This document shows, one piece after another, positions 1-64,000 of a stretch of 64,000 bases of DNA. The position numbers and the translations under genes are program-made. This stretch comes from an archaeon. Its GTDB lineage: Archaea > Iainarchaeota > Iainarchaeia > Iainarchaeales > CSSED10-239. The DNA is taken from assembly GCA_041657425.1 (NCBI GenBank), contig JBBABY010000004.1, positions 1,377 to 65,376 of the forward strand, in the 5' to 3' direction. Position 1 is the stretch's first letter. Each line of letters opens with the position of its first letter. The notes under the pieces are model-generated. The model was not told the origin of the DNA. It ran no database searches and saw nothing but the letters and a program-made list of their open reading frames with translations.

Positions 1-518
1 AATACTAAAGACAAGAAATTTAATTTTGTAGAATAATCTTTAATCGCTATACTTTGTTGTTCAGAAAAGTTATTTGAAAGTATTCTAAAAGTGTCTGCTT
101 TATTTTTTGTACCACTTGACAAGATGTCATTTATCTGATACATTACTCTTTGTAGTTCCTTATTATCTTTAGATACTTCTTCAAGTGCTGTTTCTAGATT
201 GTAGCCTTTCTTTGTGACTAGAGTTAAAGCTTGACTAATCCTTTGACCAATTATTGAATTTTGCTTTGCTCGGTTTTCAAGTGCTAACTTTAATGGAATA
301 TTTTTTTCTATATCGCTTGCTAAGTTATTGAGAAAAAAAGGGAGTTCTCTTAATATTCTAGTTCTTTCATCTTGTGCTTTTATTCTTTTGATAAAAAAAG
401 AAACTGAAAAGAACAAAACACAAAGCATTATCTGAGAATAAAGAAGATATTCAACTGAAAGCTTAATTGTGAAATCCACAACCACATAAACTAAACACAA
501 GATAATAAATAAAATCAA
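1..518 (-). CDS. Partial CDS, C-terminus beyond the window. Type II secretion/type IV pilus platform membrane protein (T2SS-F, FlaJ/TadC-like).
   Basis: My own minus-strand translation is open from about 518 to position 1. It reads LILFIILCLVYVVVDF...RELPFFLNNLASDIEKNIPLKLALENRAK...LETALEEV. It has an N-terminal TM helix and an LPFFL..LA...L..AL motif typical of T2SS-F domains. It lies directly downstream of the secretion ATPase. The start codon is uncertain (TTG at 518 or an internal ATG). Confidence 0.45.
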   Translation of the reverse strand, partial: MILFIILCLVYVVVDFTIKLSVEYLLYSQIMLCVLFFSVSFFIKRIKAQDERTRILRELPFFLNNLASDIEKNIPLKLALENRAKQNSIIGQRISQALTLVTKKGYNLETALEEVSKDNKELQRVMYQINDILSSGTKNKADTFRILSNNFSEQQSIAIKDYSTKLNFLSLV

Positions 519-534
519 ATATAAAAATAAAGAT

Positions 535-2352
535 TTACTTGCTCTTATTTTTCGTCGCCTCTTTTCTTTCTTTTTTAGGTTTTTGTTTTTCTTCTGTTTT
601 TATTTTGGGTTTAGAAAATATCTCTTGTTCTTCTACAACAAGTCTTTCTTCTAAATCCTTGTGACTTGCAATTCCAAAAGAGATTTGAAACTTATTCATC
701 AGTTTCTTTGGAAAATTCTTAAAAAGAAGTTCTTTTGTTTTAAAATCATAATCAAATATCTTGTTAATGATGACTTTTCCTTGTTTAAAATCAACTTCTG
801 AAATTTCAAAAACTCTTCTCTTGTCTTTTGTTTCTTTATTGGTTTCTGTATATTCATTATATCTTCTTTGAGTAACAATAAGGTCAATTGCACAGATATC
901 TGACTCCAATACACCATAGGAAAGCAATCTTAAAACTGCATCATTAGCAGACTGTGCGTGAAAGGTGGTGTAAGTGCCTTTAGCTTGACCACAAAGAAGA
1001 GAATCGATAAGAGAATGAGACTCTTCTCTTGATCTAACTTCGCCGATTACTACCTTGTCTGGCCTCATTCTCAGTGTATTGATTATTAAGCCCTCCATAG
1101 TTATTCCAAGTTCCTTATTTACTGTTGTTTGAACCTTATGTGGATGAGATATATTAATCTCATGAACTTCTTCAACAATAACTATTCTTTGATCTTTTGG
1201 GATGAAATTAAGAAGAGCATTAAGGGTGGTGGTTTTTCCTGAACCAGTATTACCAACAACAAAGATATTTGCATCTGTTAAGAAAACTAATCTTAAGAAA
1301 GAAAGTGCTTTTTCAGTTATCGTTTTATATTTTAAAATATCATATATTGTAAAAGGGATTTCAGAAAACTTTCTAATAGTTACTGCAACACTTTCAGTTA
1401 CTGGAGAAATTAATGCATTCAGTCGGGTATGGTCTTTTAATGTCGCATCAAGTATAGGGTTCTTTAGAGTAATGTATTTATTGGAATACCAACCAAGTTT
1501 ATTGATAATGTCTTTTAGCTTCTGTTCTGAAACATACTTTAAATTTGTTTCTAACCACCCATAATGTCTATGATAAACAAAAACCGGATGATTAATTCCA
1601 ATAATGCTTATTTCTTCTAAATTGAAATCACTAAGCAATTGAGTGAGCGGACCACATTCATAAAGATTAGTAAATGCCATATCTAGAAGATAAAGAAACT
1701 GATCATTGTCTAGTTCTATGTTATTCTTTATACAATAATCAATTAGTTCTTCTTCTAAATCTTTTTTTACTGAATTCTCTGAATCTATTTCTTCTATTGG
1801 TTTAAATTTATAAGAATCTAGAATATCATTAATTACTTTAATTTCTTCTCTTGATAGCTTTTGATGTTTTAAAAAATAAATTATCTTTCCATTTTGAGTT
1901 TCTACAATCCTCCCATCTAAAGATATAGTTCTTAAGATTTTTTCTTGAATAATTGTGTATCCAAGATATTTGTCTAAAATCGTTTGAAGAGAAGTAGTTG
2001 AGGTGCTATCAACAAACTCAAATAGTTCTCTATTAGAATAATAACAAGGCATAAGAAACGAATTTTCTAAACAAAGATCGCATTTCCTGGGAATTCCTTT
2101 TTTTACAACTATTGCTTTGTTTGGGCAAGCTTGTACACATTCAAGACAACGATTACATAATCTATAATTTATAGTTACAATTCCGTTCTCTGATTTGCTT
2201 ATTGCGCCTTTCTTACACGCACTCATACAAGGCGCATCTTCACAGTTTATACAGTTGAATACATTAATGTCTTTCTTATCTAAATTTTGATAACAATTAT
2301 AGAATAACTCTTTGTTATCAACGCTTTTTAAATCCTTTAATTTAAGATACAT
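535..2352 (-). CDS. Type II/IV secretion-family ATPase (FlaI/PilB/VirB11-like) with an N-terminal 4Fe-4S ferredoxin-type domain.
   Basis: Walker A is VVGNTGSGKTTTLNALL. Walker B/Asp box is RIVIVEEVHE. The family signature LRMRPDKVVIGEVRSREE...TTFHA is present. The N-terminus carries CINCEDAPCMSAC and the canonical CNRCLECVQACP cluster motifs. Confidence 0.8.
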   Translation of the reverse strand: MYLKLKDLKSVDNKELFYNCYQNLDKKDINVFNCINCEDAPCMSACKKGAISKSENGIVTINYRLCNRCLECVQACPNKAIVVKKGIPRKCDLCLENSFLMPCYYSNRELFEFVDSTSTTSLQTILDKYLGYTIIQEKILRTISLDGRIVETQNGKIIYFLKHQKLSREEIKVINDILDSYKFKPIEEIDSENSVKKDLEEELIDYCIKNNIELDNDQFLYLLDMAFTNLYECGPLTQLLSDFNLEEISIIGINHPVFVYHRHYGWLETNLKYVSEQKLKDIINKLGWYSNKYITLKNPILDATLKDHTRLNALISPVTESVAVTIRKFSEIPFTIYDILKYKTITEKALSFLRLVFLTDANIFVVGNTGSGKTTTLNALLNFIPKDQRIVIVEEVHEINISHPHKVQTTVNKELGITMEGLIINTLRMRPDKVVIGEVRSREESHSLIDSLLCGQAKGTYTTFHAQSANDAVLRLLSYGVLESDICAIDLIVTQRRYNEYTETNKETKDKRRVFEISEVDFKQGKVIINKIFDYDFKTKELLFKNFPKKLMNKFQISFGIASHKDLEERLVVEEQEIFSKPKIKTEEKQKPKKERKEATKNKSK

Positions 2353-2375
2353 TTAATAGATTCTTGGGAGATTTA

Positions 2376-2420
2376 GGTATATAAAACCCAATTGTCTGTT
2401 TTTTTGTGAAATTGAAGAAA
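2376..2420 (+). repeat. 45-bp direct repeat, copy 1. It is a promoter-like TATA box plus GTG-start leader, and is orphaned here.
   Basis: The sequence is ggtatataaaacccaattgtctgtttttttgtgaaattgaagaaa. It matches 3076..3120 at 43/45 positions, offset exactly 700 bp. Only a 10-codon ORF follows it. Confidence 0.8.
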
Positions 2421-2427
2421 CAAATAA

Positions 2428-2745
2428 TTAGTATTTAAATTTTCGCTCATATTCTTTATGAGAAAAACAATCCAAAATTATACATAATATTCTAAGTTCA
2501 TCATTTTTAATTGTATAAATAATTCTACAACCATTTCTTAAATCAAATTTCCAAAGATTTGTAATACAATATAGTTTAATATATTCCTTTGGCCACAACT
2601 TCTGTGGGATATGAATTCCAGAATCTGGTTTTTCTTTTAATTTATTTATGATTTCTTCAATTTCGTCTTTAAATTCTTTATCAGAAATCGATTCTACTTC
2701 TTTTTCTAATTTTTTACTAGCAAATGCAACATTAATTGGTTTCAT
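2428..2745 (-). CDS. RelE/ParE-superfamily toxin-like protein.
   Basis: The protein is 105 aa. The C-terminal WKFDLRNGCRIIYTIKNDELRILCIILDCFSHKEYERKF resembles the RelE/ParE core (..RiiY.i......i..i..H..Y). It overlaps the upstream small ORF by 4 nt (ATGA). Confidence 0.55.
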   Translation of the reverse strand: MKPINVAFASKKLEKEVESISDKEFKDEIEEIINKLKEKPDSGIHIPQKLWPKEYIKLYCITNLWKFDLRNGCRIIYTIKNDELRILCIILDCFSHKEYERKFKY

Positions 2746-3008
2746 CTAATTTTTACCCCTGACTTTAAAATCTTTGCAATTCCTTTTGGATCATAAAGCC
2801 ATAATACTTTTTTATCTTCTGTAACCATTATTTTTTCTGAATTTAAAAGATAATCAAATATTTGACAATAAGTTTGATACATCATCTTTTTTGGTAATTT
2901 TTTCCAGAATTGATATTTTGTATATTCTGCACTTTTCTTCTTAATTAATTCTTCAACCATAATTATACTATCAAGTGTTGGACTATGAATTTTTGTTGTT
3001 TTTGACAT
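2742..3008 (-). CDS. Putative cognate antitoxin or partner protein, family not recognised.
   Basis: The 88-aa ORF is translationally coupled (ATGA overlap) upstream of the RelE-like gene. No RHH, AbrB or Phd signature was recognised. Confidence 0.35.
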   Translation of the reverse strand: MSKTTKIHSPTLDSIIMVEELIKKKSAEYTKYQFWKKLPKKMMYQTYCQIFDYLLNSEKIMVTEDKKVLWLYDPKGIAKILKSGVKIR

Positions 3009-3075
3009 ATATATACTTATATAATAAAGATTTTTAAAGTATATTGCTTATGCCCATAATATATTTGATTTTTAA

Positions 3076-3120
3076 GGTATATAAAACCCAATTGCCTATT
3101 TTTTTGTGAAATTGAAGAAA
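3076..3120 (+). promoter_or_regulatory. 45-bp direct repeat, copy 2. It is the functional promoter (TATA box tatataaaa at 3078) and start region of the prs-like gene.
   Basis: The TATA-like box begins 28 nt upstream of the GTG start at 3106. The same spacing is seen at 6503/6531. Confidence 0.6.
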
Positions 3121-4083
3121 ACCTATAATTTTAAAAGATTACTTTATCATGATAGATATATGGACTCTGATTATTTAATATTTGCTCCAAATAAAGATTT
3201 GGCTCTTGCTACATCAGTTGCTAATGAAACTAATATTCAATTAGGGCACATGGATGTAAAAAAGATTAATGAATCAGAAACCCTTATAGATATTAAAAGT
3301 CATGTTCAACAAAAAGACATATTACTTATTTACAATGTTGTGTCTCCAGTTAATGATTCACTTATGCAAATTTATTTAATTTCTGATTCTTTAACTAAAC
3401 TTGGAGCAAGAAGTGTGCACCTCATTGTTCCTTACTTACCATATACTAGAATCCCTGATGAGTATGTTAATAAAATCAATTTCAATCTAATTGTTAGATT
3501 ATTCCAAACTTCTGGAATTTCCTCAATCTATACTTTTGATATATTCACCCCGCATTTAGTTAATGCATTTAAAATACCAGTCTATAATATAAATATAAAA
3601 AAGATATTTTCTGGAATTATTGAAGAAAAATTTAAGGATAACAATAACCTTTTGGTAACCACCGCAGACTACGAATTAAAAGATAGGGCAAACGACATTT
3701 CTAAAGTAATTGGTTGTGATCAAATATATGTTAATAAAATCGATGATAGTAATGATAGTCGCTTTGAAATAAATAAAGATGTTCATGGTAAAGATATTTT
3801 GATTGTAGGAAACAGAATCGCATCTGGAGAAATCATTATTAAATTCGCTAATTTCTTAGCTTTAAAAGGAGCAAAAAACATTTATCTTATAGCAACACAT
3901 GGACTATTTAGTGAAGATGCTATCGAAAAATTAAACAATTCAATAATTAAAGAAATTTATGTGTTTTCTTCTCCGAAGAACAAATTATCTCAAAAGATTA
4001 AAGTAATTCCTTATACTCCAATTTATAAGGAAATAATCAATAGAATTGTAGAAAAGAAGAACATAATTAGCTTTATAAATTAA
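3106..4083 (+). CDS. Ribose-phosphate pyrophosphokinase (PRPP synthetase) homolog with degenerate substrate-binding motifs.
   Basis: HLIVPYLPYTR matches the Prs PYlpYaRQDR region but lacks QDR. FDIFTPHLVNAFKIPVYNI matches the DlH..qiqgfF.iPvdnl region. The C-terminal DILIVGNRIASGEI stands where the canonical PRPP loop (v!DDiidTgGT) would be. Confidence 0.6.
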   Translation: MKLKKTYNFKRLLYHDRYMDSDYLIFAPNKDLALATSVANETNIQLGHMDVKKINESETLIDIKSHVQQKDILLIYNVVSPVNDSLMQIYLISDSLTKLGARSVHLIVPYLPYTRIPDEYVNKINFNLIVRLFQTSGISSIYTFDIFTPHLVNAFKIPVYNINIKKIFSGIIEEKFKDNNNLLVTTADYELKDRANDISKVIGCDQIYVNKIDDSNDSRFEINKDVHGKDILIVGNRIASGEIIIKFANFLALKGAKNIYLIATHGLFSEDAIEKLNNSIIKEIYVFSSPKNKLSQKIKVIPYTPIYKEIINRIVEKKNIISFIN

Positions 4084-4136
4084 TTGTAAGTATATTATAT
4101 ATAATTAATATAATTCTTTAAAAACGTGATAAAAAT

Positions 4137-4637
4137 ATGATAAAAAGTAGAGTAAGTGATACTGCAGAAACCACAAACACAATGCTAGATGTTATCTTAG
4201 ATGATGGCGACGAAGTTGTTGAATGTGTAGAAAAAGCATTTATTCAAAATAATGTTAAAAAAGCAAGTCTTTTTGGAGCTGTCGGAAAACTAAGAAATGT
4301 TAAAGTTGCAACAACGAGAACAGGAACTTTAAAGCAAAGAGAATATGATGAAGCTTGTGCAATTAAGAGCGTTTCTGGAGACTTTACAAAAATTAGAGAA
4401 AACGAATATATGGGGGACTTCCATATCTCTATTGCAAGAGATGAAATACACGCAGTTAGCGGTGTATTAATCAAAGGAACAGCAGATGGAGAAGTTAGAA
4501 TTACATTTAAGATAATTTCTGAATTTGCATTCGGTGCAATAACAACAGCAGAAGGCACAAAAGAAGTTTCATTAGTTAAGCAAAAGATAATTGATGAAAA
4601 TCCAGTAAAGCAAAAGAAAGAAATGATAATTGGATAA
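4137..4637 (+). CDS. PPC/DUF296-like protein (putative DNA-binding PPC domain).
   Basis: The overall pattern is G(D/E)EVVE..EKF......ASLFGAVGKL..V......EI.S.SG.....HISIA......GVLIKG....EV, which is consistent with the DUF296 fold. Recognition is by eye only. Confidence 0.4.
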   Translation: MIKSRVSDTAETTNTMLDVILDDGDEVVECVEKAFIQNNVKKASLFGAVGKLRNVKVATTRTGTLKQREYDEACAIKSVSGDFTKIRENEYMGDFHISIARDEIHAVSGVLIKGTADGEVRITFKIISEFAFGAITTAEGTKEVSLVKQKIIDENPVKQKKEMIIG

Positions 4638-4664
4638 ACTCCAAATTATTTCCTTTTTCTATTT

Positions 4665-5474
4665 TTAATTTATTCTTTCTATTTCTATATAGTTTATTTT
4701 TAAATCGCCAGAAGATTTCCCTCTAATAAAATCCCAAACTATATTAAATTTGAATTCTTTCTGATATTTTTTATTAAATAGATTTACCATCCTATTAACT
4801 GATTTGTCTATACTATTGAAATATATTTTTAATCTATTATAATATTCTTCTTCTTTTTCTTTATCTTTAATTGGAATTTTTCTCTTAATTTCTAGAAAAT
4901 TAAATTCTAAATATGCTTTCCCGCCTTTTGAAAGCATAATTGCAGATTGATACAATGAAAATTCTAAATAATTTGTGTGATAACTTGTACTTTTAAGTGC
5001 AATAATCACATCGTTTTTTCCAATATTTTCTTCTAATATTTCTCTATGATTTTCTATCTTTGGGTCTAAATTCTCAAATGGAACACCTATTGAATAATCT
5101 TTATCAATATAAGAATAAGCACTTTGGGAATCAGTAATTTTAGTTAATCCAAAAACATTAATAATTGGCTTTATCTTGTGTTCATTTAAATCTTTTCTAA
5201 GAAAGAGAATATCTTTTCCAAGACCTGGACCTAAAATAAGAATTTGTGATTTTTCTTTTTTTAATTGTACTAGATGTTCTACTGGTTTTCCAGCTAATTC
5301 TACTTTATAAACATCATATCTTGCATTTCCATTATACTGCCAGGCATTTCGTTCTAATTGCTTAAAATCAACAATATCTTTAACTGTACTAGTTGGTTTT
5401 CTTTTAAATTGACCAGAATCAAAATTTGCTCGTCTACCAGTAATTTTATTAAGCATACAAAAAATATAAATCAA
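4665..5474 (-). CDS. Hypothetical protein, possibly a class I SAM-dependent methyltransferase-like fold.
   Basis: ILILGPGLGKD resembles motif I, and LSKGGKAYL resembles the post-motif region. The true start may be the internal MLNKITG at 5456. Confidence 0.35.
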   Translation of the reverse strand: MIYIFCMLNKITGRRANFDSGQFKRKPTSTVKDIVDFKQLERNAWQYNGNARYDVYKVELAGKPVEHLVQLKKEKSQILILGPGLGKDILFLRKDLNEHKIKPIINVFGLTKITDSQSAYSYIDKDYSIGVPFENLDPKIENHREILEENIGKNDVIIALKSTSYHTNYLEFSLYQSAIMLSKGGKAYLEFNFLEIKRKIPIKDKEKEEEYYNRLKIYFNSIDKSVNRMVNLFNKKYQKEFKFNIVWDFIRGKSSGDLKINYIEIERIN

Positions 5475-5507
5475 TAAATTTAAAAAGATAACAAAATTAG
5501 AATTTTA

Positions 5508-5581
5508 CGCCCCAGGTAGGATTTGGACCTACGATCTATCGATTAACAGTCGATTGCTCTAACCAGCTAAGCTACTGAGGC
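5508..5581 (-). tRNA. tRNA-Asn (GTT).
   Basis: Hand-folded, 74 nt. The acceptor stem is GCCTCAG/CTGGGGC. The anticodon arm is ATCGA-CTGTTAA-TCGAT. The T arm is GTAGG-TCCAAAT-CCTAC. No encoded CCA. Confidence 0.9.
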
Positions 5582-5652
5582 TTTAATAAAAGAAAAAAGA
5601 TCTTTCTTGTATTATATATATTTCTTAACAAAAATATTTATAAAGGATTTGT

Positions 5653-6477
5653 TTAAAGCAAAAGGGCAATTGTTAAGATATCTCTTAACCCTGTTAGAAA
5701 GCCAAGAATTATTATCAATAACTTAGTGTAACTTCTTTCTTCTTCGTCTTTTATTGTCTTGTCTACTATCCAGATAAACAAGAATGCGAAGACCAATTTG
5801 ACCAGTGGATAGAACACTGGAAAAGAACCAATAACTGCTCTTGAAACTGGGTGTTGCTCGTAAAGAAGATTGCCAAAGAAAAAAATTCCAGACAAGGTTG
5901 CTGAAAAATCTACTATCTGCGAAAGAATTACTAACTTATTCTCTAATGATTTCAATATCTCCCCATTTAATTTATTTGCTATAAACTGAACTAGAAAGAA
6001 AATTAAAATGATTACACTAAGTGTGCATACAAGAACGAATAAATGCTGTGTGTGAAATAATTCATAAACAAGTAAAGGTAACGACAAAAGTAATCCAATT
6101 CCTTGCAAAAATGTATAATACTTGATTTTTGTTAGTTTATCTAGCCACAGGGAAAAGAAAAAACTACAAAGAAAAACAACTGACAAGAGAACTAACCAAC
6201 CAGGAGTGTGGAAGTAAAATCCAAGCTCTAAAGGGGTCCACGAGGATTTTACAAGCCACACACTTGTATAATTCTGTTCTAATATCCTTAAGGAAGCCCC
6301 AAGGAGAACAAAGGCAAGTACTGAACAGATAAAATACTTGTCTATTTTTACTTCTGGAAAATATTTCTTTAGTATTTTATAGAAAAAAAAGTAACTAAAA
6401 AACACGATTACTGCATAAACTGTGGTGTTTATTAAATTATATCCATTTCCTACAAAATATTGTAAAATATGCTCCAT
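5653..6477 (-). CDS. Polytopic membrane protein, DUF63-like.
   Basis: The 274-aa protein has about 7 hydrophobic segments. The N-terminus YFVGNGYNLINTTVYAV resembles the start of the archaeal DUF63 family, recalled from memory. Confidence 0.45.
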   Translation of the reverse strand: MEHILQYFVGNGYNLINTTVYAVIVFFSYFFFYKILKKYFPEVKIDKYFICSVLAFVLLGASLRILEQNYTSVWLVKSSWTPLELGFYFHTPGWLVLLSVVFLCSFFFSLWLDKLTKIKYYTFLQGIGLLLSLPLLVYELFHTQHLFVLVCTLSVIILIFFLVQFIANKLNGEILKSLENKLVILSQIVDFSATLSGIFFFGNLLYEQHPVSRAVIGSFPVFYPLVKLVFAFLFIWIVDKTIKDEEERSYTKLLIIILGFLTGLRDILTIALLL

Positions 6478-6502
6478 TTAAATTATTTTATATTTTTAAT
6501 TA

Positions 6503-6540
6503 TATATAAAATGAGACTATGACTTTTTTTGTGAAATTGA
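6503..6540 (+). promoter_or_regulatory. Promoter-like element sharing the TATA box and tttttttgtgaaattgaa motif with 2376/3076.
   Basis: The tatataaaa box at 6503 and gtgaaattga at 6531 have the same 28-nt spacing as at 3078/3106. The downstream ATG at 6542 is in a different frame from this GTG. Confidence 0.5.
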
Positions 6541-6541
6541 A

Positions 6542-7567
6542 ATGTTGGCTATAAAAATTGAAAAAACTAAAGCGCAAGCAATAATTGCTAAATTAAGAGA
6601 AGATAAGAATCTTGATAATAACTATAAGATTAAAAGAGATGAAACTTCTGTAATTATTCCTGTGCTAAAGATTACTACTGATATTAAAGAATTTGAAACT
6701 ACTAAAACACTTGAAAAACAAGAAGCAGTAAGTAAAGGATTTAAAGACATTCTTCTTGATGAGGGAGTACCTAAAGAAATTGTTTCTCAAATAAACAGTG
6801 CTTATGATATTGTTGGAGATATTGTTATTATTGGTATTGATAAAGAATTAACTCTTTATTACTCTGCTATTGGTAAAGCATTATTGAAATTACACTCCAG
6901 TGCTAAAACTGTTCTTAACAAGCTTGGAGAACACAAAGGGGTTTATAGAACACAAGATATGGAATTAGTTTATGGTGTTGATACTAGAGAAACAATCATT
7001 AAAGAAAATGGTTGTAAAATTAAAATAGATGTTGAAAAGGTATTTTGTTCAACTAGACTTTCAGAAGAAAGAAGAAGAATTGTTTCTTTGGTTGAAGATG
7101 GAGAAACAATTGGGGTATTCTTTGCAGGTGCTGGACCTTTTGCTCTCGCCATTGCTAAAAACAAAGAAGTTAAAGAAATTGTGGCTATTGAACTTAATGA
7201 TCTAGCTGTTAAATACTTGATTGAAAATATAAAAATTAATCATACTGAAGAAATAATTAAACCAATTTTGGGTGATGTAAAAATTGAAGCCGAAAAATAT
7301 CCAAACTACTTTGATAGAGTAATTATGCCACTTCCTAAATCTGCAGAGTTGTTTTTGAATTCTGCAATCTTTGCTGCAAAGAATGGTGGATATATACACC
7401 TTTACAAGTTTGTAAGCAAAGATGATCCTTACACAGAAACAGAAAAAGAAATTGAAGAGATTGCAAAAGTAAATAACGTGGTCCTAGAAATAGTGAATAA
7501 AAGAATAATAAGAAGCTACTCTCCAAGCATTGTTCAAATTGTTGTTGATTTAAGATTAAAAAAATAG
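6542..7567 (+). CDS. trm5: tRNA (guanine37-N1)-methyltransferase Trm5 / Taw2 (Met-10+ family).
   Basis: FCSTRLSEERRRIVSLVEDGETIGVFFAGAGPFALAIAK matches the Met-10+ signature (fspRl..ER.Ri......gE.V.DmFAGvGpF.i..Ak). The later DRVIMPLP motif is present. Confidence 0.8.
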   Translation: MLAIKIEKTKAQAIIAKLREDKNLDNNYKIKRDETSVIIPVLKITTDIKEFETTKTLEKQEAVSKGFKDILLDEGVPKEIVSQINSAYDIVGDIVIIGIDKELTLYYSAIGKALLKLHSSAKTVLNKLGEHKGVYRTQDMELVYGVDTRETIIKENGCKIKIDVEKVFCSTRLSEERRRIVSLVEDGETIGVFFAGAGPFALAIAKNKEVKEIVAIELNDLAVKYLIENIKINHTEEIIKPILGDVKIEAEKYPNYFDRVIMPLPKSAELFLNSAIFAAKNGGYIHLYKFVSKDDPYTETEKEIEEIAKVNNVVLEIVNKRIIRSYSPSIVQIVVDLRLKK

Positions 7568-7568
7568 A

Positions 7569-9785
7569 TCATCTCTTTTTTTTAACCTCAGTTACTTTTT
7601 TTACTACTGACTTAATGTTTTTCTTTGACTTTTCTTCTTTTTCTATTACTTGTTGCTTTAAATGTGAAGGAATTGGCTTTCCTTTCTCTTCTATTGCGTT
7701 TATTTCTTTAAGATAGCTTTTCTTCATATCTTCGTATGTAAATTTACTTATGTGGCCTTCTGAAAGTTTTTGCTCAAGTTCAAGAAGTGCTTTTTGTATC
7801 TTGCCTTTCTTACTATTGTATCTTTCTAGTTCTATAACTATCGATATTATAATAAGAAAAAGACCTGCTACAATTACATAAAGAATAGTTGTATTTTTTT
7901 GGTCTTTGTCTTTGGAATAAACATATACTTTTTCTGTAGTGTTATTAGGTTTAGATGAAGTGTTGTTTTCGGAAACAACCTTTTTATTTTTGTTATCCAC
8001 TACTTCTACAACAATGTTTCCTGCATTATTATAGTACTCGTGAACTAAGTTTTCAACAATATATAGTTCATTTGAAAGACTAACAACAGAGTAAGCGGTT
8101 TTAATTGCACCATCTGCTTTTGTTGTATTCTTGTTTTTATAATATAAATAATTTTTATAATAGAAAAGACCGTGATCATAATACAATTTTGACCAAACAT
8201 TTATGCTTTCTGAATTTGCTTTTGGAGTTTTAAGAATTGATAATTCATTATAACTGATTAAAAATACATTTTCATCAAATGATTCTTTATCTACTTCTTT
8301 TCTTGAAAGCAATATCCCTTTAGCTGAAGCTGCATCATAAAGAGCAGTAACATACCAACCCATTTCATAATTTGTTTTTGCAGCATTTAATCTTCTTAAA
8401 ATATCTTCATCTTTTGCAGCGGCCGCATCTAAAAGAACTATCTCGTTTTCTATATCCACAATATATTTTTGAGCCAAATCCTTAAACTCGCTACTTTCTA
8501 CAAAATTAGGACTATTATTATTCATTCCAGCATCTAAGAAATCATTAGCAATTTCTATCCATGCAAGTGCATAACTGTAATCCATTATTTTATCTACTGG
8601 TGCTGACGTAGCTGAAGGACTAGCTTTTATATTTTTAATTTTATTCTTTGCCCAAACAATCCTTTGTTTTGCACTTATACACCATTCAAGTCTATCTAAA
8701 GAACAGAACTTTGATCTATTTTCTGTTAAAGTAATTTTATTTTCTACTTCTTGTATTCTCAGGTTATAGATAGTAGAATCCTCTGACATTATTGAGGGAT
8801 TATTAACTATTTCATCAATTGTTATAAGATATGTCTTTGCTAAAAATGCTTCATTAGCTGCGGTGTACATATAATTATTTGCAGAATATTTTTTTGCTTG
8901 AGTTATTGCTTCTTTTGAATAATCCACTAAAGATAATAGACTTTGGACAATTGAACTATCTTTTATTTTACTATTATTTATACTATCTTCTGTTCTTGAA
9001 AGAATATTATTTGCATCAATTAAATATTTATCTACAATTCCTCTCATTGGAGTTAAAGCAACAGAATATTCAATTGTTTCTGGAATATATTCATCTTTTT
9101 CTATTGCAGCAGTATTATTAATATCAATATTTGCTATATCCATTACTGCGTATTTTTTTATATCTTCAATAGTTTCTACTTCCACTACTTTTAATCCCCA
9201 AGTAGTATAAGCATACTCTGGGAGATCAACCAATTGTGAATTTCCAGAATCATTAGTTATTGCTTGTCTTCTGCTTCCTGCAGGTATCATAAATAATTTA
9301 ATTCCCACATCATTTGCTTTTTTTGCTTTTGCAGCAATTCCACCAACATCTCCAACATAACCATCTTCGGTAATTGTTCCAGTAATGCTTACTTTTCCTG
9401 ATAGATCTTTATCATTTAACATTGAAGTAATCAATAAAGCCATTGCAGCACCTGCAGATGGGCCATCAATACTACTTGCAACAGATTGTATTTCAAAAAA
9501 ATAATCATATTTATCTTTAGCTTCAGGATTTATTCTTTCCGCAGCATTAACTGCATTTCGTTCTGATTCTTGGGTTGTTGAACCAACTTGAGCATTTACA
9601 TTTGAAAATACTTTTCCAGTTCCTGGTTTAATCTCAATAACCAAATTTGCATCCATTCCTGTATTTGTTGAATTAACTGCAAATATCTTCATTTGCGCCT
9701 TTGGCAAGTATGCAAAAATGCTTGTTGACATTAATATTAAAAATATAAATACAAATATTATTTTTTTATTCATTTTTTTACCCAT
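7569..9785 (-). CDS. Secreted or membrane-anchored S16 (Lon C-terminal domain) serine peptidase with a long helical region, a C-terminal TM helix and a coiled-coil tail.
   Basis: There is an N-terminal signal/TM segment (IIFVFIFLILMSTSIFA). The catalytic Ser context is SIDGPSAGAAMALL. The Lys context is VGGIAAKAKKA. No AAA+ domain is present. The C-terminal TM segment is ILYVIVAGLFLIIISIVI. Confidence 0.7.
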   Translation of the reverse strand: MGKKMNKKIIFVFIFLILMSTSIFAYLPKAQMKIFAVNSTNTGMDANLVIEIKPGTGKVFSNVNAQVGSTTQESERNAVNAAERINPEAKDKYDYFFEIQSVASSIDGPSAGAAMALLITSMLNDKDLSGKVSITGTITEDGYVGDVGGIAAKAKKANDVGIKLFMIPAGSRRQAITNDSGNSQLVDLPEYAYTTWGLKVVEVETIEDIKKYAVMDIANIDINNTAAIEKDEYIPETIEYSVALTPMRGIVDKYLIDANNILSRTEDSINNSKIKDSSIVQSLLSLVDYSKEAITQAKKYSANNYMYTAANEAFLAKTYLITIDEIVNNPSIMSEDSTIYNLRIQEVENKITLTENRSKFCSLDRLEWCISAKQRIVWAKNKIKNIKASPSATSAPVDKIMDYSYALAWIEIANDFLDAGMNNNSPNFVESSEFKDLAQKYIVDIENEIVLLDAAAAKDEDILRRLNAAKTNYEMGWYVTALYDAASAKGILLSRKEVDKESFDENVFLISYNELSILKTPKANSESINVWSKLYYDHGLFYYKNYLYYKNKNTTKADGAIKTAYSVVSLSNELYIVENLVHEYYNNAGNIVVEVVDNKNKKVVSENNTSSKPNNTTEKVYVYSKDKDQKNTTILYVIVAGLFLIIISIVIELERYNSKKGKIQKALLELEQKLSEGHISKFTYEDMKKSYLKEINAIEEKGKPIPSHLKQQVIEKEEKSKKNIKSVVKKVTEVKKKR

Positions 9786-10286
9786 TTAATTTATTTTCTT
9801 TTGTTCAAAGCTTGGCTTTATTTTTTTATTATATAACACATCAAATTTCTTTGTAGTTTCTAAAATATTTTTTCTGCCCTTCTTATAAACTTGTATTAAC
9901 CCAAGTTCTTTTAAAGTTGGAAGATGATCAATTGGCCTTCTTTTAGTTATTTTATATTGCTCAACCGGACTGTTTAGAGCAATTAATGCTAAAGTGTTAA
10001 GTTCTGACTTCGTTAATTGCTTACCAACTGCAAACAGACTATACTTTGCAAATTCTGGTTTTAATAACATTTCTGCGGAATCTTCATCAACTATAATTTT
10101 TATTGAAGTATTTCTTTTTTCATATTCTTCTAATAAATCTGCTATGATTATCTTTATAGTTTCTTTATCTGCTTCTGGGAAACTCTTTTCTAGTTTCTTA
10201 ATTGGAATGCTTCTTGGGCTCATAAATAGTATTGCTTCAATTGCACACTTAATGTCTTCAATATTTTTAGATTTTGGTTTGTCCAT
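9786..10286 (-). CDS. scpB: Segregation and condensation protein B (ScpB).
   Basis: IEAILFMSPRSIPIKKLEK is a typical ScpB N-terminal winged-helix opening, and a second wHTH-like half is present. Size is 166 aa. The stop abuts the ATG of the next gene. Confidence 0.7.
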   Translation of the reverse strand: MDKPKSKNIEDIKCAIEAILFMSPRSIPIKKLEKSFPEADKETIKIIIADLLEEYEKRNTSIKIIVDEDSAEMLLKPEFAKYSLFAVGKQLTKSELNTLALIALNSPVEQYKITKRRPIDHLPTLKELGLIQVYKKGRKNILETTKKFDVLYNKKIKPSFEQKKIN

Positions 10287-10339
10287 TATATCTCACACTT
10301 CATTAATAATAACTATAAATTGCTTTTAAAATACTTTCT

Positions 10340-11704
10340 TTATTTGATTTTGCTTGTTGGAACAAGTGCCCTATAATGAGAATGCCAATCTGGGCCCCAT
10401 TTTTCTCTTGCATTTCTATAGTCTTTAATCATTTCGTTTATATGAGGAACTAATTTATCTTTAAGTCCTGCAAGTGTATTATCTTTCAAATAATGATTAT
10501 TTGATGCTTCTAAAATTAAATCTATAATTTCTGATTCTTCCAATCGAATTTCATAATAAATTGCAAATGTCTCTTCACTCGATAATTCTTTTATTTGAGA
10601 TCGTTCTATAATTCTTTTTTCCCTGCGTTTATTGGCTATTGAGCCAAGAGCAAGTCTTTCCATAATTTCTGGAATGTGTGGAAATATATAATTTATCCAT
10701 TCTTTTAAATAATTGGTACTACTGTTATAAAAAAAATCAGAATCAATAACACATATTTTGAAATCAGAATATCGAAATCTCTCTTTTGTAGATAACATTT
10801 TACTTAATTGCACATCTGTAAAACAAGGCAACATTTTTAGTGTGTATTTTGTGTTTATCGCGGGAACTTTACGCCTACTATTCCCGCAATCCATAATAGA
10901 ATCAATTATTTTTTCATTTCCTACATTTGGAAAATTTCTTTTTATTGCAACAAATTTACCCATAAATAATTCCAAAACTCTTGGATACAAGTCTGCTTGA
11001 TTTTCTAATAAATATTTATTTAATTGATTTGTAAAGATATTAATTTCAGATTTATCATCAATATATTTATCTGCAATTAGAAGATATTTAACTGAGAAAT
11101 CAATATATTCTTTAAAATATTTTAATCTCTGGTTCTTTGCAGATTCTAGAAGGGGGTCTACTGTTCGCAAATAGGCAGCAAGTATATGTGGTTTAGTTAC
11201 TGGAATACTCTTTGCACCATCCATAATTAAATCTATTTGCTCGAGGATTGGCTTATGATACACTATTAGTTTAGTTATTTGATATATTGTGTTTTTATTT
11301 ACGGATTTGACTTTATCAGAAATTAGTTTATTTTCTTCTACATTAAGGGTTTCTTTAGTTCTTTCGTATGGAAACATCTTTTCCGCCATAAACAAACTTA
11401 AAAATAATAATTTTTTCTTATAACCTATTGAACTCTTATCAACACGCTTGCGGGATTTAATTGACTGTAATGCTTCTTGTAAGGCATTTATTATAAAATA
11501 TTGATTGTGCTTGATAAAAGAATCCTCACTAGAAGAATCATATATTTCAGACGGATTTTTTAATTTCGATTCTAAGGCTATACGCTTATTATCTTTATTA
11601 ATTGCTTCTAACAGAATGTTTGCTAATTTATCTGTTGCATATTTATATTCTTTGGATTTAATCTTAGATCTGTAATAAAAAAATCTATATATTCTAAAAA
11701 CCAA
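10340..11704 (-). CDS. Hypothetical protein, the downstream ORF of a possible -1 frameshift pair.
   Basis: The ORF is long and has no recognisable domain. The only candidate start is a TTG inside the upstream ORF, giving an 82-nt overlap. Confidence 0.5.
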   Translation of the reverse strand: MVFRIYRFFYYRSKIKSKEYKYATDKLANILLEAINKDNKRIALESKLKNPSEIYDSSSEDSFIKHNQYFIINALQEALQSIKSRKRVDKSSIGYKKKLLFLSLFMAEKMFPYERTKETLNVEENKLISDKVKSVNKNTIYQITKLIVYHKPILEQIDLIMDGAKSIPVTKPHILAAYLRTVDPLLESAKNQRLKYFKEYIDFSVKYLLIADKYIDDKSEINIFTNQLNKYLLENQADLYPRVLELFMGKFVAIKRNFPNVGNEKIIDSIMDCGNSRRKVPAINTKYTLKMLPCFTDVQLSKMLSTKERFRYSDFKICVIDSDFFYNSSTNYLKEWINYIFPHIPEIMERLALGSIANKRREKRIIERSQIKELSSEETFAIYYEIRLEESEIIDLILEASNNHYLKDNTLAGLKDKLVPHINEMIKDYRNAREKWGPDWHSHYRALVPTSKIK

Positions 11705-12369
11705 CGATTGAATTCAGAAGTCTTTAATTCATTCATTTTTTTTAGAAAAGAAATTGTGATATCTAATTGTTCTTTAAATGTTTTTATATTACCGGCTCTT
11801 CCTTGAATTGTAGAGATTAAATATTTAATGTTAGTTTCATTACATAATGTTAAAACTGGTTCTTCTGGATTAAACGAATATTTGTAAAAATATTCTTTAA
11901 ATAATGTTATATAATCAGAAGAAAGACTAATTTTTGATTTCCCGAAATTGCTTTTATTTTTCGAATAAAATGAATTACTTGGATTTTTAATAAAAGAATT
12001 TTCAAAATGGGATTTAGCCTCTATTATTTTTGACCTTCTTTGACCACTCTTTTTATAATGGTTATAATGTACTTTAAGTTCTGCCTCAAATTCATTAATC
12101 TTTTTAGAAGTTGCATTTGGATTTTCTTTGATAAACTGTGATAATTTCTTTTTTAAAAATAAAGTGTCTTCTGTATCTACTAACCAATTAAAAAATTCTT
12201 CAGTTTCTGTTAGTTGTTTCTTAATTGGTTTTCTATATACTAGATAATCTCCTTTTGGAGTTTCTTCTACTCTCTCCTTACTTAATTCTTGACGTTGTTT
12301 TAATTTATCTAACATTAATTGTTGATTTATAGCGCTCTTTTTTGTTTTAATTAGCTTTTGAAAACGCAT
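11623..12369 (-). CDS. Hypothetical protein, the upstream ORF of a possible -1 frameshift pair.
   Basis: The 248-aa ORF has no recognisable domain. It ends 54 nt after a T7 run (A7 on the plus strand, 11677..11683). Confidence 0.5.
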   Translation of the reverse strand: MRFQKLIKTKKSAINQQLMLDKLKQRQELSKERVEETPKGDYLVYRKPIKKQLTETEEFFNWLVDTEDTLFLKKKLSQFIKENPNATSKKINEFEAELKVHYNHYKKSGQRRSKIIEAKSHFENSFIKNPSNSFYSKNKSNFGKSKISLSSDYITLFKEYFYKYSFNPEEPVLTLCNETNIKYLISTIQGRAGNIKTFKEQLDITISFLKKMNELKTSEFNRWFLEYIDFFITDLRLNPKNINMQQIN

Positions 12370-12390
12370 AGTTAATCAAGACATTAGTTT

Positions 12391-13062
12391 CTATAAAACT
12401 TTAATAAATATCTCAGAAAAGAACTCTTCTTGCCAAGCATCTATCTTCTTGTCTTGAACAAGGAATAACATGGGAATAAAATAGTTTTCTACAACTAAGT
12501 ATGGATCTTTTGTGTTTTTTGTAAACTTAGAGAAAAGAACCATATTGTAAGAATCTGTATTTGCAATTATTTCTGCTAATAAATTTTCACTTCTTTCTGT
12601 GAAATCAACAGTTTTCTTTGGTAAAATAAATTCTAATTCTTTTTTTTCCTTTATTCTTTTTTCTATATTCTTCTTGATTGGAGCACTCATCATAATATCA
12701 ATAACGTCAATTAATTCATCTAAACTTACTTGCCCTTCTTTTAATCTCATAGGTGTGTTTAAATCTACTGAGTTACTTAAAATGTAGTTGTCTTCTGTTA
12801 ATAACTTTAATTCCTCTTCATTTTCTTCTGTATTTGTAAGTTTTAAAGAATATGCTTTTAATTTAAGAAGAATTGCTGCTGCTAATAATGCGTTAGCAGG
12901 AACTATTAGGTTTTCTTCCTTTAATGCTTTTATTTTCTCTAGATATAACTCAATTAGTTTAAATAAATCAATACTCCAGATGTTTAATTCATTAGATTTT
13001 ACCAAATCATAAAGAATAATTTTCCAATTTGGTTGGTCTATGATGTTTATTAATTGGTCCAT
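12391..13062 (-). CDS. scpA: Segregation and condensation protein A (ScpA, kleisin).
   Basis: The N-terminus WKIILYDLVKSNELNIWSIDLFKLIELYL...ANALLAAAILLKLKA matches the ScpA family pattern. Confidence 0.7.
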   Translation of the reverse strand: MDQLINIIDQPNWKIILYDLVKSNELNIWSIDLFKLIELYLEKIKALKEENLIVPANALLAAAILLKLKAYSLKLTNTEENEEELKLLTEDNYILSNSVDLNTPMRLKEGQVSLDELIDVIDIMMSAPIKKNIEKRIKEKKELEFILPKKTVDFTERSENLLAEIIANTDSYNMVLFSKFTKNTKDPYLVVENYFIPMLFLVQDKKIDAWQEEFFSEIFIKVL

Positions 13063-13093
13063 AATCTATTCTGTTTTATTTATTATAGTTTAA

Positions 13094-14425
13094 CTATCCA
13101 ATATACACAACTTTTACCATATCTTCAGCTATATGTATTTTATCCATTGCAGTTACTGTAATTGTGTAATTCCCTTTTTCACTGAAATAATCTGCAGTAT
13201 TTATAGTTAAATCACAAGAAGTTGATTTTACTGGTTTTTCACGAATTGTCCAATTACAAGTTACTGATTTATCGTGATGATCATATATTGCAATTAAATT
13301 TAAAGTTTTTGATGTGATTGGTTCTTGCTCTACAGGATTATAAATTTTTACTGTAAAATCGTTAGCATTATTTATTGTTATAGTTCTTTTTTCTGTAGTA
13401 ACTACACTTCCACAACTATCTGTAATTATTGCAAATATTTCCAGTCTTCCTTCTGGTAAGGTATCTATTGAAGTATCACAAGGATTTACAGAAAAATCTT
13501 TTATTAATGTTTTTTCGTTATTATAATACCATGCACAAGTGGTAATTCCGTAATTTAAATCGAAAGTGGATTTTAATGGTACCGGTTGAGTATATTCAAA
13601 TTTTGATTTTTCAACAGGAGCTAAAAGAGTTGCATTCATATTTGATTTAATAGTTATATTTTTTGTATTAGTATCTGTTTGACCAGTTGCTAATCTTGTA
13701 GAATTTACTGTTATTGTTTGAGCACCACATCTTGGAAGAGGTTTTATAAAATAACAAGTAGGTGTTCCTATAGGAGTAATTGCCCCACCTATACTTGAAG
13801 ACCAAGAACAATTATAATCTGTTTCTGGATTATAAGATGCAGGAATTGATGATGCATTAAATATAATATTTTCTATCGGAGTAAATTGTGCGTTAGTTGT
13901 TGGATTATTTATTTTAATACTAAATGGCGAATTTGAAATTACAAAACTTACATGTTTTGTTAAGGTACTATTTGTATCAGTTGCATTTACTGTAATAATA
14001 TGGCTGCCAACAGTCAAATTTCTACTAAAATTACAAGTATCTCCTAAAGTAGGAGTGATTGTTCCACTTTCATTTGAATCCCAAACACAAGTTACTGGCC
14101 CAACATTATTATCATAAGTTATATTAAAATTAATTTGATTACTAGGAGTATAATTTCCTTCATTAACTGGAGATATAAGATTAATATTAAATATTGATGT
14201 TGGTGTTGGTGGGCTAACTACTTCATTAGTTGTATTGCCATCAATTGAACTTACGAAATCATCAACTAATTTATCCATTCCGCCATTTGTATTTCCTGAA
14301 TCTTTAATATTATTGTTTAAATGATTAGTATAAAACATTCCAAAAATAATTACACCTACAACTAACATACCCATAATGATTAATATTTCTAAAGAGCCTT
14401 GCCCTTTTCTATTTTTATTTAACAT
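13094..14425 (-). CDS. Archaeal type IV pilin-like protein (class III signal peptide) with four Ig-like repeats.
   Basis: The N-terminus is MLNKNRKGQGSLEILIIMGMLVVGVIIFG. There are four repeats of about 85 aa, each with a conserved Cys pair (C.W.S..G.ITP....C.F......G...ITVNA.D). Confidence 0.7.
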   Translation of the reverse strand: MLNKNRKGQGSLEILIIMGMLVVGVIIFGMFYTNHLNNNIKDSGNTNGGMDKLVDDFVSSIDGNTTNEVVSPPTPTSIFNINLISPVNEGNYTPSNQINFNITYDNNVGPVTCVWDSNESGTITPTLGDTCNFSRNLTVGSHIITVNATDTNSTLTKHVSFVISNSPFSIKINNPTTNAQFTPIENIIFNASSIPASYNPETDYNCSWSSSIGGAITPIGTPTCYFIKPLPRCGAQTITVNSTRLATGQTDTNTKNITIKSNMNATLLAPVEKSKFEYTQPVPLKSTFDLNYGITTCAWYYNNEKTLIKDFSVNPCDTSIDTLPEGRLEIFAIITDSCGSVVTTEKRTITINNANDFTVKIYNPVEQEPITSKTLNLIAIYDHHDKSVTCNWTIREKPVKSTSCDLTINTADYFSEKGNYTITVTAMDKIHIAEDMVKVVYIG

Positions 14426-14448
14426 TAATTATCAATTATTATATTTGT

Positions 14449-17400
14449 TTACTGAGGTGGTATTTGCTGTAAATATGGATAACCGTTATTTATACTTGGA
14501 TTAAATGCCCAAATAGTTGTAAAATTCCACCCACTATTAGATGGAAATTGTGATGAATTTTTTAATGCTTCTGTAGTTACTCCTGCCGCTCCACTTGGAC
14601 TACTTGTTTGTAAAGATGCAGTTCTATCCCAAACATTTCTGGAACCAGAAACTGATGTTCCTGAAAATCCTTTATCAACTGGACTATTGCCGCCATTATA
14701 AATTACTCTACCAATTGAATAACTATTATAATTCGTTGATTGACTTAAATCAGGATAACCATAACCAATAAAACCTCCAAGAGTAATTTCACTTCCACTT
14801 TTACGAGTAACATCTCCAAGAGAATAACAGTTTCCTATAGTTGCTAAACGATTACTTCCCACAAACCCACCAACAAAACTATTCCCAATAACATCCCCTG
14901 TAGAATAACAAGAATAAATACCATCAGTCGCTGTAGAAAAATCATACTCTCCAATAAATCCCCCTACATTGCTAGATCCAGAAACCATACACTCAGAATA
15001 ACTTAAAGAAATAAGGCCACCTTCAGAATAACCAATTAAACCACCTACGCCTTGTGCTATTGAACTAACATTTCCAGTAGAATGACTTTTAGAAATTTTT
15101 ACACCAGAGCCACGCCCTATTAAACCACCTACATTATCACTATTAATATTACCAGAAACATTGCCATCAAAAATACAATTAGAAATATTTCCAAACTCAC
15201 TTTCTCCAACTAAACCTCCTCCCCTAACCCCTGTTACAAAAACAACACCTGTAGAATTAATATCTGAGATTGTGCCACCATAATTATAACCTACTAAACC
15301 ACCTACATAAGAACTGCCTGTAGCATTAATGTCTTCTAAAGTCAAATTTTTTATTTTTGAATTAGTGCCAATTATTCCAAATAATCCAACATAACTTGGA
15401 GTTCTATTAATATATAAATTTTTTATTGTGTGACCATTTCCATCAAAAGTTCCATTAAATGAATTTCCAAAGGCACCTATTGGTAACCATCCATTTCCAA
15501 TGTTATATGGACTTACACCTAAATCTATATCTGCACCAAGTATATAAGATTTATTTAAATCATTTCTTACATTATTTAAGTCAGTAGCTGTTAAAATAAT
15601 TATTGGTGGTGGAAGTATATATTCGAAAGTTAATATTCTACTATCAAATCCTTCTTTACATCCTATTGCTTTTATTATTGTTGTTCCTATACTTATTGCT
15701 ATTGGAGAGGAATAGGATGTTCCCGAATCACAAACAGGATTACTACCATTTATAGTATAATAAATTACTCCATCCTCTGAAGAAGATAAAGTTATACTTA
15801 AAGATGATACATTATAAGTTCCTGGTAAAGGATTAGAAGTGACAGACACTGTTGGTTGTGGTGGTATTTGCTTTAAATAAGGATAACCGTTATTTATACT
15901 TGGATTGATTGCCCAAATAGTTGTAAAATTCCATCCTAAATTCTGAAAGGAATCTATATTTTGCATAGCTTCATTTGAGAGTCCTGTTGCTACACTTGGG
16001 CTTGTTGATTGTAAAGAAGTGTCAATATTCCAAAAATTCATTCCAGAAGAAATAACTGTAGTTCCTGAAAATCCTCTATTAATTGGTTTTCCAGAATCAC
16101 TTTCATAAATTACTTTTCCTGTTGAATAACAGTTATTAATCTCTGCATCTATTGAACTTTGTCCAATAAATCCTCCAAAATGTTCATTACTTATTGATGC
16201 TAATTGACGTGTCACATTTCCTGTCGAATAACTATTCTTTATTTCTTTTACTAAACAACCAAAAGAAGCATCAACATATATACCAACTAAACCACCCACT
16301 TCAAAACGACCAGAAACATTTCCAGTAGAATAACTACTGTCTATGGTTGCCGCACAATGATTAAAACCTACTAATCCCCCGACATAAGTGGAACCAATAA
16401 CTTCAGTTTTAGAATAACTATTGCTAATTAGTCCTACATTTACACCAACTAAACCACCCATATCCTCTCCTGAAAAATACTGAGCATTTATTTGATTTCC
16501 AGAAACATTTCCTATAGAATTACTCTTAGAAATTGTTCCATAATTAATACCAACTAAACCACCAACCTCTAAGTCCCCGAAAACATTTCCATTAAAATTA
16601 CTTAAAGAAATGGACCCTTCAATTAAATTCCCAATTAAACCACCTACATAATTTTTTCCATTAACCTCTCCTGTCGAATAACTTGAAGAAATTATTCCAT
16701 TATTATTCCTACCAATTAAACTTCCTACACTATCGTTTCCAATAATATTTACATTTTCTAATTTTACATTACTTATAATAGCCCCATCATCTATATATCC
16801 AAATAATCCAACATAATTTGCAATTGGTCTATTAATATATAAATTACTTATTGTATGGCCATTACCATCAAAAGATCCTGTAAATGGATGATTATCTACA
16901 CCTATTGGTTCCCAGCCAAGCCCCGAATTATAAAGAGTTACATCTAAATCTATATCTTGCCCTAAAAGATAATATAAACTAGGAGCATCTCTTATATTAA
17001 AAAGCTCTTTTGGAGTACAAATTACAAATGGACTTGCTGCTGTGCCTAAACCTCCACTTTGGCACGCAATAATTATATAATTAAAAGTTGCAGTAGTACT
17101 TGCAGTCCATCCTGCCAAGAATGCTTTTGCTTTTAAGGTTTTTGTTGAATTTATTTGTATTGGAGTGGTATATTGAGTACTAGTTTCAATCGGTTCTGTT
17201 CCATCAAGAGTATATCTGATTGTTGCACCAGTTGTTACTGTATTTAAAGTTACTGATTGAGCAAAAAGATGTGTGCCGGATACTGGAATTGCAGTTGGAG
17301 TTGCAACAATCTCTGGTGCTTCTGGTGTATAAATAAAAGTTGCTACAGAACTATTGGTCATTCCTGTCTTTATTGCTATTGCTTTTATTGTTGGGTAAGA

Positions 17401-17805
17401 AGCTATATTTATTGAACCATTATAAACAAAAGTATTACTATTCAATGGTACCGGATCTATTCCATTTGTTGTGTAATAAATTGTAGCACCAGAAGTTGCA
17501 GAGGTTAATGTGATTTGAGTTTCTGAAGTAACATTCTGAGGCAAAGGATAAGCAACAGGAGTTGCAACTACTGTGGGTGTTGGAGGAGTTGTGCCAGAAT
17601 TTGGGGAACAGCCACTACTTGTTGGGTCTACAAAACAATCTACTAAATTATCTTTAGCATCTGTTGTATTTTTTGAATTTGTTATATTTGAATTTAAATG
17701 ACTAACATAATAAGTACCAAAAATTATTGTTCCAATTATTAATACTGAAAGTATAATTAATATCTCTATTGAAACTTGCCCTTTGTTCTTTTTATTTTTA
17801 AACAT
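14449..17805 (-). CDS. Pilin-like (class III signal peptide) giant adhesin with Fn3-associated/chitobiase-C-like domains and two GLUG-repeat blocks.
   Basis: The N-terminus is MFKNKKNKGQVSIEILIILSVLIIGTIIFG. There are three TIYYT.NG.DP-type domains and many VGGLVG/VGGLIG (GLUG) repeats. Both halves end in GWNFTTIWA.NPSINNGYPYL.QIPPQ. Confidence 0.75.
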   Translation of the reverse strand: MFKNKKNKGQVSIEILIILSVLIIGTIIFGTYYVSHLNSNITNSKNTTDAKDNLVDCFVDPTSSGCSPNSGTTPPTPTVVATPVAYPLPQNVTSETQITLTSATSGATIYYTTNGIDPVPLNSNTFVYNGSINIASYPTIKAIAIKTGMTNSSVATFIYTPEAPEIVATPTAIPVSGTHLFAQSVTLNTVTTGATIRYTLDGTEPIETSTQYTTPIQINSTKTLKAKAFLAGWTASTTATFNYIIIACQSGGLGTAASPFVICTPKELFNIRDAPSLYYLLGQDIDLDVTLYNSGLGWEPIGVDNHPFTGSFDGNGHTISNLYINRPIANYVGLFGYIDDGAIISNVKLENVNIIGNDSVGSLIGRNNNGIISSSYSTGEVNGKNYVGGLIGNLIEGSISLSNFNGNVFGDLEVGGLVGINYGTISKSNSIGNVSGNQINAQYFSGEDMGGLVGVNVGLISNSYSKTEVIGSTYVGGLVGFNHCAATIDSSYSTGNVSGRFEVGGLVGIYVDASFGCLVKEIKNSYSTGNVTRQLASISNEHFGGFIGQSSIDAEINNCYSTGKVIYESDSGKPINRGFSGTTVISSGMNFWNIDTSLQSTSPSVATGLSNEAMQNIDSFQNLGWNFTTIWAINPSINNGYPYLKQIPPQPTVSVTSNPLPGTYNVSSLSITLSSSEDGVIYYTINGSNPVCDSGTSYSSPIAISIGTTIIKAIGCKEGFDSRILTFEYILPPPIIILTATDLNNVRNDLNKSYILGADIDLGVSPYNIGNGWLPIGAFGNSFNGTFDGNGHTIKNLYINRTPSYVGLFGIIGTNSKIKNLTLEDINATGSSYVGGLVGYNYGGTISDINSTGVVFVTGVRGGGLVGESEFGNISNCIFDGNVSGNINSDNVGGLIGRGSGVKISKSHSTGNVSSIAQGVGGLIGYSEGGLISLSYSECMVSGSSNVGGFIGEYDFSTATDGIYSCYSTGDVIGNSFVGGFVGSNRLATIGNCYSLGDVTRKSGSEITLGGFIGYGYPDLSQSTNYNSYSIGRVIYNGGNSPVDKGFSGTSVSGSRNVWDRTASLQTSSPSGAAGVTTEALKNSSQFPSNSGWNFTTIWAFNPSINNGYPYLQQIPPQ

Positions 17806-17928
17806 AATCTTACACCAATATGTATTTATATAATTTATTTAATAAATAATATTACCAATACATATATAAATATAATGAATGAAAATATAATAGACAGATA
17901 AATTAAAATAAAAATGTGATTACAAAAA

Positions 17929-18639
17929 ATGAAGCGAGTACCAACTGGTGTAACTGGTTTTGATGAATTAATACAGGGAGGAATTCCTGAAGGGGCAACT
18001 ATCTTAACTTCTGGTGGTTGTGGTTCTGGAAAAACTATCTTTGCAACTACTTTTGTTTATGAAGGTGCAAGAAAATATGGAGATCCTGGCCTTTATGTTA
18101 CTGTTGAAGACAATCTTAAAAACATTGTTTGGAATATGGAAAACTTTGGATGGGACATTAAAGCATTAGAACAAAAGAACTTAATGAAAATTTATAGAAT
18201 GCATATTGATCCAAGAAAAGACGTTGAAGCACAAATTGATAAAGAACTAGATATTGTTTCTTCTATGGTTAAAGATATTGGAGCAACTAGACTTACAATT
18301 GATTCCACTACTGCTTTTGGTGGTTGGATAAGTGATGCTGGAAAATTAAGAAACTTATTATTTAGATTTGGAGATTATTTAAAAGATCTTAACTGTACAA
18401 CAATGATGACTGCAGAAACTAATGGTGGACCAAGAGACTTTTCTGCTTTTGGTGTTGAAGAATTTGTTGTTGATGGAGTATTTGCAATGTATTTTATTCC
18501 TCCACACAGATCAATATTTGTTAGAAAACTTAGAGGAACTAAGCATTCTCCAGCAGTACACCCTTGTGAGATTACTCCTTCTGGATTAGTAGTTAACCCA
18601 AGAGATGAAATCATGTGGAGTGCAATTAAGCAATACTAG
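17929..18639 (+). CDS. KaiC/RadA-like single-domain RecA-superfamily ATPase (ArlH/FlaH-like size).
   Basis: RVPTGVTGFDELIQGGIPEGATILTSGGCGSGKTIFATTFVYEGA is the typical KaiC-like N-terminus with a Walker A motif. Size is 236 aa. Confidence 0.8.
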   Translation: MKRVPTGVTGFDELIQGGIPEGATILTSGGCGSGKTIFATTFVYEGARKYGDPGLYVTVEDNLKNIVWNMENFGWDIKALEQKNLMKIYRMHIDPRKDVEAQIDKELDIVSSMVKDIGATRLTIDSTTAFGGWISDAGKLRNLLFRFGDYLKDLNCTTMMTAETNGGPRDFSAFGVEEFVVDGVFAMYFIPPHRSIFVRKLRGTKHSPAVHPCEITPSGLVVNPRDEIMWSAIKQY

Positions 18640-18661
18640 AGCCCCTTTAGAAAAGTGGTTT

Positions 18662-18717
18662 CCCAAGAAAAACACGGTTTTTCTGGGCACAGAAAAATCT
18701 ACGGATTTTTCTTGTGC
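18662..18717. terminator. Two abutting stem-loops in the convergent intergenic region, a candidate bidirectional terminator or small structured RNA.
   Basis: Hairpin 1 is cccaagaaaaac-acg-gtttttctggg. Hairpin 2 is gcacagaaaaatc-tacg-gatttttcttgtgc. Each has a one-base bulge. Both arms share AGAAAAA/TTTTTCT. Confidence 0.45.
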
Positions 18718-18752
18718 AGTCCCAAAACTATGGGCTATTGCTTTTTCTTTTT

Positions 18753-20495
18753 TTATTTATTTTGCATTACAAATAGTTTTTCTAATTCTTGTTGAGTTGT
18801 TGTGTTTTCTGGACTTTTGTCTGTTCTGATTGTTACCAAACGAGGAAATCTTAAAGCTAAACCTTGATTGGTGTCTGGATCAAAACTTGCGGTGTGGATT
18901 GGACTTTTTGTTATTTCATCATAGTTGATTTCTATTACTATCTCTGGCTTGGTGTAAAAATCTGGCTCAATATTACTTACAAGGTTGTTTGGCTTGTGGG
19001 ATAATCTTGAAGCTTCTAATTTCTCTGAAAGTTCCACTAGAGTGACATCAGTTAATCCTGTGCCAATCTTAGCAAGAGTGAAATATCTGTCTTCTTCCTT
19101 ATCATAGAGAGCAACTAAAAGAGCGCCAATACCTTTTTCTGTTCTTTTTCCTTGGCCAGAGAACGCTCCAACGATTACTGCATCAATAGTGTCAAGTGTT
19201 TCATTTCCTTTGTAAGACTTCTTGAACTTTATCCAAGCATAACCACGAGAACCTGCTTTATAACTTGATTCTAAGTCTTTCGCAATTATCCCTTCAAAGC
19301 CTTTCTCTAGTGCTTTATTGAAGAAATCTTCTAGTTCTTCAAGACTATTTGTAATTAAGATTTTTGTTGGAGTTACAAGTGGAGAGTGTGTAAAATATTT
19401 TTCTACTAACTTTCTTCTTTCACTGAAAGGAAGATAACTAACATCTTTACCATCTAAGTAAAGGCAATCAAAAACTTTTAGATGAAGAGGAAGTTCCTTT
19501 GACTTCTCGCCAATATCGTATTTTCTTTTTCTTGTTATTGTTATTTGAAAGGTATGATATTTTTGGTTTTCTGTATCATATGCAATTGATTCACAATCGA
19601 TTATGAAGTCGTGATTGATTTTCTTTACGGCCTCGACGATGTCAGGAAACATCTTTGTGATATCTTCTTCTTGACGAGAGAAGATTTTTACGTCTGCTCC
19701 AAGCTTGTGAATCTGTTGACGAAAACCATCAATCTTTGTGTCCACAGCAAATACTTTTAGTCTTTCTTGAATATCTTTTAAACTCTCTGCTCTTTCACAA
19801 AGTTGAGACTTGATTGGAGTAAAGGGAGTAATCTTTATTTTCTCTACTTCTTCTATTCCTTTTTCTTTTATTAACTTTGCAATAATTCCAAGATCAGAAA
19901 TTATTTGGTATCTGTCTGTGATTATTTCTTTTGCGGATTTTTGTTCTTCTGGGGTTTTTGTTGTTTGCCCTGCAAGAGCATCAATGATTGTAGAGTCTGC
20001 AAAACCAAGTCTAAACGAAATTGGAAACCTTACTATGTATTTTGCAGATGTTGGATTTGAATTAAAAAGAATGTATTTGAATAGTTGTTGTTTCTTTTCT
20101 GTTGAACCAGTTCCTGTGGTTTCTGAAATCTTTTGAAATGTTAAAAACACTTCTTTGAAAGTTATTGATTTTGTAAAAAGAGTAGATTGTGTTCTTTTGC
20201 TATTGTGCTTTTCAATAACAAGACCAATATCCCCTAAAGAATAAAACTCTTTTTTAATTTCTTCTTCAGGGATTGAAAGGTATTCTGATAACAATGAGAT
20301 TAATATTGATTGCCCAATATTCATTTCTTTTGTTTTAAACTTTGGGCCTAATGTTCCTTGACAGAAATAAATTAGATTTTGAATGTCTTCTTTTGTAGTC
20401 TCTTGAAAGAGTTGCTTTAAGATTTCAGTCATCTCTAAGCGACTAGATGTTTTATTTAGTTTTTCAAAATATTCTGAAACAACATCAAAGTTCAC
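18753..20495 (-). CDS. lig: ATP-dependent DNA ligase (Lig1 family).
   Basis: Motif I is DTKIDGFRQQIH (KxDGxR). EGIIAK and WIKFKK motifs are present. An N-terminal DNA-binding domain is present. Size is 580 aa. Confidence 0.9.
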   Translation of the reverse strand: MNFDVVSEYFEKLNKTSSRLEMTEILKQLFQETTKEDIQNLIYFCQGTLGPKFKTKEMNIGQSILISLLSEYLSIPEEEIKKEFYSLGDIGLVIEKHNSKRTQSTLFTKSITFKEVFLTFQKISETTGTGSTEKKQQLFKYILFNSNPTSAKYIVRFPISFRLGFADSTIIDALAGQTTKTPEEQKSAKEIITDRYQIISDLGIIAKLIKEKGIEEVEKIKITPFTPIKSQLCERAESLKDIQERLKVFAVDTKIDGFRQQIHKLGADVKIFSRQEEDITKMFPDIVEAVKKINHDFIIDCESIAYDTENQKYHTFQITITRKRKYDIGEKSKELPLHLKVFDCLYLDGKDVSYLPFSERRKLVEKYFTHSPLVTPTKILITNSLEELEDFFNKALEKGFEGIIAKDLESSYKAGSRGYAWIKFKKSYKGNETLDTIDAVIVGAFSGQGKRTEKGIGALLVALYDKEEDRYFTLAKIGTGLTDVTLVELSEKLEASRLSHKPNNLVSNIEPDFYTKPEIVIEINYDEITKSPIHTASFDPDTNQGLALRFPRLVTIRTDKSPENTTTQQELEKLFVMQNK

Positions 20496-20512
20496 TTAAA
20501 TATTCACCAATT

Positions 20513-21976
20513 TTAATAACCCTTTGCAATATAAACAAACTCTTTTGCTTTGTTGCCACAGATTGGACATTGCTCGTGGTTCTCTGGAACTTCTTTAATA
20601 TCCATTCTTATTCCTTTAATTTCTGCACCATCTGTAAATGCTTTAAGCTCTTCAAAACAAGCTTTACCGTCTGGGTCAATTGAACAAAATGGAATTCTTA
20701 CAAACTTCCCTTCATCTATTAATCTTTTTATTTCTTCTTTGTTTTCAGCATTACCAAGTTTATTTTCAAACTCTTTGTCTGCTTGTTCTCTTAAATTATC
20801 TGTAAATTCTTCTGCAATCTTTCCAACGGTTTCAAAAAGATCAGCAAAAAATACATTTTCTTTAATATTTAAATCTCTTCTAAATAAAGTAACTTGTCCG
20901 TTTTCAACATCTCTTGGGCCAATCTCTATTCTTAATGGAACTCCTTTCATTTCATAGAATGAAAATCTCTCCTTTGGTTTCTTTTCTTTATTGTCGTCTA
21001 TCTTTACTCTATATCCTAACTTATCAAGATCAACAGCAAAGTCTAAACAGATTTTTTCTAATTGATCAGTGTCTTGACCAGAGAAATATAATGGACAAAT
21101 GATTATTTGTATTGGTGCAAGTTCCATTGGAAGTCTTAAACCATTTTTGTCTCCATGTATTCCTATTAAGTTTCCATAAATTCTTGTTAACCCTGGACCA
21201 TAACAAGTTCCATATGGTATTTTTGTTTCTTCATCCTTATCTCTAAACTTTACATTAAATGCTTTTGTAAATTTCTGCCCTAAAAGGTGCGTTGTTGCAA
21301 GTTGACTTGCTTTACCATTTGGCATTAAAGTATCTGCTGCAAATGTATCTTCTGCTCCTGCAAATTTATCCCATTGCGGTCTTTTAAAAAACATAAATGG
21401 AATTCCTAATTCTAAATGTAATATTTCTTCTGTTATTTCCATATCTTGGAGTACTTGATTATAAGCATCTTCTGCAGTTTCAAAAATATTGTGTGTTTCA
21501 AACCAATAAAATTCTCTTCCTCTAAAGAAAGGTTTTGTTTGTTTTGTATCGTATCTAAAGATGTTTGCTCTTTGGTATGTTTTGATTGGTAAATCTCTGT
21601 AACTTTCTAACCAATATGAAAACATGTAATAAAATGCTGTTTCACTTGTTGGTCTTAAAGCATATTTTTGATCAAACTTTTCATCTCCGTGTTCTGTTAC
21701 CCAAAATACTTCTGGAGTGAAACCTTCTACGTGCTCTGCTTCTTTGAAAAAATTCTCTTCTGGTATCAACATTGGCATAATTACTTGTTGATGGTTTGTA
21801 TTATCTAAAGCATCTTCAAATAATCTAAACATTTTGTTTAATGTATAAGTTGTCCAGTATCTATAAACCACCATTCCTTTAATGTTATAACGCATATCAG
21901 CCAATTCTGCTTTAGCCACGATATCGTTAAACCACTCATTAAAATCTTCAATCTTTAAGTCTTCAGTTGATGGCAT
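20513..21976 (-). CDS. proS: Prolyl-tRNA synthetase, archaeal/eukaryotic type.
   Basis: LRPTSETAFYYMFSYWLESYRDLPIKTYQRANIFRYDTKQTKPFFRGREFYWFETH is a class II ProRS signature. The C-terminal Zn-binding domain is CPICGNKAKEFVYIAKGY and ends in Tyr. Confidence 0.9.
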   Translation of the reverse strand: MPSTEDLKIEDFNEWFNDIVAKAELADMRYNIKGMVVYRYWTTYTLNKMFRLFEDALDNTNHQQVIMPMLIPEENFFKEAEHVEGFTPEVFWVTEHGDEKFDQKYALRPTSETAFYYMFSYWLESYRDLPIKTYQRANIFRYDTKQTKPFFRGREFYWFETHNIFETAEDAYNQVLQDMEITEEILHLELGIPFMFFKRPQWDKFAGAEDTFAADTLMPNGKASQLATTHLLGQKFTKAFNVKFRDKDEETKIPYGTCYGPGLTRIYGNLIGIHGDKNGLRLPMELAPIQIIICPLYFSGQDTDQLEKICLDFAVDLDKLGYRVKIDDNKEKKPKERFSFYEMKGVPLRIEIGPRDVENGQVTLFRRDLNIKENVFFADLFETVGKIAEEFTDNLREQADKEFENKLGNAENKEEIKRLIDEGKFVRIPFCSIDPDGKACFEELKAFTDGAEIKGIRMDIKEVPENHEQCPICGNKAKEFVYIAKGY

Positions 21977-22043
21977 ATGTTTTCACATTTATATTTAATC
22001 TATTAATATATCTATAAGACAAATATTAAAAAACAAATTGGTT

Positions 22044-22670
22044 TTAGAAAGGGACAGGGTTCTCTATTGCTTCTATAACTTTTGCATCAAATGCAGGCAC
22101 TAATTTCTTTGTTTTTATATTTCCTGCTAATGCCTTTCTTAATAGTATTATATTATTTGTTAATTTAATTATTAATTTGATATTTTCAAATAACTGAATA
22201 TTCTCTTTTCTAAAATCAGTTGCAACTTCAACTATCTTATTTAGATACCCTATTCGATTTTTATTAAGTCCCTTGTTTTTGAAAAATAAAATGAGTGAAT
22301 TAGAAATCTCTTGAGAACATAAAGAAATATTTAAATTAGATTCTTTTATTTTCTTTAATAATTTTAAACCCATTGATAAACAATCGATTTCTAATTGAAT
22401 TTTCTGGGATTTTCTATTTAAATACTCATTTCTATAATCAAAATTACGAGGTTTACTTTTTTCTAAATCATTAATTCTAGTGTAAATATTTTCTAAATAA
22501 TTAGAAAGATTATCTTCTGCTTGTTTGTTTTTTTCTTGTAGAGCCAGTCTTAACTTATTCTTTTTTACTGTTTCTTTTAATTGCTCTGCTTGTATTTTAT
22601 CCCAAATTTCTAACTGTTCAGAATTAGTTTTTATTTTTGGTTTTGTTGGTGTTTTTCGAATAAGAATCAC
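22044..22670 (-). CDS. Hypothetical coiled-coil protein, with the start re-assigned to GTG at 22670.
   Basis: The track ORF (to 22742) runs through tRNA-Pro. The first plausible start downstream of the tRNA is an in-frame GTG 15 nt after its 3' end. Confidence 0.45.
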   Translation of the reverse strand: MILIRKTPTKPKIKTNSEQLEIWDKIQAEQLKETVKKNKLRLALQEKNKQAEDNLSNYLENIYTRINDLEKSKPRNFDYRNEYLNRKSQKIQLEIDCLSMGLKLLKKIKESNLNISLCSQEISNSLILFFKNKGLNKNRIGYLNKIVEVATDFRKENIQLFENIKLIIKLTNNIILLRKALAGNIKTKKLVPAFDAKVIEAIENPVPF

Positions 22671-22684
22671 CGCTTTTAAAAAAA

Positions 22685-22758
22685 TGAGGCTGCCCAGATT
22701 TGAACTGGGGTCAAAAGCTCCCAAAGCTCTTATGATAACCAAGCTACACTACAGCCCC
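22685..22758 (-). tRNA. tRNA-Pro (TGG).
   Basis: Hand-folded, 74 nt. The acceptor stem is GGGGCTG/CAGCCTC. The anticodon arm is AGAGC-TTTGGGA-GCTTT. The T arm is CCCAG-TTCAAAT-CTGGG. A T7 run follows. Confidence 0.9.
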
Positions 22759-22803
22759 ATAATATATAATATATCATAGATAATATTTATAAAGAATACT
22801 TTT

Positions 22804-23865
22804 CTAGTTTCCTTGATTATTCCACATTACCCAGTACTTCTGAAAGTTTTCTTTGTATTGTTTGGACAAGTTTTCATCTTTAATTACTAATAATGTCTCA
22901 TCATTATTGTTTGTTCCGTTTGCAGAATAATTCATTGATCCTGTGATTATTGTACCCCCATCAAAAACACAATATTTGTTGTGCATAAGATAAGGATCAT
23001 TATCTTCTACAACAGAAACACCTAATTGTTTCAATTTTTCATATTCTGAGTATTCGGAAAGTTGCTGAGTTTCAAAAATTACTTTTACATCTACTCCTCT
23101 TTCTTTTGCATTTAACATTTCATCCCCAATATCATCTAAAGTAAAACTATATTGCATACACTCAATTGTTTCTTTTGCAGACGAAATCTCATCAAGCACT
23201 TTCTGTTTACAATTGCTATTTGGGCAAAAGGATATTTCAGTTGTTGGACTAATTGTTTCTCCAAGAACTGTTGAATCTTTTGAAAAATTCCCAAAATAAA
23301 AAGAATCAATTTTTTTTGTTAATGTCTCTGCAAGCCTTTGGTTTTCAAAAACTAAAATGTTATTGTAACTTTCAGAAAAACTATTTGAAGTAAAATTAGT
23401 CGAACCAATTAATACTTTGTTTCCATCAAACACACAAAACTTATTATGCATATAACTTTCAATTGTTGGAGAAATTAAAACATTTATTTCTGCGGACTTG
23501 AGATTGCCAACCATTGTAGTCTTTGTTTGACTTCTACCTTTGTCTGTTACTATTCTTATTTCTAGCCCTTGCTCTTTTTTGTTTATGAATACCTCAGAAA
23601 CTTCTTTTGAACTTATATCATAAACTGCACAATCAATTGTTTTGTTTGCATCTTGAATTAACGAAAGAATTACTTCTTGGCAATTATCTTCTGGACAAAA
23701 ATATATTTGAGGTGAATCGGTTTCACCAGTTTGTCCAAGATTTAATGTGCTTTTCTTTTCTAAACTCTTTTGATAATCATTTACCTCAAGATAAATTAAA
23801 AATAAAAAAATAGATAATAGAAGAATTATAAAAAAAAGAATAATGTAGAAATGGCGTTTATTCAT
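22804..23865 (-). CDS. Phospholipase D-superfamily protein with two HKD motifs (Nuc-like nuclease or phospholipase) and an N-terminal TM anchor.
   Basis: The two HKD motifs are HNKFCVFDGNKVLIGSTNFTSNS and HNKYCVFDGGTIITGSMNYSANG. The N-terminal hydrophobic helix is FYIILFFIILLLSIFLFLIYL. Confidence 0.8.
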   Translation of the reverse strand: MNKRHFYIILFFIILLLSIFLFLIYLEVNDYQKSLEKKSTLNLGQTGETDSPQIYFCPEDNCQEVILSLIQDANKTIDCAVYDISSKEVSEVFINKKEQGLEIRIVTDKGRSQTKTTMVGNLKSAEINVLISPTIESYMHNKFCVFDGNKVLIGSTNFTSNSFSESYNNILVFENQRLAETLTKKIDSFYFGNFSKDSTVLGETISPTTEISFCPNSNCKQKVLDEISSAKETIECMQYSFTLDDIGDEMLNAKERGVDVKVIFETQQLSEYSEYEKLKQLGVSVVEDNDPYLMHNKYCVFDGGTIITGSMNYSANGTNNNDETLLVIKDENLSKQYKENFQKYWVMWNNQGN

Positions 23866-24535
23866 TTTTTTCCTCTTCTAGTAATTTATAGTATCCTTCG
23901 CTTAATTCCCTTATCTCTTGAATAATTGAAACTGACACACCTTTGTCTTCTAAAAGATTTAATCTTTCTTCAAACCAAGTTATCCAAACTTGTTGTTTTG
24001 ATTCTTTTACTTGATTTTGTATTTCTTCTAAAATTACATTCCAATTTAACCCTTTCTTTACTAATTCTAAACAATCATCTATATCTCCAGGTCTTTCAGT
24101 AATTGATTTGAATATAAGAATATCTTCATTTGAACAAGCATATAAATTCAAGTGTTTATATTCTTTAATTAATCTTGCTCTTTTTATCATTTCTTTACTT
24201 AAGTATAGTTTATCACATACCACTTTATTAAATACATCAAATCTAAAATCATCTTGAATAATTATCTCAGAGATTTTTAATTTTAAATATTCTTTTTCTG
24301 GAAGTTCTAATTGATGGGAATTATCTTTTTTTAATAAATTACAGAAATAGTTATAATCTTCGTCATTTGTTAAAATTAAATCTATATCCTTTGTTCCTTG
24401 TTTTAATCCTTGTTCTAACAATACTGCTCCTCCAATAAGATAAATATTTACTTTTTGGTTTGATATTTTATCTAATTGATCGAACTTATTGAGAATTTGA
24501 TTAAAATAATTTATTTTAAATTCCATCTTCATCAA
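23858..24535 (-). CDS. Nucleotidyltransferase-fold protein (AbiEii/DUF6036-like).
   Basis: IYLIGGAVLLEQGLKQGTKDIDLIL resembles the GG.A.....R.T.DiD NTase signature. It overlaps the upstream wHTH gene by 4 nt. Confidence 0.4.
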   Translation of the reverse strand: MMKMEFKINYFNQILNKFDQLDKISNQKVNIYLIGGAVLLEQGLKQGTKDIDLILTNDEDYNYFCNLLKKDNSHQLELPEKEYLKLKISEIIIQDDFRFDVFNKVVCDKLYLSKEMIKRARLIKEYKHLNLYACSNEDILIFKSITERPGDIDDCLELVKKGLNWNVILEEIQNQVKESKQQVWITWFEERLNLLEDKGVSVSIIQEIRELSEGYYKLLEEEKNE

Positions 24536-25422
24536 ATTTTTATATTATATAACTTCACCTTTTCTTTTATTTCTTTTAGTGTTGGATATCCGTCTATTGT
24601 CTTTCCATCCAATACACTAATTATATTTAATAACAATTGAGGTTTATTAAAGTATCGGATAGATTTTCTGTATTTTTGAAAAAATAGAACCAAATATAGC
24701 AATTGTCTATAATCTTTTGTTTTTTCTACAATTGTCATTGTGTGTTCTAATATATCTATCAAGGTTAGTTTTTTATTTGAAAGGGAATAATAATTTGTAG
24801 TATTTAGAATATTAATGCCATAATCTTTAAAAACAGAAAATCCAGTTTTGATGAAATTGGATAATTCTTCTTGTGTTGAAAATATAATCTCTTTCTTATT
24901 CTTATAATAAATAATTGATCCTTTTGGAATTCTATTGTCCGTATTATTATTATAATAATTGTAATCTATTATAAACTCCTTAAGAGAATGCCACAACTTT
25001 TCATTAAAGATATATTTATTCTTTTGTTTAATTAGTATTGAAAGATTTTTTGTTTTTTCTATAAACTTGTAAATAGTAATTTCTTTTAATTTTGTTTCTT
25101 GTGAAATCTCTTTAACGGTTTTTTCTGTTAAGAAAGACTGAAGAATTGGTATTCCTGAATCTTTTAAAATTTCCATAAGATTTGGGTACTTGAAAAGAAG
25201 CTCTTTGAGTTCTGTAGAAAATGGATTTTTAGATAACTCTAATTTCCTTTTTGAATATTCAATTAACCCTACAGAAGAAAGAACTGCTATTGCTCTACTT
25301 ATCTGGCTTTTACTTTTGTCAAGCTTAATTGCTAGTTCCTTCTGATAAATATTCTCTTTACAAATCTCTAGAAACACATTCAATTGAAGAATATTTAACT
25401 CCATAATTGTATTAATATGCAA
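24532..25422 (-). CDS. Winged-helix transcriptional regulator-like protein (AbiEi-like partner).
   Basis: The N-terminal QKELAIKLDKSKSQISRAIAVLSSVGLIEYSKRK is a wHTH-like segment. The C-terminal roughly 200 aa are unrecognised. It is translationally coupled to the NTase-like ORF. Confidence 0.4.
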   Translation of the reverse strand: MHINTIMELNILQLNVFLEICKENIYQKELAIKLDKSKSQISRAIAVLSSVGLIEYSKRKLELSKNPFSTELKELLFKYPNLMEILKDSGIPILQSFLTEKTVKEISQETKLKEITIYKFIEKTKNLSILIKQKNKYIFNEKLWHSLKEFIIDYNYYNNNTDNRIPKGSIIYYKNKKEIIFSTQEELSNFIKTGFSVFKDYGINILNTTNYYSLSNKKLTLIDILEHTMTIVEKTKDYRQLLYLVLFFQKYRKSIRYFNKPQLLLNIISVLDGKTIDGYPTLKEIKEKVKLYNIKI

Positions 25423-25461
25423 AAAGTATATAAATAGTTGCGTTTTAATATAATATAATTA

Positions 25462-27213
25462 TTATTCAAGAACAGCTTTTATTCGTCTTATTCCTGCAGC
25501 TACACTTTCTTCTTTTGCAATCTTGAAGTGGCCAAGTTCACTTGTGTTGTTTACGTGTGGTCCCATACAAATTTCTTTACTGTAAGTTCCAATGGAATAA
25601 ACAAAGACTGTTTCTGGATACTTGGTTCCAAATTCTGCTTGTGCTCCACTTTCCTTTGCCTTCTCAAAAGACATTGATTCTTTGATTACTGGAAGGGACT
25701 GTAAGATTACTTTGTTTATTTCTGATTCTACAGCCCTTACTTCTTCATCAGTTAGTTTTCTATCAAAATTAAAATCAAATCTTAGTCTTTCAGAAGTTAT
25801 GTTGCTTCCTTTCTGTCTTATGTCTTTAGAGATTAGATTTCTTAAAGCTTGATTTAAGATGTGGGTTGCAGTGTGATACTTCATTGTAATGTCTGTATGT
25901 TCTGCTAGACCGCCTTTAAACTTTTGTTCTGCACCAACTCTTGAAAGCTCTTGGTGTTTCTTTTCTTCTTCTTTAAAACCATCAAGGTCTACAGTAATCT
26001 GCTTTTCATTTGCAAGTTCTTGTATCATTTCTATTGGAAAACCATAGGACTGATAAAGAAGGAATGCTTCTTTTCCTGAAATGATTTTTTGTTTCTCTGA
26101 AAGTTTATTAAATTCTTTTAAACCATTAATTAATGCTGTTGAAAACTTATTTTCTTCTTTTTCTAATTCTGCAACAATAAATTGTTTTCTTGTTTCTAAT
26201 TGCGGATATTCGTCTTTGTATAATTCTATTATTTTACTTGCAACTTTTGAACAAAAATTATCTTGTATTCCAATTTGCTTACCATATCTTATTGCTCTTC
26301 TTATAAATCTTCTTAAGATATATCCTTGATCAGTGTTACTTGGAATAACTGCTCTTGGGTCAGCAAGAACAAATGTTGATACTCTTAAGTGATCTGTAAT
26401 AATCTTAATTGCTTTTGAGTTTGTTTTATCTGTTCCAAGAGTTGAAACAAAATCATAAATACTTTTTATTTTTCCAACTTTGAAAGCATCATCTAAACCA
26501 TTTAGAATCATTGTTACTCTTTCTGTGCCTAATCCTGTATCAATGTTTCTTTGCTTTAATGGTTCAAACTTTCCTTCTTTTGTTTTATTATATTCCATTA
26601 AAACATTGTTCCAGATTTCTACCCAGGTCTCATCTTCTGGATCAAACACTTTTGGAGCAGGTCTAGAATTGTCTTTCCAATAAAATATTTCTGTATCTGG
26701 TCCACAAGGTCCACTTGTTCCTGCTGGCCCCCACCAATTATCTTCAATTGCTGCAATTCTTTCAATTGGCAAACCTTGTTCTAACCAACAATTGATTGCT
26801 TCTTGATCTTTTGGTATATCTTTGTTACCAGAGAAAACAGTTACTGCAATTCTATTCTTGTCTAAAGCTAACCACTGCTTACTTGTTAAAAACTCATAAG
26901 AATAAGCAATTGATTCTTTCTTGAAGTAATCCCCTAGTGACCAATTACCAAGCATTTCAAACATTGAAAAATGTGTGGCGTCACCTACTTCATCAATATC
27001 TGTTGTTCTTATACACATTTGATAATCTGCTAGTCTTTTGCCTTGTGGGTGTACTTGACCTAAAAGGAAAGGAACAAGCGGATGCATTCCTGCTGTTGTG
27101 AAAAGAACTGTATTATCATTTTCTGGTATTAATGAAGCTTGTTCAATAATCTTATGGTCTTTACTTTTGAAGAAATCTAAATATTTCTGTTTTAATTCAA
27201 TTGTTGTAATCAT
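25462..27213 (-). CDS. alaS: Alanyl-tRNA synthetase, compact form (catalytic, tRNA-recognition and editing domains, no C-Ala domain).
   Basis: The motifs FFKSKDHKII..SLIP.NDNTVLFTTAGM, FEMLGNWSLGDYFK, GLGTERV and the editing-domain HTATHIL...GPHV are present. The protein ends at GIRRIKAVLE. It is only 583 aa. Confidence 0.85.
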   Translation of the reverse strand: MITTIELKQKYLDFFKSKDHKIIEQASLIPENDNTVLFTTAGMHPLVPFLLGQVHPQGKRLADYQMCIRTTDIDEVGDATHFSMFEMLGNWSLGDYFKKESIAYSYEFLTSKQWLALDKNRIAVTVFSGNKDIPKDQEAINCWLEQGLPIERIAAIEDNWWGPAGTSGPCGPDTEIFYWKDNSRPAPKVFDPEDETWVEIWNNVLMEYNKTKEGKFEPLKQRNIDTGLGTERVTMILNGLDDAFKVGKIKSIYDFVSTLGTDKTNSKAIKIITDHLRVSTFVLADPRAVIPSNTDQGYILRRFIRRAIRYGKQIGIQDNFCSKVASKIIELYKDEYPQLETRKQFIVAELEKEENKFSTALINGLKEFNKLSEKQKIISGKEAFLLYQSYGFPIEMIQELANEKQITVDLDGFKEEEKKHQELSRVGAEQKFKGGLAEHTDITMKYHTATHILNQALRNLISKDIRQKGSNITSERLRFDFNFDRKLTDEEVRAVESEINKVILQSLPVIKESMSFEKAKESGAQAEFGTKYPETVFVYSIGTYSKEICMGPHVNNTSELGHFKIAKEESVAAGIRRIKAVLE

Positions 27214-27277
27214 AATTAATTCTTTCTCTTAAATATTATATATAATATAGAAAGAATTTATTTTAAAATTGTTCTAT

Positions 27278-28162
27278 TTAGTCATAGTACTCATCAACAT
27301 ATGTTTCTAAAAGGTAATTTAAAAACTTTCTTTGACCAACCTTTTCTTTCTGTTCCATTAACACGAAATAATATTTTATTTTATCTGTAGTATTTATATT
27401 TAATAATGGATAATTATTCTTTATTAAAATAAAATTCATTAATAATCTTGACATTCTCCCATTACCATCCATAAATGGGTGAATTTTAACAAATTTATAA
27501 TGCATAAGACCAGCTAGTTCAAAAGGATGTAATTTTAACTTCGCTTTATCATACCATTCCACAAGTTCTTGCATCTTTTTAGGAACTTCTTCTGGTTTTG
27601 GCGGCAAATAGTTGTTTACTATGTTTTGTTTATTTCTTAGTTGTCCTGCTTCTTTATGTACATTATCCATTTCCATCTTATGTAAATTAAGAATAAACTC
27701 TAGAGTGATTTCATCTTTTGTTTGAATTATATAATCTAAACAATATTTCATATTAACGACTTCTTGTTCGTCTCTTTTTCTTTTCTTATCTGTTTTCTTT
27801 AATTTCTCTAAAATCCCTTTTGTGTCTTCAAAAGATAATGGATTTCCTTCTATATTATTAGTATTATAAATAAATTTATACAATCTATATTTCTCTGTCT
27901 TTAAAATATTTGCAACAATCTTACTATTGGATTTATTTAGATAATTATTTTTTATTAATTCTAGTAATTTTGTTGGTTTAACTTTTAGTATCGGCCTAAC
28001 TGGAATCTTCTTATTTAATTTATATTCGATTTCTGAAATATCTGATAATTTATTACCTATGTATTGTCTTATTTTTTTATACTTGTTTTTAGAGACTCTG
28101 ACTGTATTTGAAAGATATAAATAGGTTTTGCCATTTATCTTTTTCTCTTCAATATAGCTCAT
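27278..28162 (-). CDS. Fic/DOC family protein (AMPylase-like), with the start re-assigned to ATG at 28162.
   Basis: The canonical Fic motif HPFMDGNGRMSRLL is present. The track ORF's 5' extension (IFKYVPPKL twice) is a translation of the tandem promoter repeat. Confidence 0.8.
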   Translation of the reverse strand: MSYIEEKKINGKTYLYLSNTVRVSKNKYKKIRQYIGNKLSDISEIEYKLNKKIPVRPILKVKPTKLLELIKNNYLNKSNSKIVANILKTEKYRLYKFIYNTNNIEGNPLSFEDTKGILEKLKKTDKKRKRDEQEVVNMKYCLDYIIQTKDEITLEFILNLHKMEMDNVHKEAGQLRNKQNIVNNYLPPKPEEVPKKMQELVEWYDKAKLKLHPFELAGLMHYKFVKIHPFMDGNGRMSRLLMNFILIKNNYPLLNINTTDKIKYYFVLMEQKEKVGQRKFLNYLLETYVDEYYD

Positions 28163-28168
28163 ATATAA

Positions 28169-28222
28169 TTTAGGGGGCACATATTTAAAAATAGATAGTT
28201 TAGGGGGCACATATTTAAAAAT
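28169..28222 (-). promoter_or_regulatory. Tandem 30-bp-period repeat carrying two TATA-like boxes upstream of the Fic gene.
   Basis: An identical 24-mer, tttagggggcacatatttaaaaat, occurs at 28169..28192 and 28199..28222. On the minus strand each contains tttaaatat. The proximal box lies about 20-27 nt upstream of ATG 28162. Confidence 0.6.
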
Positions 28223-28273
28223 TAGGGTCCACGCATTAGGTGACCACATTTACAGAAAAAGAATTTTATTTGG

Positions 28274-29578
28274 CTACAACTTAACTTTATCAATATCTGT
28301 TAGTTCTTCTTTTCCAGAAGTCATGTCTCTTATCTTAATTTTCTTTTGCTTGATTTCGTCTTCTCCAAGAAATCCTACAAATGGGATGCCTAATTTATCT
28401 GCATACTCTATGTTCTTTGAAACTCCTTTGCCGGCAAGATCAACAATTACTTTTATTCCTTTGCTTCTAAGTTCTTGTGTTACTTTAATTGCTTCTTCTG
28501 TTGCTTTTCCAATTGGGATGATTAAAAGATTAGCAACTGTTTGTCTCTTTAGACCATCTCTTGCTTTTATTATTTCCATGATTGGTTCTATTCCAAAGGC
28601 AAGGCCAACGGCTGGAATATTTTGATTCTCATTACCTATGTATTTACCAATCATCTTGTCCCATCTTCCTCCGCCTGCTAAAGAACCACTCATTATCTTT
28701 TCATCTGTTAAGAAAACTTCATAGATTGGCCCTGTGTAATAACCAAGTCCTCTTGCAAGAGTTGGATTGAAATCAATTTCAACTTTGAATGTTTCTAAGT
28801 TTTTGAAAAGCTCTTTTAATTCCTTTACTCCTTCTGTTTCTCCAAGTAACTTTTCTAATTGAGAAAGTTTTTCTTTGTTACTTCCTTTTTCTACCTTTGT
28901 TAAAAGATCTAAAAGCTTATTTATGTCTGTTTCTGATATTCCTCTTTCTGTTAATTCTTTCTTTACTCCTGAAATTCCAATCTTTTTAAGTTTATCAATT
29001 GCAACAATAACATCTGTTGCTTGTTTTTCTTGTATTCCGCAGAAAAGAATTATTTCGTTTAATAATTTTCTATCATTTACTTCAATTATTGTTTCTAGTT
29101 TTAACTTTTTAAAAACGTCTCTAATAACGGCAAGGACTTCAGCATCAATTATTCCAAACTGAGAACCAACAACATCAATATCACATTGATAGAATTCTCT
29201 ATATCTCCCTGCTTTGATTGGGCCGTCTCTAAAGACTGGACCTATTTGATATCTTTTAAAAGGAGTTTTAAGTTGGGGATTTTGTCCAACAAATCGTGCA
29301 AGAGCAAAAGTAAATTCATATCTTAAACCTAAGTCTCTATTACCTTGATCTTTAAATCTATAAATTTCAGAAACTGCATCTGAGTTTTCTCCTGCTCCAA
29401 ACTTAGCTTCTAAGATCTCTAGCTTTTCAAAGGTTGGTGTTTCTAAAGGAGAATAACCATAGATTTCAAATATTTCTTTAATATCACTGATTACTTTATC
29501 CCTTACAATCTTTTCAGCAGGTGGGAAATCTCTTGTCCCTCTTGGTGGTTCTAGTATTAGTTTTGCCATATTTTTCAC
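28274..29578 (-). CDS. hisS: Histidyl-tRNA synthetase.
   Basis: PRGTRDFPP, YQIGPVFRDGPIKAGRYREFYQCDIDVVG and a C-terminal anticodon-binding domain are present. Size is 434 aa. Confidence 0.9.
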   Translation of the reverse strand: MKNMAKLILEPPRGTRDFPPAEKIVRDKVISDIKEIFEIYGYSPLETPTFEKLEILEAKFGAGENSDAVSEIYRFKDQGNRDLGLRYEFTFALARFVGQNPQLKTPFKRYQIGPVFRDGPIKAGRYREFYQCDIDVVGSQFGIIDAEVLAVIRDVFKKLKLETIIEVNDRKLLNEIILFCGIQEKQATDVIVAIDKLKKIGISGVKKELTERGISETDINKLLDLLTKVEKGSNKEKLSQLEKLLGETEGVKELKELFKNLETFKVEIDFNPTLARGLGYYTGPIYEVFLTDEKIMSGSLAGGGRWDKMIGKYIGNENQNIPAVGLAFGIEPIMEIIKARDGLKRQTVANLLIIPIGKATEEAIKVTQELRSKGIKVIVDLAGKGVSKNIEYADKLGIPFVGFLGEDEIKQKKIKIRDMTSGKEELTDIDKVKL

Positions 29579-29616
29579 ATTTATTTAATTATTTTAATAT
29601 CGAAACAATTTAAAAA

Positions 29617-29689
29617 GGTCTATGCCGGGATTTGAACTCGGGTCATAAGCTCCACAGGCTTATATGCTAACCACTGCACCACATAGACC
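29617..29689 (-). tRNA. tRNA-His (GTG) with a genome-encoded G-1.
   Basis: Hand-folded, 73 nt. G-1 sits opposite C73. The acceptor stem is GTCTATG/CATAGAC. The anticodon arm is TAAGC-CTGTGGA-GCTTA. The T arm CCGAG-TTCAAAT-CCCGG has one A-C mismatch. A T5 run follows. Confidence 0.85.
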
Positions 29690-29713
29690 ACAAAGATCTC
29701 TAGACTTGTGTTC

Positions 29714-29881
29714 TTAAGCCCTAGAGATGATAATTTTACCTCCACAAACGTCTATATTAACAAAGTCTGAAAAACCAATGGACCGTCTGATGTCAGAAGG
29801 TATTAGTATTCTATTCTTCTTATCTTTAGAAACAGTTGTTTTAGTGATGATGCCAACAAGAATTTGTGCTTTCAAGGACAA
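29714..29881 (-). CDS. SpoVT/AbrB-domain small ORF B, absent from the ORF track. It is either the second half of a split tandem-AbrB gene or a separate overlapping gene.
   Basis: My own translation reads ..VGIITKTTVSKDKKNRILIPSDIRRSIGFSDFVNIDVCGGKIIISRA*. It contains the AbrB signature (.RI.IP.diRr.lG...gd.v.i....gkiii). Only TTG/ATT-type starts are available. Confidence 0.4.
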   Translation of the reverse strand: MSLKAQILVGIITKTTVSKDKKNRILIPSDIRRSIGFSDFVNIDVCGGKIIISRA

Positions 29882-29984
29882 CTAATGCAGAATTAAGGTC
29901 ATACTTGATGCTGTAGCTATCATTGACTATCTCTTTTGGAAGAACTATTCTCCCACAGCCGTCTATCTTACATATCTTGTTCAT
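29841..29984 (-). CDS. SpoVT/AbrB-domain small ORF A (47 aa), absent from the ORF track.
   Basis: My own translation reads MNKICKIDGCGRIVLPKEIVNDSYSIKYDLNSALVVLESTNSCWHHH*. It contains the AbrB signature D..GRIvlPKEI. It overlaps ORF B by 41 nt in a different frame. Confidence 0.45.
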   Translation of the reverse strand: MNKICKIDGCGRIVLPKEIVNDSYSIKYDLNSALVVLESTNSCWHHH

Positions 29985-30052
29985 ATTTCATCATTTTGTT
30001 ATAATTATAAATATATTAAGACTAAAAACATTTAAAAAGAGTTTCTGGGAAA

Positions 30053-31066
30053 CTAAGCATTCGTTATTTGATTATATTTTTTAATTTCTTCTATAGTCAT
30101 TATCGGCTTTCTTGCTTTATACCATTGTTTAAAATCAATAACTCCTTTTTTTACTTTGTCTGTAGGATAAACTTCTAAAATTTCATTAATATTAAATTTC
30201 CCACTTCTTAATAAAAAATCTACAGGAATATTTGCATCTCTATATGCAATTAATACTTTAGGATCTTTTGGCGAATAATAATTATAAACCCTATTAATTA
30301 CTTTGTTAATTTCTGCATCCGTTAAAACAGTGCCCAATCTAATAGCTTCCTTATCTTTTGTAATGTATTCTAATAATTCATTTAATTTTGTTCTAATTTC
30401 TTTTGCATCACGATTACTAATTTCTTTTATATTTACTTCTTTAATTTGTTTTAATGTTCTTTCAGCATCTATCAGAGAAGTAATTTCAGTTAGATATATT
30501 TTCATTACATCCATTGGATAATCACGATTATTTCTCTTTAGTGCAATCTGTTTTTTCATTTCTGGTTCTTTTAAAACTTCTAAACCATAATTATACATTT
30601 CTCCATAAGATATTCCGGCATTCTGTAATTTCTTTATAGAAATTCCAATAGTAGGATGCCCAAAAGTCATTAATATTTTTGCTCTAACTATATCTTTTGG
30701 AGTAATTCCTAATTTTGAAGCAATCTTTGACAATCCCTTTCCAGAAGAATTAGATCTTAGCGCCTCAGCTATTGCTCTTGATTTTGCAACTCTGGGCACA
30801 TCATAAAATTCTTTTAATTCAGGAACACGAGTACCTTCTGTGTAAAGCCTATTTAATTCTTCAAAATAATGATACAAAAAATTAGAAGTTTCTTGTTTCT
30901 CTTCTGGAGTTAATTTTAATCCGTTTATAGTTTTTGTTATACTCTGATTTTCAACAGTTAGTTTCTGTAATTTTCTAACTTTTGCTTCTTCTCTTAACCT
31001 TGAAATCCCTTCTCCAGTTATTTTAGGTTTTTTTGTTACTATTGAATTTATTCTTAATTTTGCCAT
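30053..31066 (-). CDS. Hypothetical protein with a possible HTH segment.
   Basis: The 337-aa ORF contains GLSKIASKLGITPKDIVRAK, which is HTH-like. No family was recognised. Confidence 0.45.
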   Translation of the reverse strand: MAKLRINSIVTKKPKITGEGISRLREEAKVRKLQKLTVENQSITKTINGLKLTPEEKQETSNFLYHYFEELNRLYTEGTRVPELKEFYDVPRVAKSRAIAEALRSNSSGKGLSKIASKLGITPKDIVRAKILMTFGHPTIGISIKKLQNAGISYGEMYNYGLEVLKEPEMKKQIALKRNNRDYPMDVMKIYLTEITSLIDAERTLKQIKEVNIKEISNRDAKEIRTKLNELLEYITKDKEAIRLGTVLTDAEINKVINRVYNYYSPKDPKVLIAYRDANIPVDFLLRSGKFNINEILEVYPTDKVKKGVIDFKQWYKARKPIMTIEEIKKYNQITNA

Positions 31067-31232
31067 TTTATAATTACCATTTTAATTGTATATAATTATT
31101 AAAATAACTGATTATAAAAATATATATAAACATATCATTTACTAAAATCAGAAACTATAAAAATCGAGATTAAAAATTAGAAAATTAAAAAAAGAAAAAA
31201 AGTTAAAACAAAAGTAAGTAAAATTTACTTAC

Positions 31233-31502
31233 TTATAATAACTTCTTGAATTCTTTACTTACTTTGTATCCAACGCTTTTACTTGCTTTAATTTGGATTG
31301 ACTTTCCTGTTTGTGGATTGATACCTTTTCTTGCTGCTCTGTTCTTTACAGAGAATGTACCGAAACCAACTAATTGTAATTTCTTGTGTTTCTTTACAAC
31401 TGCCTTTATTGAATCAAGTGTAAGGTTTAATGTTTCCTCTATCTTTGATTTTGAAAGGTCTGATTTTTTTCCTATTTCTTCTATTAAAGTTTGTTTATTC
31501 AT
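31233..31502 (-). CDS. HU/IHF-family DNA-binding protein.
   Basis: MNKQTLIEEIGKKSDLSKSKIEETLNLTLDSI...LVGFGTFSVKNRAARKGINPQTGKSIQIKASK is the canonical HU sequence, including the beta-arm R.GRNPqTG motif. Confidence 0.9.
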   Translation of the reverse strand: MNKQTLIEEIGKKSDLSKSKIEETLNLTLDSIKAVVKKHKKLQLVGFGTFSVKNRAARKGINPQTGKSIQIKASKSVGYKVSKEFKKLL

Positions 31503-31618
31503 TTTTATTTACCCCCTTATTTATAATAAAAGATATAATAATTTGATACTAACTCTTTATAAATATATCTCTGTTTTTCCCCTAAAAACTGCATATTTTC
31601 AGGTTTTTACAAGAAATA

Positions 31619-31846
31619 CTATTTTTTCTTATCACTATCTTCTGTGAATTTCTCTTTATGTACTGACCAAAGTTTAAGTGAATAATATAGAAATATCGCA
31701 GTAAAAAATAGAATTACTAAGAAAATTACAAAAGACATTTGTCTCTGATATACTCCACACATTCCTTGACAAGCAATTTCATTCCAGATTACAAAAAATA
31801 ATAATCCTAATATCAAAAATACAAATGCTGTTCTTTTCCAATGCAT
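31619..31846 (-). CDS. Small two-TM membrane protein, hypothetical.
   Basis: The 75-aa ORF has two hydrophobic helices and a basic, acidic C-terminal tail. Confidence 0.4.
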   Translation of the reverse strand: MHWKRTAFVFLILGLLFFVIWNEIACQGMCGVYQRQMSFVIFLVILFFTAIFLYYSLKLWSVHKEKFTEDSDKKK

Positions 31847-31865
31847 ATTTTATCAAAATTTAATT

Positions 31866-31939
31866 TGGATCTATTGGGATTTGAACCCAAGTCGCAAGCT
31901 CCGCAAGCTTACATGCTGTCCAGGCTACACCATAGATCC
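31866..31939 (-). tRNA. tRNA-Arg (GCG).
   Basis: Hand-folded, 74 nt. The acceptor stem is GGATCTA/TAGATCC. The anticodon arm is TAAGC-TTGCGGA-GCTTG. The T arm is TTGGG-TTCAAAT-CCCAA. Confidence 0.9.
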
Positions 31940-31975
31940 ATATAGATTATATGAATCTAAATGATTTTAAAATAC

Positions 31976-32314
31976 TTACTTTCCAAATCTTGCAGTCCCC
32001 CAGATAATTACTGACATAAATCCATAGATTAAAAAGAAATATAATAGAAACAATGCGGTACTTATATAAAAATATTTAAATAATAAAAAATATAATAATA
32101 TTCCTACAATAATAAAAGTAACAACCGTATTTCCAAAAGCTTCTGCAACCATTCCAAAGATTACAAAACCAATAATGATCATAAGAATATACTTAAGTAT
32201 TGGAAAAGCATAAGTAAGAATAGGTATAATTAGAACAACTAATAGTATTACAACAATTATTTTCCAAATTAATGACGCCCCTCTTAAAAAAGGAATAAAA
32301 TCTAAAAATCCCAT
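31976..32314 (-). CDS. Small polytopic membrane protein, the last gene of the giant-protein locus.
   Basis: The 112-aa protein is almost entirely hydrophobic (3-4 TM helices). Its start is 1 nt from the stop of the upstream gene. Confidence 0.5.
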   Translation of the reverse strand: MGFLDFIPFLRGASLIWKIIVVILLVVLIIPILTYAFPILKYILMIIIGFVIFGMVAEAFGNTVVTFIIVGILLYFLLFKYFYISTALFLLYFFLIYGFMSVIIWGTARFGK

Positions 32315-32315
32315 T

Positions 32316-32711
32316 TTATTGTCTTCTCCTACCTGCTTGGTTAATCATGTCCATGTCGTCATGCATTTCTCTTATGTCTTCAATGCCTGGCGCTTGACGA
32401 TGTTGTGGCCGTCCTTGCTCAATCATCTGCTCTGGACTGCCGCCTTGTTGTTGGCCTTCGCCCATAGTTACAAAGAATGTATCTACTAGTACTCCTCCAA
32501 TGCCAATTGAAATTAGTACATACAATACATACATAGATCCAAATATTGGCCAATAAAAGAAAATTAAAACAACACACGCAATAACAATTGCCGTAATTGC
32601 TAACCAGTTCTTTGTTATTCTTTGCTTAACGAATACAACTACGAATATAATAAATGCTAATTTTAAGATAAATCCCATATCTTCAAAAAAACCTAAAATA
32701 ATTGAATTCAT
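32316..32711 (-). CDS. Small membrane protein with a Gln/Gly/Arg-rich hydrophilic tail.
   Basis: The 131-aa protein has 3 TM helices followed by GEGQQQGGSPEQMIEQGRPQHRQAPG...AGRRRQ. The tail-coding DNA is visibly more GC-rich than its surroundings. It lies 25 nt downstream of the 2102-aa gene. Confidence 0.5.
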   Translation of the reverse strand: MNSIILGFFEDMGFILKLAFIIFVVVFVKQRITKNWLAITAIVIACVVLIFFYWPIFGSMYVLYVLISIGIGGVLVDTFFVTMGEGQQQGGSPEQMIEQGRPQHRQAPGIEDIREMHDDMDMINQAGRRRQ

Positions 32712-32736
32712 ATTTTTTACAATTTTTTATTTTTTA

Positions 32737-35700
32737 TTAATTACCATTATAACTTTGTATTATTTGATTTTTTACATTTGAAGAAACCTTTATTTTGTCT
32801 TCTTCCCATTTAATATAAGCCCCAAATAGCTCGGTGTTTAAACAAGCATTCCCATTTTCTACTTGATCTAATGCGTCTTGTAAGGATATTACTTTAGAAA
32901 CACTAGAATGCATTTGTAAATTTGTAACCCCTGTAGTGCTATTTAAATCATATAATCTAGAACCACTATTATTATCTAATCCATCTAACGACAAGGTTAG
33001 AAGTCCTAAATTAATTTGAGGATTAACTGGCAAGTAAATTAATGATTCTAATAAATAGTTCGGATTAAGATTACTACCATATTTACTTACGAATTGTGGT
33101 TTTGTAATTGTATGTCTTAAATAAATACTATGTGGCCCATAAATTGCATTATCAGTAATTGTATTTACATAATTAAAATCACTTTGATCTTTCCATTTGA
33201 TAAATGATGGCCAACTTAATATTTGAGTGTTCTGAGATTTCAATATATAATTAAAATTTTGGTCTTGTATTCCACTAACTTTTGCAAATATGTTTACTGG
33301 TAAAGATGGTGTAAAATTCAAACGCAAATTTATTTTATTATTTGTAATTTTATCTATTTCTAAATCAAATAACGTTCCATCAGAATCTAATACATCTGAA
33401 ACTTGCCAACCAATGTCGTAACTAGTTGGGTGTGATGCAGTAATATTTACAACTCCACTACAATCTCGCTCTTCACAATTAGTTGTTGCCTTATATAATT
33501 TTACAGTTGATGTTCCTAATAATGCAACATCTATTAATTCATTATAATTATAATCCCCAACAATAGAAGACCCATAACCAATTCTATGAACTGTTCCATT
33601 TGCTTGTTTTCCGAAATCTCCATCTATTGGTATAGAATAAAATAAATTATTGTTATTAACCGGAATCAGCCGTATTAATTTTAATTTAATTGTAAAATCA
33701 GATGGCACATTTGGGTCATAATTCTCTACAATAATTTGATATTTACCAACACTAATGGTACTTTCGTTACTTGCATCCACCTTTGATAAAGCTATTGATT
33801 TTTCAGAATCATTATCTAGATATGCTGTTCTAAAATCACCGTCTATTAATGGTGCATTCTGAAAAGTATTATATTTTAATCTAAAATCATTTAATAAATC
33901 TTCTGAAACACCGTCTGCCATTAAATAAATATAATTATTTTGATCAGAATAATTATCATTACTACTTATTAGTGAAAATATAGAATATAACATTTGTACA
34001 GAATCACAATGTATCATATCTGCATTATAATTTAAAGAATTATCAATACATAAATTTACCCATGATTTTCCAGATGGTAATTCTGAATCTTCCCAAGCAT
34101 ACACTATCTTTGGTAAGGCCTCAACTCCTGTTTTACAAACATCAGATGATGTGCTGGATCCACATTTTCCAAGTATATAATAATCTGGCAAACTTATCTG
34201 TCCACCAACTCCTAAACAAAAAGTATTTGTCATTCCAATTTCTGAAACCGTAATTGCTGGATCTTCTGAGATATAAGACACAACAATAGTTAAATCTCTA
34301 GGTACTTCAAAAAGATTATTATTGATATTTAAATCAAAAATTATATTTTTATTATAATTTAGAGAAGATTGATTACTATCTATTAAATTTGTATAATTTC
34401 CATCAATAAAGATTATTACATCTTGATTAGAATCAGGAGAAACCAATACTGGGATAGTATTTACAGAAAAACTAGTTGGAAATGGATCTTGTAAATTTAT
34501 TTCTTCTAAATAAAGTTTATATCCTTTAGTATTATTCTTTAAATTATAGATTTTTGCAGAATTACACCAAATATTACTATGGCAATTAACACCCATACCA
34601 TTTCCATAGATGCCTGTGCCAATTGAGAATACTGAATCTCTAGGATAAATCTTTATATTTAATGGAATTGCATAAATAAAATTACTTATAGAATTACCCA
34701 CCTTTAAATTAACAGTTATATTTTTACTAATAATCTCTGTACCACTATAATTATTTGCTAAATTAAAATTAAAAGTTACTAGGCCAGACAATTTATTGCC
34801 ACCTGAAACTACATTTTCTGTGTAGTTAAACTCCACTATATTATTAATATCTTCTCCAGCTATTGTTATATCTAATAAGTTATAATTTGCATCTCTAGTT
34901 TCAAATAATAAATCTAGATTATAGTCTAATGTTTTACTTTCGGAAAGATCAGTTATTAATTCTAAATTGTTGCCACCATTACTATCTGAATAATACCCCT
35001 CAGGAGTATTTTCAAATTTAGAATGGTCTGTAATTGTTACTTTTTGTACTAATACAAGAGAATTTGTATCTCTATAAATTGTAATTGTAGTATTATCTAA
35101 AGAATTTTGGATTTTAAAAATATTATTATATTGGAAATCAATTGGACCAGCTGGTGCATTTGAATCAATTAAAACACTGGTAATAACTTCTGTGTTTTCT
35201 CCTAAAATCCCTTTTGGCAGATTATTCTCTGAAACTAAATTAGAATTGATTATCTCTGTTTCTAGATAATTATTATCAGCTACCGATATTTCTTCTATAC
35301 TTACAATACTATTTGTTCTTTTTTTAATTATATAATTATTAGTTACAAGAGATGTGCTTTCTATTCCATTTACATCTAAAATTGTATTATTAAATATTAA
35401 TCTATTATTACTAGTAATCAACTTTCCTTCCAAATCAAAGATATCTATTCCGTACCCAATTGTTAGTGATTTAGATAATTCATTATTTGGGATATTTAAA
35501 CCAGTCATTGTAAATATAAATGTAATTGTCTGTCCTGAAAAATTATCTGGAATGAATATTTGAGTATTTAACTGATTCCCTTGAGCTTCATTTGTTTGCC
35601 CTAATTGTATCACAGAATTTTCTGTTCCAATTCTATATTTAACAGGAATATTATTTTGAGGCACTCCTACTGCATTTTTTATACTTATATTCAAATCATT

Positions 35701-38700
35701 TACTCCAATATATATATTTCCATCACTACTATTGGAAATTATTTCTATATTATAATTACTATCTGAATAAGATAATACATTTGTATTAATTGTTTCTAAT
35801 GTATTTTGATTATTTTTAAATAAACGAGTTACAATCTTTGGTGTGCCTGTTAATGAAAAGAAATTAACTGGTGTTCCAATTGTATTAAATATAAAGGAAT
35901 ATGCTCTACGTGTTGTTTTTTGCGGGATTGTAATTGTGGTGTTATTATCTAATACTTGAAATAAATTTGAATTCGTATCTTTAAATGAAAAATTTCTAAA
36001 TTTATAATTCCCATTTGTATTTTCTTGAGTGTCTATTATATCTCCTGTTTTATTTTGATCAGAGAAATATGTAAAATTAAAATCATAATTATAATTTCTA
36101 TTTGTATAAAGTATATAATCTGATCCAAATTTTGTTAATGGCCCATTTACGTCTGCCAATACTAATGAATAAGAATAATCAATAGAACTAAATGGAATTG
36201 GTCTTAATTCGCTATTTGCGTAGAAAAATCCTTCTGGTTGTATTGACCAACTTTGCCAATTAGACAATGTCGGATTAAATGCAAATGTTTGAAGATTTCC
36301 ATTTATAGATTTGTAATTTATTTTATAATAATTAGGATTTGTAACTTCGTTTTTAAATCTTATATTTACAGAATATTCAATTATACTACTTTCAATTCCA
36401 CTAAAATCAAACTCTATCCATTTATATTTGTCCGTTGGACAATTAGCTCTTGAAAGATCATTTTGGTAATAAGCATTAAAGTAAATTGCGTTCCAATCAA
36501 TTAGATCTCCTCTATATTTACATCCAGAACTTATTTCTACATCTTCTGGGACAAATAAATTGTTATTTGAAATAAATATATAATCGTCATTTGTAGTCAA
36601 AAATTGACCAGCCCTAATCTGTGATTTTTTTAATACATTTTGGGATTCTGAACCAAATACTGATTTAAATTTTAATTTATATTCTTTTCTTATATCATTC
36701 TCCCCAGAGAATCCTATATTTGTAATTCTAGTACTCCCTGTTTCATCATATAAACCTAAAAACTCAGTACTGGTTTGAATATTTACTATTGATGCAGGGA
36801 AAGTAATTTCTTTAAATGTGGTTTGACCAGGAACTAATGAAATTAAATCTGTCTGATAAATAATATCGTTTTTTATTATTTTTAGATAGATTCTATTATT
36901 GGAACAACTAAAAATAATTGTTTTATTAACATCTGTACTATTTCCTGTAATTATATATTCTTCAGAATCAATCTCTTCTCCATTTTGAGTATATGCCACT
37001 ATATTATAATCTTGATTTGGAGTTATCTTTATATTTAATATTTTTGATTGATTTTCTAAATCTATATCTAATTCTAATAAACTATTATTATCTAGTTTTA
37101 CTTCGGGAAGAGAATCCCCATCTGCGTTTTCATATCTTAAAATAGAATAAGCATAATATTTTCTATTGCTTCTAACATTTAAGAAATTAACGTCTCCATT
37201 TAAATTTGTTAATGATGGGCTTTCTGGATTATATAATATATAATCATCCCCTTGCTTGTAGTATAAATAAACTAAAGCATTTGCTCTGTTGTATCCATCT
37301 TTTTTTACATTTACAGAAATCTTTCCACTATTTAATGCAGAAGAATAAGTTAATGGTATTTCTATTAATTTATTTATGTCCGCTAAATTATTAATATCTA
37401 TTGAATCTGGAGAGAGATATCCTAAATCTTCAGTTCCTGAAACTACTACTCTATAGTTTTTATTTGCTAATAATATAAATGTTGTTTGATTTACATCACT
37501 TCTTGTGTTTACTAAAGAACTAACATTTGCATCTCTTCTATATACTGAAATGTCTCCTTTTACTAATACACTTGTATTTTGATCTTTTAATTTTATGGTT
37601 AAATTTGATATTTTTCCCACAACACAACCTGTTCCGTTTGGATTAGGAATGGTAAGCCCTACTAGTAATGGACTATTACAATCTAGTCTCCCATTTATAC
37701 AAAATTGAGCAAATGCAGAATTAGAACAATTAATATTTTCTAAATCTTGAGCCGTAAATAAAGTTATGTTTGCAGAGGTTATATTATTATTTACTACTAC
37801 AAAAGGCCCTTGTTTTGGTAATGATATGTATCCTAATTTATCCGCAGAAATCAAGTAATTACCCGCAGACAAATTAAATTTATATTTACCATAAAGATCA
37901 GTTGTTCCAGTATCTACTGTTTGATCAGATTCGTTCATTGCTGTTAGAGGATTATCAATTACTTGTGCTTTAACATTTACACTTTGAATTGCTTGCCCAC
38001 GAGAATCTTTTATCACGACTTCTAAAACACCTGTATTTGAATTAATTTTAGTTAATTCAATAACATTGTTTTCAGGTATTTCTCTTTCAGTTACTAATTC
38101 ATAATTATTAGAATTAACTGTTATTAATAATTTTCCACAGTTTTTTGTTTGTATTACACTAGTTCTTCCTGTCGTTACATTTGTGGTTTTTGGTTGCGAA
38201 AGTACGGCTGTGTTTGTACACTTAAATGTAACATTTAAGTTATCTATTATAACAACATCAAAACTTTTAAAAATTATTTCTCTTCTTCTCTCTGGAGTTT
38301 CAGGATATTCAAATTTACTAGGGTCTATTTTTAATATTACTTTTTCTTCTTGTATTTTAGAATTTAATTGTATTTCTTTATTTATATCTTTATAGTTTTC
38401 TTTAGATACTACGATATTTACTTTTTTAGATTTTATACTGGTAAATTCGGAAATTCCAAAAACGTCTGTTAATTTATTCTCTGAAAGTTTATCTGTAATA
38501 TAAGAAACATTTACATCTACTAATGGAAAATCTTGTTCATCTACAACATACACTGATAAACTGCTTTCTGAACTTGTAGCTAATACTCCGCTTGTAAATA
38601 AGAAATAAAATCCCCCTAATATCCCAAGTAATAATATAATTGATAAAATAAAACTAGGAAATACTTTGTCAATTGGATCAGTTATTTTATATATTGGAAT

Positions 38701-39045
38701 AACTTTATTTACTTTATCTAAAAAAGAATAATAATTATCTTCTAATAAATAATAGAATTTAATAAATGGATTAGTTCGCTTTTTTGGAGACATACTTTCT
38801 TTCTTTACAATTACTGTTTTAGATAACTCTGCAAGTATTTTTTGTTTATTAGCTTGTATTTCTTTATCTGTTATATTTGTGTTATTAGACATCTTCTTTT
38901 TTGCCTCTAATGCCTTTAATACTTCTGTTATTGTACTTTCAGAATACCCATTTTGGACTAATAACTCTTTTACTTGTGATTTACTTAAATTTGTTTTACT
39001 TTCAAAAACTTTTGAAATCTTTTCTATGTCTTTTTTATCTGTCAT
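32737..39045 (-). CDS. Giant (2102 aa) N-terminally anchored surface protein with CarboxypepD_reg-like beta-sandwich repeats and the shared C-terminal module.
   Basis: There is an N-terminal cytoplasmic segment followed by FLDKVNKVIPIYKITDPIDKVFP and a TM helix. Prealbumin-like repeats are present (VVIKDSRGQAIQSVNVKAQV..TDLYGKYKFNLSAGNYLISADKLGY). The C-terminal motif is GVEALPKIVYAW...HCDSVQ. Confidence 0.85.
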   Translation of the reverse strand: MTDKKDIEKISKVFESKTNLSKSQVKELLVQNGYSESTITEVLKALEAKKKMSNNTNITDKEIQANKQKILAELSKTVIVKKESMSPKKRTNPFIKFYYLLEDNYYSFLDKVNKVIPIYKITDPIDKVFPSFILSIILLLGILGGFYFLFTSGVLATSSESSLSVYVVDEQDFPLVDVNVSYITDKLSENKLTDVFGISEFTSIKSKKVNIVVSKENYKDINKEIQLNSKIQEEKVILKIDPSKFEYPETPERRREIIFKSFDVVIIDNLNVTFKCTNTAVLSQPKTTNVTTGRTSVIQTKNCGKLLITVNSNNYELVTEREIPENNVIELTKINSNTGVLEVVIKDSRGQAIQSVNVKAQVIDNPLTAMNESDQTVDTGTTDLYGKYKFNLSAGNYLISADKLGYISLPKQGPFVVVNNNITSANITLFTAQDLENINCSNSAFAQFCINGRLDCNSPLLVGLTIPNPNGTGCVVGKISNLTIKLKDQNTSVLVKGDISVYRRDANVSSLVNTRSDVNQTTFILLANKNYRVVVSGTEDLGYLSPDSIDINNLADINKLIEIPLTYSSALNSGKISVNVKKDGYNRANALVYLYYKQGDDYILYNPESPSLTNLNGDVNFLNVRSNRKYYAYSILRYENADGDSLPEVKLDNNSLLELDIDLENQSKILNIKITPNQDYNIVAYTQNGEEIDSEEYIITGNSTDVNKTIIFSCSNNRIYLKIIKNDIIYQTDLISLVPGQTTFKEITFPASIVNIQTSTEFLGLYDETGSTRITNIGFSGENDIRKEYKLKFKSVFGSESQNVLKKSQIRAGQFLTTNDDYIFISNNNLFVPEDVEISSGCKYRGDLIDWNAIYFNAYYQNDLSRANCPTDKYKWIEFDFSGIESSIIEYSVNIRFKNEVTNPNYYKINYKSINGNLQTFAFNPTLSNWQSWSIQPEGFFYANSELRPIPFSSIDYSYSLVLADVNGPLTKFGSDYILYTNRNYNYDFNFTYFSDQNKTGDIIDTQENTNGNYKFRNFSFKDTNSNLFQVLDNNTTITIPQKTTRRAYSFIFNTIGTPVNFFSLTGTPKIVTRLFKNNQNTLETINTNVLSYSDSNYNIEIISNSSDGNIYIGVNDLNISIKNAVGVPQNNIPVKYRIGTENSVIQLGQTNEAQGNQLNTQIFIPDNFSGQTITFIFTMTGLNIPNNELSKSLTIGYGIDIFDLEGKLITSNNRLIFNNTILDVNGIESTSLVTNNYIIKKRTNSIVSIEEISVADNNYLETEIINSNLVSENNLPKGILGENTEVITSVLIDSNAPAGPIDFQYNNIFKIQNSLDNTTITIYRDTNSLVLVQKVTITDHSKFENTPEGYYSDSNGGNNLELITDLSESKTLDYNLDLLFETRDANYNLLDITIAGEDINNIVEFNYTENVVSGGNKLSGLVTFNFNLANNYSGTEIISKNITVNLKVGNSISNFIYAIPLNIKIYPRDSVFSIGTGIYGNGMGVNCHSNIWCNSAKIYNLKNNTKGYKLYLEEINLQDPFPTSFSVNTIPVLVSPDSNQDVIIFIDGNYTNLIDSNQSSLNYNKNIIFDLNINNNLFEVPRDLTIVVSYISEDPAITVSEIGMTNTFCLGVGGQISLPDYYILGKCGSSTSSDVCKTGVEALPKIVYAWEDSELPSGKSWVNLCIDNSLNYNADMIHCDSVQMLYSIFSLISSNDNYSDQNNYIYLMADGVSEDLLNDFRLKYNTFQNAPLIDGDFRTAYLDNDSEKSIALSKVDASNESTISVGKYQIIVENYDPNVPSDFTIKLKLIRLIPVNNNNLFYSIPIDGDFGKQANGTVHRIGYGSSIVGDYNYNELIDVALLGTSTVKLYKATTNCEERDCSGVVNITASHPTSYDIGWQVSDVLDSDGTLFDLEIDKITNNKINLRLNFTPSLPVNIFAKVSGIQDQNFNYILKSQNTQILSWPSFIKWKDQSDFNYVNTITDNAIYGPHSIYLRHTITKPQFVSKYGSNLNPNYLLESLIYLPVNPQINLGLLTLSLDGLDNNSGSRLYDLNSTTGVTNLQMHSSVSKVISLQDALDQVENGNACLNTELFGAYIKWEEDKIKVSSNVKNQIIQSYNGN

Positions 39046-39061
39046 CTTAATTCACATAAAT

Positions 39062-41104
39062 TTAATCTTGGTTAAATAAACTATTTAATGGGATAAATGG
39101 AAATTCAAATCTGTCATTTCCAATTTTGCCATCTAAATAATATTCTTGACCATAGCAATACAAATAATCACCACTAACTAATGTAGGCAAATCTTCATCA
39201 GGAGATGCACCGTAATACTTTAGTTCATTTTTTGTTATTTTATATACATACATATTTAAGTCTTCATTAAGTTCGCCAATTATTGGAACTTTATTTATAT
39301 ACACCGGCAATGTTCGTCCATCAGCTCTTTTTGTAATATATTTCTGGTAAGGCGTAGTATCATAAGAATAAAATATTTTTAAATCTTCAGGAGCAATTGT
39401 TCCTGATTTATTTGAATATAAATTATATTCTCCTGTATATCTGTTAATTGAATTATCTAAATCGATAATTTCACAATATGGACAATATTTATATGTTACA
39501 TCTATTCCTGAAGCACCCAACATACTACTAACTGCGTCCTTATTTGTCGCAAAAATATATTTAAAACCATTTACATTATAATTGACTGATGTCGGATTAA
39601 TATAACAACCATTTATCTTTATAGTATTATAAAAATAATCTATATCAAATATATCTATATTTGCAGTTATATTTTTTGGCAAAAAAGAACCATTCTTTAA
39701 ATTATTTATATCTATCCCGGATAGTTTTAAATTTAAATTGTTTAATGGTCTCATATTTCCTGCATTTTCAAAAACATCATTTCCACCATTATTTGTAGAG
39801 TTTTGAGCTAATTGATAATCTGCGTTTGTAAAATTAAATATTGAAGTAAATTCAAAATTTGAGGAATTATTTTCTAAATAGTTGATATTTAAATTTCCTA
39901 ATTTCCCTGGTTGGCCAAAAGTTGCGTCATTATAATAAACACAAGTATCATCAGAAATCGTTGATGTTTTAGCTAATGCCCCATTCTTTATGTTTAATTG
40001 AAATTCAGAAGTGCTAGATTTATTTAATAGACTAGTAATATTAACATCACTTATATTTCCACCACTGCCACCATTCCCATTTTTCCCATCTTGACAATGT
40101 TCGCCTTTATCTGCTCTTTGCATTGCGCCCATTCCTCCATCTCCTGCAACTAAATAAAGTTTAAAAACATTATAATTTCCAATTTCTTTTATACTTTTTA
40201 TATTAATATATCCCCCACTACCTCCATTACCTCCATTAAATGTCTCATCCGAACTATCATCTATTGAAGAATATCCTCCGGTCCCACCATTTCCTGTTTT
40301 TAAATTTATAATCAAATCCTGATAGTTAGAGATATAATTTACATTAAAATCTATGTTCCCTGAATTTCCTCCGTGTCCGCCAGACTGGTCATAACTACCA
40401 CCACAATCTGCTTTATCTCTATATTCTCCATCTCCACCTATGCCAGTATTTAAATCAATATTTATATTTCCATAATTCTCAATATAATTAACATCTAAAG
40501 ATACATGCCCACTTCCGGAACCATTTGGATAACTTGAAGCGCCACAATTATTATTACGCCCTCTAGATATTCCATTAGTACTTAACATTTTTATATTTAG
40601 GACAGAATTATTCTCTACAGAAATAGACTTTATTTTTAAAGCATAAGATTTATCACTTGGTGACGAATAATTTGACAAGATATTTAACGTTTTTCCTGAT
40701 TCTAAAATAAGATTAGGTAGCTTAATATTATTTGCATTCGCACCTATTAAAATATTTGTACTATTACTTATAATTAAATAATCAATAAAATTGGAAGTTT
40801 CCATTGAGAAATCAAAATTCGCGTTTAAACTTAGCTGTCTATTGTTTGTATGAAATTTAACTGTATAGCCGTCACAATTTTGAACGGCATAAAGAGAATT
40901 AATTGCAGTATTATTATTTACAACAATGTTACTTGTAAAATTACAAATACAAATATTTGAACTGGAATCACAAGAATCACAATTGACTTTTCCTGCAAAT
41001 GGAGATTCAGATGGAAAACTAATAATACAACTCGCAAACATAGAATTTAATAATAAGGTCATTGCCATTATTAAAAAAATAAATGTTATTGTTTTTCTTA
41101 TCAT
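39062..41104 (-). CDS. Secreted Gly-rich repeat protein, beta-helix-like (680 aa from ATG 41104).
   Basis: The signal-like N-terminus is MIRKTITFIFLIMAMTLLLNSMFASC. There are at least four repeats of the form G.GG.GG...I.F.VNYI.NY....I.L.TG.GG.G. The track ORF's upstream extension overlaps the previous gene. Confidence 0.7.
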   Translation of the reverse strand: MIRKTITFIFLIMAMTLLLNSMFASCIISFPSESPFAGKVNCDSCDSSSNICICNFTSNIVVNNNTAINSLYAVQNCDGYTVKFHTNNRQLSLNANFDFSMETSNFIDYLIISNSTNILIGANANNIKLPNLILESGKTLNILSNYSSPSDKSYALKIKSISVENNSVLNIKMLSTNGISRGRNNNCGASSYPNGSGSGHVSLDVNYIENYGNINIDLNTGIGGDGEYRDKADCGGSYDQSGGHGGNSGNIDFNVNYISNYQDLIINLKTGNGGTGGYSSIDDSSDETFNGGNGGSGGYINIKSIKEIGNYNVFKLYLVAGDGGMGAMQRADKGEHCQDGKNGNGGSGGNISDVNITSLLNKSSTSEFQLNIKNGALAKTSTISDDTCVYYNDATFGQPGKLGNLNINYLENNSSNFEFTSIFNFTNADYQLAQNSTNNGGNDVFENAGNMRPLNNLNLKLSGIDINNLKNGSFLPKNITANIDIFDIDYFYNTIKINGCYINPTSVNYNVNGFKYIFATNKDAVSSMLGASGIDVTYKYCPYCEIIDLDNSINRYTGEYNLYSNKSGTIAPEDLKIFYSYDTTPYQKYITKRADGRTLPVYINKVPIIGELNEDLNMYVYKITKNELKYYGASPDEDLPTLVSGDYLYCYGQEYYLDGKIGNDRFEFPFIPLNSLFNQD

Positions 41105-41117
41105 TTTTATCACGTAA

Positions 41118-41546
41118 TTATGATACTTGCTTAAATACAAATGGTAATGAGACAGAATTATTTTCTGAAACTGAATTAGTATAACAAAAAATTGTAGACA
41201 TGGTATATGGCCAAATAAAATCTTTTGCAACTAATATCTGTGGATCTTTATTGCCTGTATTTCTTAAAAAGAAATTAATACTTTTGTTTCCATTAGAGAA
41301 TATAAAATTATTAGATATTGACGTTTCTTCGCCAACAAGATTTGGAGAAAATGCACTGCCTAAAAAAGGAGCATTACAGAAACTAAACTCAGGGTTATCA
41401 ATTGTAATTCTTCCAAAAATTATGGGAGTAATATTCTTATTTTGATCATTAAATGTAATCCAATCAAGGTTGTCTTCTGCAAAAATAGGACCAGTACTTA
41501 TTAATAGAAAGAAAACTACAAATAAATATTTGAAATTATTTTGCAT
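41118..41546 (-). CDS. Small secreted protein, hypothetical.
   Basis: The 142-aa protein has the signal peptide MQNNFKYLFVVFFLLISTGPIFAEDN. It lies 13 nt upstream of the Gly-rich protein gene. Confidence 0.55.
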   Translation of the reverse strand: MQNNFKYLFVVFFLLISTGPIFAEDNLDWITFNDQNKNITPIIFGRITIDNPEFSFCNAPFLGSAFSPNLVGEETSISNNFIFSNGNKSINFFLRNTGNKDPQILVAKDFIWPYTMSTIFCYTNSVSENNSVSLPFVFKQVS

Positions 41547-41862
41547 AGATTGTTCTTTTTTTAAGTAAAATATATTTATATATATAATAATAAGATATAT
41601 TCCTTTAAAAATTTATCTTTTCTTAATTTAACTAAAAAATTAGTTCTTTTCTTAATCGGCCTAAAGAATTAGTTTTATTGCCAGAATAGAAATAATAATA
41701 TGAATTCTACTATAAGTATAAATATTATTATTTTTAATGACATTTTCATGGTTTTTTCCTATTAATTTATAAAAACTGCTATACTATATTACTTGAATCT
41801 ATTTATATTACTTTTCTTAAAAGACAAAAATCAACTTTTTAAGAAATAAAAAAGAAAAGAAT

Positions 41863-44800
41863 CTAATCTGAGATTCCGTCTATTTCTATTCCATTGTATA
41901 TGTCATTTATTTCGTATATAACTTTAGGGTTCCAATAAAACTCTGTAACTTTCCCGTTTTCAGTATTTACTACACATATTTGGTCAGTCTTTACTTTTTC
42001 AAATATAGTATTTACACTGTCAATAGTATTATCTGTGTTACCAACCTTTATTTCTGAAGTTGGTTTCTTTTCCGAGTTATAGTAAAATCCTACAGAATCT
42101 CTTGATTTACTTGTTAGTGTATAAGTTATTGGGCTGTTTTCAGTATCGTATGGCGTGTAAAATATTGTTCTTAAGTTCACTGTTCCTCTTTTTGAAACTG
42201 TATCCCAATCAACAGCATATGAATTAAATATTCTTTCATCAGGTGTTGTTTGTCTATCATAGAAGTTCATAAATCTTGAATAAACATAATCTCCTGAGAA
42301 ATCATAATACTGTGGATCTTCTTTACTTACCCCACTCCAAACCCCTAAACTGCTTCCTCCAGTTACTGCTTGTCCAGAATGGTCTTTTAATTGATAATAA
42401 GCAGTAAATGGTAACAAGTTTGTTCTTGTAACTGACATTAATACAGGTGTTGCAACACTTGGAGAATAGATCATATCAATTTGATCTTCCTGTTTTTCTT
42501 TAACAATTAATATATTTCCTCTAGTTTCAACATTACTATTTGCTTTAAAGAAATCTTTATTGAATTGTACATTTAAATATTTCTTAGGGTTTGAACTACT
42601 ACTGTATTCTGTTCTTAATTCTCTATTTATTTCTTTATCAATTACTATAGAGTCTCCAATATATGCTAGGCCGTAGTTTTGTCTGGAATAGTTATTGTTA
42701 TTCTGTCCAACAAATCCATCAAATGGCATTCTGTAAAATACACTGTCATTATCTGGGCCTTTAATATATGTAAATGTAACAGTTACATTTGAATCTACAT
42801 CTCCTGCATCATTTACTAGTTTCCAATCTTCGTTATTATATATGAAATCAATTCTTACTTTGTAAAGGCCAGGAACTAAAATATTTACTCCATTTGGTGT
42901 GGTTGAGTATTTTAGAGCAAATGTAGTATTATCTTTTAACACAGAAGAATAAATTCCATCATTATAGAAACCAGGAGAACTTAAAAATCCAGTTCCACTT
43001 GTACTTCCTCTTGATGCTTTTCCACCATATGCTTTATCAAAATCATTTAAGAATTGTGCATTGTAATTATCTGTGATTAGATATGCATCAAACTCTAATG
43101 TTTGTTTTAATGGTTTTATTTGTGTTTCTAAATCCCATTCTGTAACAACGTTATTTGGATATTGAGGTTTATTAAACCACATATCTATGTAATCCACTCC
43201 ATTGAACTGAGCAGTTGTTGCTGGCACTTGGCAAGAAGTATTGTTTGATGCTTCATGCACACTTGCATTGATATCTGAAACAAATCTAGTATAACCTAAA
43301 TCCTCAGTATATGTATTTGCTCCTGCATAAATTAATGTTAATGGAATATTGTTTGCAATAATCTGAGAACTCTCTGTTCCATATGTAAATATATAATCTG
43401 CAGTATCATCTGCTGGGATTGTAATTGGTATTGCTTGTGTACTTGTAGTTACTGGAGTTGAAATTGTGTCTCCAGTTGAATCTAATGTTTCATAAGAGAC
43501 TGGCGTGTAACTTCCAAAATCAATATTTAATAGTCCTGTCTGTAGAGTTGTTGTTCTATTCTCTACAGCAACTTTCACTTTTATTAATTTCCCTTCAGTT
43601 CCTAATCTTACTTCTTGTAATCCAGTATAACCAACAGGAACACTTTCAATATTCCAACTTGGTGTTGAAGACATAACAGAATAATTTTCATTTAAAGTTT
43701 CATCAATTACTTGACTTGTACTTTTTGGACAACTTATTTTTCCATTATCTCTTTGTACTTTTATTTGTTCATCTGCTTTTACAATTCTATTAATTATTAC
43801 TTGAGACAACTGAGTTGCATCACAATATTGATCACCATTACTACAGTCATTAATATTTTCTTCATTCCAAGTCCAATCAAACTTGACTTTTGGTAAGGCC
43901 CCTTCCCCTGTTTTCCCAGTCTTTCCTGAATCCGTAAAACAATCAACCATATTTAGATCAACTTGTGGTTTTTCAGGATACTGTTTAGACATTATTGCAA
44001 ATCTAAAATCTGAATATCCAATTGGATCAGAACCTACAAATGCAGAATCTTGTCCGGCATTTTGATCATCTAAAGTTGGATAGAAAGTTATATTTTTATA
44101 AATTATATCTCCAGCTTCTAATCTTGTAATTAAATTTACATCTGAGATATTAAACACTAAAGGTTTAATTCCAGCTTGTTCTGGCCAGATTGTTGTGTCA
44201 TATTTACAAAATGAATATACATATGCCTGTAAATAAATTCCTTTTCTTGGCCACGCACCACTACATTTTACATCATATGTAGCTTTTTGATCAGTTTCTG
44301 AAATAGAACTAAATTCACTATCACAATTTTTAGAATTAATTATATAATTATACCTATTTAATTGAGTTTTATTTTCACTACCATTACATAATGGAATTAC
44401 CATCGATAGAGTTTTATCTTTTGCAAGTTTTCCACTACCAACACCGTATGCTTGCAAATAAGTCATATATCTAGCACCAGTAATATCAAATATATTTAAA
44501 TATTCTAATTGACTATCCTCAGAATTGGTTATAATTATTTTTTTATCTAATACCCAATCTGGAACCTTATATTCTTGTTCAATATTTACTGTATTGTATA
44601 TTGGATTATACGTATAATCACTAAAAAATGTAGGTATAGCAATTGCTGCTGCCCCACCAACTAACCCTCCAATTAAAACAAATGGGAATGCGGCTGCAGA
44701 AACTGTAATTAATGGGCCTATCCATCCTGCACTTGTAGCAATTTGAGTAAGTACTCCTAAGATTCCACCATTACGAATTAAATTAATTCCTGCAGGAGGG

Positions 44801-47800
44801 GTAGAATTTGTATTTCCTAAAGTACTAAATTGCTCAAATTTCATTTTTTTATAACCATTATCGCCGGAATTAAATAAAATCATATATTTACTAAATCCTT
44901 CATCTCCAACTTTCTGTGTTGCATAGTCCCAAGGTGTAGTATTGATATCACTGTTAAGTAGTCTTACTGGCTGACTGATATAGATTTCATCTTGCTTTTC
45001 TACTTCAATGAATGGGTCTTCCATATAAAGCCCACTTGCACTGTGTACATTTACTTTTAATCTCTTTTCTATCGTTGTGATTGCTCTTCCACTATCGCTA
45101 AGAACAGAGATTCTTACTGGAATAATATATCCACCTGGACTTCCTGGTTTAATGATTCCTGCAGTTTGACTATCAGTACCAAGATTAAAAGATAATTGAT
45201 TTTGAAGATATCCTTCCATATTGCTGTATCTTAACTCTTGACAACCGGTGTAACCTTTGTCTTCTCCACAGAAGGAAAGCTTAAAGGTTCCAAGAGTGGA
45301 ACAATTATTCTTGATTACTATTTCTTTTGACTGTCCTTCTATTGTTTCTTTTGTTATTACTAACATATTGTTTATCTTTTGACTTCCATCATAGAAATCA
45401 ATACAGTCTTCTATTTTTCTTATTGCAATTTCTGTGGTGAATGCAATGTCCTTTGTTGTATTAACATACTTAAGCCCTGTGTCTGTTTCAATTTGAGCAT
45501 TAATATATATCTTAGTTTCAATATCTCCCATTTTCTTATCTAAAGAATAATAAGTAAGTATTGCTGAATGAACGCCAGGAGAAAGATCATTTAAAAGAGT
45601 TGTATAACTGCCTTCTGAAAGAGTTATTGTTCTTCCATCAACATTTAATGTATAATATCCATATTGATCTTTTTGATTAACCATTTTTGCTCTTAGTGTC
45701 TTAAGAGTTATTGATTCTTCGTCATTTCCTTTGACTTTACAATTATTAACTATATCAAAACTTACTGAAGTGGTATCGTTTCCACTAACAACTGCTTGCC
45801 AAGGATTGCTTACTCCATTAACAACTAAACAATCGTCTTCTTCTACTCCTTCTCCCACTGACACTTTAACAGCCATTGGGATATTAAATGCATATTCTGC
45901 TTGTGAATTATCTACTGTAACATAACCAATTATGTTACCAGTAATATTTAATGTTTCTGTTAAGTTTGTTGTATCTTGTGAAGCCGAAAGCTTAATATCT
46001 AAATCTGTTTCTCCATTTGCAGGAATTATTATACTTGGCACTTGTGAATTCAAATATTGTTGTAATTGACTTACATTAATATAATTAGAATATCTAAAAC
46101 TAAAACTATCGTCTCTAAATGGTTTTAATTGTAAGGAATAATTTGTTTTGTTTATTATTGTTATTGTCTTTTCTGAACCTTCTGGGTTTGATTTACGAAC
46201 ATTAATTATAAACGGAGATGTTTCTGTAACCACTGCAGTTCCTTGCTTTAAAGAAAGAATGTCTTGATTGATTGTTATCTCTACTGGTACAGCATAGTAT
46301 CCACTTTTCTCTACAGAAATAATTATCTTCTCGGAATTATTAAGAGCAGGAATTGGTATTGCTACTGTTCCATAATCATCTGTTCTGTATGTTCCACTAG
46401 TTACTGTAACTTGTTGATTGTTTGCTAATTTTTGATAAATATTAACAAGCGCACCAGAAACAGGAAGAACTGAATTATCAAGAGCAGTTACTGTTAAAGT
46501 AAATGGTTTACCTGGAACTATATTTTGTGGTTCATAACTTATTGTAAAAGGATATTCTTGAGCAACATTAAAATTAATAAACTCATTATAAACAACAGAT
46601 TGATTTGAAATTATTTTATTCTGTATTCTTGTTGTTCCTAAAAGTACTGGTTTAATTGTTGTGTCAATATTTATTTTATCATAAACATTTATTTGAGTGG
46701 AGGGCAAATAATCGCTTGTAAATGGCATCTTGTTTCTTATTTGATTTCCACTTGTACTTGTTTGTAAAAACCCGCCACCGAAAATATTATAACTTAAAAT
46801 ATTAATCGCTTGTGTTTCTAATTCTGTAGTAGTGTCTACATTTGTAATTGCTAATCTATTACTTGTATAAACATTTGATTTGGCATTAGTTAAAATATAT
46901 TTAAAATCATAATTCTTATTTACAACTAAACTATTTACTCCTGCTTCTAAATCATAAACAATATCGTCTGCGGTGTCTACGAACTGACCAGAAATACAAA
47001 AGTTTTCTGAGCAGATTTCTGAGACGTCAATATAATATACTCTTTGATTTCCTAGGTTATCAATACTTGTTGGACTACCAGTAAACACAGAATAATAGAT
47101 TGGAACTGCTTGCCCTCTTAAAGCATGTACTGTTGAAACAGGTATTTGTATTTCATATACTCCTTGGCTAGCATTAATAAAAGTTGCATCAATTACTTTT
47201 GCAAAAGTATCTTGTTGTACTGCTGTAAGATTTATATTACTATAATAACTAATATTTGCTTTAGAATTGGTTATTGGTTTAATGTAAACAATATCTTCTT
47301 CTGCAGTATCTTGTTCTCCTACCACAAATCTAATTCCAATATTTCCTGCACTTGGATTTATTAATTTAAATTTAAAATAATATCTTGAATTTTGAGCTAA
47401 AAAACTTGCATTTATATCTTGTTGATTATACAACCCTACAAGTTCGACTGTTGGAGTAGTTATTGTTCCAACTCTGTTTAATCTAATTTCTTTTGTTATT
47501 GTTTCATTTGTAATGATTGGCAATAATTCTGTATAATAATCTAAATATCCTTCTTTTGATATCTTTACATAAATTACCTTGTCTGCTTTTATTTTTCTGG
47601 TATATGTACCATTCTGTAGTGCTTGATCAACACCAATTTCATTACCTATAACATCATATATTTTGACGTTTGCAAAATCAATTGTTTCCTGATTAATGTT
47701 TTTAATATTAAAACTAATAGTTCCTTCTCCAATATTTATTGTCATTACCATATTTGTGTCAATTGGAGGATTATGTGTAAATTTACCTGATTGATTAATA

Positions 47801-49293
47801 ACATTTACTTTTCTTAATTTAATAAAATAATATCCTTTTGGGATGTTATCAAAAGTTGCAGTTCCATTATTATCTGTAACGACAGATGTAAATCTAGTAT
47901 CTTGATAATTAGAATTGCCATCATAAATTAATAAGGTTCCTCCAATTACTGGAAGATTATCTTCATCAACAACAGAAACATTAATATCAGAAATATTACT
48001 TACTGTTTCTTTTTCTAGAAATATCATATAATCTGCTACATTTGGAGTTATATCTCTATTCTCTGGAATGTAACCTTGTGATCTTATAGTTAAAGAATAT
48101 GCTTTACTTGTGTCTATTCTAAATGTTACTCCTGCAGTTGTGTATTGCTTAGTATCTACAGTTTGTTTAGTCCCATTAACGTCAGTAATTAACAAAATAC
48201 TTGTTGGAATTACACCGTCAATTTCAAGACTAGTGTCTTCATCTTTAACTATTACTCTAATATCTTTTGTGGTTATTGTTGTTACAGTATCTCCTGGAAC
48301 GACTGGTGTGTTTATTGCATTAAGTTCTAAACTTACTTGCGTTTCTATATTCTTTGTAATTATAAATTCGGTCTCTGCTGTTTGGTATCTTAAAGAATCA
48401 TCTGTTGCAACAACAATATAGTTTCCGACTTCTAAATTTGGAAATCTCCTAGAACCAAACTGTGATTGACCAGAAGTTACTGGGTTAATTGAATCTCCTT
48501 CCTTATAAACTCTTAAAGTAATTCCATCTAAGAAATTAGTTCCGCTTTTTACTTTTACTGTTGCTTGCCCAAAACTTGTGTTTATTACTTTAGGAGGAAC
48601 TGTTACAATTCCTGTTTCTTGATTAATTACAATATTTTGTCCAGAATAATTCGTTCCAATTGCAGTAGCTACTAATTTCGTACAAGATACTGGAACATTA
48701 AATATACTTGTGCCCGTTGTTACTGTTGATGTTGATGGGTCTATTGATGAGCCATCTTGACAAGTAATTGTTACATTTAAACTTTCTAAAATTGCTTGGC
48801 CATTAGTTCCAACAAATCTTAATGACTTTTCTTGTATTGAAGCAAGAACAAATAGTTCAACAATAAAATTCTGCTTTGTTTTACTTAAATCAATTATTTC
48901 ATCTTTATACTTATATCCTTTTTTATCTACAATTATAGAATAATCTCCAAATTTATTTAGCTCTACTGTTGTTTGTCCTTTACTATCGGTTCTATAGTTC
49001 TGAGTTATTCCATTTAAAGAATCATTTAATTGGAATTCAAAATTTTTTAGTAATTGCCCATTACTATCTGCTAGTCCAATTGTAAAAGTAATATATTCTT
49101 CTTTTTCTCCTACTGCCCCAAATGGTTTAAAAATAAGTAATAGTATTACTGCGATAATTAATACAAATAATATCAAAGACGCTAACGGATGAATCTTGTC
49201 AATTGGCCTCGTTAACCATTTAATTGGAACTCTATTGTTTATTTTATCTAAAAAAGCTTGGTAATTTAAAGCAAATGACATTTTTCTATTCAC
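41863..49293 (-). CDS. Giant (2476 aa) N-terminally anchored surface protein with CarboxypepD_reg-like repeats, a central hydrophobic hairpin and the shared C-terminal module.
   Basis: The N-terminus has FLDKINNRVPIKWLTRPIDKIHP followed by a TM helix. There are at least five prealbumin-like repeats. Near residue 1530-1590 lies GILGVLTQIATSAGWIGPLITVSAAAFPFVLIGGLVGGAAAIAIPTFF. The C-terminal motif is GEGALPKVKFDW...YCDATQL. Confidence 0.85.
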   Translation of the reverse strand: MNRKMSFALNYQAFLDKINNRVPIKWLTRPIDKIHPLASLILFVLIIAVILLLIFKPFGAVGEKEEYITFTIGLADSNGQLLKNFEFQLNDSLNGITQNYRTDSKGQTTVELNKFGDYSIIVDKKGYKYKDEIIDLSKTKQNFIVELFVLASIQEKSLRFVGTNGQAILESLNVTITCQDGSSIDPSTSTVTTGTSIFNVPVSCTKLVATAIGTNYSGQNIVINQETGIVTVPPKVINTSFGQATVKVKSGTNFLDGITLRVYKEGDSINPVTSGQSQFGSRRFPNLEVGNYIVVATDDSLRYQTAETEFIITKNIETQVSLELNAINTPVVPGDTVTTITTKDIRVIVKDEDTSLEIDGVIPTSILLITDVNGTKQTVDTKQYTTAGVTFRIDTSKAYSLTIRSQGYIPENRDITPNVADYMIFLEKETVSNISDINVSVVDEDNLPVIGGTLLIYDGNSNYQDTRFTSVVTDNNGTATFDNIPKGYYFIKLRKVNVINQSGKFTHNPPIDTNMVMTINIGEGTISFNIKNINQETIDFANVKIYDVIGNEIGVDQALQNGTYTRKIKADKVIYVKISKEGYLDYYTELLPIITNETITKEIRLNRVGTITTPTVELVGLYNQQDINASFLAQNSRYYFKFKLINPSAGNIGIRFVVGEQDTAEEDIVYIKPITNSKANISYYSNINLTAVQQDTFAKVIDATFINASQGVYEIQIPVSTVHALRGQAVPIYYSVFTGSPTSIDNLGNQRVYYIDVSEICSENFCISGQFVDTADDIVYDLEAGVNSLVVNKNYDFKYILTNAKSNVYTSNRLAITNVDTTTELETQAINILSYNIFGGGFLQTSTSGNQIRNKMPFTSDYLPSTQINVYDKINIDTTIKPVLLGTTRIQNKIISNQSVVYNEFINFNVAQEYPFTISYEPQNIVPGKPFTLTVTALDNSVLPVSGALVNIYQKLANNQQVTVTSGTYRTDDYGTVAIPIPALNNSEKIIISVEKSGYYAVPVEITINQDILSLKQGTAVVTETSPFIINVRKSNPEGSEKTITIINKTNYSLQLKPFRDDSFSFRYSNYINVSQLQQYLNSQVPSIIIPANGETDLDIKLSASQDTTNLTETLNITGNIIGYVTVDNSQAEYAFNIPMAVKVSVGEGVEEDDCLVVNGVSNPWQAVVSGNDTTSVSFDIVNNCKVKGNDEESITLKTLRAKMVNQKDQYGYYTLNVDGRTITLSEGSYTTLLNDLSPGVHSAILTYYSLDKKMGDIETKIYINAQIETDTGLKYVNTTKDIAFTTEIAIRKIEDCIDFYDGSQKINNMLVITKETIEGQSKEIVIKNNCSTLGTFKLSFCGEDKGYTGCQELRYSNMEGYLQNQLSFNLGTDSQTAGIIKPGSPGGYIIPVRISVLSDSGRAITTIEKRLKVNVHSASGLYMEDPFIEVEKQDEIYISQPVRLLNSDINTTPWDYATQKVGDEGFSKYMILFNSGDNGYKKMKFEQFSTLGNTNSTPPAGINLIRNGGILGVLTQIATSAGWIGPLITVSAAAFPFVLIGGLVGGAAAIAIPTFFSDYTYNPIYNTVNIEQEYKVPDWVLDKKIIITNSEDSQLEYLNIFDITGARYMTYLQAYGVGSGKLAKDKTLSMVIPLCNGSENKTQLNRYNYIINSKNCDSEFSSISETDQKATYDVKCSGAWPRKGIYLQAYVYSFCKYDTTIWPEQAGIKPLVFNISDVNLITRLEAGDIIYKNITFYPTLDDQNAGQDSAFVGSDPIGYSDFRFAIMSKQYPEKPQVDLNMVDCFTDSGKTGKTGEGALPKVKFDWTWNEENINDCSNGDQYCDATQLSQVIINRIVKADEQIKVQRDNGKISCPKSTSQVIDETLNENYSVMSSTPSWNIESVPVGYTGLQEVRLGTEGKLIKVKVAVENRTTTLQTGLLNIDFGSYTPVSYETLDSTGDTISTPVTTSTQAIPITIPADDTADYIFTYGTESSQIIANNIPLTLIYAGANTYTEDLGYTRFVSDINASVHEASNNTSCQVPATTAQFNGVDYIDMWFNKPQYPNNVVTEWDLETQIKPLKQTLEFDAYLITDNYNAQFLNDFDKAYGGKASRGSTSGTGFLSSPGFYNDGIYSSVLKDNTTFALKYSTTPNGVNILVPGLYKVRIDFIYNNEDWKLVNDAGDVDSNVTVTFTYIKGPDNDSVFYRMPFDGFVGQNNNNYSRQNYGLAYIGDSIVIDKEINRELRTEYSSSSNPKKYLNVQFNKDFFKANSNVETRGNILIVKEKQEDQIDMIYSPSVATPVLMSVTRTNLLPFTAYYQLKDHSGQAVTGGSSLGVWSGVSKEDPQYYDFSGDYVYSRFMNFYDRQTTPDERIFNSYAVDWDTVSKRGTVNLRTIFYTPYDTENSPITYTLTSKSRDSVGFYYNSEKKPTSEIKVGNTDNTIDSVNTIFEKVKTDQICVVNTENGKVTEFYWNPKVIYEINDIYNGIEIDGISD

Positions 49294-49412
49294 ATCCTAA
49301 AATATATCTAAAATATATTTATATTTAAGAAAGAAAGTATTTAAATATATTGGTATCGCGTTAAGGAGTTAATATTTCTACACTCCCGCTTTATTTAAAA
49401 AAAAGAAATAAA

Positions 49413-51317
49413 CTATCTACAATGCAGAATATTTGTATCAGAATAACACTCTTGAGCAGTTGCAGAAGTGACCTCTCTTTTTTGGGTAATTCCATATAAT
49501 ACAAGACCGTAATTAGAAGTACATTTTGCAGCAATTACTTTCTTTACTCCGCTACTACTAATTGAACAGACACAGCCCCAATTTTGCCCATTTTCTGTAG
49601 TTAATCCTGCATTAGAACAAGAGTCTCCTGTGCGGTTCTTTGTAGAAAAATATGTTGGTTGTGTTATTAAGTCTGAAGAAGTAATTTCTGGAGGATTTTC
49701 ACTAACTATTGGTTCAGATGGAATTTCCTCTATTGCGTTTGAATTAACACTTGAATACACCAATCCAGAAACATCAATTGCATTGAAATTTAAATCAGAT
49801 TCATTATAACAACTTTTAATAACCTTACAATCAGAATTCATATATTTATTACAGAAAAATGAAAGTACATTTCTGTTTGCTTCACATTGAGAATATTTCA
49901 TTATTTCGTCATTATTTAAAACATAGAAATTTGAATAAGATGTGTTTAATCTTTTATTATCTTTTTGTAAAAATACGATAATAAATTTTTTATTTGGATT
50001 ACTTCTTTCTATAGTAAATTGGAAGGTGTTTCCATTTGGTAAAAACTTAACCTTATCTATTATTTGTGTTTTGGTTAATTTATAATTGTTAATAATTTTA
50101 TATGGTAAATCTATTTCTAAATCATAATTATCAGCATCATATTCATATATTTCTGAAATTGTAGGAGTAAAATCTTCAATATTATCTGCGGCGGTTTTTC
50201 CTGTAACGCACACCTCTCTACAAATGTTATTAAATAAAACTTTATTTTCAACAGAATCTACCTCTCCAACTACGGGAGTTAAACTCCGACCAGTTGTAAA
50301 TTTATACTTTGCATTTTGATCATTTTTTTGTTTACAATAACAATCTACAACATATCTATTTTGTGATGACACTGCTAAATATTGTTGATAATTTCTATAT
50401 TCTGAATTTTGGGTTTTTATAAAATTATTTATTTCGGTGACTACGTCTCCATATCTTTCTTGGGTTGCAACAATTGCATATATTTCTTTATTTAAATTAA
50501 AATTTTGTGAATCTAAATAAACTGTTAAATTGGTATCATTTGTTTGATATTTTTCTTCTGTTTCATAATTGATTATAAAATAAGGAACCGGTAATTTTGT
50601 TCTTGGTGTAGGCATATATCCGAATGCGCCCTCTCCTTCGGAATTGAATCCTAGATATTTTATCTTTTCAATTAAACTTGGGTACATATCTGCATCATCA
50701 ATTGATTGCGTAGCACTTGATTGACCAGAACTATCTGTTTCTTGTGGGAGCTCTACATTTTCTTGATCAGTTGTATTAGGCACTTGATCAAGAGCACAAA
50801 TTGTGTCTTTTAATTTATTTCTAGTTGAGCTACCTAAACTTGAAAATGGATGTAGGTTTGGTTCAATATAGATTCCTGAACTTCTCTTATAACAAACATA
50901 AAATCCAGTTTTATCTTCTGAACATTTATATGTAAATGGAAATCCAGTTACTCTAATAAAACCTTGATCAATACAGCTTTGAGAAAAATAATCCACTGGA
51001 AGAGTTCTAATTTGTGGTATTTTTATATCAATTGGGGTTTGAACATCTCCTTCTACCTCTTTACAATATTGTGTCACATTATTACAAACAACAATTCTTG
51101 GTGGACCGAAACCTTTTACTGCAATATTTCGGTTATACCAATCATCCTGTGGTGCAATTTCTCTTAAATCGTATATAGAATTATTTGAAACACCTTGATC
51201 TGGTATATAACCCATCAAGTTACCGCCTAAATCAGAATTATATGCCCCAGGCAAAGCATATATTCCATTAATAATTAACAAAAATATTGCAAATAATATA
51301 ATTGATTTATTTTTCAT
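49413..51317 (-). CDS. Secreted Cys-rich protein (634 aa), hypothetical.
   Basis: The signal peptide is MKNKSIILFAIFLLIINGIYALPG. Many Cys residues are scattered through the sequence. No family was recognised. Confidence 0.65.
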   Translation of the reverse strand: MKNKSIILFAIFLLIINGIYALPGAYNSDLGGNLMGYIPDQGVSNNSIYDLREIAPQDDWYNRNIAVKGFGPPRIVVCNNVTQYCKEVEGDVQTPIDIKIPQIRTLPVDYFSQSCIDQGFIRVTGFPFTYKCSEDKTGFYVCYKRSSGIYIEPNLHPFSSLGSSTRNKLKDTICALDQVPNTTDQENVELPQETDSSGQSSATQSIDDADMYPSLIEKIKYLGFNSEGEGAFGYMPTPRTKLPVPYFIINYETEEKYQTNDTNLTVYLDSQNFNLNKEIYAIVATQERYGDVVTEINNFIKTQNSEYRNYQQYLAVSSQNRYVVDCYCKQKNDQNAKYKFTTGRSLTPVVGEVDSVENKVLFNNICREVCVTGKTAADNIEDFTPTISEIYEYDADNYDLEIDLPYKIINNYKLTKTQIIDKVKFLPNGNTFQFTIERSNPNKKFIIVFLQKDNKRLNTSYSNFYVLNNDEIMKYSQCEANRNVLSFFCNKYMNSDCKVIKSCYNESDLNFNAIDVSGLVYSSVNSNAIEEIPSEPIVSENPPEITSSDLITQPTYFSTKNRTGDSCSNAGLTTENGQNWGCVCSISSSGVKKVIAAKCTSNYGLVLYGITQKREVTSATAQECYSDTNILHCR

Positions 51318-51375
51318 ATTTATTTCCCATTTCCTCTAATTTATCTTATTCATTTTCAATTAAAATTTAATTATC

Positions 51376-54300
51376 TTAATTAATATTACTAAAATTATAT
51401 TCAGATACATTACTACATTTTTCTGGATCTGAATTTAATAGACACACTTTTGCAAATAATTTTTTGTTTTCTGCGGAATTAATATCTCCCATATGTATTC
51501 TACAAATATTATTTTCATATGCACTACACCAATACCAAGTATCTTGATTATCGTTATTCCAATAAATTCTTGATTCAGAATTGTTGTTTGGGTTAATAAT
51601 TTCTAAATTCAAATAATTATTAGAGGTGTTTGCTCTAAAAGTTGGTGCTTGGAGATTTAATTTTTTTATTTTCTCTGGATTTAACCAAATATTTAATGAA
51701 TCATTTGTAGTATTAAAACAAACTTGATTATATTTTATTAAACCTAACATATATCCTACATTTACAGTTTCTATTCCTGAAAATAAATCTTCGAAATCAA
51801 TAAGTTCTTGATTTTCTGTTTCTAAATTATTAGGTATATTGTATGATTTAATATTTGCATTTATTTCTGGGGTTAATGACATATTTAATTGTAATTCGTC
51901 TCTTGAGGTTAATACCAATTGAGGATTATTTCCTCTAAAATTCAAATAAACAAATACAGTTTCTTTACCTGCCGTTTTGTTTATTACTGGCTCATTATAA
52001 CTACCGTTTGGTTTTAAATATTTATAATTATAATTTCCAGCAGAGATTATTTGTATTGGTCTTATATTTTTATAAGAAATCTTTTCTATTTGTGTTCCTG
52101 TAGATTTAAATGATAAAACATATCCATCTTGTACTGCGGCCCAATCTTCATAGGTTGTAGGAGCATATGCATTACCAGAAATTGCCCCCATTGCTGAATC
52201 ATTAAATTTAAATGGCACGCCGTAGTAGTTAGTATATATTGCATTTATTGGATTTGTAAACAATAAATTCTTTTTATAATCTGGATTACTATCCATATTA
52301 TAATAATCTAAAAATCTTTTTGTATCTTCTGAGGTATTTTTCACACTATATTTAATATTAGTTCCTTCTAATTTTAATTCAAATAAATATAATCCTGGTC
52401 CACTTATTTCTTGTACTTCTGAAGTATTCAATAACGCAATTGGTTTATTTGATTCGTTTAAAAACTGAATAGAAGTAAATATATCTTTTGTTAATCCGTT
52501 AGTTAAAGACCCGTAAGTTTTAGTATTAACTAATATTGGAGATATTGAATCACCATAGTATATTTTCATATTTTCTATTACCTGCTTTAGAAATACAATA
52601 TTCTTTCTTTTAAAATCTAAATCAGTTGAAGTATTGTTTAAATATGTTTTAAAAGAGGCTTGATTTTTCAAAAAAGAATCAACAGTTATTTGATAGGTGT
52701 AAATATCTTGCATTGGACTTGTCATATCTCTTTTTGCATTTGATTCAGTGGTTAAATAAGTCAAGTACTTATAATTATTATTTCCACTTATTTTGTTTAT
52801 TCTTTCAGATATTTCGTTTAATTCTATTTTTGTTCCAATAATTGAATCATTTTTATTTGTAAATGTTAAATCCAGTATTATATATTTTCTTAATTCTTCT
52901 GGAACCTTGTTTAATGTAGTAATTAAAGTTTCTAAATATACATCTGGATCTTCAGAGTAACTAAAATCAGAAGTAATTAAATTTGCTACTTGAATATCAT
53001 TTCTTATATCCGTTAAATAAATATCTGAATTTTCATTAATTTTATTTTCTTCGGATTTACTAAACATTACGCCATCTAAAGTAATTATTTTTTGTTCTTC
53101 AATTAATTTTACTTTCTCTAATAATGCAACTTTTAATTGATCCTGATCACAATATTTTTCTCCGTAGTCACAAGAATTGTGCTTTATTCCGTCTGCATCA
53201 TAAATAAATAACAATTTATTAAATCCATATTTCTCTTGATTTATTTTGCCAGTTAATCCTGTATTATCTGTTCCTTGTGGATTATAACAATTACCTGTGT
53301 CTCCTGTTGATGAAGTAATAAATTTAGACAATGAACTATGATTTTCACTTGAAATTAATTTTTTACTACAACCAAAAGCCTTAAGATCTGCATTAAGAGT
53401 AAATGTTATATCTTTTACTTTTTTATCAAACCAGTACCATCTTTTTTGTTTTATTGAAAAGGTTTTAACAAGATTATTTTCTAAAAATGGTTTATTTTCA
53501 ATTATTCTTTCTGTATCATTAAGTAAATCTATTGGTCTATTAATACAAACTTCAATTTTCTTACCATCTGCTAATACCGTTAATTTTGAAATTACATCGC
53601 CATTTACAATTGTTCCACTCCCTGCTAAAATATAATTTTTAGGATTTTGTAGTTCTGGCAAATCAATTGTTTCTATAAAACAAGCAGTAGCATAATTACT
53701 TATTTGTTTAAAATTATATTTTGAACTTAAAAATAATTTTAAAATATTTATATCGACAACAGAATTAGAATAAGTTAATGTAGAATATTTAGTGGTGTTA
53801 TTACTAGAATAATAATTTGCATTATCATTATTATAACTTAAACTTAATCTTTCTTGTAATGTTGCAGTCTCTAAAGTGTCACAATCAAACATCCCTGTTC
53901 CTACCTCATATAGTTGTCCAATTTCTTGTAATTTAGGTTCTATAGGGGTAATTGTAACTGGTTCTATAGGCAAATCTTTAATATCAATAGGTGGTAACTC
54001 TACATTTATATCTATATCTGGACATAATTCTTGCTTTATTATTTGCCCTGCTGCTGTAGATAAATCTAATGTGCCAACGGCATTTCCAGTTCTTGGATCA
54101 CATCTTGTTGCTGCGGCGTCTCCAGGAGAACAACTATAACAAATTGCGCCTACTCCATTATAAATTAAATTACCAACATTCATATTTCTAGGATAATATT
54201 TTGATGAAAAATATCCTTCTCCACAGCTACCTGGACAAATGCCTCCATTTATTGTTTGGATATTTGATGTTACTGTTACTTCTCGTGTTCTAATATCATA

Positions 54301-55848
54301 TAAAAAATCTAAATTATAATTATAATAATCTTGTGAACTAGTTGTTGGTTTTGAATTTAAAGAATATAAGAATGGAGAATTTGTATTTAATTCTGTTTCT
54401 TTTAATTCTTCTAAGATTTTTGAACCACTAGAATATCTATGATATCCAAAAACTTTTGTTTCAGTACTGTATATCACAAGTTCGTGACTACTTCTTTCTA
54501 TTGGCATAAATGCATAAACATCTATAGTTTGTGGATTACATAAATTAGATGAACTTCTTGGAATTTTTAAATTATATCCGGTTATAATTCTACTATTATT
54601 TTGTGTAGTATATATTTTATCATAATCTTTAGATGTAAGTGCTAATATTTTACCACTTGGCTTTATACTATTTTTGACTAGATTGTTCATTAATCCAGGA
54701 TATGTTGATCTTAAATTTGGAGCTAAAGAAACTAAAAAATACATTTCTGTTGGAGAAATTACCGAATAATCAGATAAAAGATTTACTAAATTTACTTCTA
54801 ATTCACAAGCGATATCTTTTACAGGTGTTAGTGAATCTATTGCAACATCTGTTGCATCTGCTACCGCAACTTCATTAGGAAATACATCTACTTTTAATGG
54901 GTCTACGTTTTCTACAGTGGTTGCTGCATTTTTATTTTTTATAATAATTTCAGTATTTAATATTACGTGCTTATATCTTATAATATCTGAATTAGTATAA
55001 TTACTTGCATAAGTTGGCGGAAATCTTCTATCAACTCTTGGCGTTATTGTTCCTGCAGGAAGGTAATCATTTCCAGTTTGCGTTATGTTTTTATTAGATT
55101 GCGGTGTTGTAACTTCTGTTAATTTTGATTTATTTACATCTACTTCAAAAGCAAAATCTAAATTATACAAATTCGTTTTTTTCTGACTTATTGCAAGATT
55201 AATTAAAGTTAATATGTCGCTTTTATCGTGCACTAAATCATATTCTGTTAAATAATCTCCCAATCCATTTCCTATTGGACTATAATTCCTAACATAAACG
55301 TTATCTTGATTATCAAATGCATTATAAGGTTTTGTTGGAATAAATACTACTATGTCCATTGTAGTTTTATTTTTATTACACACACTATCTGAAACATCAA
55401 AAGTAATTTCTTCAGAATAAAAATCTTCTGGTTTATATAAAAATCTTTGATTTGCCCTTGTTTCAGATCTAGCTCTGTTTGTTTTTTCTTTATTTACAAA
55501 ATAATCTAAATCTGAAAAATATACGGTCTTATCTTTCAAAGGAACAGAAACTAAAATATGAGGCATAAACTTTATATTTCCCTCAGCAGACACTACTAAA
55601 TTAGAATAATTTTTATTTAAAGCAACAGTTACTTCACAACCACCATCTTTTTTTGCATAAACTGTAGTGTCTTTTAAATCATTACCTGTAAATGGACTTA
55701 TTTCAATATAGTTTATTCCTTTATCTCTTGCAAATGTTTTTGTGCTGCTCTCTAAATTGGGTTTTGTTTGATATGCAGCAAACACATTTGTTATAAATAT
55801 TATTAAAAATAGAATTGTAAACACCGTGATTATCTTTTTAGCTATCAT
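51376..55848 (-). CDS. Giant (1490 aa) secreted protein carrying a divergent copy of the shared C-terminal module.
   Basis: The signal peptide is MIAKKIITVFTILFLIIFITNVFAAYQ. The motif EKYCDQDQLKVALLEKV (53101..53160) aligns with the YCDATQ motif of the paralogs. Confidence 0.8.
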   Translation of the reverse strand: MIAKKIITVFTILFLIIFITNVFAAYQTKPNLESSTKTFARDKGINYIEISPFTGNDLKDTTVYAKKDGGCEVTVALNKNYSNLVVSAEGNIKFMPHILVSVPLKDKTVYFSDLDYFVNKEKTNRARSETRANQRFLYKPEDFYSEEITFDVSDSVCNKNKTTMDIVVFIPTKPYNAFDNQDNVYVRNYSPIGNGLGDYLTEYDLVHDKSDILTLINLAISQKKTNLYNLDFAFEVDVNKSKLTEVTTPQSNKNITQTGNDYLPAGTITPRVDRRFPPTYASNYTNSDIIRYKHVILNTEIIIKNKNAATTVENVDPLKVDVFPNEVAVADATDVAIDSLTPVKDIACELEVNLVNLLSDYSVISPTEMYFLVSLAPNLRSTYPGLMNNLVKNSIKPSGKILALTSKDYDKIYTTQNNSRIITGYNLKIPRSSSNLCNPQTIDVYAFMPIERSSHELVIYSTETKVFGYHRYSSGSKILEELKETELNTNSPFLYSLNSKPTTSSQDYYNYNLDFLYDIRTREVTVTSNIQTINGGICPGSCGEGYFSSKYYPRNMNVGNLIYNGVGAICYSCSPGDAAATRCDPRTGNAVGTLDLSTAAGQIIKQELCPDIDINVELPPIDIKDLPIEPVTITPIEPKLQEIGQLYEVGTGMFDCDTLETATLQERLSLSYNNDNANYYSSNNTTKYSTLTYSNSVVDINILKLFLSSKYNFKQISNYATACFIETIDLPELQNPKNYILAGSGTIVNGDVISKLTVLADGKKIEVCINRPIDLLNDTERIIENKPFLENNLVKTFSIKQKRWYWFDKKVKDITFTLNADLKAFGCSKKLISSENHSSLSKFITSSTGDTGNCYNPQGTDNTGLTGKINQEKYGFNKLLFIYDADGIKHNSCDYGEKYCDQDQLKVALLEKVKLIEEQKIITLDGVMFSKSEENKINENSDIYLTDIRNDIQVANLITSDFSYSEDPDVYLETLITTLNKVPEELRKYIILDLTFTNKNDSIIGTKIELNEISERINKISGNNNYKYLTYLTTESNAKRDMTSPMQDIYTYQITVDSFLKNQASFKTYLNNTSTDLDFKRKNIVFLKQVIENMKIYYGDSISPILVNTKTYGSLTNGLTKDIFTSIQFLNESNKPIALLNTSEVQEISGPGLYLFELKLEGTNIKYSVKNTSEDTKRFLDYYNMDSNPDYKKNLLFTNPINAIYTNYYGVPFKFNDSAMGAISGNAYAPTTYEDWAAVQDGYVLSFKSTGTQIEKISYKNIRPIQIISAGNYNYKYLKPNGSYNEPVINKTAGKETVFVYLNFRGNNPQLVLTSRDELQLNMSLTPEINANIKSYNIPNNLETENQELIDFEDLFSGIETVNVGYMLGLIKYNQVCFNTTNDSLNIWLNPEKIKKLNLQAPTFRANTSNNYLNLEIINPNNNSESRIYWNNDNQDTWYWCSAYENNICRIHMGDINSAENKKLFAKVCLLNSDPEKCSNVSEYNFSNIN

Positions 55849-56003
55849 AATTAATCATTCACTATATTAAATTATATAATATATATTATAGTTATATTTA
55901 TAAAGATTGCCTTAAATACAAGAATATAATCTTAGAAATTGATTTAGATTGTAAATTATGTCACTTTCAAAGAAAATTAAATTAAAAAATAAGAGACAAG
56001 AAT

Positions 56004-58937
56004 TTAGTTTCTTATACAACTAAATTCGGAGGTTGTAACATTATTGTTTGTTTCAAGTTTAGTGTCTATTAGATCAGTTAATGGTTCTGAGATTGTTTTT
56101 GGATTATAAACTACATCTAATGTTGAACCATCATAGTTGATACATGCTTTTTTTGCAGCAACTAAATCAAATATGTGCTTCATTGATCTGACGTCACTTG
56201 CAGTTCCATAAACGTTTGTTAATTCTACTTGATCTTGTGCAATTTTACTATCAGAAGTATATAATCCTGCACTATCGTTTGCTGAATCAATATATAAGTA
56301 ACTTGTACTGTGTCCTGTTCTGAAATTTGATGGAGTGTAGAATATTCCATACATCCAAACATTTCCGGTTCTTGTAATTATATCTTTATTCCATTCTACA
56401 CCGTAACTAAAGCTCTGGCTTTGTGTTACTGGCGCCAATTCTGATTTTGTTGAAACAAGATCATGGGTTGCTAAGAAGCTTTCAAGTAATGGTATTCCTG
56501 TAAAATCATTACATTGGGAAAAACCAGTCCAGTATGCTAATGATTGTCCAGGATTTGCAACTTCTCCACCTTCTCCTTGTGGCATGCCTATTGATAATTT
56601 ATAGAAGACATATGCATCTGTATTTACTGCTTTGTTTGTAACTTTAAGAACAACTGGTGTTGGTCTTGAAGGAATATATCTTACATTTAACACATTATTT
56701 TGAGATCTATTAATTGATAATAATTTTCCTCTTTCATTTCCATTATTCATAATTGTGAAATCTTTAACTTCTGTTGTTTTAATTGTTGAAATGGTGTTTG
56801 AAGAAATATATCCTTCAGTATACATTGTGCCTTGTCCGTTATTTTCAGAATCTAAGAATATTGGGACTTTATCTTGTAAATAATCTACACCATAACCGTT
56901 TCTTGTCTTATCTACACTACCAACCATTCCATTAAGTGGCATATAGTAAACTGAAGAATCAAGTTCTGGCTCTTGTTCTTTATCAATTATTATTTCTATC
57001 TTTCCGGTCATATCTCCAGCATCATTGAATAATTCCCATTGATCGTCATAAGTTATTAATAATTTAATACTATATCTTCCTGGTCCTGGTAAACCTGTTT
57101 GAGCAACACTATCTGCATATGTTGGTTTAAACGCAAATTTTTCTGCGTCTACGAAGTATTTGTATAATGGAGCATAACTGTCTGTACTTGTTATTAATCC
57201 ATTTCCATACCATCCAGGTGTTTGAGAATTGAATGTAAATCTATAATAGTCATCAAAATCTTTTTTGAAATCTGCACTATATCCATCTTTCATTAAGTAT
57301 GCTTTGAAAGTATATAATTCATTTTTGAAATTTGGATCATATTTAATTAGATTTTCTGAAGTCTTTGGAATATTACATGCTGTTGTTCCTTCAGTGTTTG
57401 TTTGCATTTCTAGAGTATTATCTATTAAATTATTTCCGGTTTCATTATTTGCTATACTTGCATCAAAATTTGTTAAAGTAATAATTACTTTTACTGTATC
57501 TGTTGGACCAGGTGCTGCAGACAAAGTTATTTGTTTATCATCTACATTTATTATTCCACTATTTAGATAATCAGAATCTACACTTTCTACTCCTGATGCA
57601 AGAACTACCCAATTGAATGAATTTTCTGCTTTTTTAACTACTGTATAATTAATATCAAATAATCTAATTGAGGTATTTACTGGAGGTGTTGCTAATCGAT
57701 AATTTCCTCTAATTTTATAACTCACATTTATTTTTGTTCTTTGACTTTGTATTCCGCCATTTGCGAAATTTGCATTTAAATAAGTTATTCCTACATTATT
57801 TACATCACTAATTAATGATTGATCTGAAGAATTAACTGGGCAAGTAAATCCTGAGCTATTTGCTTTTACATATTCGTTAATAGTGTTTATCTTTTGTAGT
57901 GCTTCGATTGTAAATTGAGTTGCATCACAATAGATTCCGTTTTTTGAAACATCACACCATTCTTTATTATTTACTTTTTCACTAGTTATTGTTGTTACTG
58001 CATTGTCTGCTTTAAATTGCCAATCAAAAATAATTCTTGGTAAAACTTCAGTTCCTGTTGTTCCGATTGGTTTACCATCTTCACTTGTACAATCTAATTG
58101 TTCTGGTGGAATTATGTCAATATTTTCATCAACTCTTGAGTTGAATAATAAATGGAACTTTTGTATTTTTTCTTCAGATGGATTTGGCATTCTATTTCCA
58201 TAAACGTCATCAAAATTTGTAATTTTTTTTTCTAAAATTGTTTTTGCATTATTTATTCCAGAGGTAAATATCTGATACCAACTTTTTCCTAAAATTTCAC
58301 TTGTCCCAATTGATATCTTTACTGGTTGTCTATCAAATCTTGCTTGGACATATCTTATTAATAAAGTTCTATATTCATAAGCATCTTTTATAGTTTGATT
58401 TCCATCTTCAAATAATATTGGTCTTTTTTGTCCATCTGTCTTTGTATTGTTAGAATCGATTACTGAAATCTTTTCTGTTTTTTCTGCAACTCTTATTGTT
58501 GGACTTTTATTATCTATATATGTTTCAATTTTCTTTGTTACTATGAAATCCACATCTAATACGTTTTGATCAGTTAAGACTATTGAAGTTTTTGGATTTA
58601 TTACTAATTCATCATAAGACTCTTCATAGAAATAATCTTTTTCTTTATCACTAGAAATATTTACTCTATCAACTTGTAATTCCATATTCATTTTTTCATT
58701 TAAATTTTGATAAGTGGTATATGCTGAATATGCTCCACCTATTACTCCATAAAGCACTGGGCCTCCAGCTAACAGTTTATCAAAAGTACTTACTAGCAGT
58801 CCTGCACCTTTTTCAAGAAGACTTTGTTCTACTTTGGCTTTAGCCGCATCCACCGGATCAGCAGAAACAGTCCCTATATTTACTAATAGCATTAAAGCTA
58901 TTGTTAGTCCTAAAATAAATTTTAGATTTGATTTCAT
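56004..58937 (-). CDS. Secreted 977-aa protein equivalent to the C-terminal third of the 2476-aa paralog.
   Basis: The signal peptide is MKSNLKFILGLTIALMLLVNIGTVSA. The motifs GTEVLPRIIFDW and IYCDATQF are present. FKAYLMKDGYSADFKKDFDDYY and GRYSIKLLITYDDQWELFNDAGDMTG align with the 2476-aa protein. Confidence 0.8.
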   Translation of the reverse strand: MKSNLKFILGLTIALMLLVNIGTVSADPVDAAKAKVEQSLLEKGAGLLVSTFDKLLAGGPVLYGVIGGAYSAYTTYQNLNEKMNMELQVDRVNISSDKEKDYFYEESYDELVINPKTSIVLTDQNVLDVDFIVTKKIETYIDNKSPTIRVAEKTEKISVIDSNNTKTDGQKRPILFEDGNQTIKDAYEYRTLLIRYVQARFDRQPVKISIGTSEILGKSWYQIFTSGINNAKTILEKKITNFDDVYGNRMPNPSEEKIQKFHLLFNSRVDENIDIIPPEQLDCTSEDGKPIGTTGTEVLPRIIFDWQFKADNAVTTITSEKVNNKEWCDVSKNGIYCDATQFTIEALQKINTINEYVKANSSGFTCPVNSSDQSLISDVNNVGITYLNANFANGGIQSQRTKINVSYKIRGNYRLATPPVNTSIRLFDINYTVVKKAENSFNWVVLASGVESVDSDYLNSGIINVDDKQITLSAAPGPTDTVKVIITLTNFDASIANNETGNNLIDNTLEMQTNTEGTTACNIPKTSENLIKYDPNFKNELYTFKAYLMKDGYSADFKKDFDDYYRFTFNSQTPGWYGNGLITSTDSYAPLYKYFVDAEKFAFKPTYADSVAQTGLPGPGRYSIKLLITYDDQWELFNDAGDMTGKIEIIIDKEQEPELDSSVYYMPLNGMVGSVDKTRNGYGVDYLQDKVPIFLDSENNGQGTMYTEGYISSNTISTIKTTEVKDFTIMNNGNERGKLLSINRSQNNVLNVRYIPSRPTPVVLKVTNKAVNTDAYVFYKLSIGMPQGEGGEVANPGQSLAYWTGFSQCNDFTGIPLLESFLATHDLVSTKSELAPVTQSQSFSYGVEWNKDIITRTGNVWMYGIFYTPSNFRTGHSTSYLYIDSANDSAGLYTSDSKIAQDQVELTNVYGTASDVRSMKHIFDLVAAKKACINYDGSTLDVVYNPKTISEPLTDLIDTKLETNNNVTTSEFSCIRN

Positions 58938-58962
58938 ATTTTACACCTTATTTTTTTAAATA

Positions 58963-61900
58963 TTAATTTAATTGATTACAAGCATTAATTAATATAGTAT
59001 GCCCAGTTCCTGTTGTTGATAATATTGCACTCCACTTATTTTTTGGATAAGAACTATCTGTCCCAAAATAACAATATCGATAATGTGTTTTATCTGTACA
59101 AACATAAACTTGAGACTCTCCACTTGGTCTTACATTAAATAAATTTTCTGCCGTTGTTCCAACTTTCTTATTTTTATCACAAATTGCTCCTGTTGTTGCA
59201 GAAATTGCTTCTTGAATTCTTTGTTCTGAAACGGTTGGTTCTGTTGCTGGTGGTTCTGTTGCTGGTGGTTCTGTTGCTGGTGGTTCTGTTGCTGGTGGTT
59301 CTGTTGCTGATGGTTCTGTTGCTGATGGTTCTGTTGCTGATGGTTCTGTTGCTGATGGTTCTGTTGCTGATGGTTCTGCTACAGATATTACACAAATTGT
59401 TGCTGCAGAATCCATAAATTTTCGTGCATCTGCTAGATTTAATTCTATAGATTTTTTATCTGGAAATTCCATAGACGCATATCTTTTCGCACCATCTAAG
59501 TAATTTTTAGCAGTTATTAAAGGCGTACATGGATGGTTATATCGAACAATCTCAGATTCTAGAGTTGCTGATAAACTAATTATTACTAAATTTAATTCTT
59601 TAATTGTTTTTTCAGCACCATCTGTTGAAGAATTTGCAATACAAACGCCATTTACACAATCGTAACCTTCTAAGCAAGGACATCCAACTAAAGTTCCTTT
59701 CTCACATTTCCCACTAATACAGTTCTCTGTGCTTTTACATGCAGGATTACAATCTGTTTTCTCTGCCTCTGGTTTTACGGCAGCTACTGCTTGATATCCT
59801 GGACAACCGTCTTTACCTTCGTTTCCTTTTTGCTCACACCATTTCTTTTTTAATAATTCTTGACTTGGACTATCTGCTAAACCATCCTGCTCCAAAGATT
59901 TTAATGCTAAACTTAATGTGGTTTCTTTCATTGCCTTTTCTAAAGCTGCTTCTGCTACTTTTTCTGACTTCCCACTTGATTTTGCAATGTCTTTAACTTC
60001 TGCAGGAGTAAATAAGTTCTTTGCTAATCCAAAAAGAGATTTCATCCAGTCTCCCATGGATTGTGCACCCCAGGTTGCAAGGCCTGTGAATACGCCGTCT
60101 CTTAGTCCACTGAATATTGCCATTTTCCATCTTGCTGCTGAGGAAATTGAGCCTTCTACTTTTACTGTTTGACCGTAACAACGGTTGATAAGATTGACTG
60201 TATCAAAGCTTTTTGCTGTGACTTCGTTTCCTGTATTTTCTGAGTATTGATATCTATAAAGATCAAATTCGTATCTATCAAGGTCAAGGCATTGAGTTAC
60301 TGGTCTTACTTCTACTCTAATCTTTCCAACATTTCTTTCTGAACCTCTTGCTCCACTTACTTTTGAATATACATTTACTAAATATATTCCTGGCATTGCA
60401 CCCATTGACATTACTTTTATTTCTTCACTACTTCCGGTTGCTGGAACTGTAATGCTTTCTTTTGGACTTATTACTAAACCTGTACAGTCGTCGCATGAAA
60501 GACGATAAACTGTTTCTGAACCACAACCTTTGTTTTCAATTGTAAAAGTATCTGGAGTTCCTGTTTCTGGTGCTGTTAATACTTTCTTTGAGATTGTATA
60601 ACAGTCTTTTAAACTTACAACGTGAAGTATAAATTTATATTCACTTAATATTTCTTGATTACCTGCAGATGTTGCGTTAACTGATCTAAAGATAATCTTT
60701 CCTTTAATATCTCCTGTGTATCTTCCAACTGGAGTGTATTTTAAATTTACATTATATAATTTTTCTTGATCTACTGTGTCGTAGATATTCTTGTAGTAAC
60801 CATTAGATAATTCAACTAATCTGTTACCAACATTAACTGTAAATACTCCTAATGGATTTCCTTCGAACTCAACTTTTGCTGAAAGTCCTCCGTTTAATGG
60901 AACTGGTCTTTCTCCAACAGCACAGTTGTTCTTTAAATTGAATTGTGTATCTGCATAGTAATCAACAATTGTAGTTTCCCACATTATTTCTGATAAACCT
61001 ATACAGTTTGCGTTATCCATTAACCCTTCAAAACCAACAGTTAGAGTTGCTGGTAATTCTGCATCCCAAACATACTCTCTATTGTATCTATCTCTTAATC
61101 TAATTACAAGCTTTGCAGGAACATTTCTTAATTGCTTAATACTTTCTGCTCTTGGACTTGTAAAGAATCTTGCTTCTATTTCTTGTTTATTATTATAATT
61201 GTCTGCACTTGCATCTCCACTTGAATCAATACCAGGAATGCTTATTTCATTATATCCTGCAAGAGACGCATTTACTCTTTCTACATCTATCACATCAATC
61301 TGGTCATCGTCTCCAACAAAAGTAATTGATTGGATTATCAATTCACTTTCGCTTAAGTTTTCAATAGTGAATTTGGCATTTTCGGTTGTCTTTGTATTTA
61401 CATTTAATGACACACCAAGTCTTATTGGAGTTATTTTAAATATATTTTCTGTAACTTCAATTTCAGTTATACTTGTTTCATATTCTGGTGCTTCAACATA
61501 AACATATACTTTGTTTCCTGATTCTTGGCCAGGAACATTATTTACTGAAGCGATTCCAAGTGTGCCAACTTTAACTGGACTAGCTAAAAGATCTCTTTTA
61601 AATCTATCCTTTACTCTTACAGTTACTGGACCTTCTACTTCTATACCGCTTGTAGTATCTTTAACTTCAACTTGAAGATTAAAGTTCTTTCCTGAAGGTA
61701 CGACTTCCGGAGTAATCTTAACTGTAAATGTTTTATCTGAAAGAACATGTATTACTATTAATTTTGTAAATATTACTCTTTGATCAGAAATAAAAGTTAA
61801 TACAAATTGTCTGTCTCCTTTTAAGATTGGAACAAATTGCATTTCTCCACTTACTGTTGTGTGTGGATTAAATTGGCTTACTACAACTTTGTATTCTGAA

Positions 61901-64000
61901 TTGTTATCATTAACTGATAATGTTGTTGTGTCTCCATTTGGTTGAGTAATTATCATATTTTTAAATGTTAGTCCTTTGTCTAGATTTTTTATTTCTAATC
62001 TTGAATTACTATAGATTCTATCTTTATTATTATTGATTAAACCAAATTTTAATTTATAATTTTGCTGAGGAGTTGCTGTGTATTCGCTTACAACGTCTTC
62101 TCTTAAGTCTTCATCTAAGTTTGTAATGTTTAGACTAAAACAAAAATCATCAGAACATGCTTGTTCTTCTCCAATATTAAAGTTTTCTGTTTTATAAGTC
62201 ATATATTCTACTAAATCATTATTGGTTTGATCAACAGGATCATTTTCATATTCATCATCTTCATTATATCCAAAACCTAAATAACTAATACTTACTTCTT
62301 CGCCATATACTGCTTCATCTTTTACTTTTATGTCTGCAGTAACTGTATAAGCATTTGCATAATTCTTGCCGTAGATTTCATCAAATACTACTTTAAACCA
62401 TTTACTGTCTCCTTCTGTTATAGTATCTACGTCATCAACATTATCATATCCTTCTTCAGAACTATACTGAGTATATCTTGTAACTACTGCATTTGGAAGC
62501 TCTATTGATTTTATAAAAATACTATCATTTTCAAAATATGGAGTTGCTACAGAAGACTTAGAACCAGTTCTTACAATTGCTCCTAATTCTTGGAACTCTT
62601 CATCACTATCTCTATCTTGTGGAATTAATAATAAGAATTTTGCTTTGTATTCTCCACCTGCTCTCAAATCTTTATTTATCCTATTGCCTGTATCATTAAA
62701 GAAACCTAAAAATTCAATTTGTGGTTTTTGTAAAGCATTTACTTTAGGATATAATGTTACCTTTAATTCATTTGATTGATTTGGTTTGATATAAACATAC
62801 TCTGATTGAGTTATTCCTAAATTACTTGTAATATCAGAAACTACTGCATAAACTTCTGTATCTGAAACTAAATCTATAATCTCATAAGTCCCATCAACAT
62901 TAGCAAGGTCTCCACCATAGACTGATGTTCTTGAACTATATTTATCAAATAATATTATGTTTGCTCTTGGAACTGGTTCTCCGTCTTTATCAACTACGGA
63001 AATATTTAATGTGCCTTTAACAACTACAATTGGAATTTGAATGGTTTCAAAATCAACTGCATTTCTTACATCAAATACAAAATCTTCACTTGATCCAATT
63101 GATGCACCTCTGAATGCTTTTGCATAATAATTACCATTACTTACTCTAAATGTACAATTGCCATTGAAATCTGTTATTTTTGAATCATAGTCTGTTAAGA
63201 AACCAGTTTCAGAATCATATAATACAACTTGTGCATGACTAAATCCTTTTCCGGTTTCACTATTAACAACTCTTACGTTTAATGTTGCTGCTGTTAATGG
63301 AGTTACTAACTGTAAAGTTATTGTTGCTTGAGGAGTTGTTGGTACTGTTGCTATTGCTATAATATTATTTTGTGCACCAATCATATATCCTTCTTTTTCT
63401 GCAACTATTCTATAAATTTTATTTAAATTATAAACTGGAACTGTTGCAAAACCATTTGCGTCTGTTAAGAATCCGCTAGAAATTTCTGCATCTCCTTCTT
63501 TTAATTTTAAATAAACTCCCTCAATTGCCTGGCCATTTGCTTTCTTTACTTTCACTAAAATATATCCTGCTATTGATCTTGTTAAAATTACGGTTTGACT
63601 TGTTGTTCCTGTAACTGGGAAAGGCATTTCTGTAGAACCATATTCTGCATTTGATCTTGTATCTGTTACTCTTAAAGTATAATTACCGGTTTCCACACCT
63701 GTGATTGAACAAACACCTGTAACTGTTACACAATTTTTTCCTAAAATTGCAACACCGTTCTGATGTAAGCTTGCGGTTACTCCTGAAAGAGATTGACCAT
63801 CTCCTAATACTGTAATATAAACTGGATACGCTCCTTCAAAATTATTAACTTCTGCGATTAAATCTAAATTTAATGTGCTTTGGGTAATTGATCCGTCGTA
63901 TCTTGTTTGGTAACCTGGGATAATTATTGACTTTACTCTTAATTGACAAGCACTATCAGCTGTAACTTCTACAACTCCATTTTTTACATTAACTGGTCCT
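58963..64000 (-). CDS. Giant surface protein, 5'-truncated by the window edge (at least 1678 aa). It is equivalent to the N-terminal two-thirds of the 2476-aa paralog plus a Cys-rich/EPSAT tail.
   Basis: The frame stays open from the track's GTG (63696) to position 64000 in my own translation (GPVNVKNGVVEVTADSACQLRVKS...). CarboxypepD_reg-like repeats are present. There is colinear similarity to the 2476-aa protein (CSDDFCFSLN vs CSENFCISGQ, and others). The tail has an EGF-like Cys cluster and EPSAT/EPPAT repeats. Confidence 0.8.
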   Translation of the reverse strand, partial: GPVNVKNGVVEVTADSACQLRVKSIIIPGYQTRYDGSITQSTLNLDLIAEVNNFEGAYPVYITVLGDGQSLSGVTASLHQNGVAILGKNCVTVTGVCSITGVETGNYTLRVTDTRSNAEYGSTEMPFPVTGTTSQTVILTRSIAGYILVKVKKANGQAIEGVYLKLKEGDAEISSGFLTDANGFATVPVYNLNKIYRIVAEKEGYMIGAQNNIIAIATVPTTPQATITLQLVTPLTAATLNVRVVNSETGKGFSHAQVVLYDSETGFLTDYDSKITDFNGNCTFRVSNGNYYAKAFRGASIGSSEDFVFDVRNAVDFETIQIPIVVVKGTLNISVVDKDGEPVPRANIILFDKYSSRTSVYGGDLANVDGTYEIIDLVSDTEVYAVVSDITSNLGITQSEYVYIKPNQSNELKVTLYPKVNALQKPQIEFLGFFNDTGNRINKDLRAGGEYKAKFLLLIPQDRDSDEEFQELGAIVRTGSKSSVATPYFENDSIFIKSIELPNAVVTRYTQYSSEEGYDNVDDVDTITEGDSKWFKVVFDEIYGKNYANAYTVTADIKVKDEAVYGEEVSISYLGFGYNEDDEYENDPVDQTNNDLVEYMTYKTENFNIGEEQACSDDFCFSLNITNLDEDLREDVVSEYTATPQQNYKLKFGLINNNKDRIYSNSRLEIKNLDKGLTFKNMIITQPNGDTTTLSVNDNNSEYKVVVSQFNPHTTVSGEMQFVPILKGDRQFVLTFISDQRVIFTKLIVIHVLSDKTFTVKITPEVVPSGKNFNLQVEVKDTTSGIEVEGPVTVRVKDRFKRDLLASPVKVGTLGIASVNNVPGQESGNKVYVYVEAPEYETSITEIEVTENIFKITPIRLGVSLNVNTKTTENAKFTIENLSESELIIQSITFVGDDDQIDVIDVERVNASLAGYNEISIPGIDSSGDASADNYNNKQEIEARFFTSPRAESIKQLRNVPAKLVIRLRDRYNREYVWDAELPATLTVGFEGLMDNANCIGLSEIMWETTIVDYYADTQFNLKNNCAVGERPVPLNGGLSAKVEFEGNPLGVFTVNVGNRLVELSNGYYKNIYDTVDQEKLYNVNLKYTPVGRYTGDIKGKIIFRSVNATSAGNQEILSEYKFILHVVSLKDCYTISKKVLTAPETGTPDTFTIENKGCGSETVYRLSCDDCTGLVISPKESITVPATGSSEEIKVMSMGAMPGIYLVNVYSKVSGARGSERNVGKIRVEVRPVTQCLDLDRYEFDLYRYQYSENTGNEVTAKSFDTVNLINRCYGQTVKVEGSISSAARWKMAIFSGLRDGVFTGLATWGAQSMGDWMKSLFGLAKNLFTPAEVKDIAKSSGKSEKVAEAALEKAMKETTLSLALKSLEQDGLADSPSQELLKKKWCEQKGNEGKDGCPGYQAVAAVKPEAEKTDCNPACKSTENCISGKCEKGTLVGCPCLEGYDCVNGVCIANSSTDGAEKTIKELNLVIISLSATLESEIVRYNHPCTPLITAKNYLDGAKRYASMEFPDKKSIELNLADARKFMDSAATICVISVAEPSATEPSATEPSATEPSATEPSATEPPATEPPATEPPATEPPATEPTVSEQRIQEAISATTGAICDKNKKVGTTAENLFNVRPSGESQVYVCTDKTHYRYCYFGTDSSYPKNKWSAILSTTGTGHTILINACNQLN
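59236..59380 (-). repeat. 15-bp tandem repeat (9 full units plus a partial one) encoding (EPSAT)5(EPPAT)4.
   Basis: tggttctgttgctgg occurs 4 times, then tggttctgttgctga 5 times, then a partial unit. It lies in frame inside the giant CDS. Confidence 0.9.

Follow-up and report, generated by a model that had tools for sequence, protein, structure and literature searches.

A new C-terminal domain family in the tandem giant, predicted surface proteins of Iainarchaeota

The genomes of DPANN archaea are tiny, yet tens of kilobases can be given to tandem genes encoding giant, predicted surface proteins. This raises the question of what these proteins have in common and what the common part may do. 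We address it in a window of 64,000 nucleotides (the whole stretch of DNA analysed, to which all positions refer) from a member of the Iainarchaeota, where a cluster of giant genes occupies about 31 kb. The cluster includes four neighbouring genes of the minus strand, p2476, p977, p2102, and p1490. According to the original prediction, they encode giant paralogs with a colinear, Cys-containing C-terminal module of about 680 aa, which could not be assigned to any known family.

The peptide motifs quoted in this prediction, and a 17-nt string shared by p2476 and p977, were all found at their announced positions (Table 1). Counted from the TG motif, the remaining length up to the C-terminus is indeed nearly the same in p2476 (682 aa) and p977 (684 aa). 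BLASTP aligns these two proteins over 757 columns with 25.8% identity (E 7e-40, or 2e-42 with the modules alone), a homology far above chance. The full-length modules of p2102 and p1490 went undetected by BLASTP, which did not extend beyond the motif region (E about 1e-4 to 1e-5), and we therefore turned to profile methods. An HMM built from the p977 orthologues only gave weak colinear matches and was superseded by a 162-member module HMM. The latter identifies the module of p2102 with an E-value of 7.7e-14, in two colinear pieces (HMM positions 23-88 on residues 1628-1705 and 269-652 on residues 1707-2085), and a jackhmmer search started from the p2102 region alone converges on the module family. 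For p1490, the alignment by hhalign of a 10-sequence profile of its subfamily to the module profile has a probability of 91.7% and an E-value of 7.7e-7 over 527 colinear columns. The existence of four paralogs with a common colinear module is thus upheld, and the similarity extends beyond the short motif, over the entire module between p2476 and p977 and by profiles in the other two. It is graded: the hallmark residues are kept at 49 of 55 positions in p2476, at 23 in p2102 (in the core plus motif), and at 20 in p1490, which is a degenerate member. Two details of the prediction had to be amended. The length of about 680 aa holds for p2476 and p977 but not for p2102, whose module spans about 475 aa without the Ig-like insert, and p977 is a paralog but, as described below, not a giant itself.

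The 17-nt string, TATTGTGATGCAACTCA, occurs exactly twice in the window, at 43811-43827 and 57916-57932 of the minus strand, with 0 occurrences expected in shuffles. It is an island of identity, and the DNA around it is largely divergent. This rules out gene conversion, and the identity is explained by codon bias on the invariant YCDATQ motif.

Table 1. Positions in the window of the module-bearing genes, their parts, and their neighbours.
Feature	Position	Strand	Basis or remark
p2476, whole gene	41863..49293	-	ORF; complete giant of the common ~2400-aa architecture
p2476, module (aa 1763-2476)	41863..44007	-	family HMM 1763-2461, E 1e-78; module HMM, E 2e-123
p2476, motif subdomain and long helix	~43714-43941	-	
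p2476, Ig-like insert	~43174-43713	-	
p2476, beta-rich core	41866-43173	-	
p2476, motif TGEGALPKVKFDWTW (aa 1795)	43867-43911	-	string search
p2476, motif NGDQYCDATQLSQ	43801-43839	-	string search
p2476, double hydrophobic segment (aa 1522-1558)	44620..44730	-	Kyte-Doolittle scan; ~240 aa upstream of the module
p977, whole gene	56004-58937	-	signal peptide aa 1-27, Gly-rich hydrophobic stretch, ~190-aa domain, module
p977, module (aa 261-977)	56004..58157	-	module HMM, E 4e-209
p977, motifs	58014-58058 and 57903-57941	-	
p2102, whole gene	32737-39045	-	
p2102, compact module (aa 1628-2102)	32737..34164	-	motif fused straight to the core
p2102, motifs	34087-34131 and 33991-34017	-	
p1490, whole gene	51376-55848	-	
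p1490, divergent module (aa about 845-1401)	51646..53316	-	followed by a ~90-aa Cys-containing tail
p1490, motif	53128-53160	-	
p1577	58963..64000	-	N-terminal half-giant just upstream of p977; gene cut by the window end
Small polytopic membrane protein, 131 aa	32319..32711	-	immediately downstream of the last giant; homologues in 26 loci
Second small polytopic membrane protein, 112 aa	31979..32314	-	paralogue of the 131-aa protein; homologues in 24 loci
p722	39062..41230	-	Gly/Asn-rich repeat protein between two giants; no module
p634	49413..51317	-	Cys-rich secreted protein between p1490 and p2476; no module

The module consists of three parts, whose limits in p2476 (Table 1) were carried over from the secondary structure of the AF2 model of p977. 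The first is a small subdomain, TGxExLP...W...C...YCDATQ followed by a helix of about 25 residues, with four near-invariant Cys; across the family the motif before the long helix varies as (Y)CD(A/S)(T/V)Q. Next comes a variable insert of about 180 aa, an Ig-like beta-sandwich that is absent in p2102. The third is a beta-rich core of about 440 residues; it has two further near-universal Cys, and its invariant residues include Gly, Pro, aromatics, Asp, and Arg. In p977 numbering, the core hallmarks are D551, D560, G620, Y664-P667-G670-G673, R679-Y682-G683, W803, C932, and N945, and p2102 retains core hallmarks that include R1821, Y1824, G1825, W1945, and C2068. The motif subdomain is present in p2476, p977, and p2102 and degenerate in p1490 (TG 866-867, C854, C893, C900-D901, Q904). 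The core of p1490 has lost R679, Y682, G683, and W803 and kept C932 and N945-P946; in its own numbering, the conserved hallmarks of this protein include C854, C893, C900-D901, C1377, and N1390-P1391. The conservation of the cysteines, which had been proposed as a check, is very high: 96% for C809, 100% for C932, and about 100% for C283, C328, C337, and C366 where the region is present. A Cys lies within the last 14 aa of 150 of the 162 modules. In the p977 model, pLDDT is mostly 80-95 within the module. When the core is modelled alone, its first ~200 residues come out with lower confidence, an indication that they need the motif subdomain.

Can this module be assigned to a known family? At E<=0.1, the modules of the four proteins matched no family of Pfam, NCBIfam, or PHROGs, and Pfam searches on 36 family members returned scattered chance matches only, each in one or two members. 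A profile search of the PDB sequences gave 0 matches at E<=1. Foldseek against the PDB gave a best E-value of 5e-3, to Ig-like domains only, for the full p977 model and of 5e-2 for the core-only model; against BFVD, the p977 model gave no credible viral match. Over both databases, the full model retrieved generic Ig-like or meaningless long alignments with TM <=0.12. The view that the module cannot be placed in a known family is thus borne out by all these searches, including Foldseek with two AlphaFold models. We also found no description of the module family in the literature on giant or surface proteins of Iainarchaeota and Diapherotrites. The module is a new domain family within a familiar kind of protein: the domains detected by Pfam in the giants are only of the CarboxypepD_reg, bMG3, SpaA, Big_1, and MG4 types, together with SdrD_B matches. 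Since bMG3 is found in 13 and MG4 in 7 of 18 related giants, in their N-terminal part, we considered a kinship with bacterial alpha-2-macroglobulin-like proteins. It was rejected: only the MG-type sandwich domains are common, whereas we detected neither a thioester domain nor a bait region nor an A2M receptor-binding domain in the giants, and the module has no A2M match by sequence or by Foldseek.

The family is much larger than the four genes. An exhaustive profile search retrieved 722 cluster representatives at E<=1e-3, 472 of them at E<=1e-30, and querying a word index of proteins with the p1490 and p2476 modules gave only 5 and 9 matches, without names or Pfam domains, so that little was gained over the exhaustive search. 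The 135 relatives in 71 loci are nearly all labelled Ca. Iainarchaeum, Diapherotrites, or unclassified archaeon, and include the complete genome GW2011_AR10 and Ca. I. andersonii. In a genome scan, the module family is found almost exclusively in MAGs of Iainarchaeota (Diapherotrites, DPANN archaea); it is typical of the phylum as a whole and not special to the present genome. Among the listed matches that span it, the module lies at the very C-terminus of proteins that usually have about 2300-2600 aa; in the representatives, a median of 1 aa follows it. In the ORFs of the loci the tail is at most 40 aa in 98% of cases, with a maximum of 46, against about 90 aa in p1490. At least two module genes, always co-oriented, are found in 51 of 72 loci, and 12 loci have three within 22 kb. 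As the only feature common to these giant genes, a domain of about 700 aa with no database description and a predicted structure without relative, the module provides, through its HMM and the YCDATQ motif, a clean marker by which hundreds of "hypothetical" giants could be annotated.

Homology in this protein family is not confined to the module at its end but runs along the entire proteins. The order of the parts is seen in p2476: a cytoplasmic motif and a TM anchor at the N-terminus (TM segment at aa 30-64), Ig-like and prealbumin domains (Pfam matches to SpaA and CarboxypepD_reg), a hydrophobic hairpin, and the module. Its orthologues have 2426-2492 aa in loci L001 and L007-L010. In L001, L009, and L010, larger giants end in a member of the p1490 subfamily. 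The case of p977, which has 35 orthologue clusters, is different. The gene just upstream, p1577, aligns over aa 1-1012 with aa 287-1273 of p2476 (E 6e-22), and its orthologues, of 1696-1822 aa, begin about 289 aa earlier. We ruled out that p1577 is frameshifted at its 5' end, as the frame is open in 63697-63999, to the window edge. Judged from their sequences, p1577 and p977 are a giant split into two genes, p977 being its C-terminal half. This split suggests that the C-terminal region can fold and work as a separate secreted polypeptide. If so, p977 delimits a predicted stable, independently folding unit, a candidate for expression in structural and binding work.

Where would the module be located? 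There is a Sec-type signal peptide on p977 and p1490 and an N-terminal TM on p2476 and p2102, and the giants are rich in S, T, and N and poor in K and E relative to the cytoplasmic proteins of the window. Together with the conserved Cys, these traits lead us to predict an extracellular module. N-glycosylation sequons, which we considered as additional evidence of secretion, are 2-4 times denser than in cytoplasmic proteins, but this is the expectation from composition and not an independent argument. The position relative to the membrane would depend on the hydrophobic hairpin, a second, mid-protein membrane element; an equivalent region exceeds the hydrophobicity threshold in 44 of 91 related giants. 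Among the 41 giants with a locatable motif, 18 have it, at a median of about 170 aa before the motif. Between its two hydrophobic stretches there is a CPPC in several giants and a Gly-rich linker in others. In these proteins, about half of the giants, the module would sit near the membrane.

Across the 162 modules, the majority of the invariant positions carry Gly, Pro, an aromatic residue, or Cys. With the lack of family and PDB matches, the generic Foldseek results, and the purely structural character of the recognisable domains, this favours a non-enzymatic module. We regard it as very unlikely that the module is instead a divergent enzyme (e.g. a glycosidase, peptidase, or lipase) with the cell's own envelope or that of a host as its target. 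Such an activity would account for the invariant acidic and basic residues D551, D556, D560, R679, D811, and D826 (N945 is a further invariant polar residue), and sialidases, carbohydrate esterase CBMs, and a lipase are among the weak Foldseek neighbours. However, these matches have E-values of 0.05-0.4, probabilities <0.1, and TM <0.2, no enzyme family was found by Pfam, NCBIfam, or PDB profile search, and the invariant columns contain no conserved His, Ser, or Cys nucleophile pattern.

The reading that we prefer, with a probability of about 0.45, is that the module is a non-catalytic extracellular C-terminal ectodomain serving as the common assembly or docking unit of phylum-specific, giant membrane-anchored surface proteins. 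It would hold different paralogues together or on the envelope, and its variable Ig-like part would be an exposed surface. The identity of the hallmark residues across the 162 modules argues for such a role rather than for variable recognition. Several observations nevertheless temper it. The module is only slightly more conserved among orthologues than the remaining protein (0.47-0.50 vs about 0.41 identity); D551, D560, R679, D826, and N945 could equally form a catalytic or ligand-binding site; and the giants without hairpin, including p2102, would carry the module at the membrane-distal tip, the place of an adhesin head.

This last point leads to the main rival, which we consider somewhat unlikely: that the giants are fibrillar adhesins with the module as their ligand-binding head. 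It would sit at the tip of a stalk of Ig-like, prealbumin, and MG domains with an N-terminal TM anchor and would bind a partner cell, a glycan, or a mineral surface. Attachment to hosts is common among DPANN archaea, which suits this view; Iainarchaeota are not known to be established as obligate episymbionts, which speaks against it. Like bacterial fibrillar adhesins (MSCRAMM/Cna, SdrD, SpaA-type, ester-bond), the giants are very long anchored proteins with prealbumin and Ig-like repeats and a globular end domain, stalk and anchor being recognisable by the CarboxypepD_reg, SpaA, SdrD_B, Big_1, and MG matches and the N-terminal TM. The weak Foldseek neighbours of the module are of the adhesin kind (ester-bond adhesin repeats, Cna, ClfA), and the module would be distal in p2102 and about half of the related giants. 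Yet those matches are not significant (E>=0.005) and, by alignment length, span one beta-sandwich-sized stretch. In many giants the hairpin would keep the module near the membrane, and the same hallmarks throughout the family suit a constant partner better than diverse hosts. The giants also differ from these adhesins in being archaeal, in having their TM anchor at the N-terminus after a conserved cytoplasmic motif, in lacking LPXTG, PGF-CTERM, or T1SS signals, and in the mid-protein hairpin of many of them. No adhesin head matched their 700-aa end domain, and we recognised no known adhesive domain within the module.

The assembly or docking reading finds further support downstream of the giants, where candidates for the docking partners are encoded. 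In 34 of the 55 loci with room, two small four-helix (4-TM) genes lie directly behind the last giant. The family of these small membrane proteins counts 72 ORFs from 36 loci, each of them following a module-bearing gene directly and in the same orientation; the 131-aa member has no Pfam family. They are missing from some loci, which weakens the argument. The giants and the two small membrane proteins may together be the likely basis of the cell surface or of cell contact in Iainarchaeota. A bolder version, which we hold to be rather unlikely, sees in the module a new fold of a phylum-specific envelope or contact apparatus, in which giant two-lobed membrane proteins would form arrays whose C-terminal domains oligomerise and dock on the small membrane proteins. 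If it were true, these archaea would have an envelope architecture unlike the S-layers of other archaea, with cells covered by, or attached through, giant arrays.

The proximity to hydrophobic segments of a beta-rich, putatively disulfide-containing ectodomain is also what one would expect from a membrane-fusion or bridge device, i.e. a fusexin-like class II fusogen through which the cell would make cytoplasmic contact with a host, and flavivirus E proteins do appear in the Foldseek list. We find this scarcely credible: the flavivirus matches are noise (E 0.08-0.3, probability 0.01-0.03, TM 0.05-0.09, rmsd about 30 A), BFVD yielded no credible viral match, and the hydrophobic region is often absent and, where compared among orthologues, poorly conserved (0.15 identity).

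Finally, the module could be the lattice-forming unit of a new archaeal surface layer, the tandem giants being the envelope proteins of Iainarchaeota. The phylum-wide presence, typically with several copies per locus, and the predicted extracellular, Ig-rich nature of the proteins are in line with this, and like archaeal S-layer proteins the giants would be beta-rich and membrane-tethered. MSTP/DUF1608-like S-layer proteins have been reported for several DPANN phyla (bioRxiv 10.1101/2024.05.28.596244). Neither this canonical domain nor any other S-layer domain had a Pfam match in the giants, and DUF1608/MSTP domains were absent from the Foldseek top lists; the absence fits a new type of layer and also sets the giants apart from the S-layer proteins described so far. 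The p1577/p977 split recalls two-component layers such as SlaA/SlaB (PMC6911244). However, S-layers usually rely on one or two abundant proteins, whereas there are three to five paralogues of 2400 aa here, and we judge this possibility distinctly unlikely. It overlaps with the assembly reading, of which it is a more specific version.

A similar gene organisation exists in a bacterium. In the Giant1-5 cluster of Apilactobacillus kunkeei (PMC12863079), a large block of a small genome is taken up by consecutive co-oriented genes for giant extracellular paralogues that have a conserved terminal domain. In that cluster, the shared domain is an N-terminal beta-solenoid akin to serine-rich-repeat adhesins and the proteins have 3-8 kaa, whereas in Iainarchaeota it is C-terminal, without a recognisable fold relative, in proteins of 2-2.5 kaa.

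The clusters also contain genes of other kinds. Recurrent neighbours across loci are coiled-coil proteins of 158-185 aa and one 505-aa protein, for which Pfam was uninformative. In the window, p722 and p634 have no match to the family HMM, the module HMM, or Pfam. A weak partial match to p722 is found in 2 loci only, and the orthologues of p634, which has a Cys content of 3.15%, are limited to the two closest loci, L004 and L005.

The original prediction was that four large paralogous proteins of the window, here named by their length in amino acids (p2476, p977, p2102 and p1490), end in a common, uncharacterised Cys-containing module. The peptide strings quoted for it were all found at their positions, and the distance from the TG motif to the C-terminus is indeed nearly the same in p2476 (682 aa) and p977 (684 aa). 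The 17-nt string shared by these two genes occurs exactly twice in the window, where no occurrence is expected by chance. It is set in otherwise divergent DNA, so the identity results from AT-biased codons for the invariant peptide YCDATQ, and recent recombination was rejected as its source.

BLASTP aligned p2476 (1783-2461) with p977 (281-951) at 25.8% identity (E 7e-40); with p2102 and p1490 it recovered the motif region only, plus one more block in p2102. Against an HMM built from 162 modules, p2102 scored E 7.7e-14 in two colinear pieces that jointly skip ~180 profile positions, and jackhmmer with the p2102 C-terminus as sole seed converged on the entire family. The p1490 subfamily (a profile of 10 sequences, among them the ends of giants, i.e. 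very long module-bearing surface proteins, in the related loci L001, L009 and L010) matched the module profile in hhalign with a probability of 91.7% (E 7.7e-7) over 527 colinear columns, nearly the whole module. Of 55 hallmark residues p2476 keeps 49, p1490 keeps 20, and p2102 keeps 23, counted in the core only, as well as the motif. These profile matches and retained residues show that all four proteins carry the module, which is compact in p2102 and degenerate in p1490.

An AlphaFold2 model of p977, made with 36 sequences, has a mean pLDDT of 77, mostly 80-95 within the module. Secondary structure and the conservation pattern divide the module in three parts (see the table). A core-only model loses confidence over its first ~200 residues, which suggests that these pack against the motif subdomain. 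The invariant or near-invariant positions of the 162 modules are mostly Gly, Pro, aromatic residues and Cys, with a conserved polar set of D551, D556, D560, R679, N731, R736, D811, D826 and N945 (p977 numbering). The cysteines are well conserved: C932 is present in 100% of the modules and C809 in 96%, C283, C328, C337 and C366 are essentially always there where their region is, and 150 of 162 modules have a Cys within the last 14 residues. p2476 is atypical in lacking both C809 and the terminal Cys.

The module has no detectable relative; the original prediction could not assign it to a family either. Searches of the four proteins and 36 family members against Pfam-A gave no match to it, nor did NCBIfam or PHROGs, and a profile search of PDB sequences returned 0 matches at E<=1. 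With the full model, the best Foldseek match in the PDB had an E of 5e-3, all matches being generic Ig-like sandwiches (RhoGDI, ester-bond adhesin repeats, integrin legs), and BFVD gave only long meaningless alignments (TM <=0.12, rmsd >20 A). A separate core model reached at best E 0.05 (probability <0.3). The module is a new, well-delimited domain family, probably with a new fold.

When 1.84 billion cluster representatives were searched exhaustively with HMMER, 722 proteins matched at E<=1e-3, 472 of them at E<=1e-30. Among the listed matches that span it, the module sits right at the C-terminus, in most cases of proteins of ~2300-2600 aa; a minority of those listed are p977-like (~970-1000 aa). 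Scanning one genome for each GTDB species gave 135 relatives in 71 loci; nearly all bear the label Candidatus Iainarchaeum, Diapherotrites or unclassified archaeon, and the complete genome GW2011_AR10 and Ca. Iainarchaeum andersonii are among them. A few entries labelled Chloroflexi, Thaumarchaeota or Micrarchaeota probably reflect noise in binning or labelling. Two contigs with typical module-bearing tandem giants, deposited in MAGs labelled Chloroflexi and Thaumarchaeota (L042, JAFCCG010000009.1; L060, JAFCCH010000027.1), are probably mis-binned Iainarchaeota. Hence, this is a genuine domain family found almost only in one phylum, Iainarchaeota.

Module genes are encoded in tandem arrays. 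At least two occur in 51 of 72 loci (the 71 of the scan plus L001), invariably in the same orientation, and 12 loci have three within 22 kb. Among the frequently conserved neighbours, just two have an obvious link: small four-helix membrane proteins encoded immediately downstream of the last giant. They match no Pfam family and may serve the giants as membrane partners. Their ORFs number 72, spread over 36 loci, and all are co-oriented; of the 55 loci that have room for them, 34 contain them. The window has both, which are paralogues of each other, at the end of a single minus-strand block that runs from 31979 to the window end. Within this block, p722 and p634 could be assigned to no family; orthologues of p634 are confined to the two closest relatives, and p722 is essentially without any. 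The G+C content is low (~28%), and the window encodes archaeal housekeeping genes (ATP-dependent DNA ligase, archaeal-type ProRS, HisRS, AlaRS, Trm5). The NCBI entry "MAG: hypothetical protein WCX82_01040 [archaeon]" is identical to p977.

Features of the window (nucleotide positions unless marked aa; ordinals give the order of transcription within the minus-strand block)
Feature	Position	Strand	Remarks
Secretion-type ATPase	535-2352	-	type II/IV (T2SSE), N-terminal 4Fe-4S dicluster ferredoxin domain
443-aa surface protein	13094-14425	-	weak PKD match
1118-aa surface protein	14449-17805	-	three CHB_HEX_C/Fn3_assoc units, GLUG motif, M26-peptidase N-terminal-like region
AlaRS ORF	25462-27213	-	583 aa; catalytic domain and SAD
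p1577	58963 to beyond 64000	-	1st
15-nt tandem repeat	59236-59378		in C-terminal part of p1577; 9.5 copies, 99% matches
p977	56004-58937	-	2nd
Motif subdomain	p977 aa 280-370		TGxExLP, W306, C328...YC337DATQ running into 25-residue helix; bracketed by C283 and C366
All-beta insert	p977 aa 370-515		eight strands; variable in sequence and length; absent from p2102
Core	p977 aa 516-977		short helical piece FKAYLMKDGYSxDFxKDFDxYY, ~20 strands, terminal helix
p1490	51376-55848	-	3rd
p634	49413-51317	-	4th; between giants; secreted, 3.15% Cys
p2476	41863-49293	-	5th
N-terminal motif	p2476 aa 1-40 (~49170-49293)
Double hydrophobic segment	p2476 aa 1522-1558 (44620-44730)
p722	39062-41230	-	6th; between giants; Gly/Asn-rich "GGNGGSGG" repeats
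p2102	32737-39045	-	7th
N-terminal motif	p2102 aa 97-130 (~38650-38760)
Two small membrane proteins	32319-32711 and 31979-32314	-	close the block

Homology between the giants spans the whole protein, and p2102 (104-794) also matches p2476 (10-643). Most begin with a conserved cytoplasmic motif, YYxLEDKYYxxLDK...PVYKIIDPIDKVVPSF, followed by a TM helix; p2102 has an additional N-terminal extension of ~95 aa. By eye only, a helical "GYSESTI..VL" segment in this extension resembles the N-termini of a family of 185-aa coiled-coil proteins, which are found near giants in 19 loci. After the TM helix, Pfam finds only CarboxypepD_reg, bMG3, SpaA, Big_1, MG4 and SdrD_B sandwiches. About half of the giants have a double hydrophobic segment of 40-70 residues, ~140-240 aa (median ~170) before the motif; other giants have Gly-rich linkers there. 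In several giants (P0051, P0061 and P0066, ~aa 1490-1520) CPPC lies between the two hydrophobic stretches and is followed by DPC(D/H), an arrangement that may form a redox or metal site at the face of the membrane; the hairpin of p2476 lacks CPPC.

p1577 and p977 are a split form of the usual ~2400-aa giant. p1577 corresponds to p2476 287-1273, and the split in the window's clade falls exactly at the mid-protein hydrophobic or Gly-rich linker. p977 opens with a signal peptide of the Sec type and a hydrophobic stretch rich in Gly, and its likeness to some unsplit giants (e.g. P0040) reaches back to residue ~37. The two genes adjoin each other in L001-L005 and L008-L010. Orthologues of p1577 begin ~289 aa earlier; a frameshift was rejected, as the frame is open up to the window edge. 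In the protein, the near-perfect tandem repeat reads as an (EPSAT/EPPAT)n linker; the Cys-rich segments on either side of it are missing from the unsplit p2476.

The module thus sits, among the listed matches, at the C-terminus of secreted or membrane-anchored proteins otherwise made of structural sandwich domains, a familiar class of giant Ig-rich surface protein; the module itself is characteristic of Iainarchaeota. Its conserved cysteines, the signal peptides and a composition rich in S/T/N and poor in K/E, relative to cytoplasmic proteins of the same window, argue for an extracellular location. No enzyme signature was found, Pfam giving no enzymatic domain across 18 diverse giants, and the invariant residues are mainly structural; from this we infer a binding or assembly role. 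We tentatively favour an assembly or docking domain (probability about 0.45), whose partner would be constant rather than a variable foreign ligand: one set of hallmark residues recurs in the 162 modules compared, the module is held close to the membrane in many giants, it can exist as a separate secreted protein, and dedicated small membrane proteins are co-encoded. Candidate partners would be other modules, these membrane proteins or some part of the organism's own cell envelope. This preference is not secure: among orthologues, the module is only modestly more conserved than the rest of the protein, giants lacking the hairpin (p2102 included) would hold it at their distal tip in the manner of an adhesin head, and the invariant Asp and Arg might make up an active site. 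An adhesive head seems less likely, and an enzyme is improbable. A bona fide S-layer unit is unlikely, and the module differs from the MSTP/DUF1608-like S-layer proteins described to date in DPANN (bioRxiv 10.1101/2024.05.28.596244); a fusogen is very improbable. Both the observation and the cautious interpretation of the original prediction hold. The module is well suited to structural and binding studies and is of use for annotation; these computations show no new mechanism. We found no description of these giant proteins in the literature; in gene organisation, the best analogy is the Giant1-5 cluster of Apilactobacillus kunkeei (PMC12863079).

Elsewhere in the window, the ferredoxin-ATPase is an unusual fusion, and the 1118-aa and 443-aa surface proteins lie outside the giant cluster. 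The alanyl-tRNA synthetase ORF is below the usual size of archaeal AlaRS; the enzyme may be truncated or split.

Follow-up and report, generated by a model that had tools for sequence, protein, structure and literature searches.

Evidence for an old fission of a giant surface-protein gene within a variable insert in the Forterrea family of Iainarchaeota

Composite and split (Rosetta stone) genes are well known, and DPANN archaea such as Nanoarchaeum equitans have split protein genes. The locus analysed here resembles these in that one ancestral ORF appears to have given rise to two adjacent genes on the same strand, each with its own start and both constrained. It is unlike them in the position of the cut, which falls here in a hypervariable insert and there between enzymatic domains. 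Moreover, the product here is a giant extracellular protein, and therefore the downstream piece also needed an export signal.

The S-layer of the Sulfolobales is a two-component structure of stalk plus canopy formed by SlaA and SlaB. In that system as in the present one, adjacent genes encode an elongated protein anchored in the membrane and a large partner that is secreted, and there may be a functional analogy between them. Unlike SlaA and SlaB, the two parts here come from one gene. No homology to SlaA/SlaB was found, with no matches to them in Pfam, NCBIfam or PDB-sequence searches and none by Foldseek at E ≤ 0.001. The stalk also bears comparison with bacterial fibrillar adhesins that have Ig-like repeats of the SpaA/Sdr/CPE0147 type, since it too has prealbumin-like repeats matching Pfam SpaA and CarboxypepD_reg. 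In the predicted model an Ig-like subdomain of the C-terminal module is weakly similar to the CPE0147 repeat domains (E ~0.01, TM 0.4 on target), while the module as a whole has no match. Fibrillar adhesins are anchored by a C-terminal sortase signal, whereas the anchor here is an N-terminal transmembrane (TM) helix with a conserved cytoplasmic motif.

The closest described system is that of Candidatus Forterrea, an archaeon of the same family, where the same gene cluster is found. The Ca. Forterrea paper counts five giant surface proteins and infers a role in cell-cell interaction. The passages of that paper returned by a keyword search hold no mention of the upstream protein as the anchored half of a split gene with a 964-aa neighbour, nor of the distinction between genes C and D, the junction element or a recurrent split.

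The source archaeon is a tiny, uncultured member of the Iainarchaeota that is related to Ca. Forterrea and belongs to the Forterrea family. The giant surface-protein cluster of the Iainarchaeota has the order A, pilin-like, B, C, D, (E), with proteins that are N-terminally membrane-anchored, and this protein family occupies ~5% of these very small genomes. In the window (i.e. the whole stretch of 64,000 nucleotides analysed) the slot of C holds two genes, here called Cup (upstream half) and Cdn (downstream half). The features are as follows.

58963-64000, minus strand: Cup, 1863 aa when complete, orthologue of the first ~1450 aa of fused C
60082-60291, minus strand: helix-1 segment, the last conserved stretch of Cup (residues 1422-1491)
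58966-60081, minus strand: hypervariable C-terminal tail of Cup (residues 1492-1863)
58938-58962, minus strand: intergenic spacer of 25 nt, following the TAA stop at 58963-58965; the downstream ORF is in another frame
56004-58937, minus strand: Cdn, a predicted secreted protein of 977 aa
58860-58937, minus strand: Sec-type signal peptide of Cdn (residues 1-26), with predicted cleavage between VSA and DP
58653-58766, minus strand: Gly-rich segment and D-x-VNIS motif of Cdn, i.e. helix 2 (residues 58-95)
56007-58160, minus strand: Cys-containing C-terminal module of Cdn, ~700 aa (residues ~260-977)
49413-55848, minus strand: two genes that separate the split pair from D, for proteins of 1490 and 634 aa that each have a signal peptide
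41863-49293, minus strand: fused paralogue D, 2476 aa
44620-44763, minus strand: hydrophobic segment of D, rich in Gly/Ala (residues 1511-1558), which matches the split in position

The Cup ORF (58963-63999) extends beyond the window, and its start codon lies at window-equivalent position 64554 on the genome contig (C4:60339-65930). The protein begins MGLSKIYYYLENKYY, followed by a TM helix. Its N-terminus (MGLSKIYYYLENKYYDFVEKTGLYKITDKIDKFMPSF) conforms to an anchor motif, YY-x-LED-x-YY ... P-x-YK-x-D-x-IDK-x-PSF plus a single TM helix, that is also present in ~45 fused homologues. Cup also has prealbumin/CarboxypepD_reg repeats and a beta-rich body. Pfam PF13620 and PF17802 match this stalk in Cup, D and E; in the giant proteins the Pfam matches were confined to stalk repeats, the proteins of 977, 1490, 634 and 722 aa had none, and an NCBIfam scan of five proteins gave 0 matches. 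Cdn lacks an anchor of its own. Its C-terminal module aligns over residues 260-977 with the C-termini of more than 100 giant proteins, is 46% identical among orthologues, and contains eight invariant or nearly invariant (≥90%) cysteines (C283, C328, C337, C366, C521, C809, C932 and C974) together with the motifs FHLxFNS, LPxVxFDW and YCDATQF. An AlphaFold2 model of Cdn calculated with 74 sequences has a pLDDT of 81, mostly >90 over residues 280-977, compared with 46 when 12 sequences were used. Foldseek found no global structural relative of the model in the PDB or BFVD, and a PDB-sequence profile search gave 0 matches. With anchor motif, repeat stalk, Cys module and cluster position all present, the pair is part of a Forterrea-type cluster of giant membrane-anchored surface proteins.

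The initial annotation proposed that the two genes together mirror D. BLASTP aligns Cup 71-1113 (window numbering) with D 255-1273 (21% identity, E = 7e-23) and Cdn 281-951 with D 1783-2461 (26% identity, E = 6e-41), and alignment of profiles built from orthologues gives E = 4e-60 and 3.5e-59. Cup is thus colinear with the N-terminal part of D as proposed, and every motif pair quoted in support was in register in our alignments. The off-diagonal BLASTP matches are weak CarboxypepD_reg repeat matches only. Cdn is likewise colinear with the end of D, but the robust match covers ~700 residues and not the ~900 claimed, with weak alignment over Cdn residues 1 to ~250. In the profile alignments confidence ends at about residue 1417 of Cup and 1423 of D, and resumes with Cdn at about residue 1545 of D. 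The hydrophobic segment at 1511-1558 therefore lies exactly at the junction, as had been suggested.

Where the initial annotation needs correcting is in taking D as the unsplit counterpart. D is a paralogue, and synteny and trees identify the true counterpart as fused gene C, which in other Iainarchaeota families is one ORF of 2200-2470 aa in the same cluster slot as the split pair. The cluster order A / pilin-like / B / C / D is shared by the source genome, Ca. Forterrea, GW2011_AR10 and G033. The Forterrea genome (CP045477.1) encodes in order A (2671 aa), B (2323), Cup (1867), Cdn (964), D (2466) and E (2147); the 1490- and 634-aa genes of our window are not at the equivalent position there. 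The best match of both Cup and Cdn is one and the same gene between B and D, with 472 and 233 bits in G033, 414 and 191 in GW2011_AR10, and 303 and 193 in G038. Cup and Cdn are orthologous to contiguous parts of a single gene, fused C, in the outgroups.

In a tree of the C-terminal module the split clade (100/100) and fused C (100/99) are joined (96/90) with D outside, and a tree of the N-terminal part rooted on B has the same topology with SH-aLRT values of 98-100. In the trees of both halves fused C is the sister group of the split pair, and fused D and B branch outside these two; the change is therefore a fission. The earlier wording, fission or fusion, was right that one architecture has been divided at a natural boundary, and these trees together with synteny give the direction it left undecided: fused ancestral, split derived.

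A survey of homologues, which the initial annotation had called for, places the split state in the Forterrea family and, mostly, single fused ORFs in other families. Within the family, the genus of the source archaeon and three further genera have stand-alone Cdn orthologues (960-1030 aa, 40-61% identity), while the best Cdn matches in 19 other families of the order lie mostly inside frames of 2200-3255 aa. Eight of 78 genome loci are stand-alone, all in the Forterrea family, and ~45 are complete fused ORFs with the N-terminal anchor motif. Among 1.84 billion representative proteins there are ~10 full-length stand-alone relatives of Cdn; more distant matches cover residues ~250-955 only, mostly at the C-terminus of proteins of 2200-3250 aa. 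Three apparent splits were left out of the count: that at L060 is a 100-N scaffold gap, that at L082 (692 + 1481 aa) falls elsewhere and resembles a frameshift, and L094 is ambiguous.

Splitting has happened more than once, with at least two, and probably three, independent fissions in the insert. A tree of 114 rows (quick search, LG+G4) requires at least three changes of state, all in the C-type clade. One independent pair (1843 + 983 aa) is on a scaffold of 47% GC and has a stop, a GTGAT motif and an ATG of its own; for a third candidate, P0029, the upstream context is just 166 aa. Of the 63 D-type proteins that the tree includes, none showed a fission.

The last conserved stretch of Cup (CLDLDRYEF...CYGQ...SAARWKMAIFSGLRDGVFTG) closes with an amphipathic helix, helix 1. 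The segment has a mean identity of 61% among family orthologues, compared with 49% for the Cup body, and is found in 24 fused C-type proteins. The tail beyond it has the composition originally described, i.e. an amphipathic/coiled segment, an EGF-like Cys cluster, EPSAT/EPPAT repeats and a small Cys domain. It is only ~10% identical among orthologues and some of their tails lack the terminal Cys domain, and for these two reasons the domain cannot be a universal docking site. The Gly motif of Cdn (helix 2) is predicted to be helical and is 42% identical among orthologues.

Fused C proteins have the order helix 1, variable insert, Gly-rich motif. With the helix-1 HMM as one limit and the start of the C-terminal module as the other, the insert between the two conserved helices measures 258-1120 aa and is hypervariable and often Cys-rich; the Cup tail corresponds to it, and in split pairs tail and leader region together amount to 388-660 aa. 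The tail is thus not an addition made by the split version in place of the hydrophobic segment, as had been thought, for fused C already has an insert there, and the break lies at the end of this pre-existing insert. A strongly hydrophobic segment is present at the insert site in 0 fused C proteins (maximum 19-residue Kyte-Doolittle mean 1.73) and a Gly/Ala-rich one is kept at the junction position in about half of 63 D-type proteins, a comparison that is contaminated by some C-type proteins because lack of a helix-1 HMM match was the proxy for D-type. In position, helix 2 corresponds to the second half of the D-type segment. In hhalign the confidence between the C-type junction helices and that segment is 0-2 upstream and 4-7 downstream; residue-level homology is therefore weak and the equivalence is positional. 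At 38 aa an HMM of the Gly-rich motif is too short, and for this reason it gave no matches in fused proteins at E < 0.01.

At the junction the sequence reads TAA, TATTTAAAAAAATAAGGTGTAAAAT, ATG, with the two genes in different frames. A Shine-Dalgarno-like AAGGTG lies at 58944-58949 within the spacer, and AAGGTGT is kept ahead of the Cdn start codon in eight genomes. The signal peptide is MKSNLKFILGLTIALMLLVNIGTVSA, cleaved before DP, and a hydrophobic N-terminal leader is common to all Cdn orthologues. A genome search for the Cdn leader as a copy of a shared ribosome-site/leader cassette returned the self-match only. Stop, frame change, ribosome site and signal peptide recur in all Forterrea-family genomes examined, and the split is therefore real; the signal peptide noted on the downstream half stands, and with it comes a ribosome site of its own. 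Cdn has independent translation and export signals that are conserved across species (eight genomes).

We conclude that the pair is very probably the product of an old fission of C in the ancestor that the members of the Forterrea family share, with the break in the insert and both halves retained. Gene C would have been cut inside the long, fast-evolving insert between the two conserved helices of C-type proteins, at the position that in D-type paralogues is often filled by the Gly/Ala-rich hydrophobic segment. Cup would have kept the N-terminal anchor and stalk, the variable insert now forming a free, polymorphic, displayed C-terminal tail, and Cdn would have taken helix 2 and the ~700-aa Cys-containing module. 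Cdn would also have acquired the AAGGTG ribosome site, an ATG and the Sec signal peptide, so that it is predicted to be exported separately. We regard the orthology, direction, age and breakpoint, and the conserved translation and export signals, as established. The two genes are likely to be co-transcribed. Cdn might then be kept on the cell by re-pairing of its Gly-rich helix with the amphipathic helix of Cup, giving one cell-contact structure, for which we see a little less than an even chance.

It is possible, if rather doubtful, that the two products became functionally independent after the fission, an anchored stalk showing its tail while Cdn is freely secreted or otherwise attached, with no complex. 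The Cup tail is not conserved, and other stand-alone proteins with a signal peptide and C-terminal module exist (the 1490-aa neighbour, and loci L096, L097 and L114). One family member, G020, has two unrelated genes between the halves, for proteins of 279 and 1329 aa that each have a leader, and tight coupling is therefore not obligatory. Against this, the pair (Cup of 1600-1870 aa with Cdn) is conserved in eight loci with spacers of 17-242 nt, and the halves remain neighbours on one strand, with their order unchanged, in eight of the nine Forterrea-family loci with enough flank. The ribosome site is conserved and no terminator-like site was found at the junction. Both segments flanking the junction are at least as well conserved as the bodies, and Cdn, as noted, lacks its own anchor.

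The junction helices could instead be a membrane-active element, although we think this unlikely. In D-type proteins they would form a Gly/Ala-rich hydrophobic hairpin that in C-type proteins would be opened by the hypervariable displayed insert, and the split head would insert in a partner or host membrane. The Gly-rich helix of the split pair would then lie ~30 residues from the mature N-terminus of Cdn, like the fusion peptide of a cleaved viral glycoprotein. Comparison of the Cdn model with viral class I-type fusion folds in BFVD and the PDB gave TM ~0.1, the N-terminal 280 residues of the model being of low confidence. If true, the cluster would be the apparatus by which these symbiotic archaea make contact or fuse with other cells.

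Genes of prokaryotes in general fuse more often than they split, and two ancestral genes might have been fused repeatedly with the Forterrea family retaining the ancestral split. This is very improbable, since A, B, D, E and the C of every other sampled family are single colinear ORFs, the split clade is one derived branch on both trees, sister to fused C, and many independent fusions at one point would be required. Still less probable is a duplication of the neighbouring gene D followed by splitting; the genes are near each other and colinear, but both Cup and Cdn resemble the fused C of other families (27-28% identity over ~1500 aa; 233 bits for the C-terminal module) more than they do D of the same genome (21% and 26%), and D is a separate clade with its own orthologues in the same genomes. 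The chance of an assembly or sequencing error, or of a recent pseudogenising stop in one true ORF, is negligible: the window is from a metagenome-assembled genome, and the L060 split was merely a run of N, but the stop, frame change, AAGGTGT and signal peptide recur in independent assemblies of at least eight species, including the closed Ca. Forterrea genome, and both halves are conserved at 40-65% identity.

As an evolutionary event the fission is clean but fairly ordinary, and by itself it does not reveal the function of the cluster. It provides two tractable pieces for experiment, a 977-aa secreted head that folds confidently in silico and a short conserved helix pair as the candidate joint. 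The fission site marks a natural module boundary that sets apart the anchored stalk, the displayed segment, which is hypervariable, and the head, which is conserved. Recurrent fission is confined to the class of paralogue in which a long variable insert was gained and the hydrophobic segment at the junction lost, and this recurrence is a tidy example of a loosely constrained loop predisposing a gene to splitting.

Every large gene of the region lies on the minus strand. The window corresponds to C4:1377-65376 of a MAG 1.1 Mb in size with 29% GC; four of its contigs (C3, C9, C15 and C16) have 37%, 47%, 62% and 50% GC, compared with 26-30% elsewhere, and were probably binned into it from other organisms or viruses. 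The genes encoding the giant membrane-anchored surface proteins (A to E) form a cluster, in which the gene between B and D is divided into an upstream half (Cup) and a downstream half (Cdn).

Cluster of the window genome, in transcription order
A, 2953 aa
B, 2317 aa
58963-64000 (-), Cup, 1863 aa, start beyond the window
56004-58937 (-), Cdn, 977 aa
51376-55848 (-), 1490-aa gene
49413-51317 (-), 634-aa gene
41863-49293 (-), D, 2476 aa
722-aa gene
E, 2102 aa

The Cup frame (58963-63999) extends past the window edge; the contig ORF is 1863 aa, with the N-terminus MGLSKIYYYLENKYYDFVEKTGLYKITDKIDKFMPSF and then a strong TM helix. Its stop codon is the TAA at 58963-58965. The spacer is 25 nt (TATTTAAAAAAATAAGGTGTAAAAT), no terminator-like site was found within it, and the Cdn ORF starts at 58937 in a different frame. 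In a closed genome of the same family, Candidatus Forterrea multitransposorum (CP045477.1), the cluster ORFs are in order 2671, 559, 2323, 1867, 964, 2466, 809 and 2147 aa. From these sizes, Cup is one of the five giant proteins of the Forterrea paper.

Other genes of the window include the following.

535-2352 (-), 605-aa T2SSE-type secretion/pilus ATPase with an N-terminal 4Fe-4S dicluster ferredoxin domain (Pfam Fer4_11 and T2SSE)
14449-17805 (-), 1118-aa protein with three CHB_HEX_C_1/Fn3_assoc repeats, GLUG motifs and a weak Peptidase_M26_N match; a further large surface protein, not part of the giant cluster
25462-27213 (-), short alanyl-tRNA synthetase, 583 aa (tRNA-synt_2c and tRNA_SAD), in which no C-terminal domain was detected; a neighboring 296-aa ORF has no Pfam match

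The split is not an artefact. A whole-genome search covered 40 relatives, the outgroups including archaeon GW2011_AR10 and Ca. Iainarchaeum andersonii. Stand-alone Cdn orthologues (960-1030 aa, 40-61% identity) are found within the genus and in three further genera of the family. For 19 more families of the order, the best matches lie mostly within open frames of 2200-3255 aa. The pair of Cup (1600-1870 aa) and Cdn (962-1009 aa) is kept in the fetched loci, with spacers of 17-242 nt and a variable frame relation. The sequence AAGGTGT lies 5′ of the Cdn start in eight genomes, and all the downstream proteins compared have a hydrophobic N-terminal leader, in agreement with the signal peptide initially assigned to Cdn; these translation and export signals are new to the downstream gene. 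Recurrence of the pair, the AAGGTGT and the leader across genomes argues against a gap hiding a continuous ORF.

The initial annotation had described the pair as colinear with D, and this holds. Cup 71-1113 (window numbering) aligns with D 255-1273 (E = 7e-23) and Cdn 281-951 with D 1783-2461 (E = 6e-41), off-diagonal matches being only weak repeats. Profiles built from orthologues give E ~1e-59 for each half, and the motif pairs previously quoted all align. The confident alignment of Cup ends at about residue 1417 (D 1423) and that of Cdn begins at about D 1545, thus bracketing the Gly/Ala-rich hydrophobic segment of D (1511-1558) at which the junction had been placed. Cdn does match the C-terminal region of D, but robustly over about 700 residues rather than 900.

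D is nevertheless a paralogue, and not the unsplit version of the pair. Other families have a single gene in the B-D slot (e.g. 2434 aa in G033, 2444 aa in GW2011_AR10), and in G033, GW2011_AR10 and G038 this fused C is the best match of both halves.

Bit scores of the two halves against the gene in the B-D slot
G033: Cup 472 (256 to D), Cdn 233 (191 to D)
GW2011_AR10: Cup 414, Cdn 191
G038: Cup 303, Cdn 193

In a maximum-likelihood tree of the C-module (i.e. the C-terminal ~700 aa) the split clade (11 rows, 100/100) is sister to the fused-C clade (100/99); the node joining them has 96/90, and the D-type sequences fall outside it. The same topology appears in a B-rooted tree of the N-terminal 1430 residues (SH-aLRT 98-100). 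A 114-row tree separates a C-type clade (51 rows) from a D-type clade (63 rows, all fused) that contains the 2476-aa protein. The agreement of three trees indicates that the split pair is the Forterrea-family orthologue of C, and establishes the direction of the change and its age; of the two directions initially proposed, fission stands and fusion does not.

In fused C proteins a conserved amphipathic helix (...C-[YH]-x3-V ... W-x2-A-x-K-x-G) is followed by a variable stretch that is coiled-coil-like, Gly-rich or contains EGF-like Cys clusters, a Gly-rich segment (G-x-NP-x3-G-x2-G) and the remainder. Measured from the end of the helix HMM to the start of the C-module, the insert of 24 fused proteins spans 258-1120 aa (median 407) and contains 0-74 Cys; in split pairs the tail and the pre-module part of the downstream protein sum to 388-660 aa. 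The Cup tail (1492-1863), first regarded as an extra feature of the split version, is thus the variable insert that the C lineage already had, and the cut lies at its end, immediately before the Gly-rich segment. Within the family, identity is 61% in the helix, 10% in the tail, 42% in the Gly-rich motif and 46% in the C-module. In P0010 and L044 (5016-6518) the downstream protein has an EGF-like Cys unit immediately after its signal peptide (ACSATSCPSGQSCVNNECVG and ACNPACSGATPNCVN respectively), so that Cys-knot units are found on both sides of the split; this fits a breakpoint within a shuffling insert. No strongly hydrophobic segment is present at the insert of fused C proteins (maximum 19-residue Kyte-Doolittle mean 1.07-1.73). 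The value is above 1.8 in about half of the other proteins, mostly D-type by an imperfect proxy, and there the hydrophobic spans cover 19-109 residues.

The only Pfam matches of the stalk are CarboxypepD_reg and SpaA prealbumin-like repeats; Cdn has none, and an NCBIfam scan of the cluster proteins gave no match at all. An AlphaFold2 model of Cdn (74-row alignment) has a mean pLDDT of 81, mostly >90 over residues 280-977 and low over 1-280, within which helices are predicted at 40-55 and 61-78. Foldseek of the model against the PDB gave nothing at E <= 0.001, only generic Ig-like subdomain resemblances, and a search of PDB sequences with the Cdn profile was empty. Two BFVD matches (E <= 0.001) were rejected, their TM of ~0.1 being meaningless. 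Eight conserved cysteines and the signal peptide indicate that the C-module is extracellular.

In the anchored half, the variable segment would be displayed as a free tip at the C-terminus. The Cdn head would be exported via Sec, with cleavage after VSA; its Gly-rich helix (within residues 58-95) could pair with the stalk's conserved amphipathic helix and so keep the head on the cell. It is quite possible instead that the head is functionally independent of the stalk. In G020 (locus G020:C3:19000-34000, 5028-9859 (-)) genes of 279 aa and 1329 aa, both with leaders, lie between the halves, which are therefore separable; the 1329-aa protein is Asn/Lys-rich and apparently coiled-coil.

Cdn and D are separated in the window genome by two inserted genes (1490 and 634 aa). 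In the 1490-aa protein a signal peptide precedes an N-terminal 800 aa without match and a C-terminal region that shares 38% identity with the C-terminal end of B over 560 aa; a 1947-aa protein on contig C2 is a further match. Ca. Forterrea lacks the gene at this position. The gene encodes a second free-standing 'head'. The 634-aa protein ends in ~70 residues (C-x-N-A-G ... W-G-C-V-C ... K-C-T-S-N ... E-C) that resemble by eye the small Cys domain ending the Cup tail in G002 (L013 14760-19850), and a terminal Cys module may be common to cluster proteins.

On the 114-row tree the split state has to arise at least three times, always inside the C-type clade. The first is the Forterrea-family fission. 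The second is well documented, on a metagenome scaffold of 47% GC.

Genes of the second split scaffold
2581 aa
161 aa
1843 aa, anchor motif, amphipathic helix and long Gly/Cys-rich tail
983 aa, signal peptide
2392 aa

Here the junction consists of a separate TAA, a 16-nt spacer containing GTGAT, and an ATG. The third is P0029 (987 aa, signal peptide, ATGA overlap), with an upstream context of just 166 aa. Another giant gene is broken elsewhere in one MAG (L082 3096-9653; 692 aa with the anchor motif, a 33-nt gap and 1481 aa); a frameshift or an assembly error is the probable cause, and the break was rejected as a conserved split.

A clean, recurrent gene fission is well supported, in a family that is uncharacterized yet had been noticed previously. 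While this kind of event is unsurprising, the fission is useful as a marker of a domain boundary and as an experimental handle.
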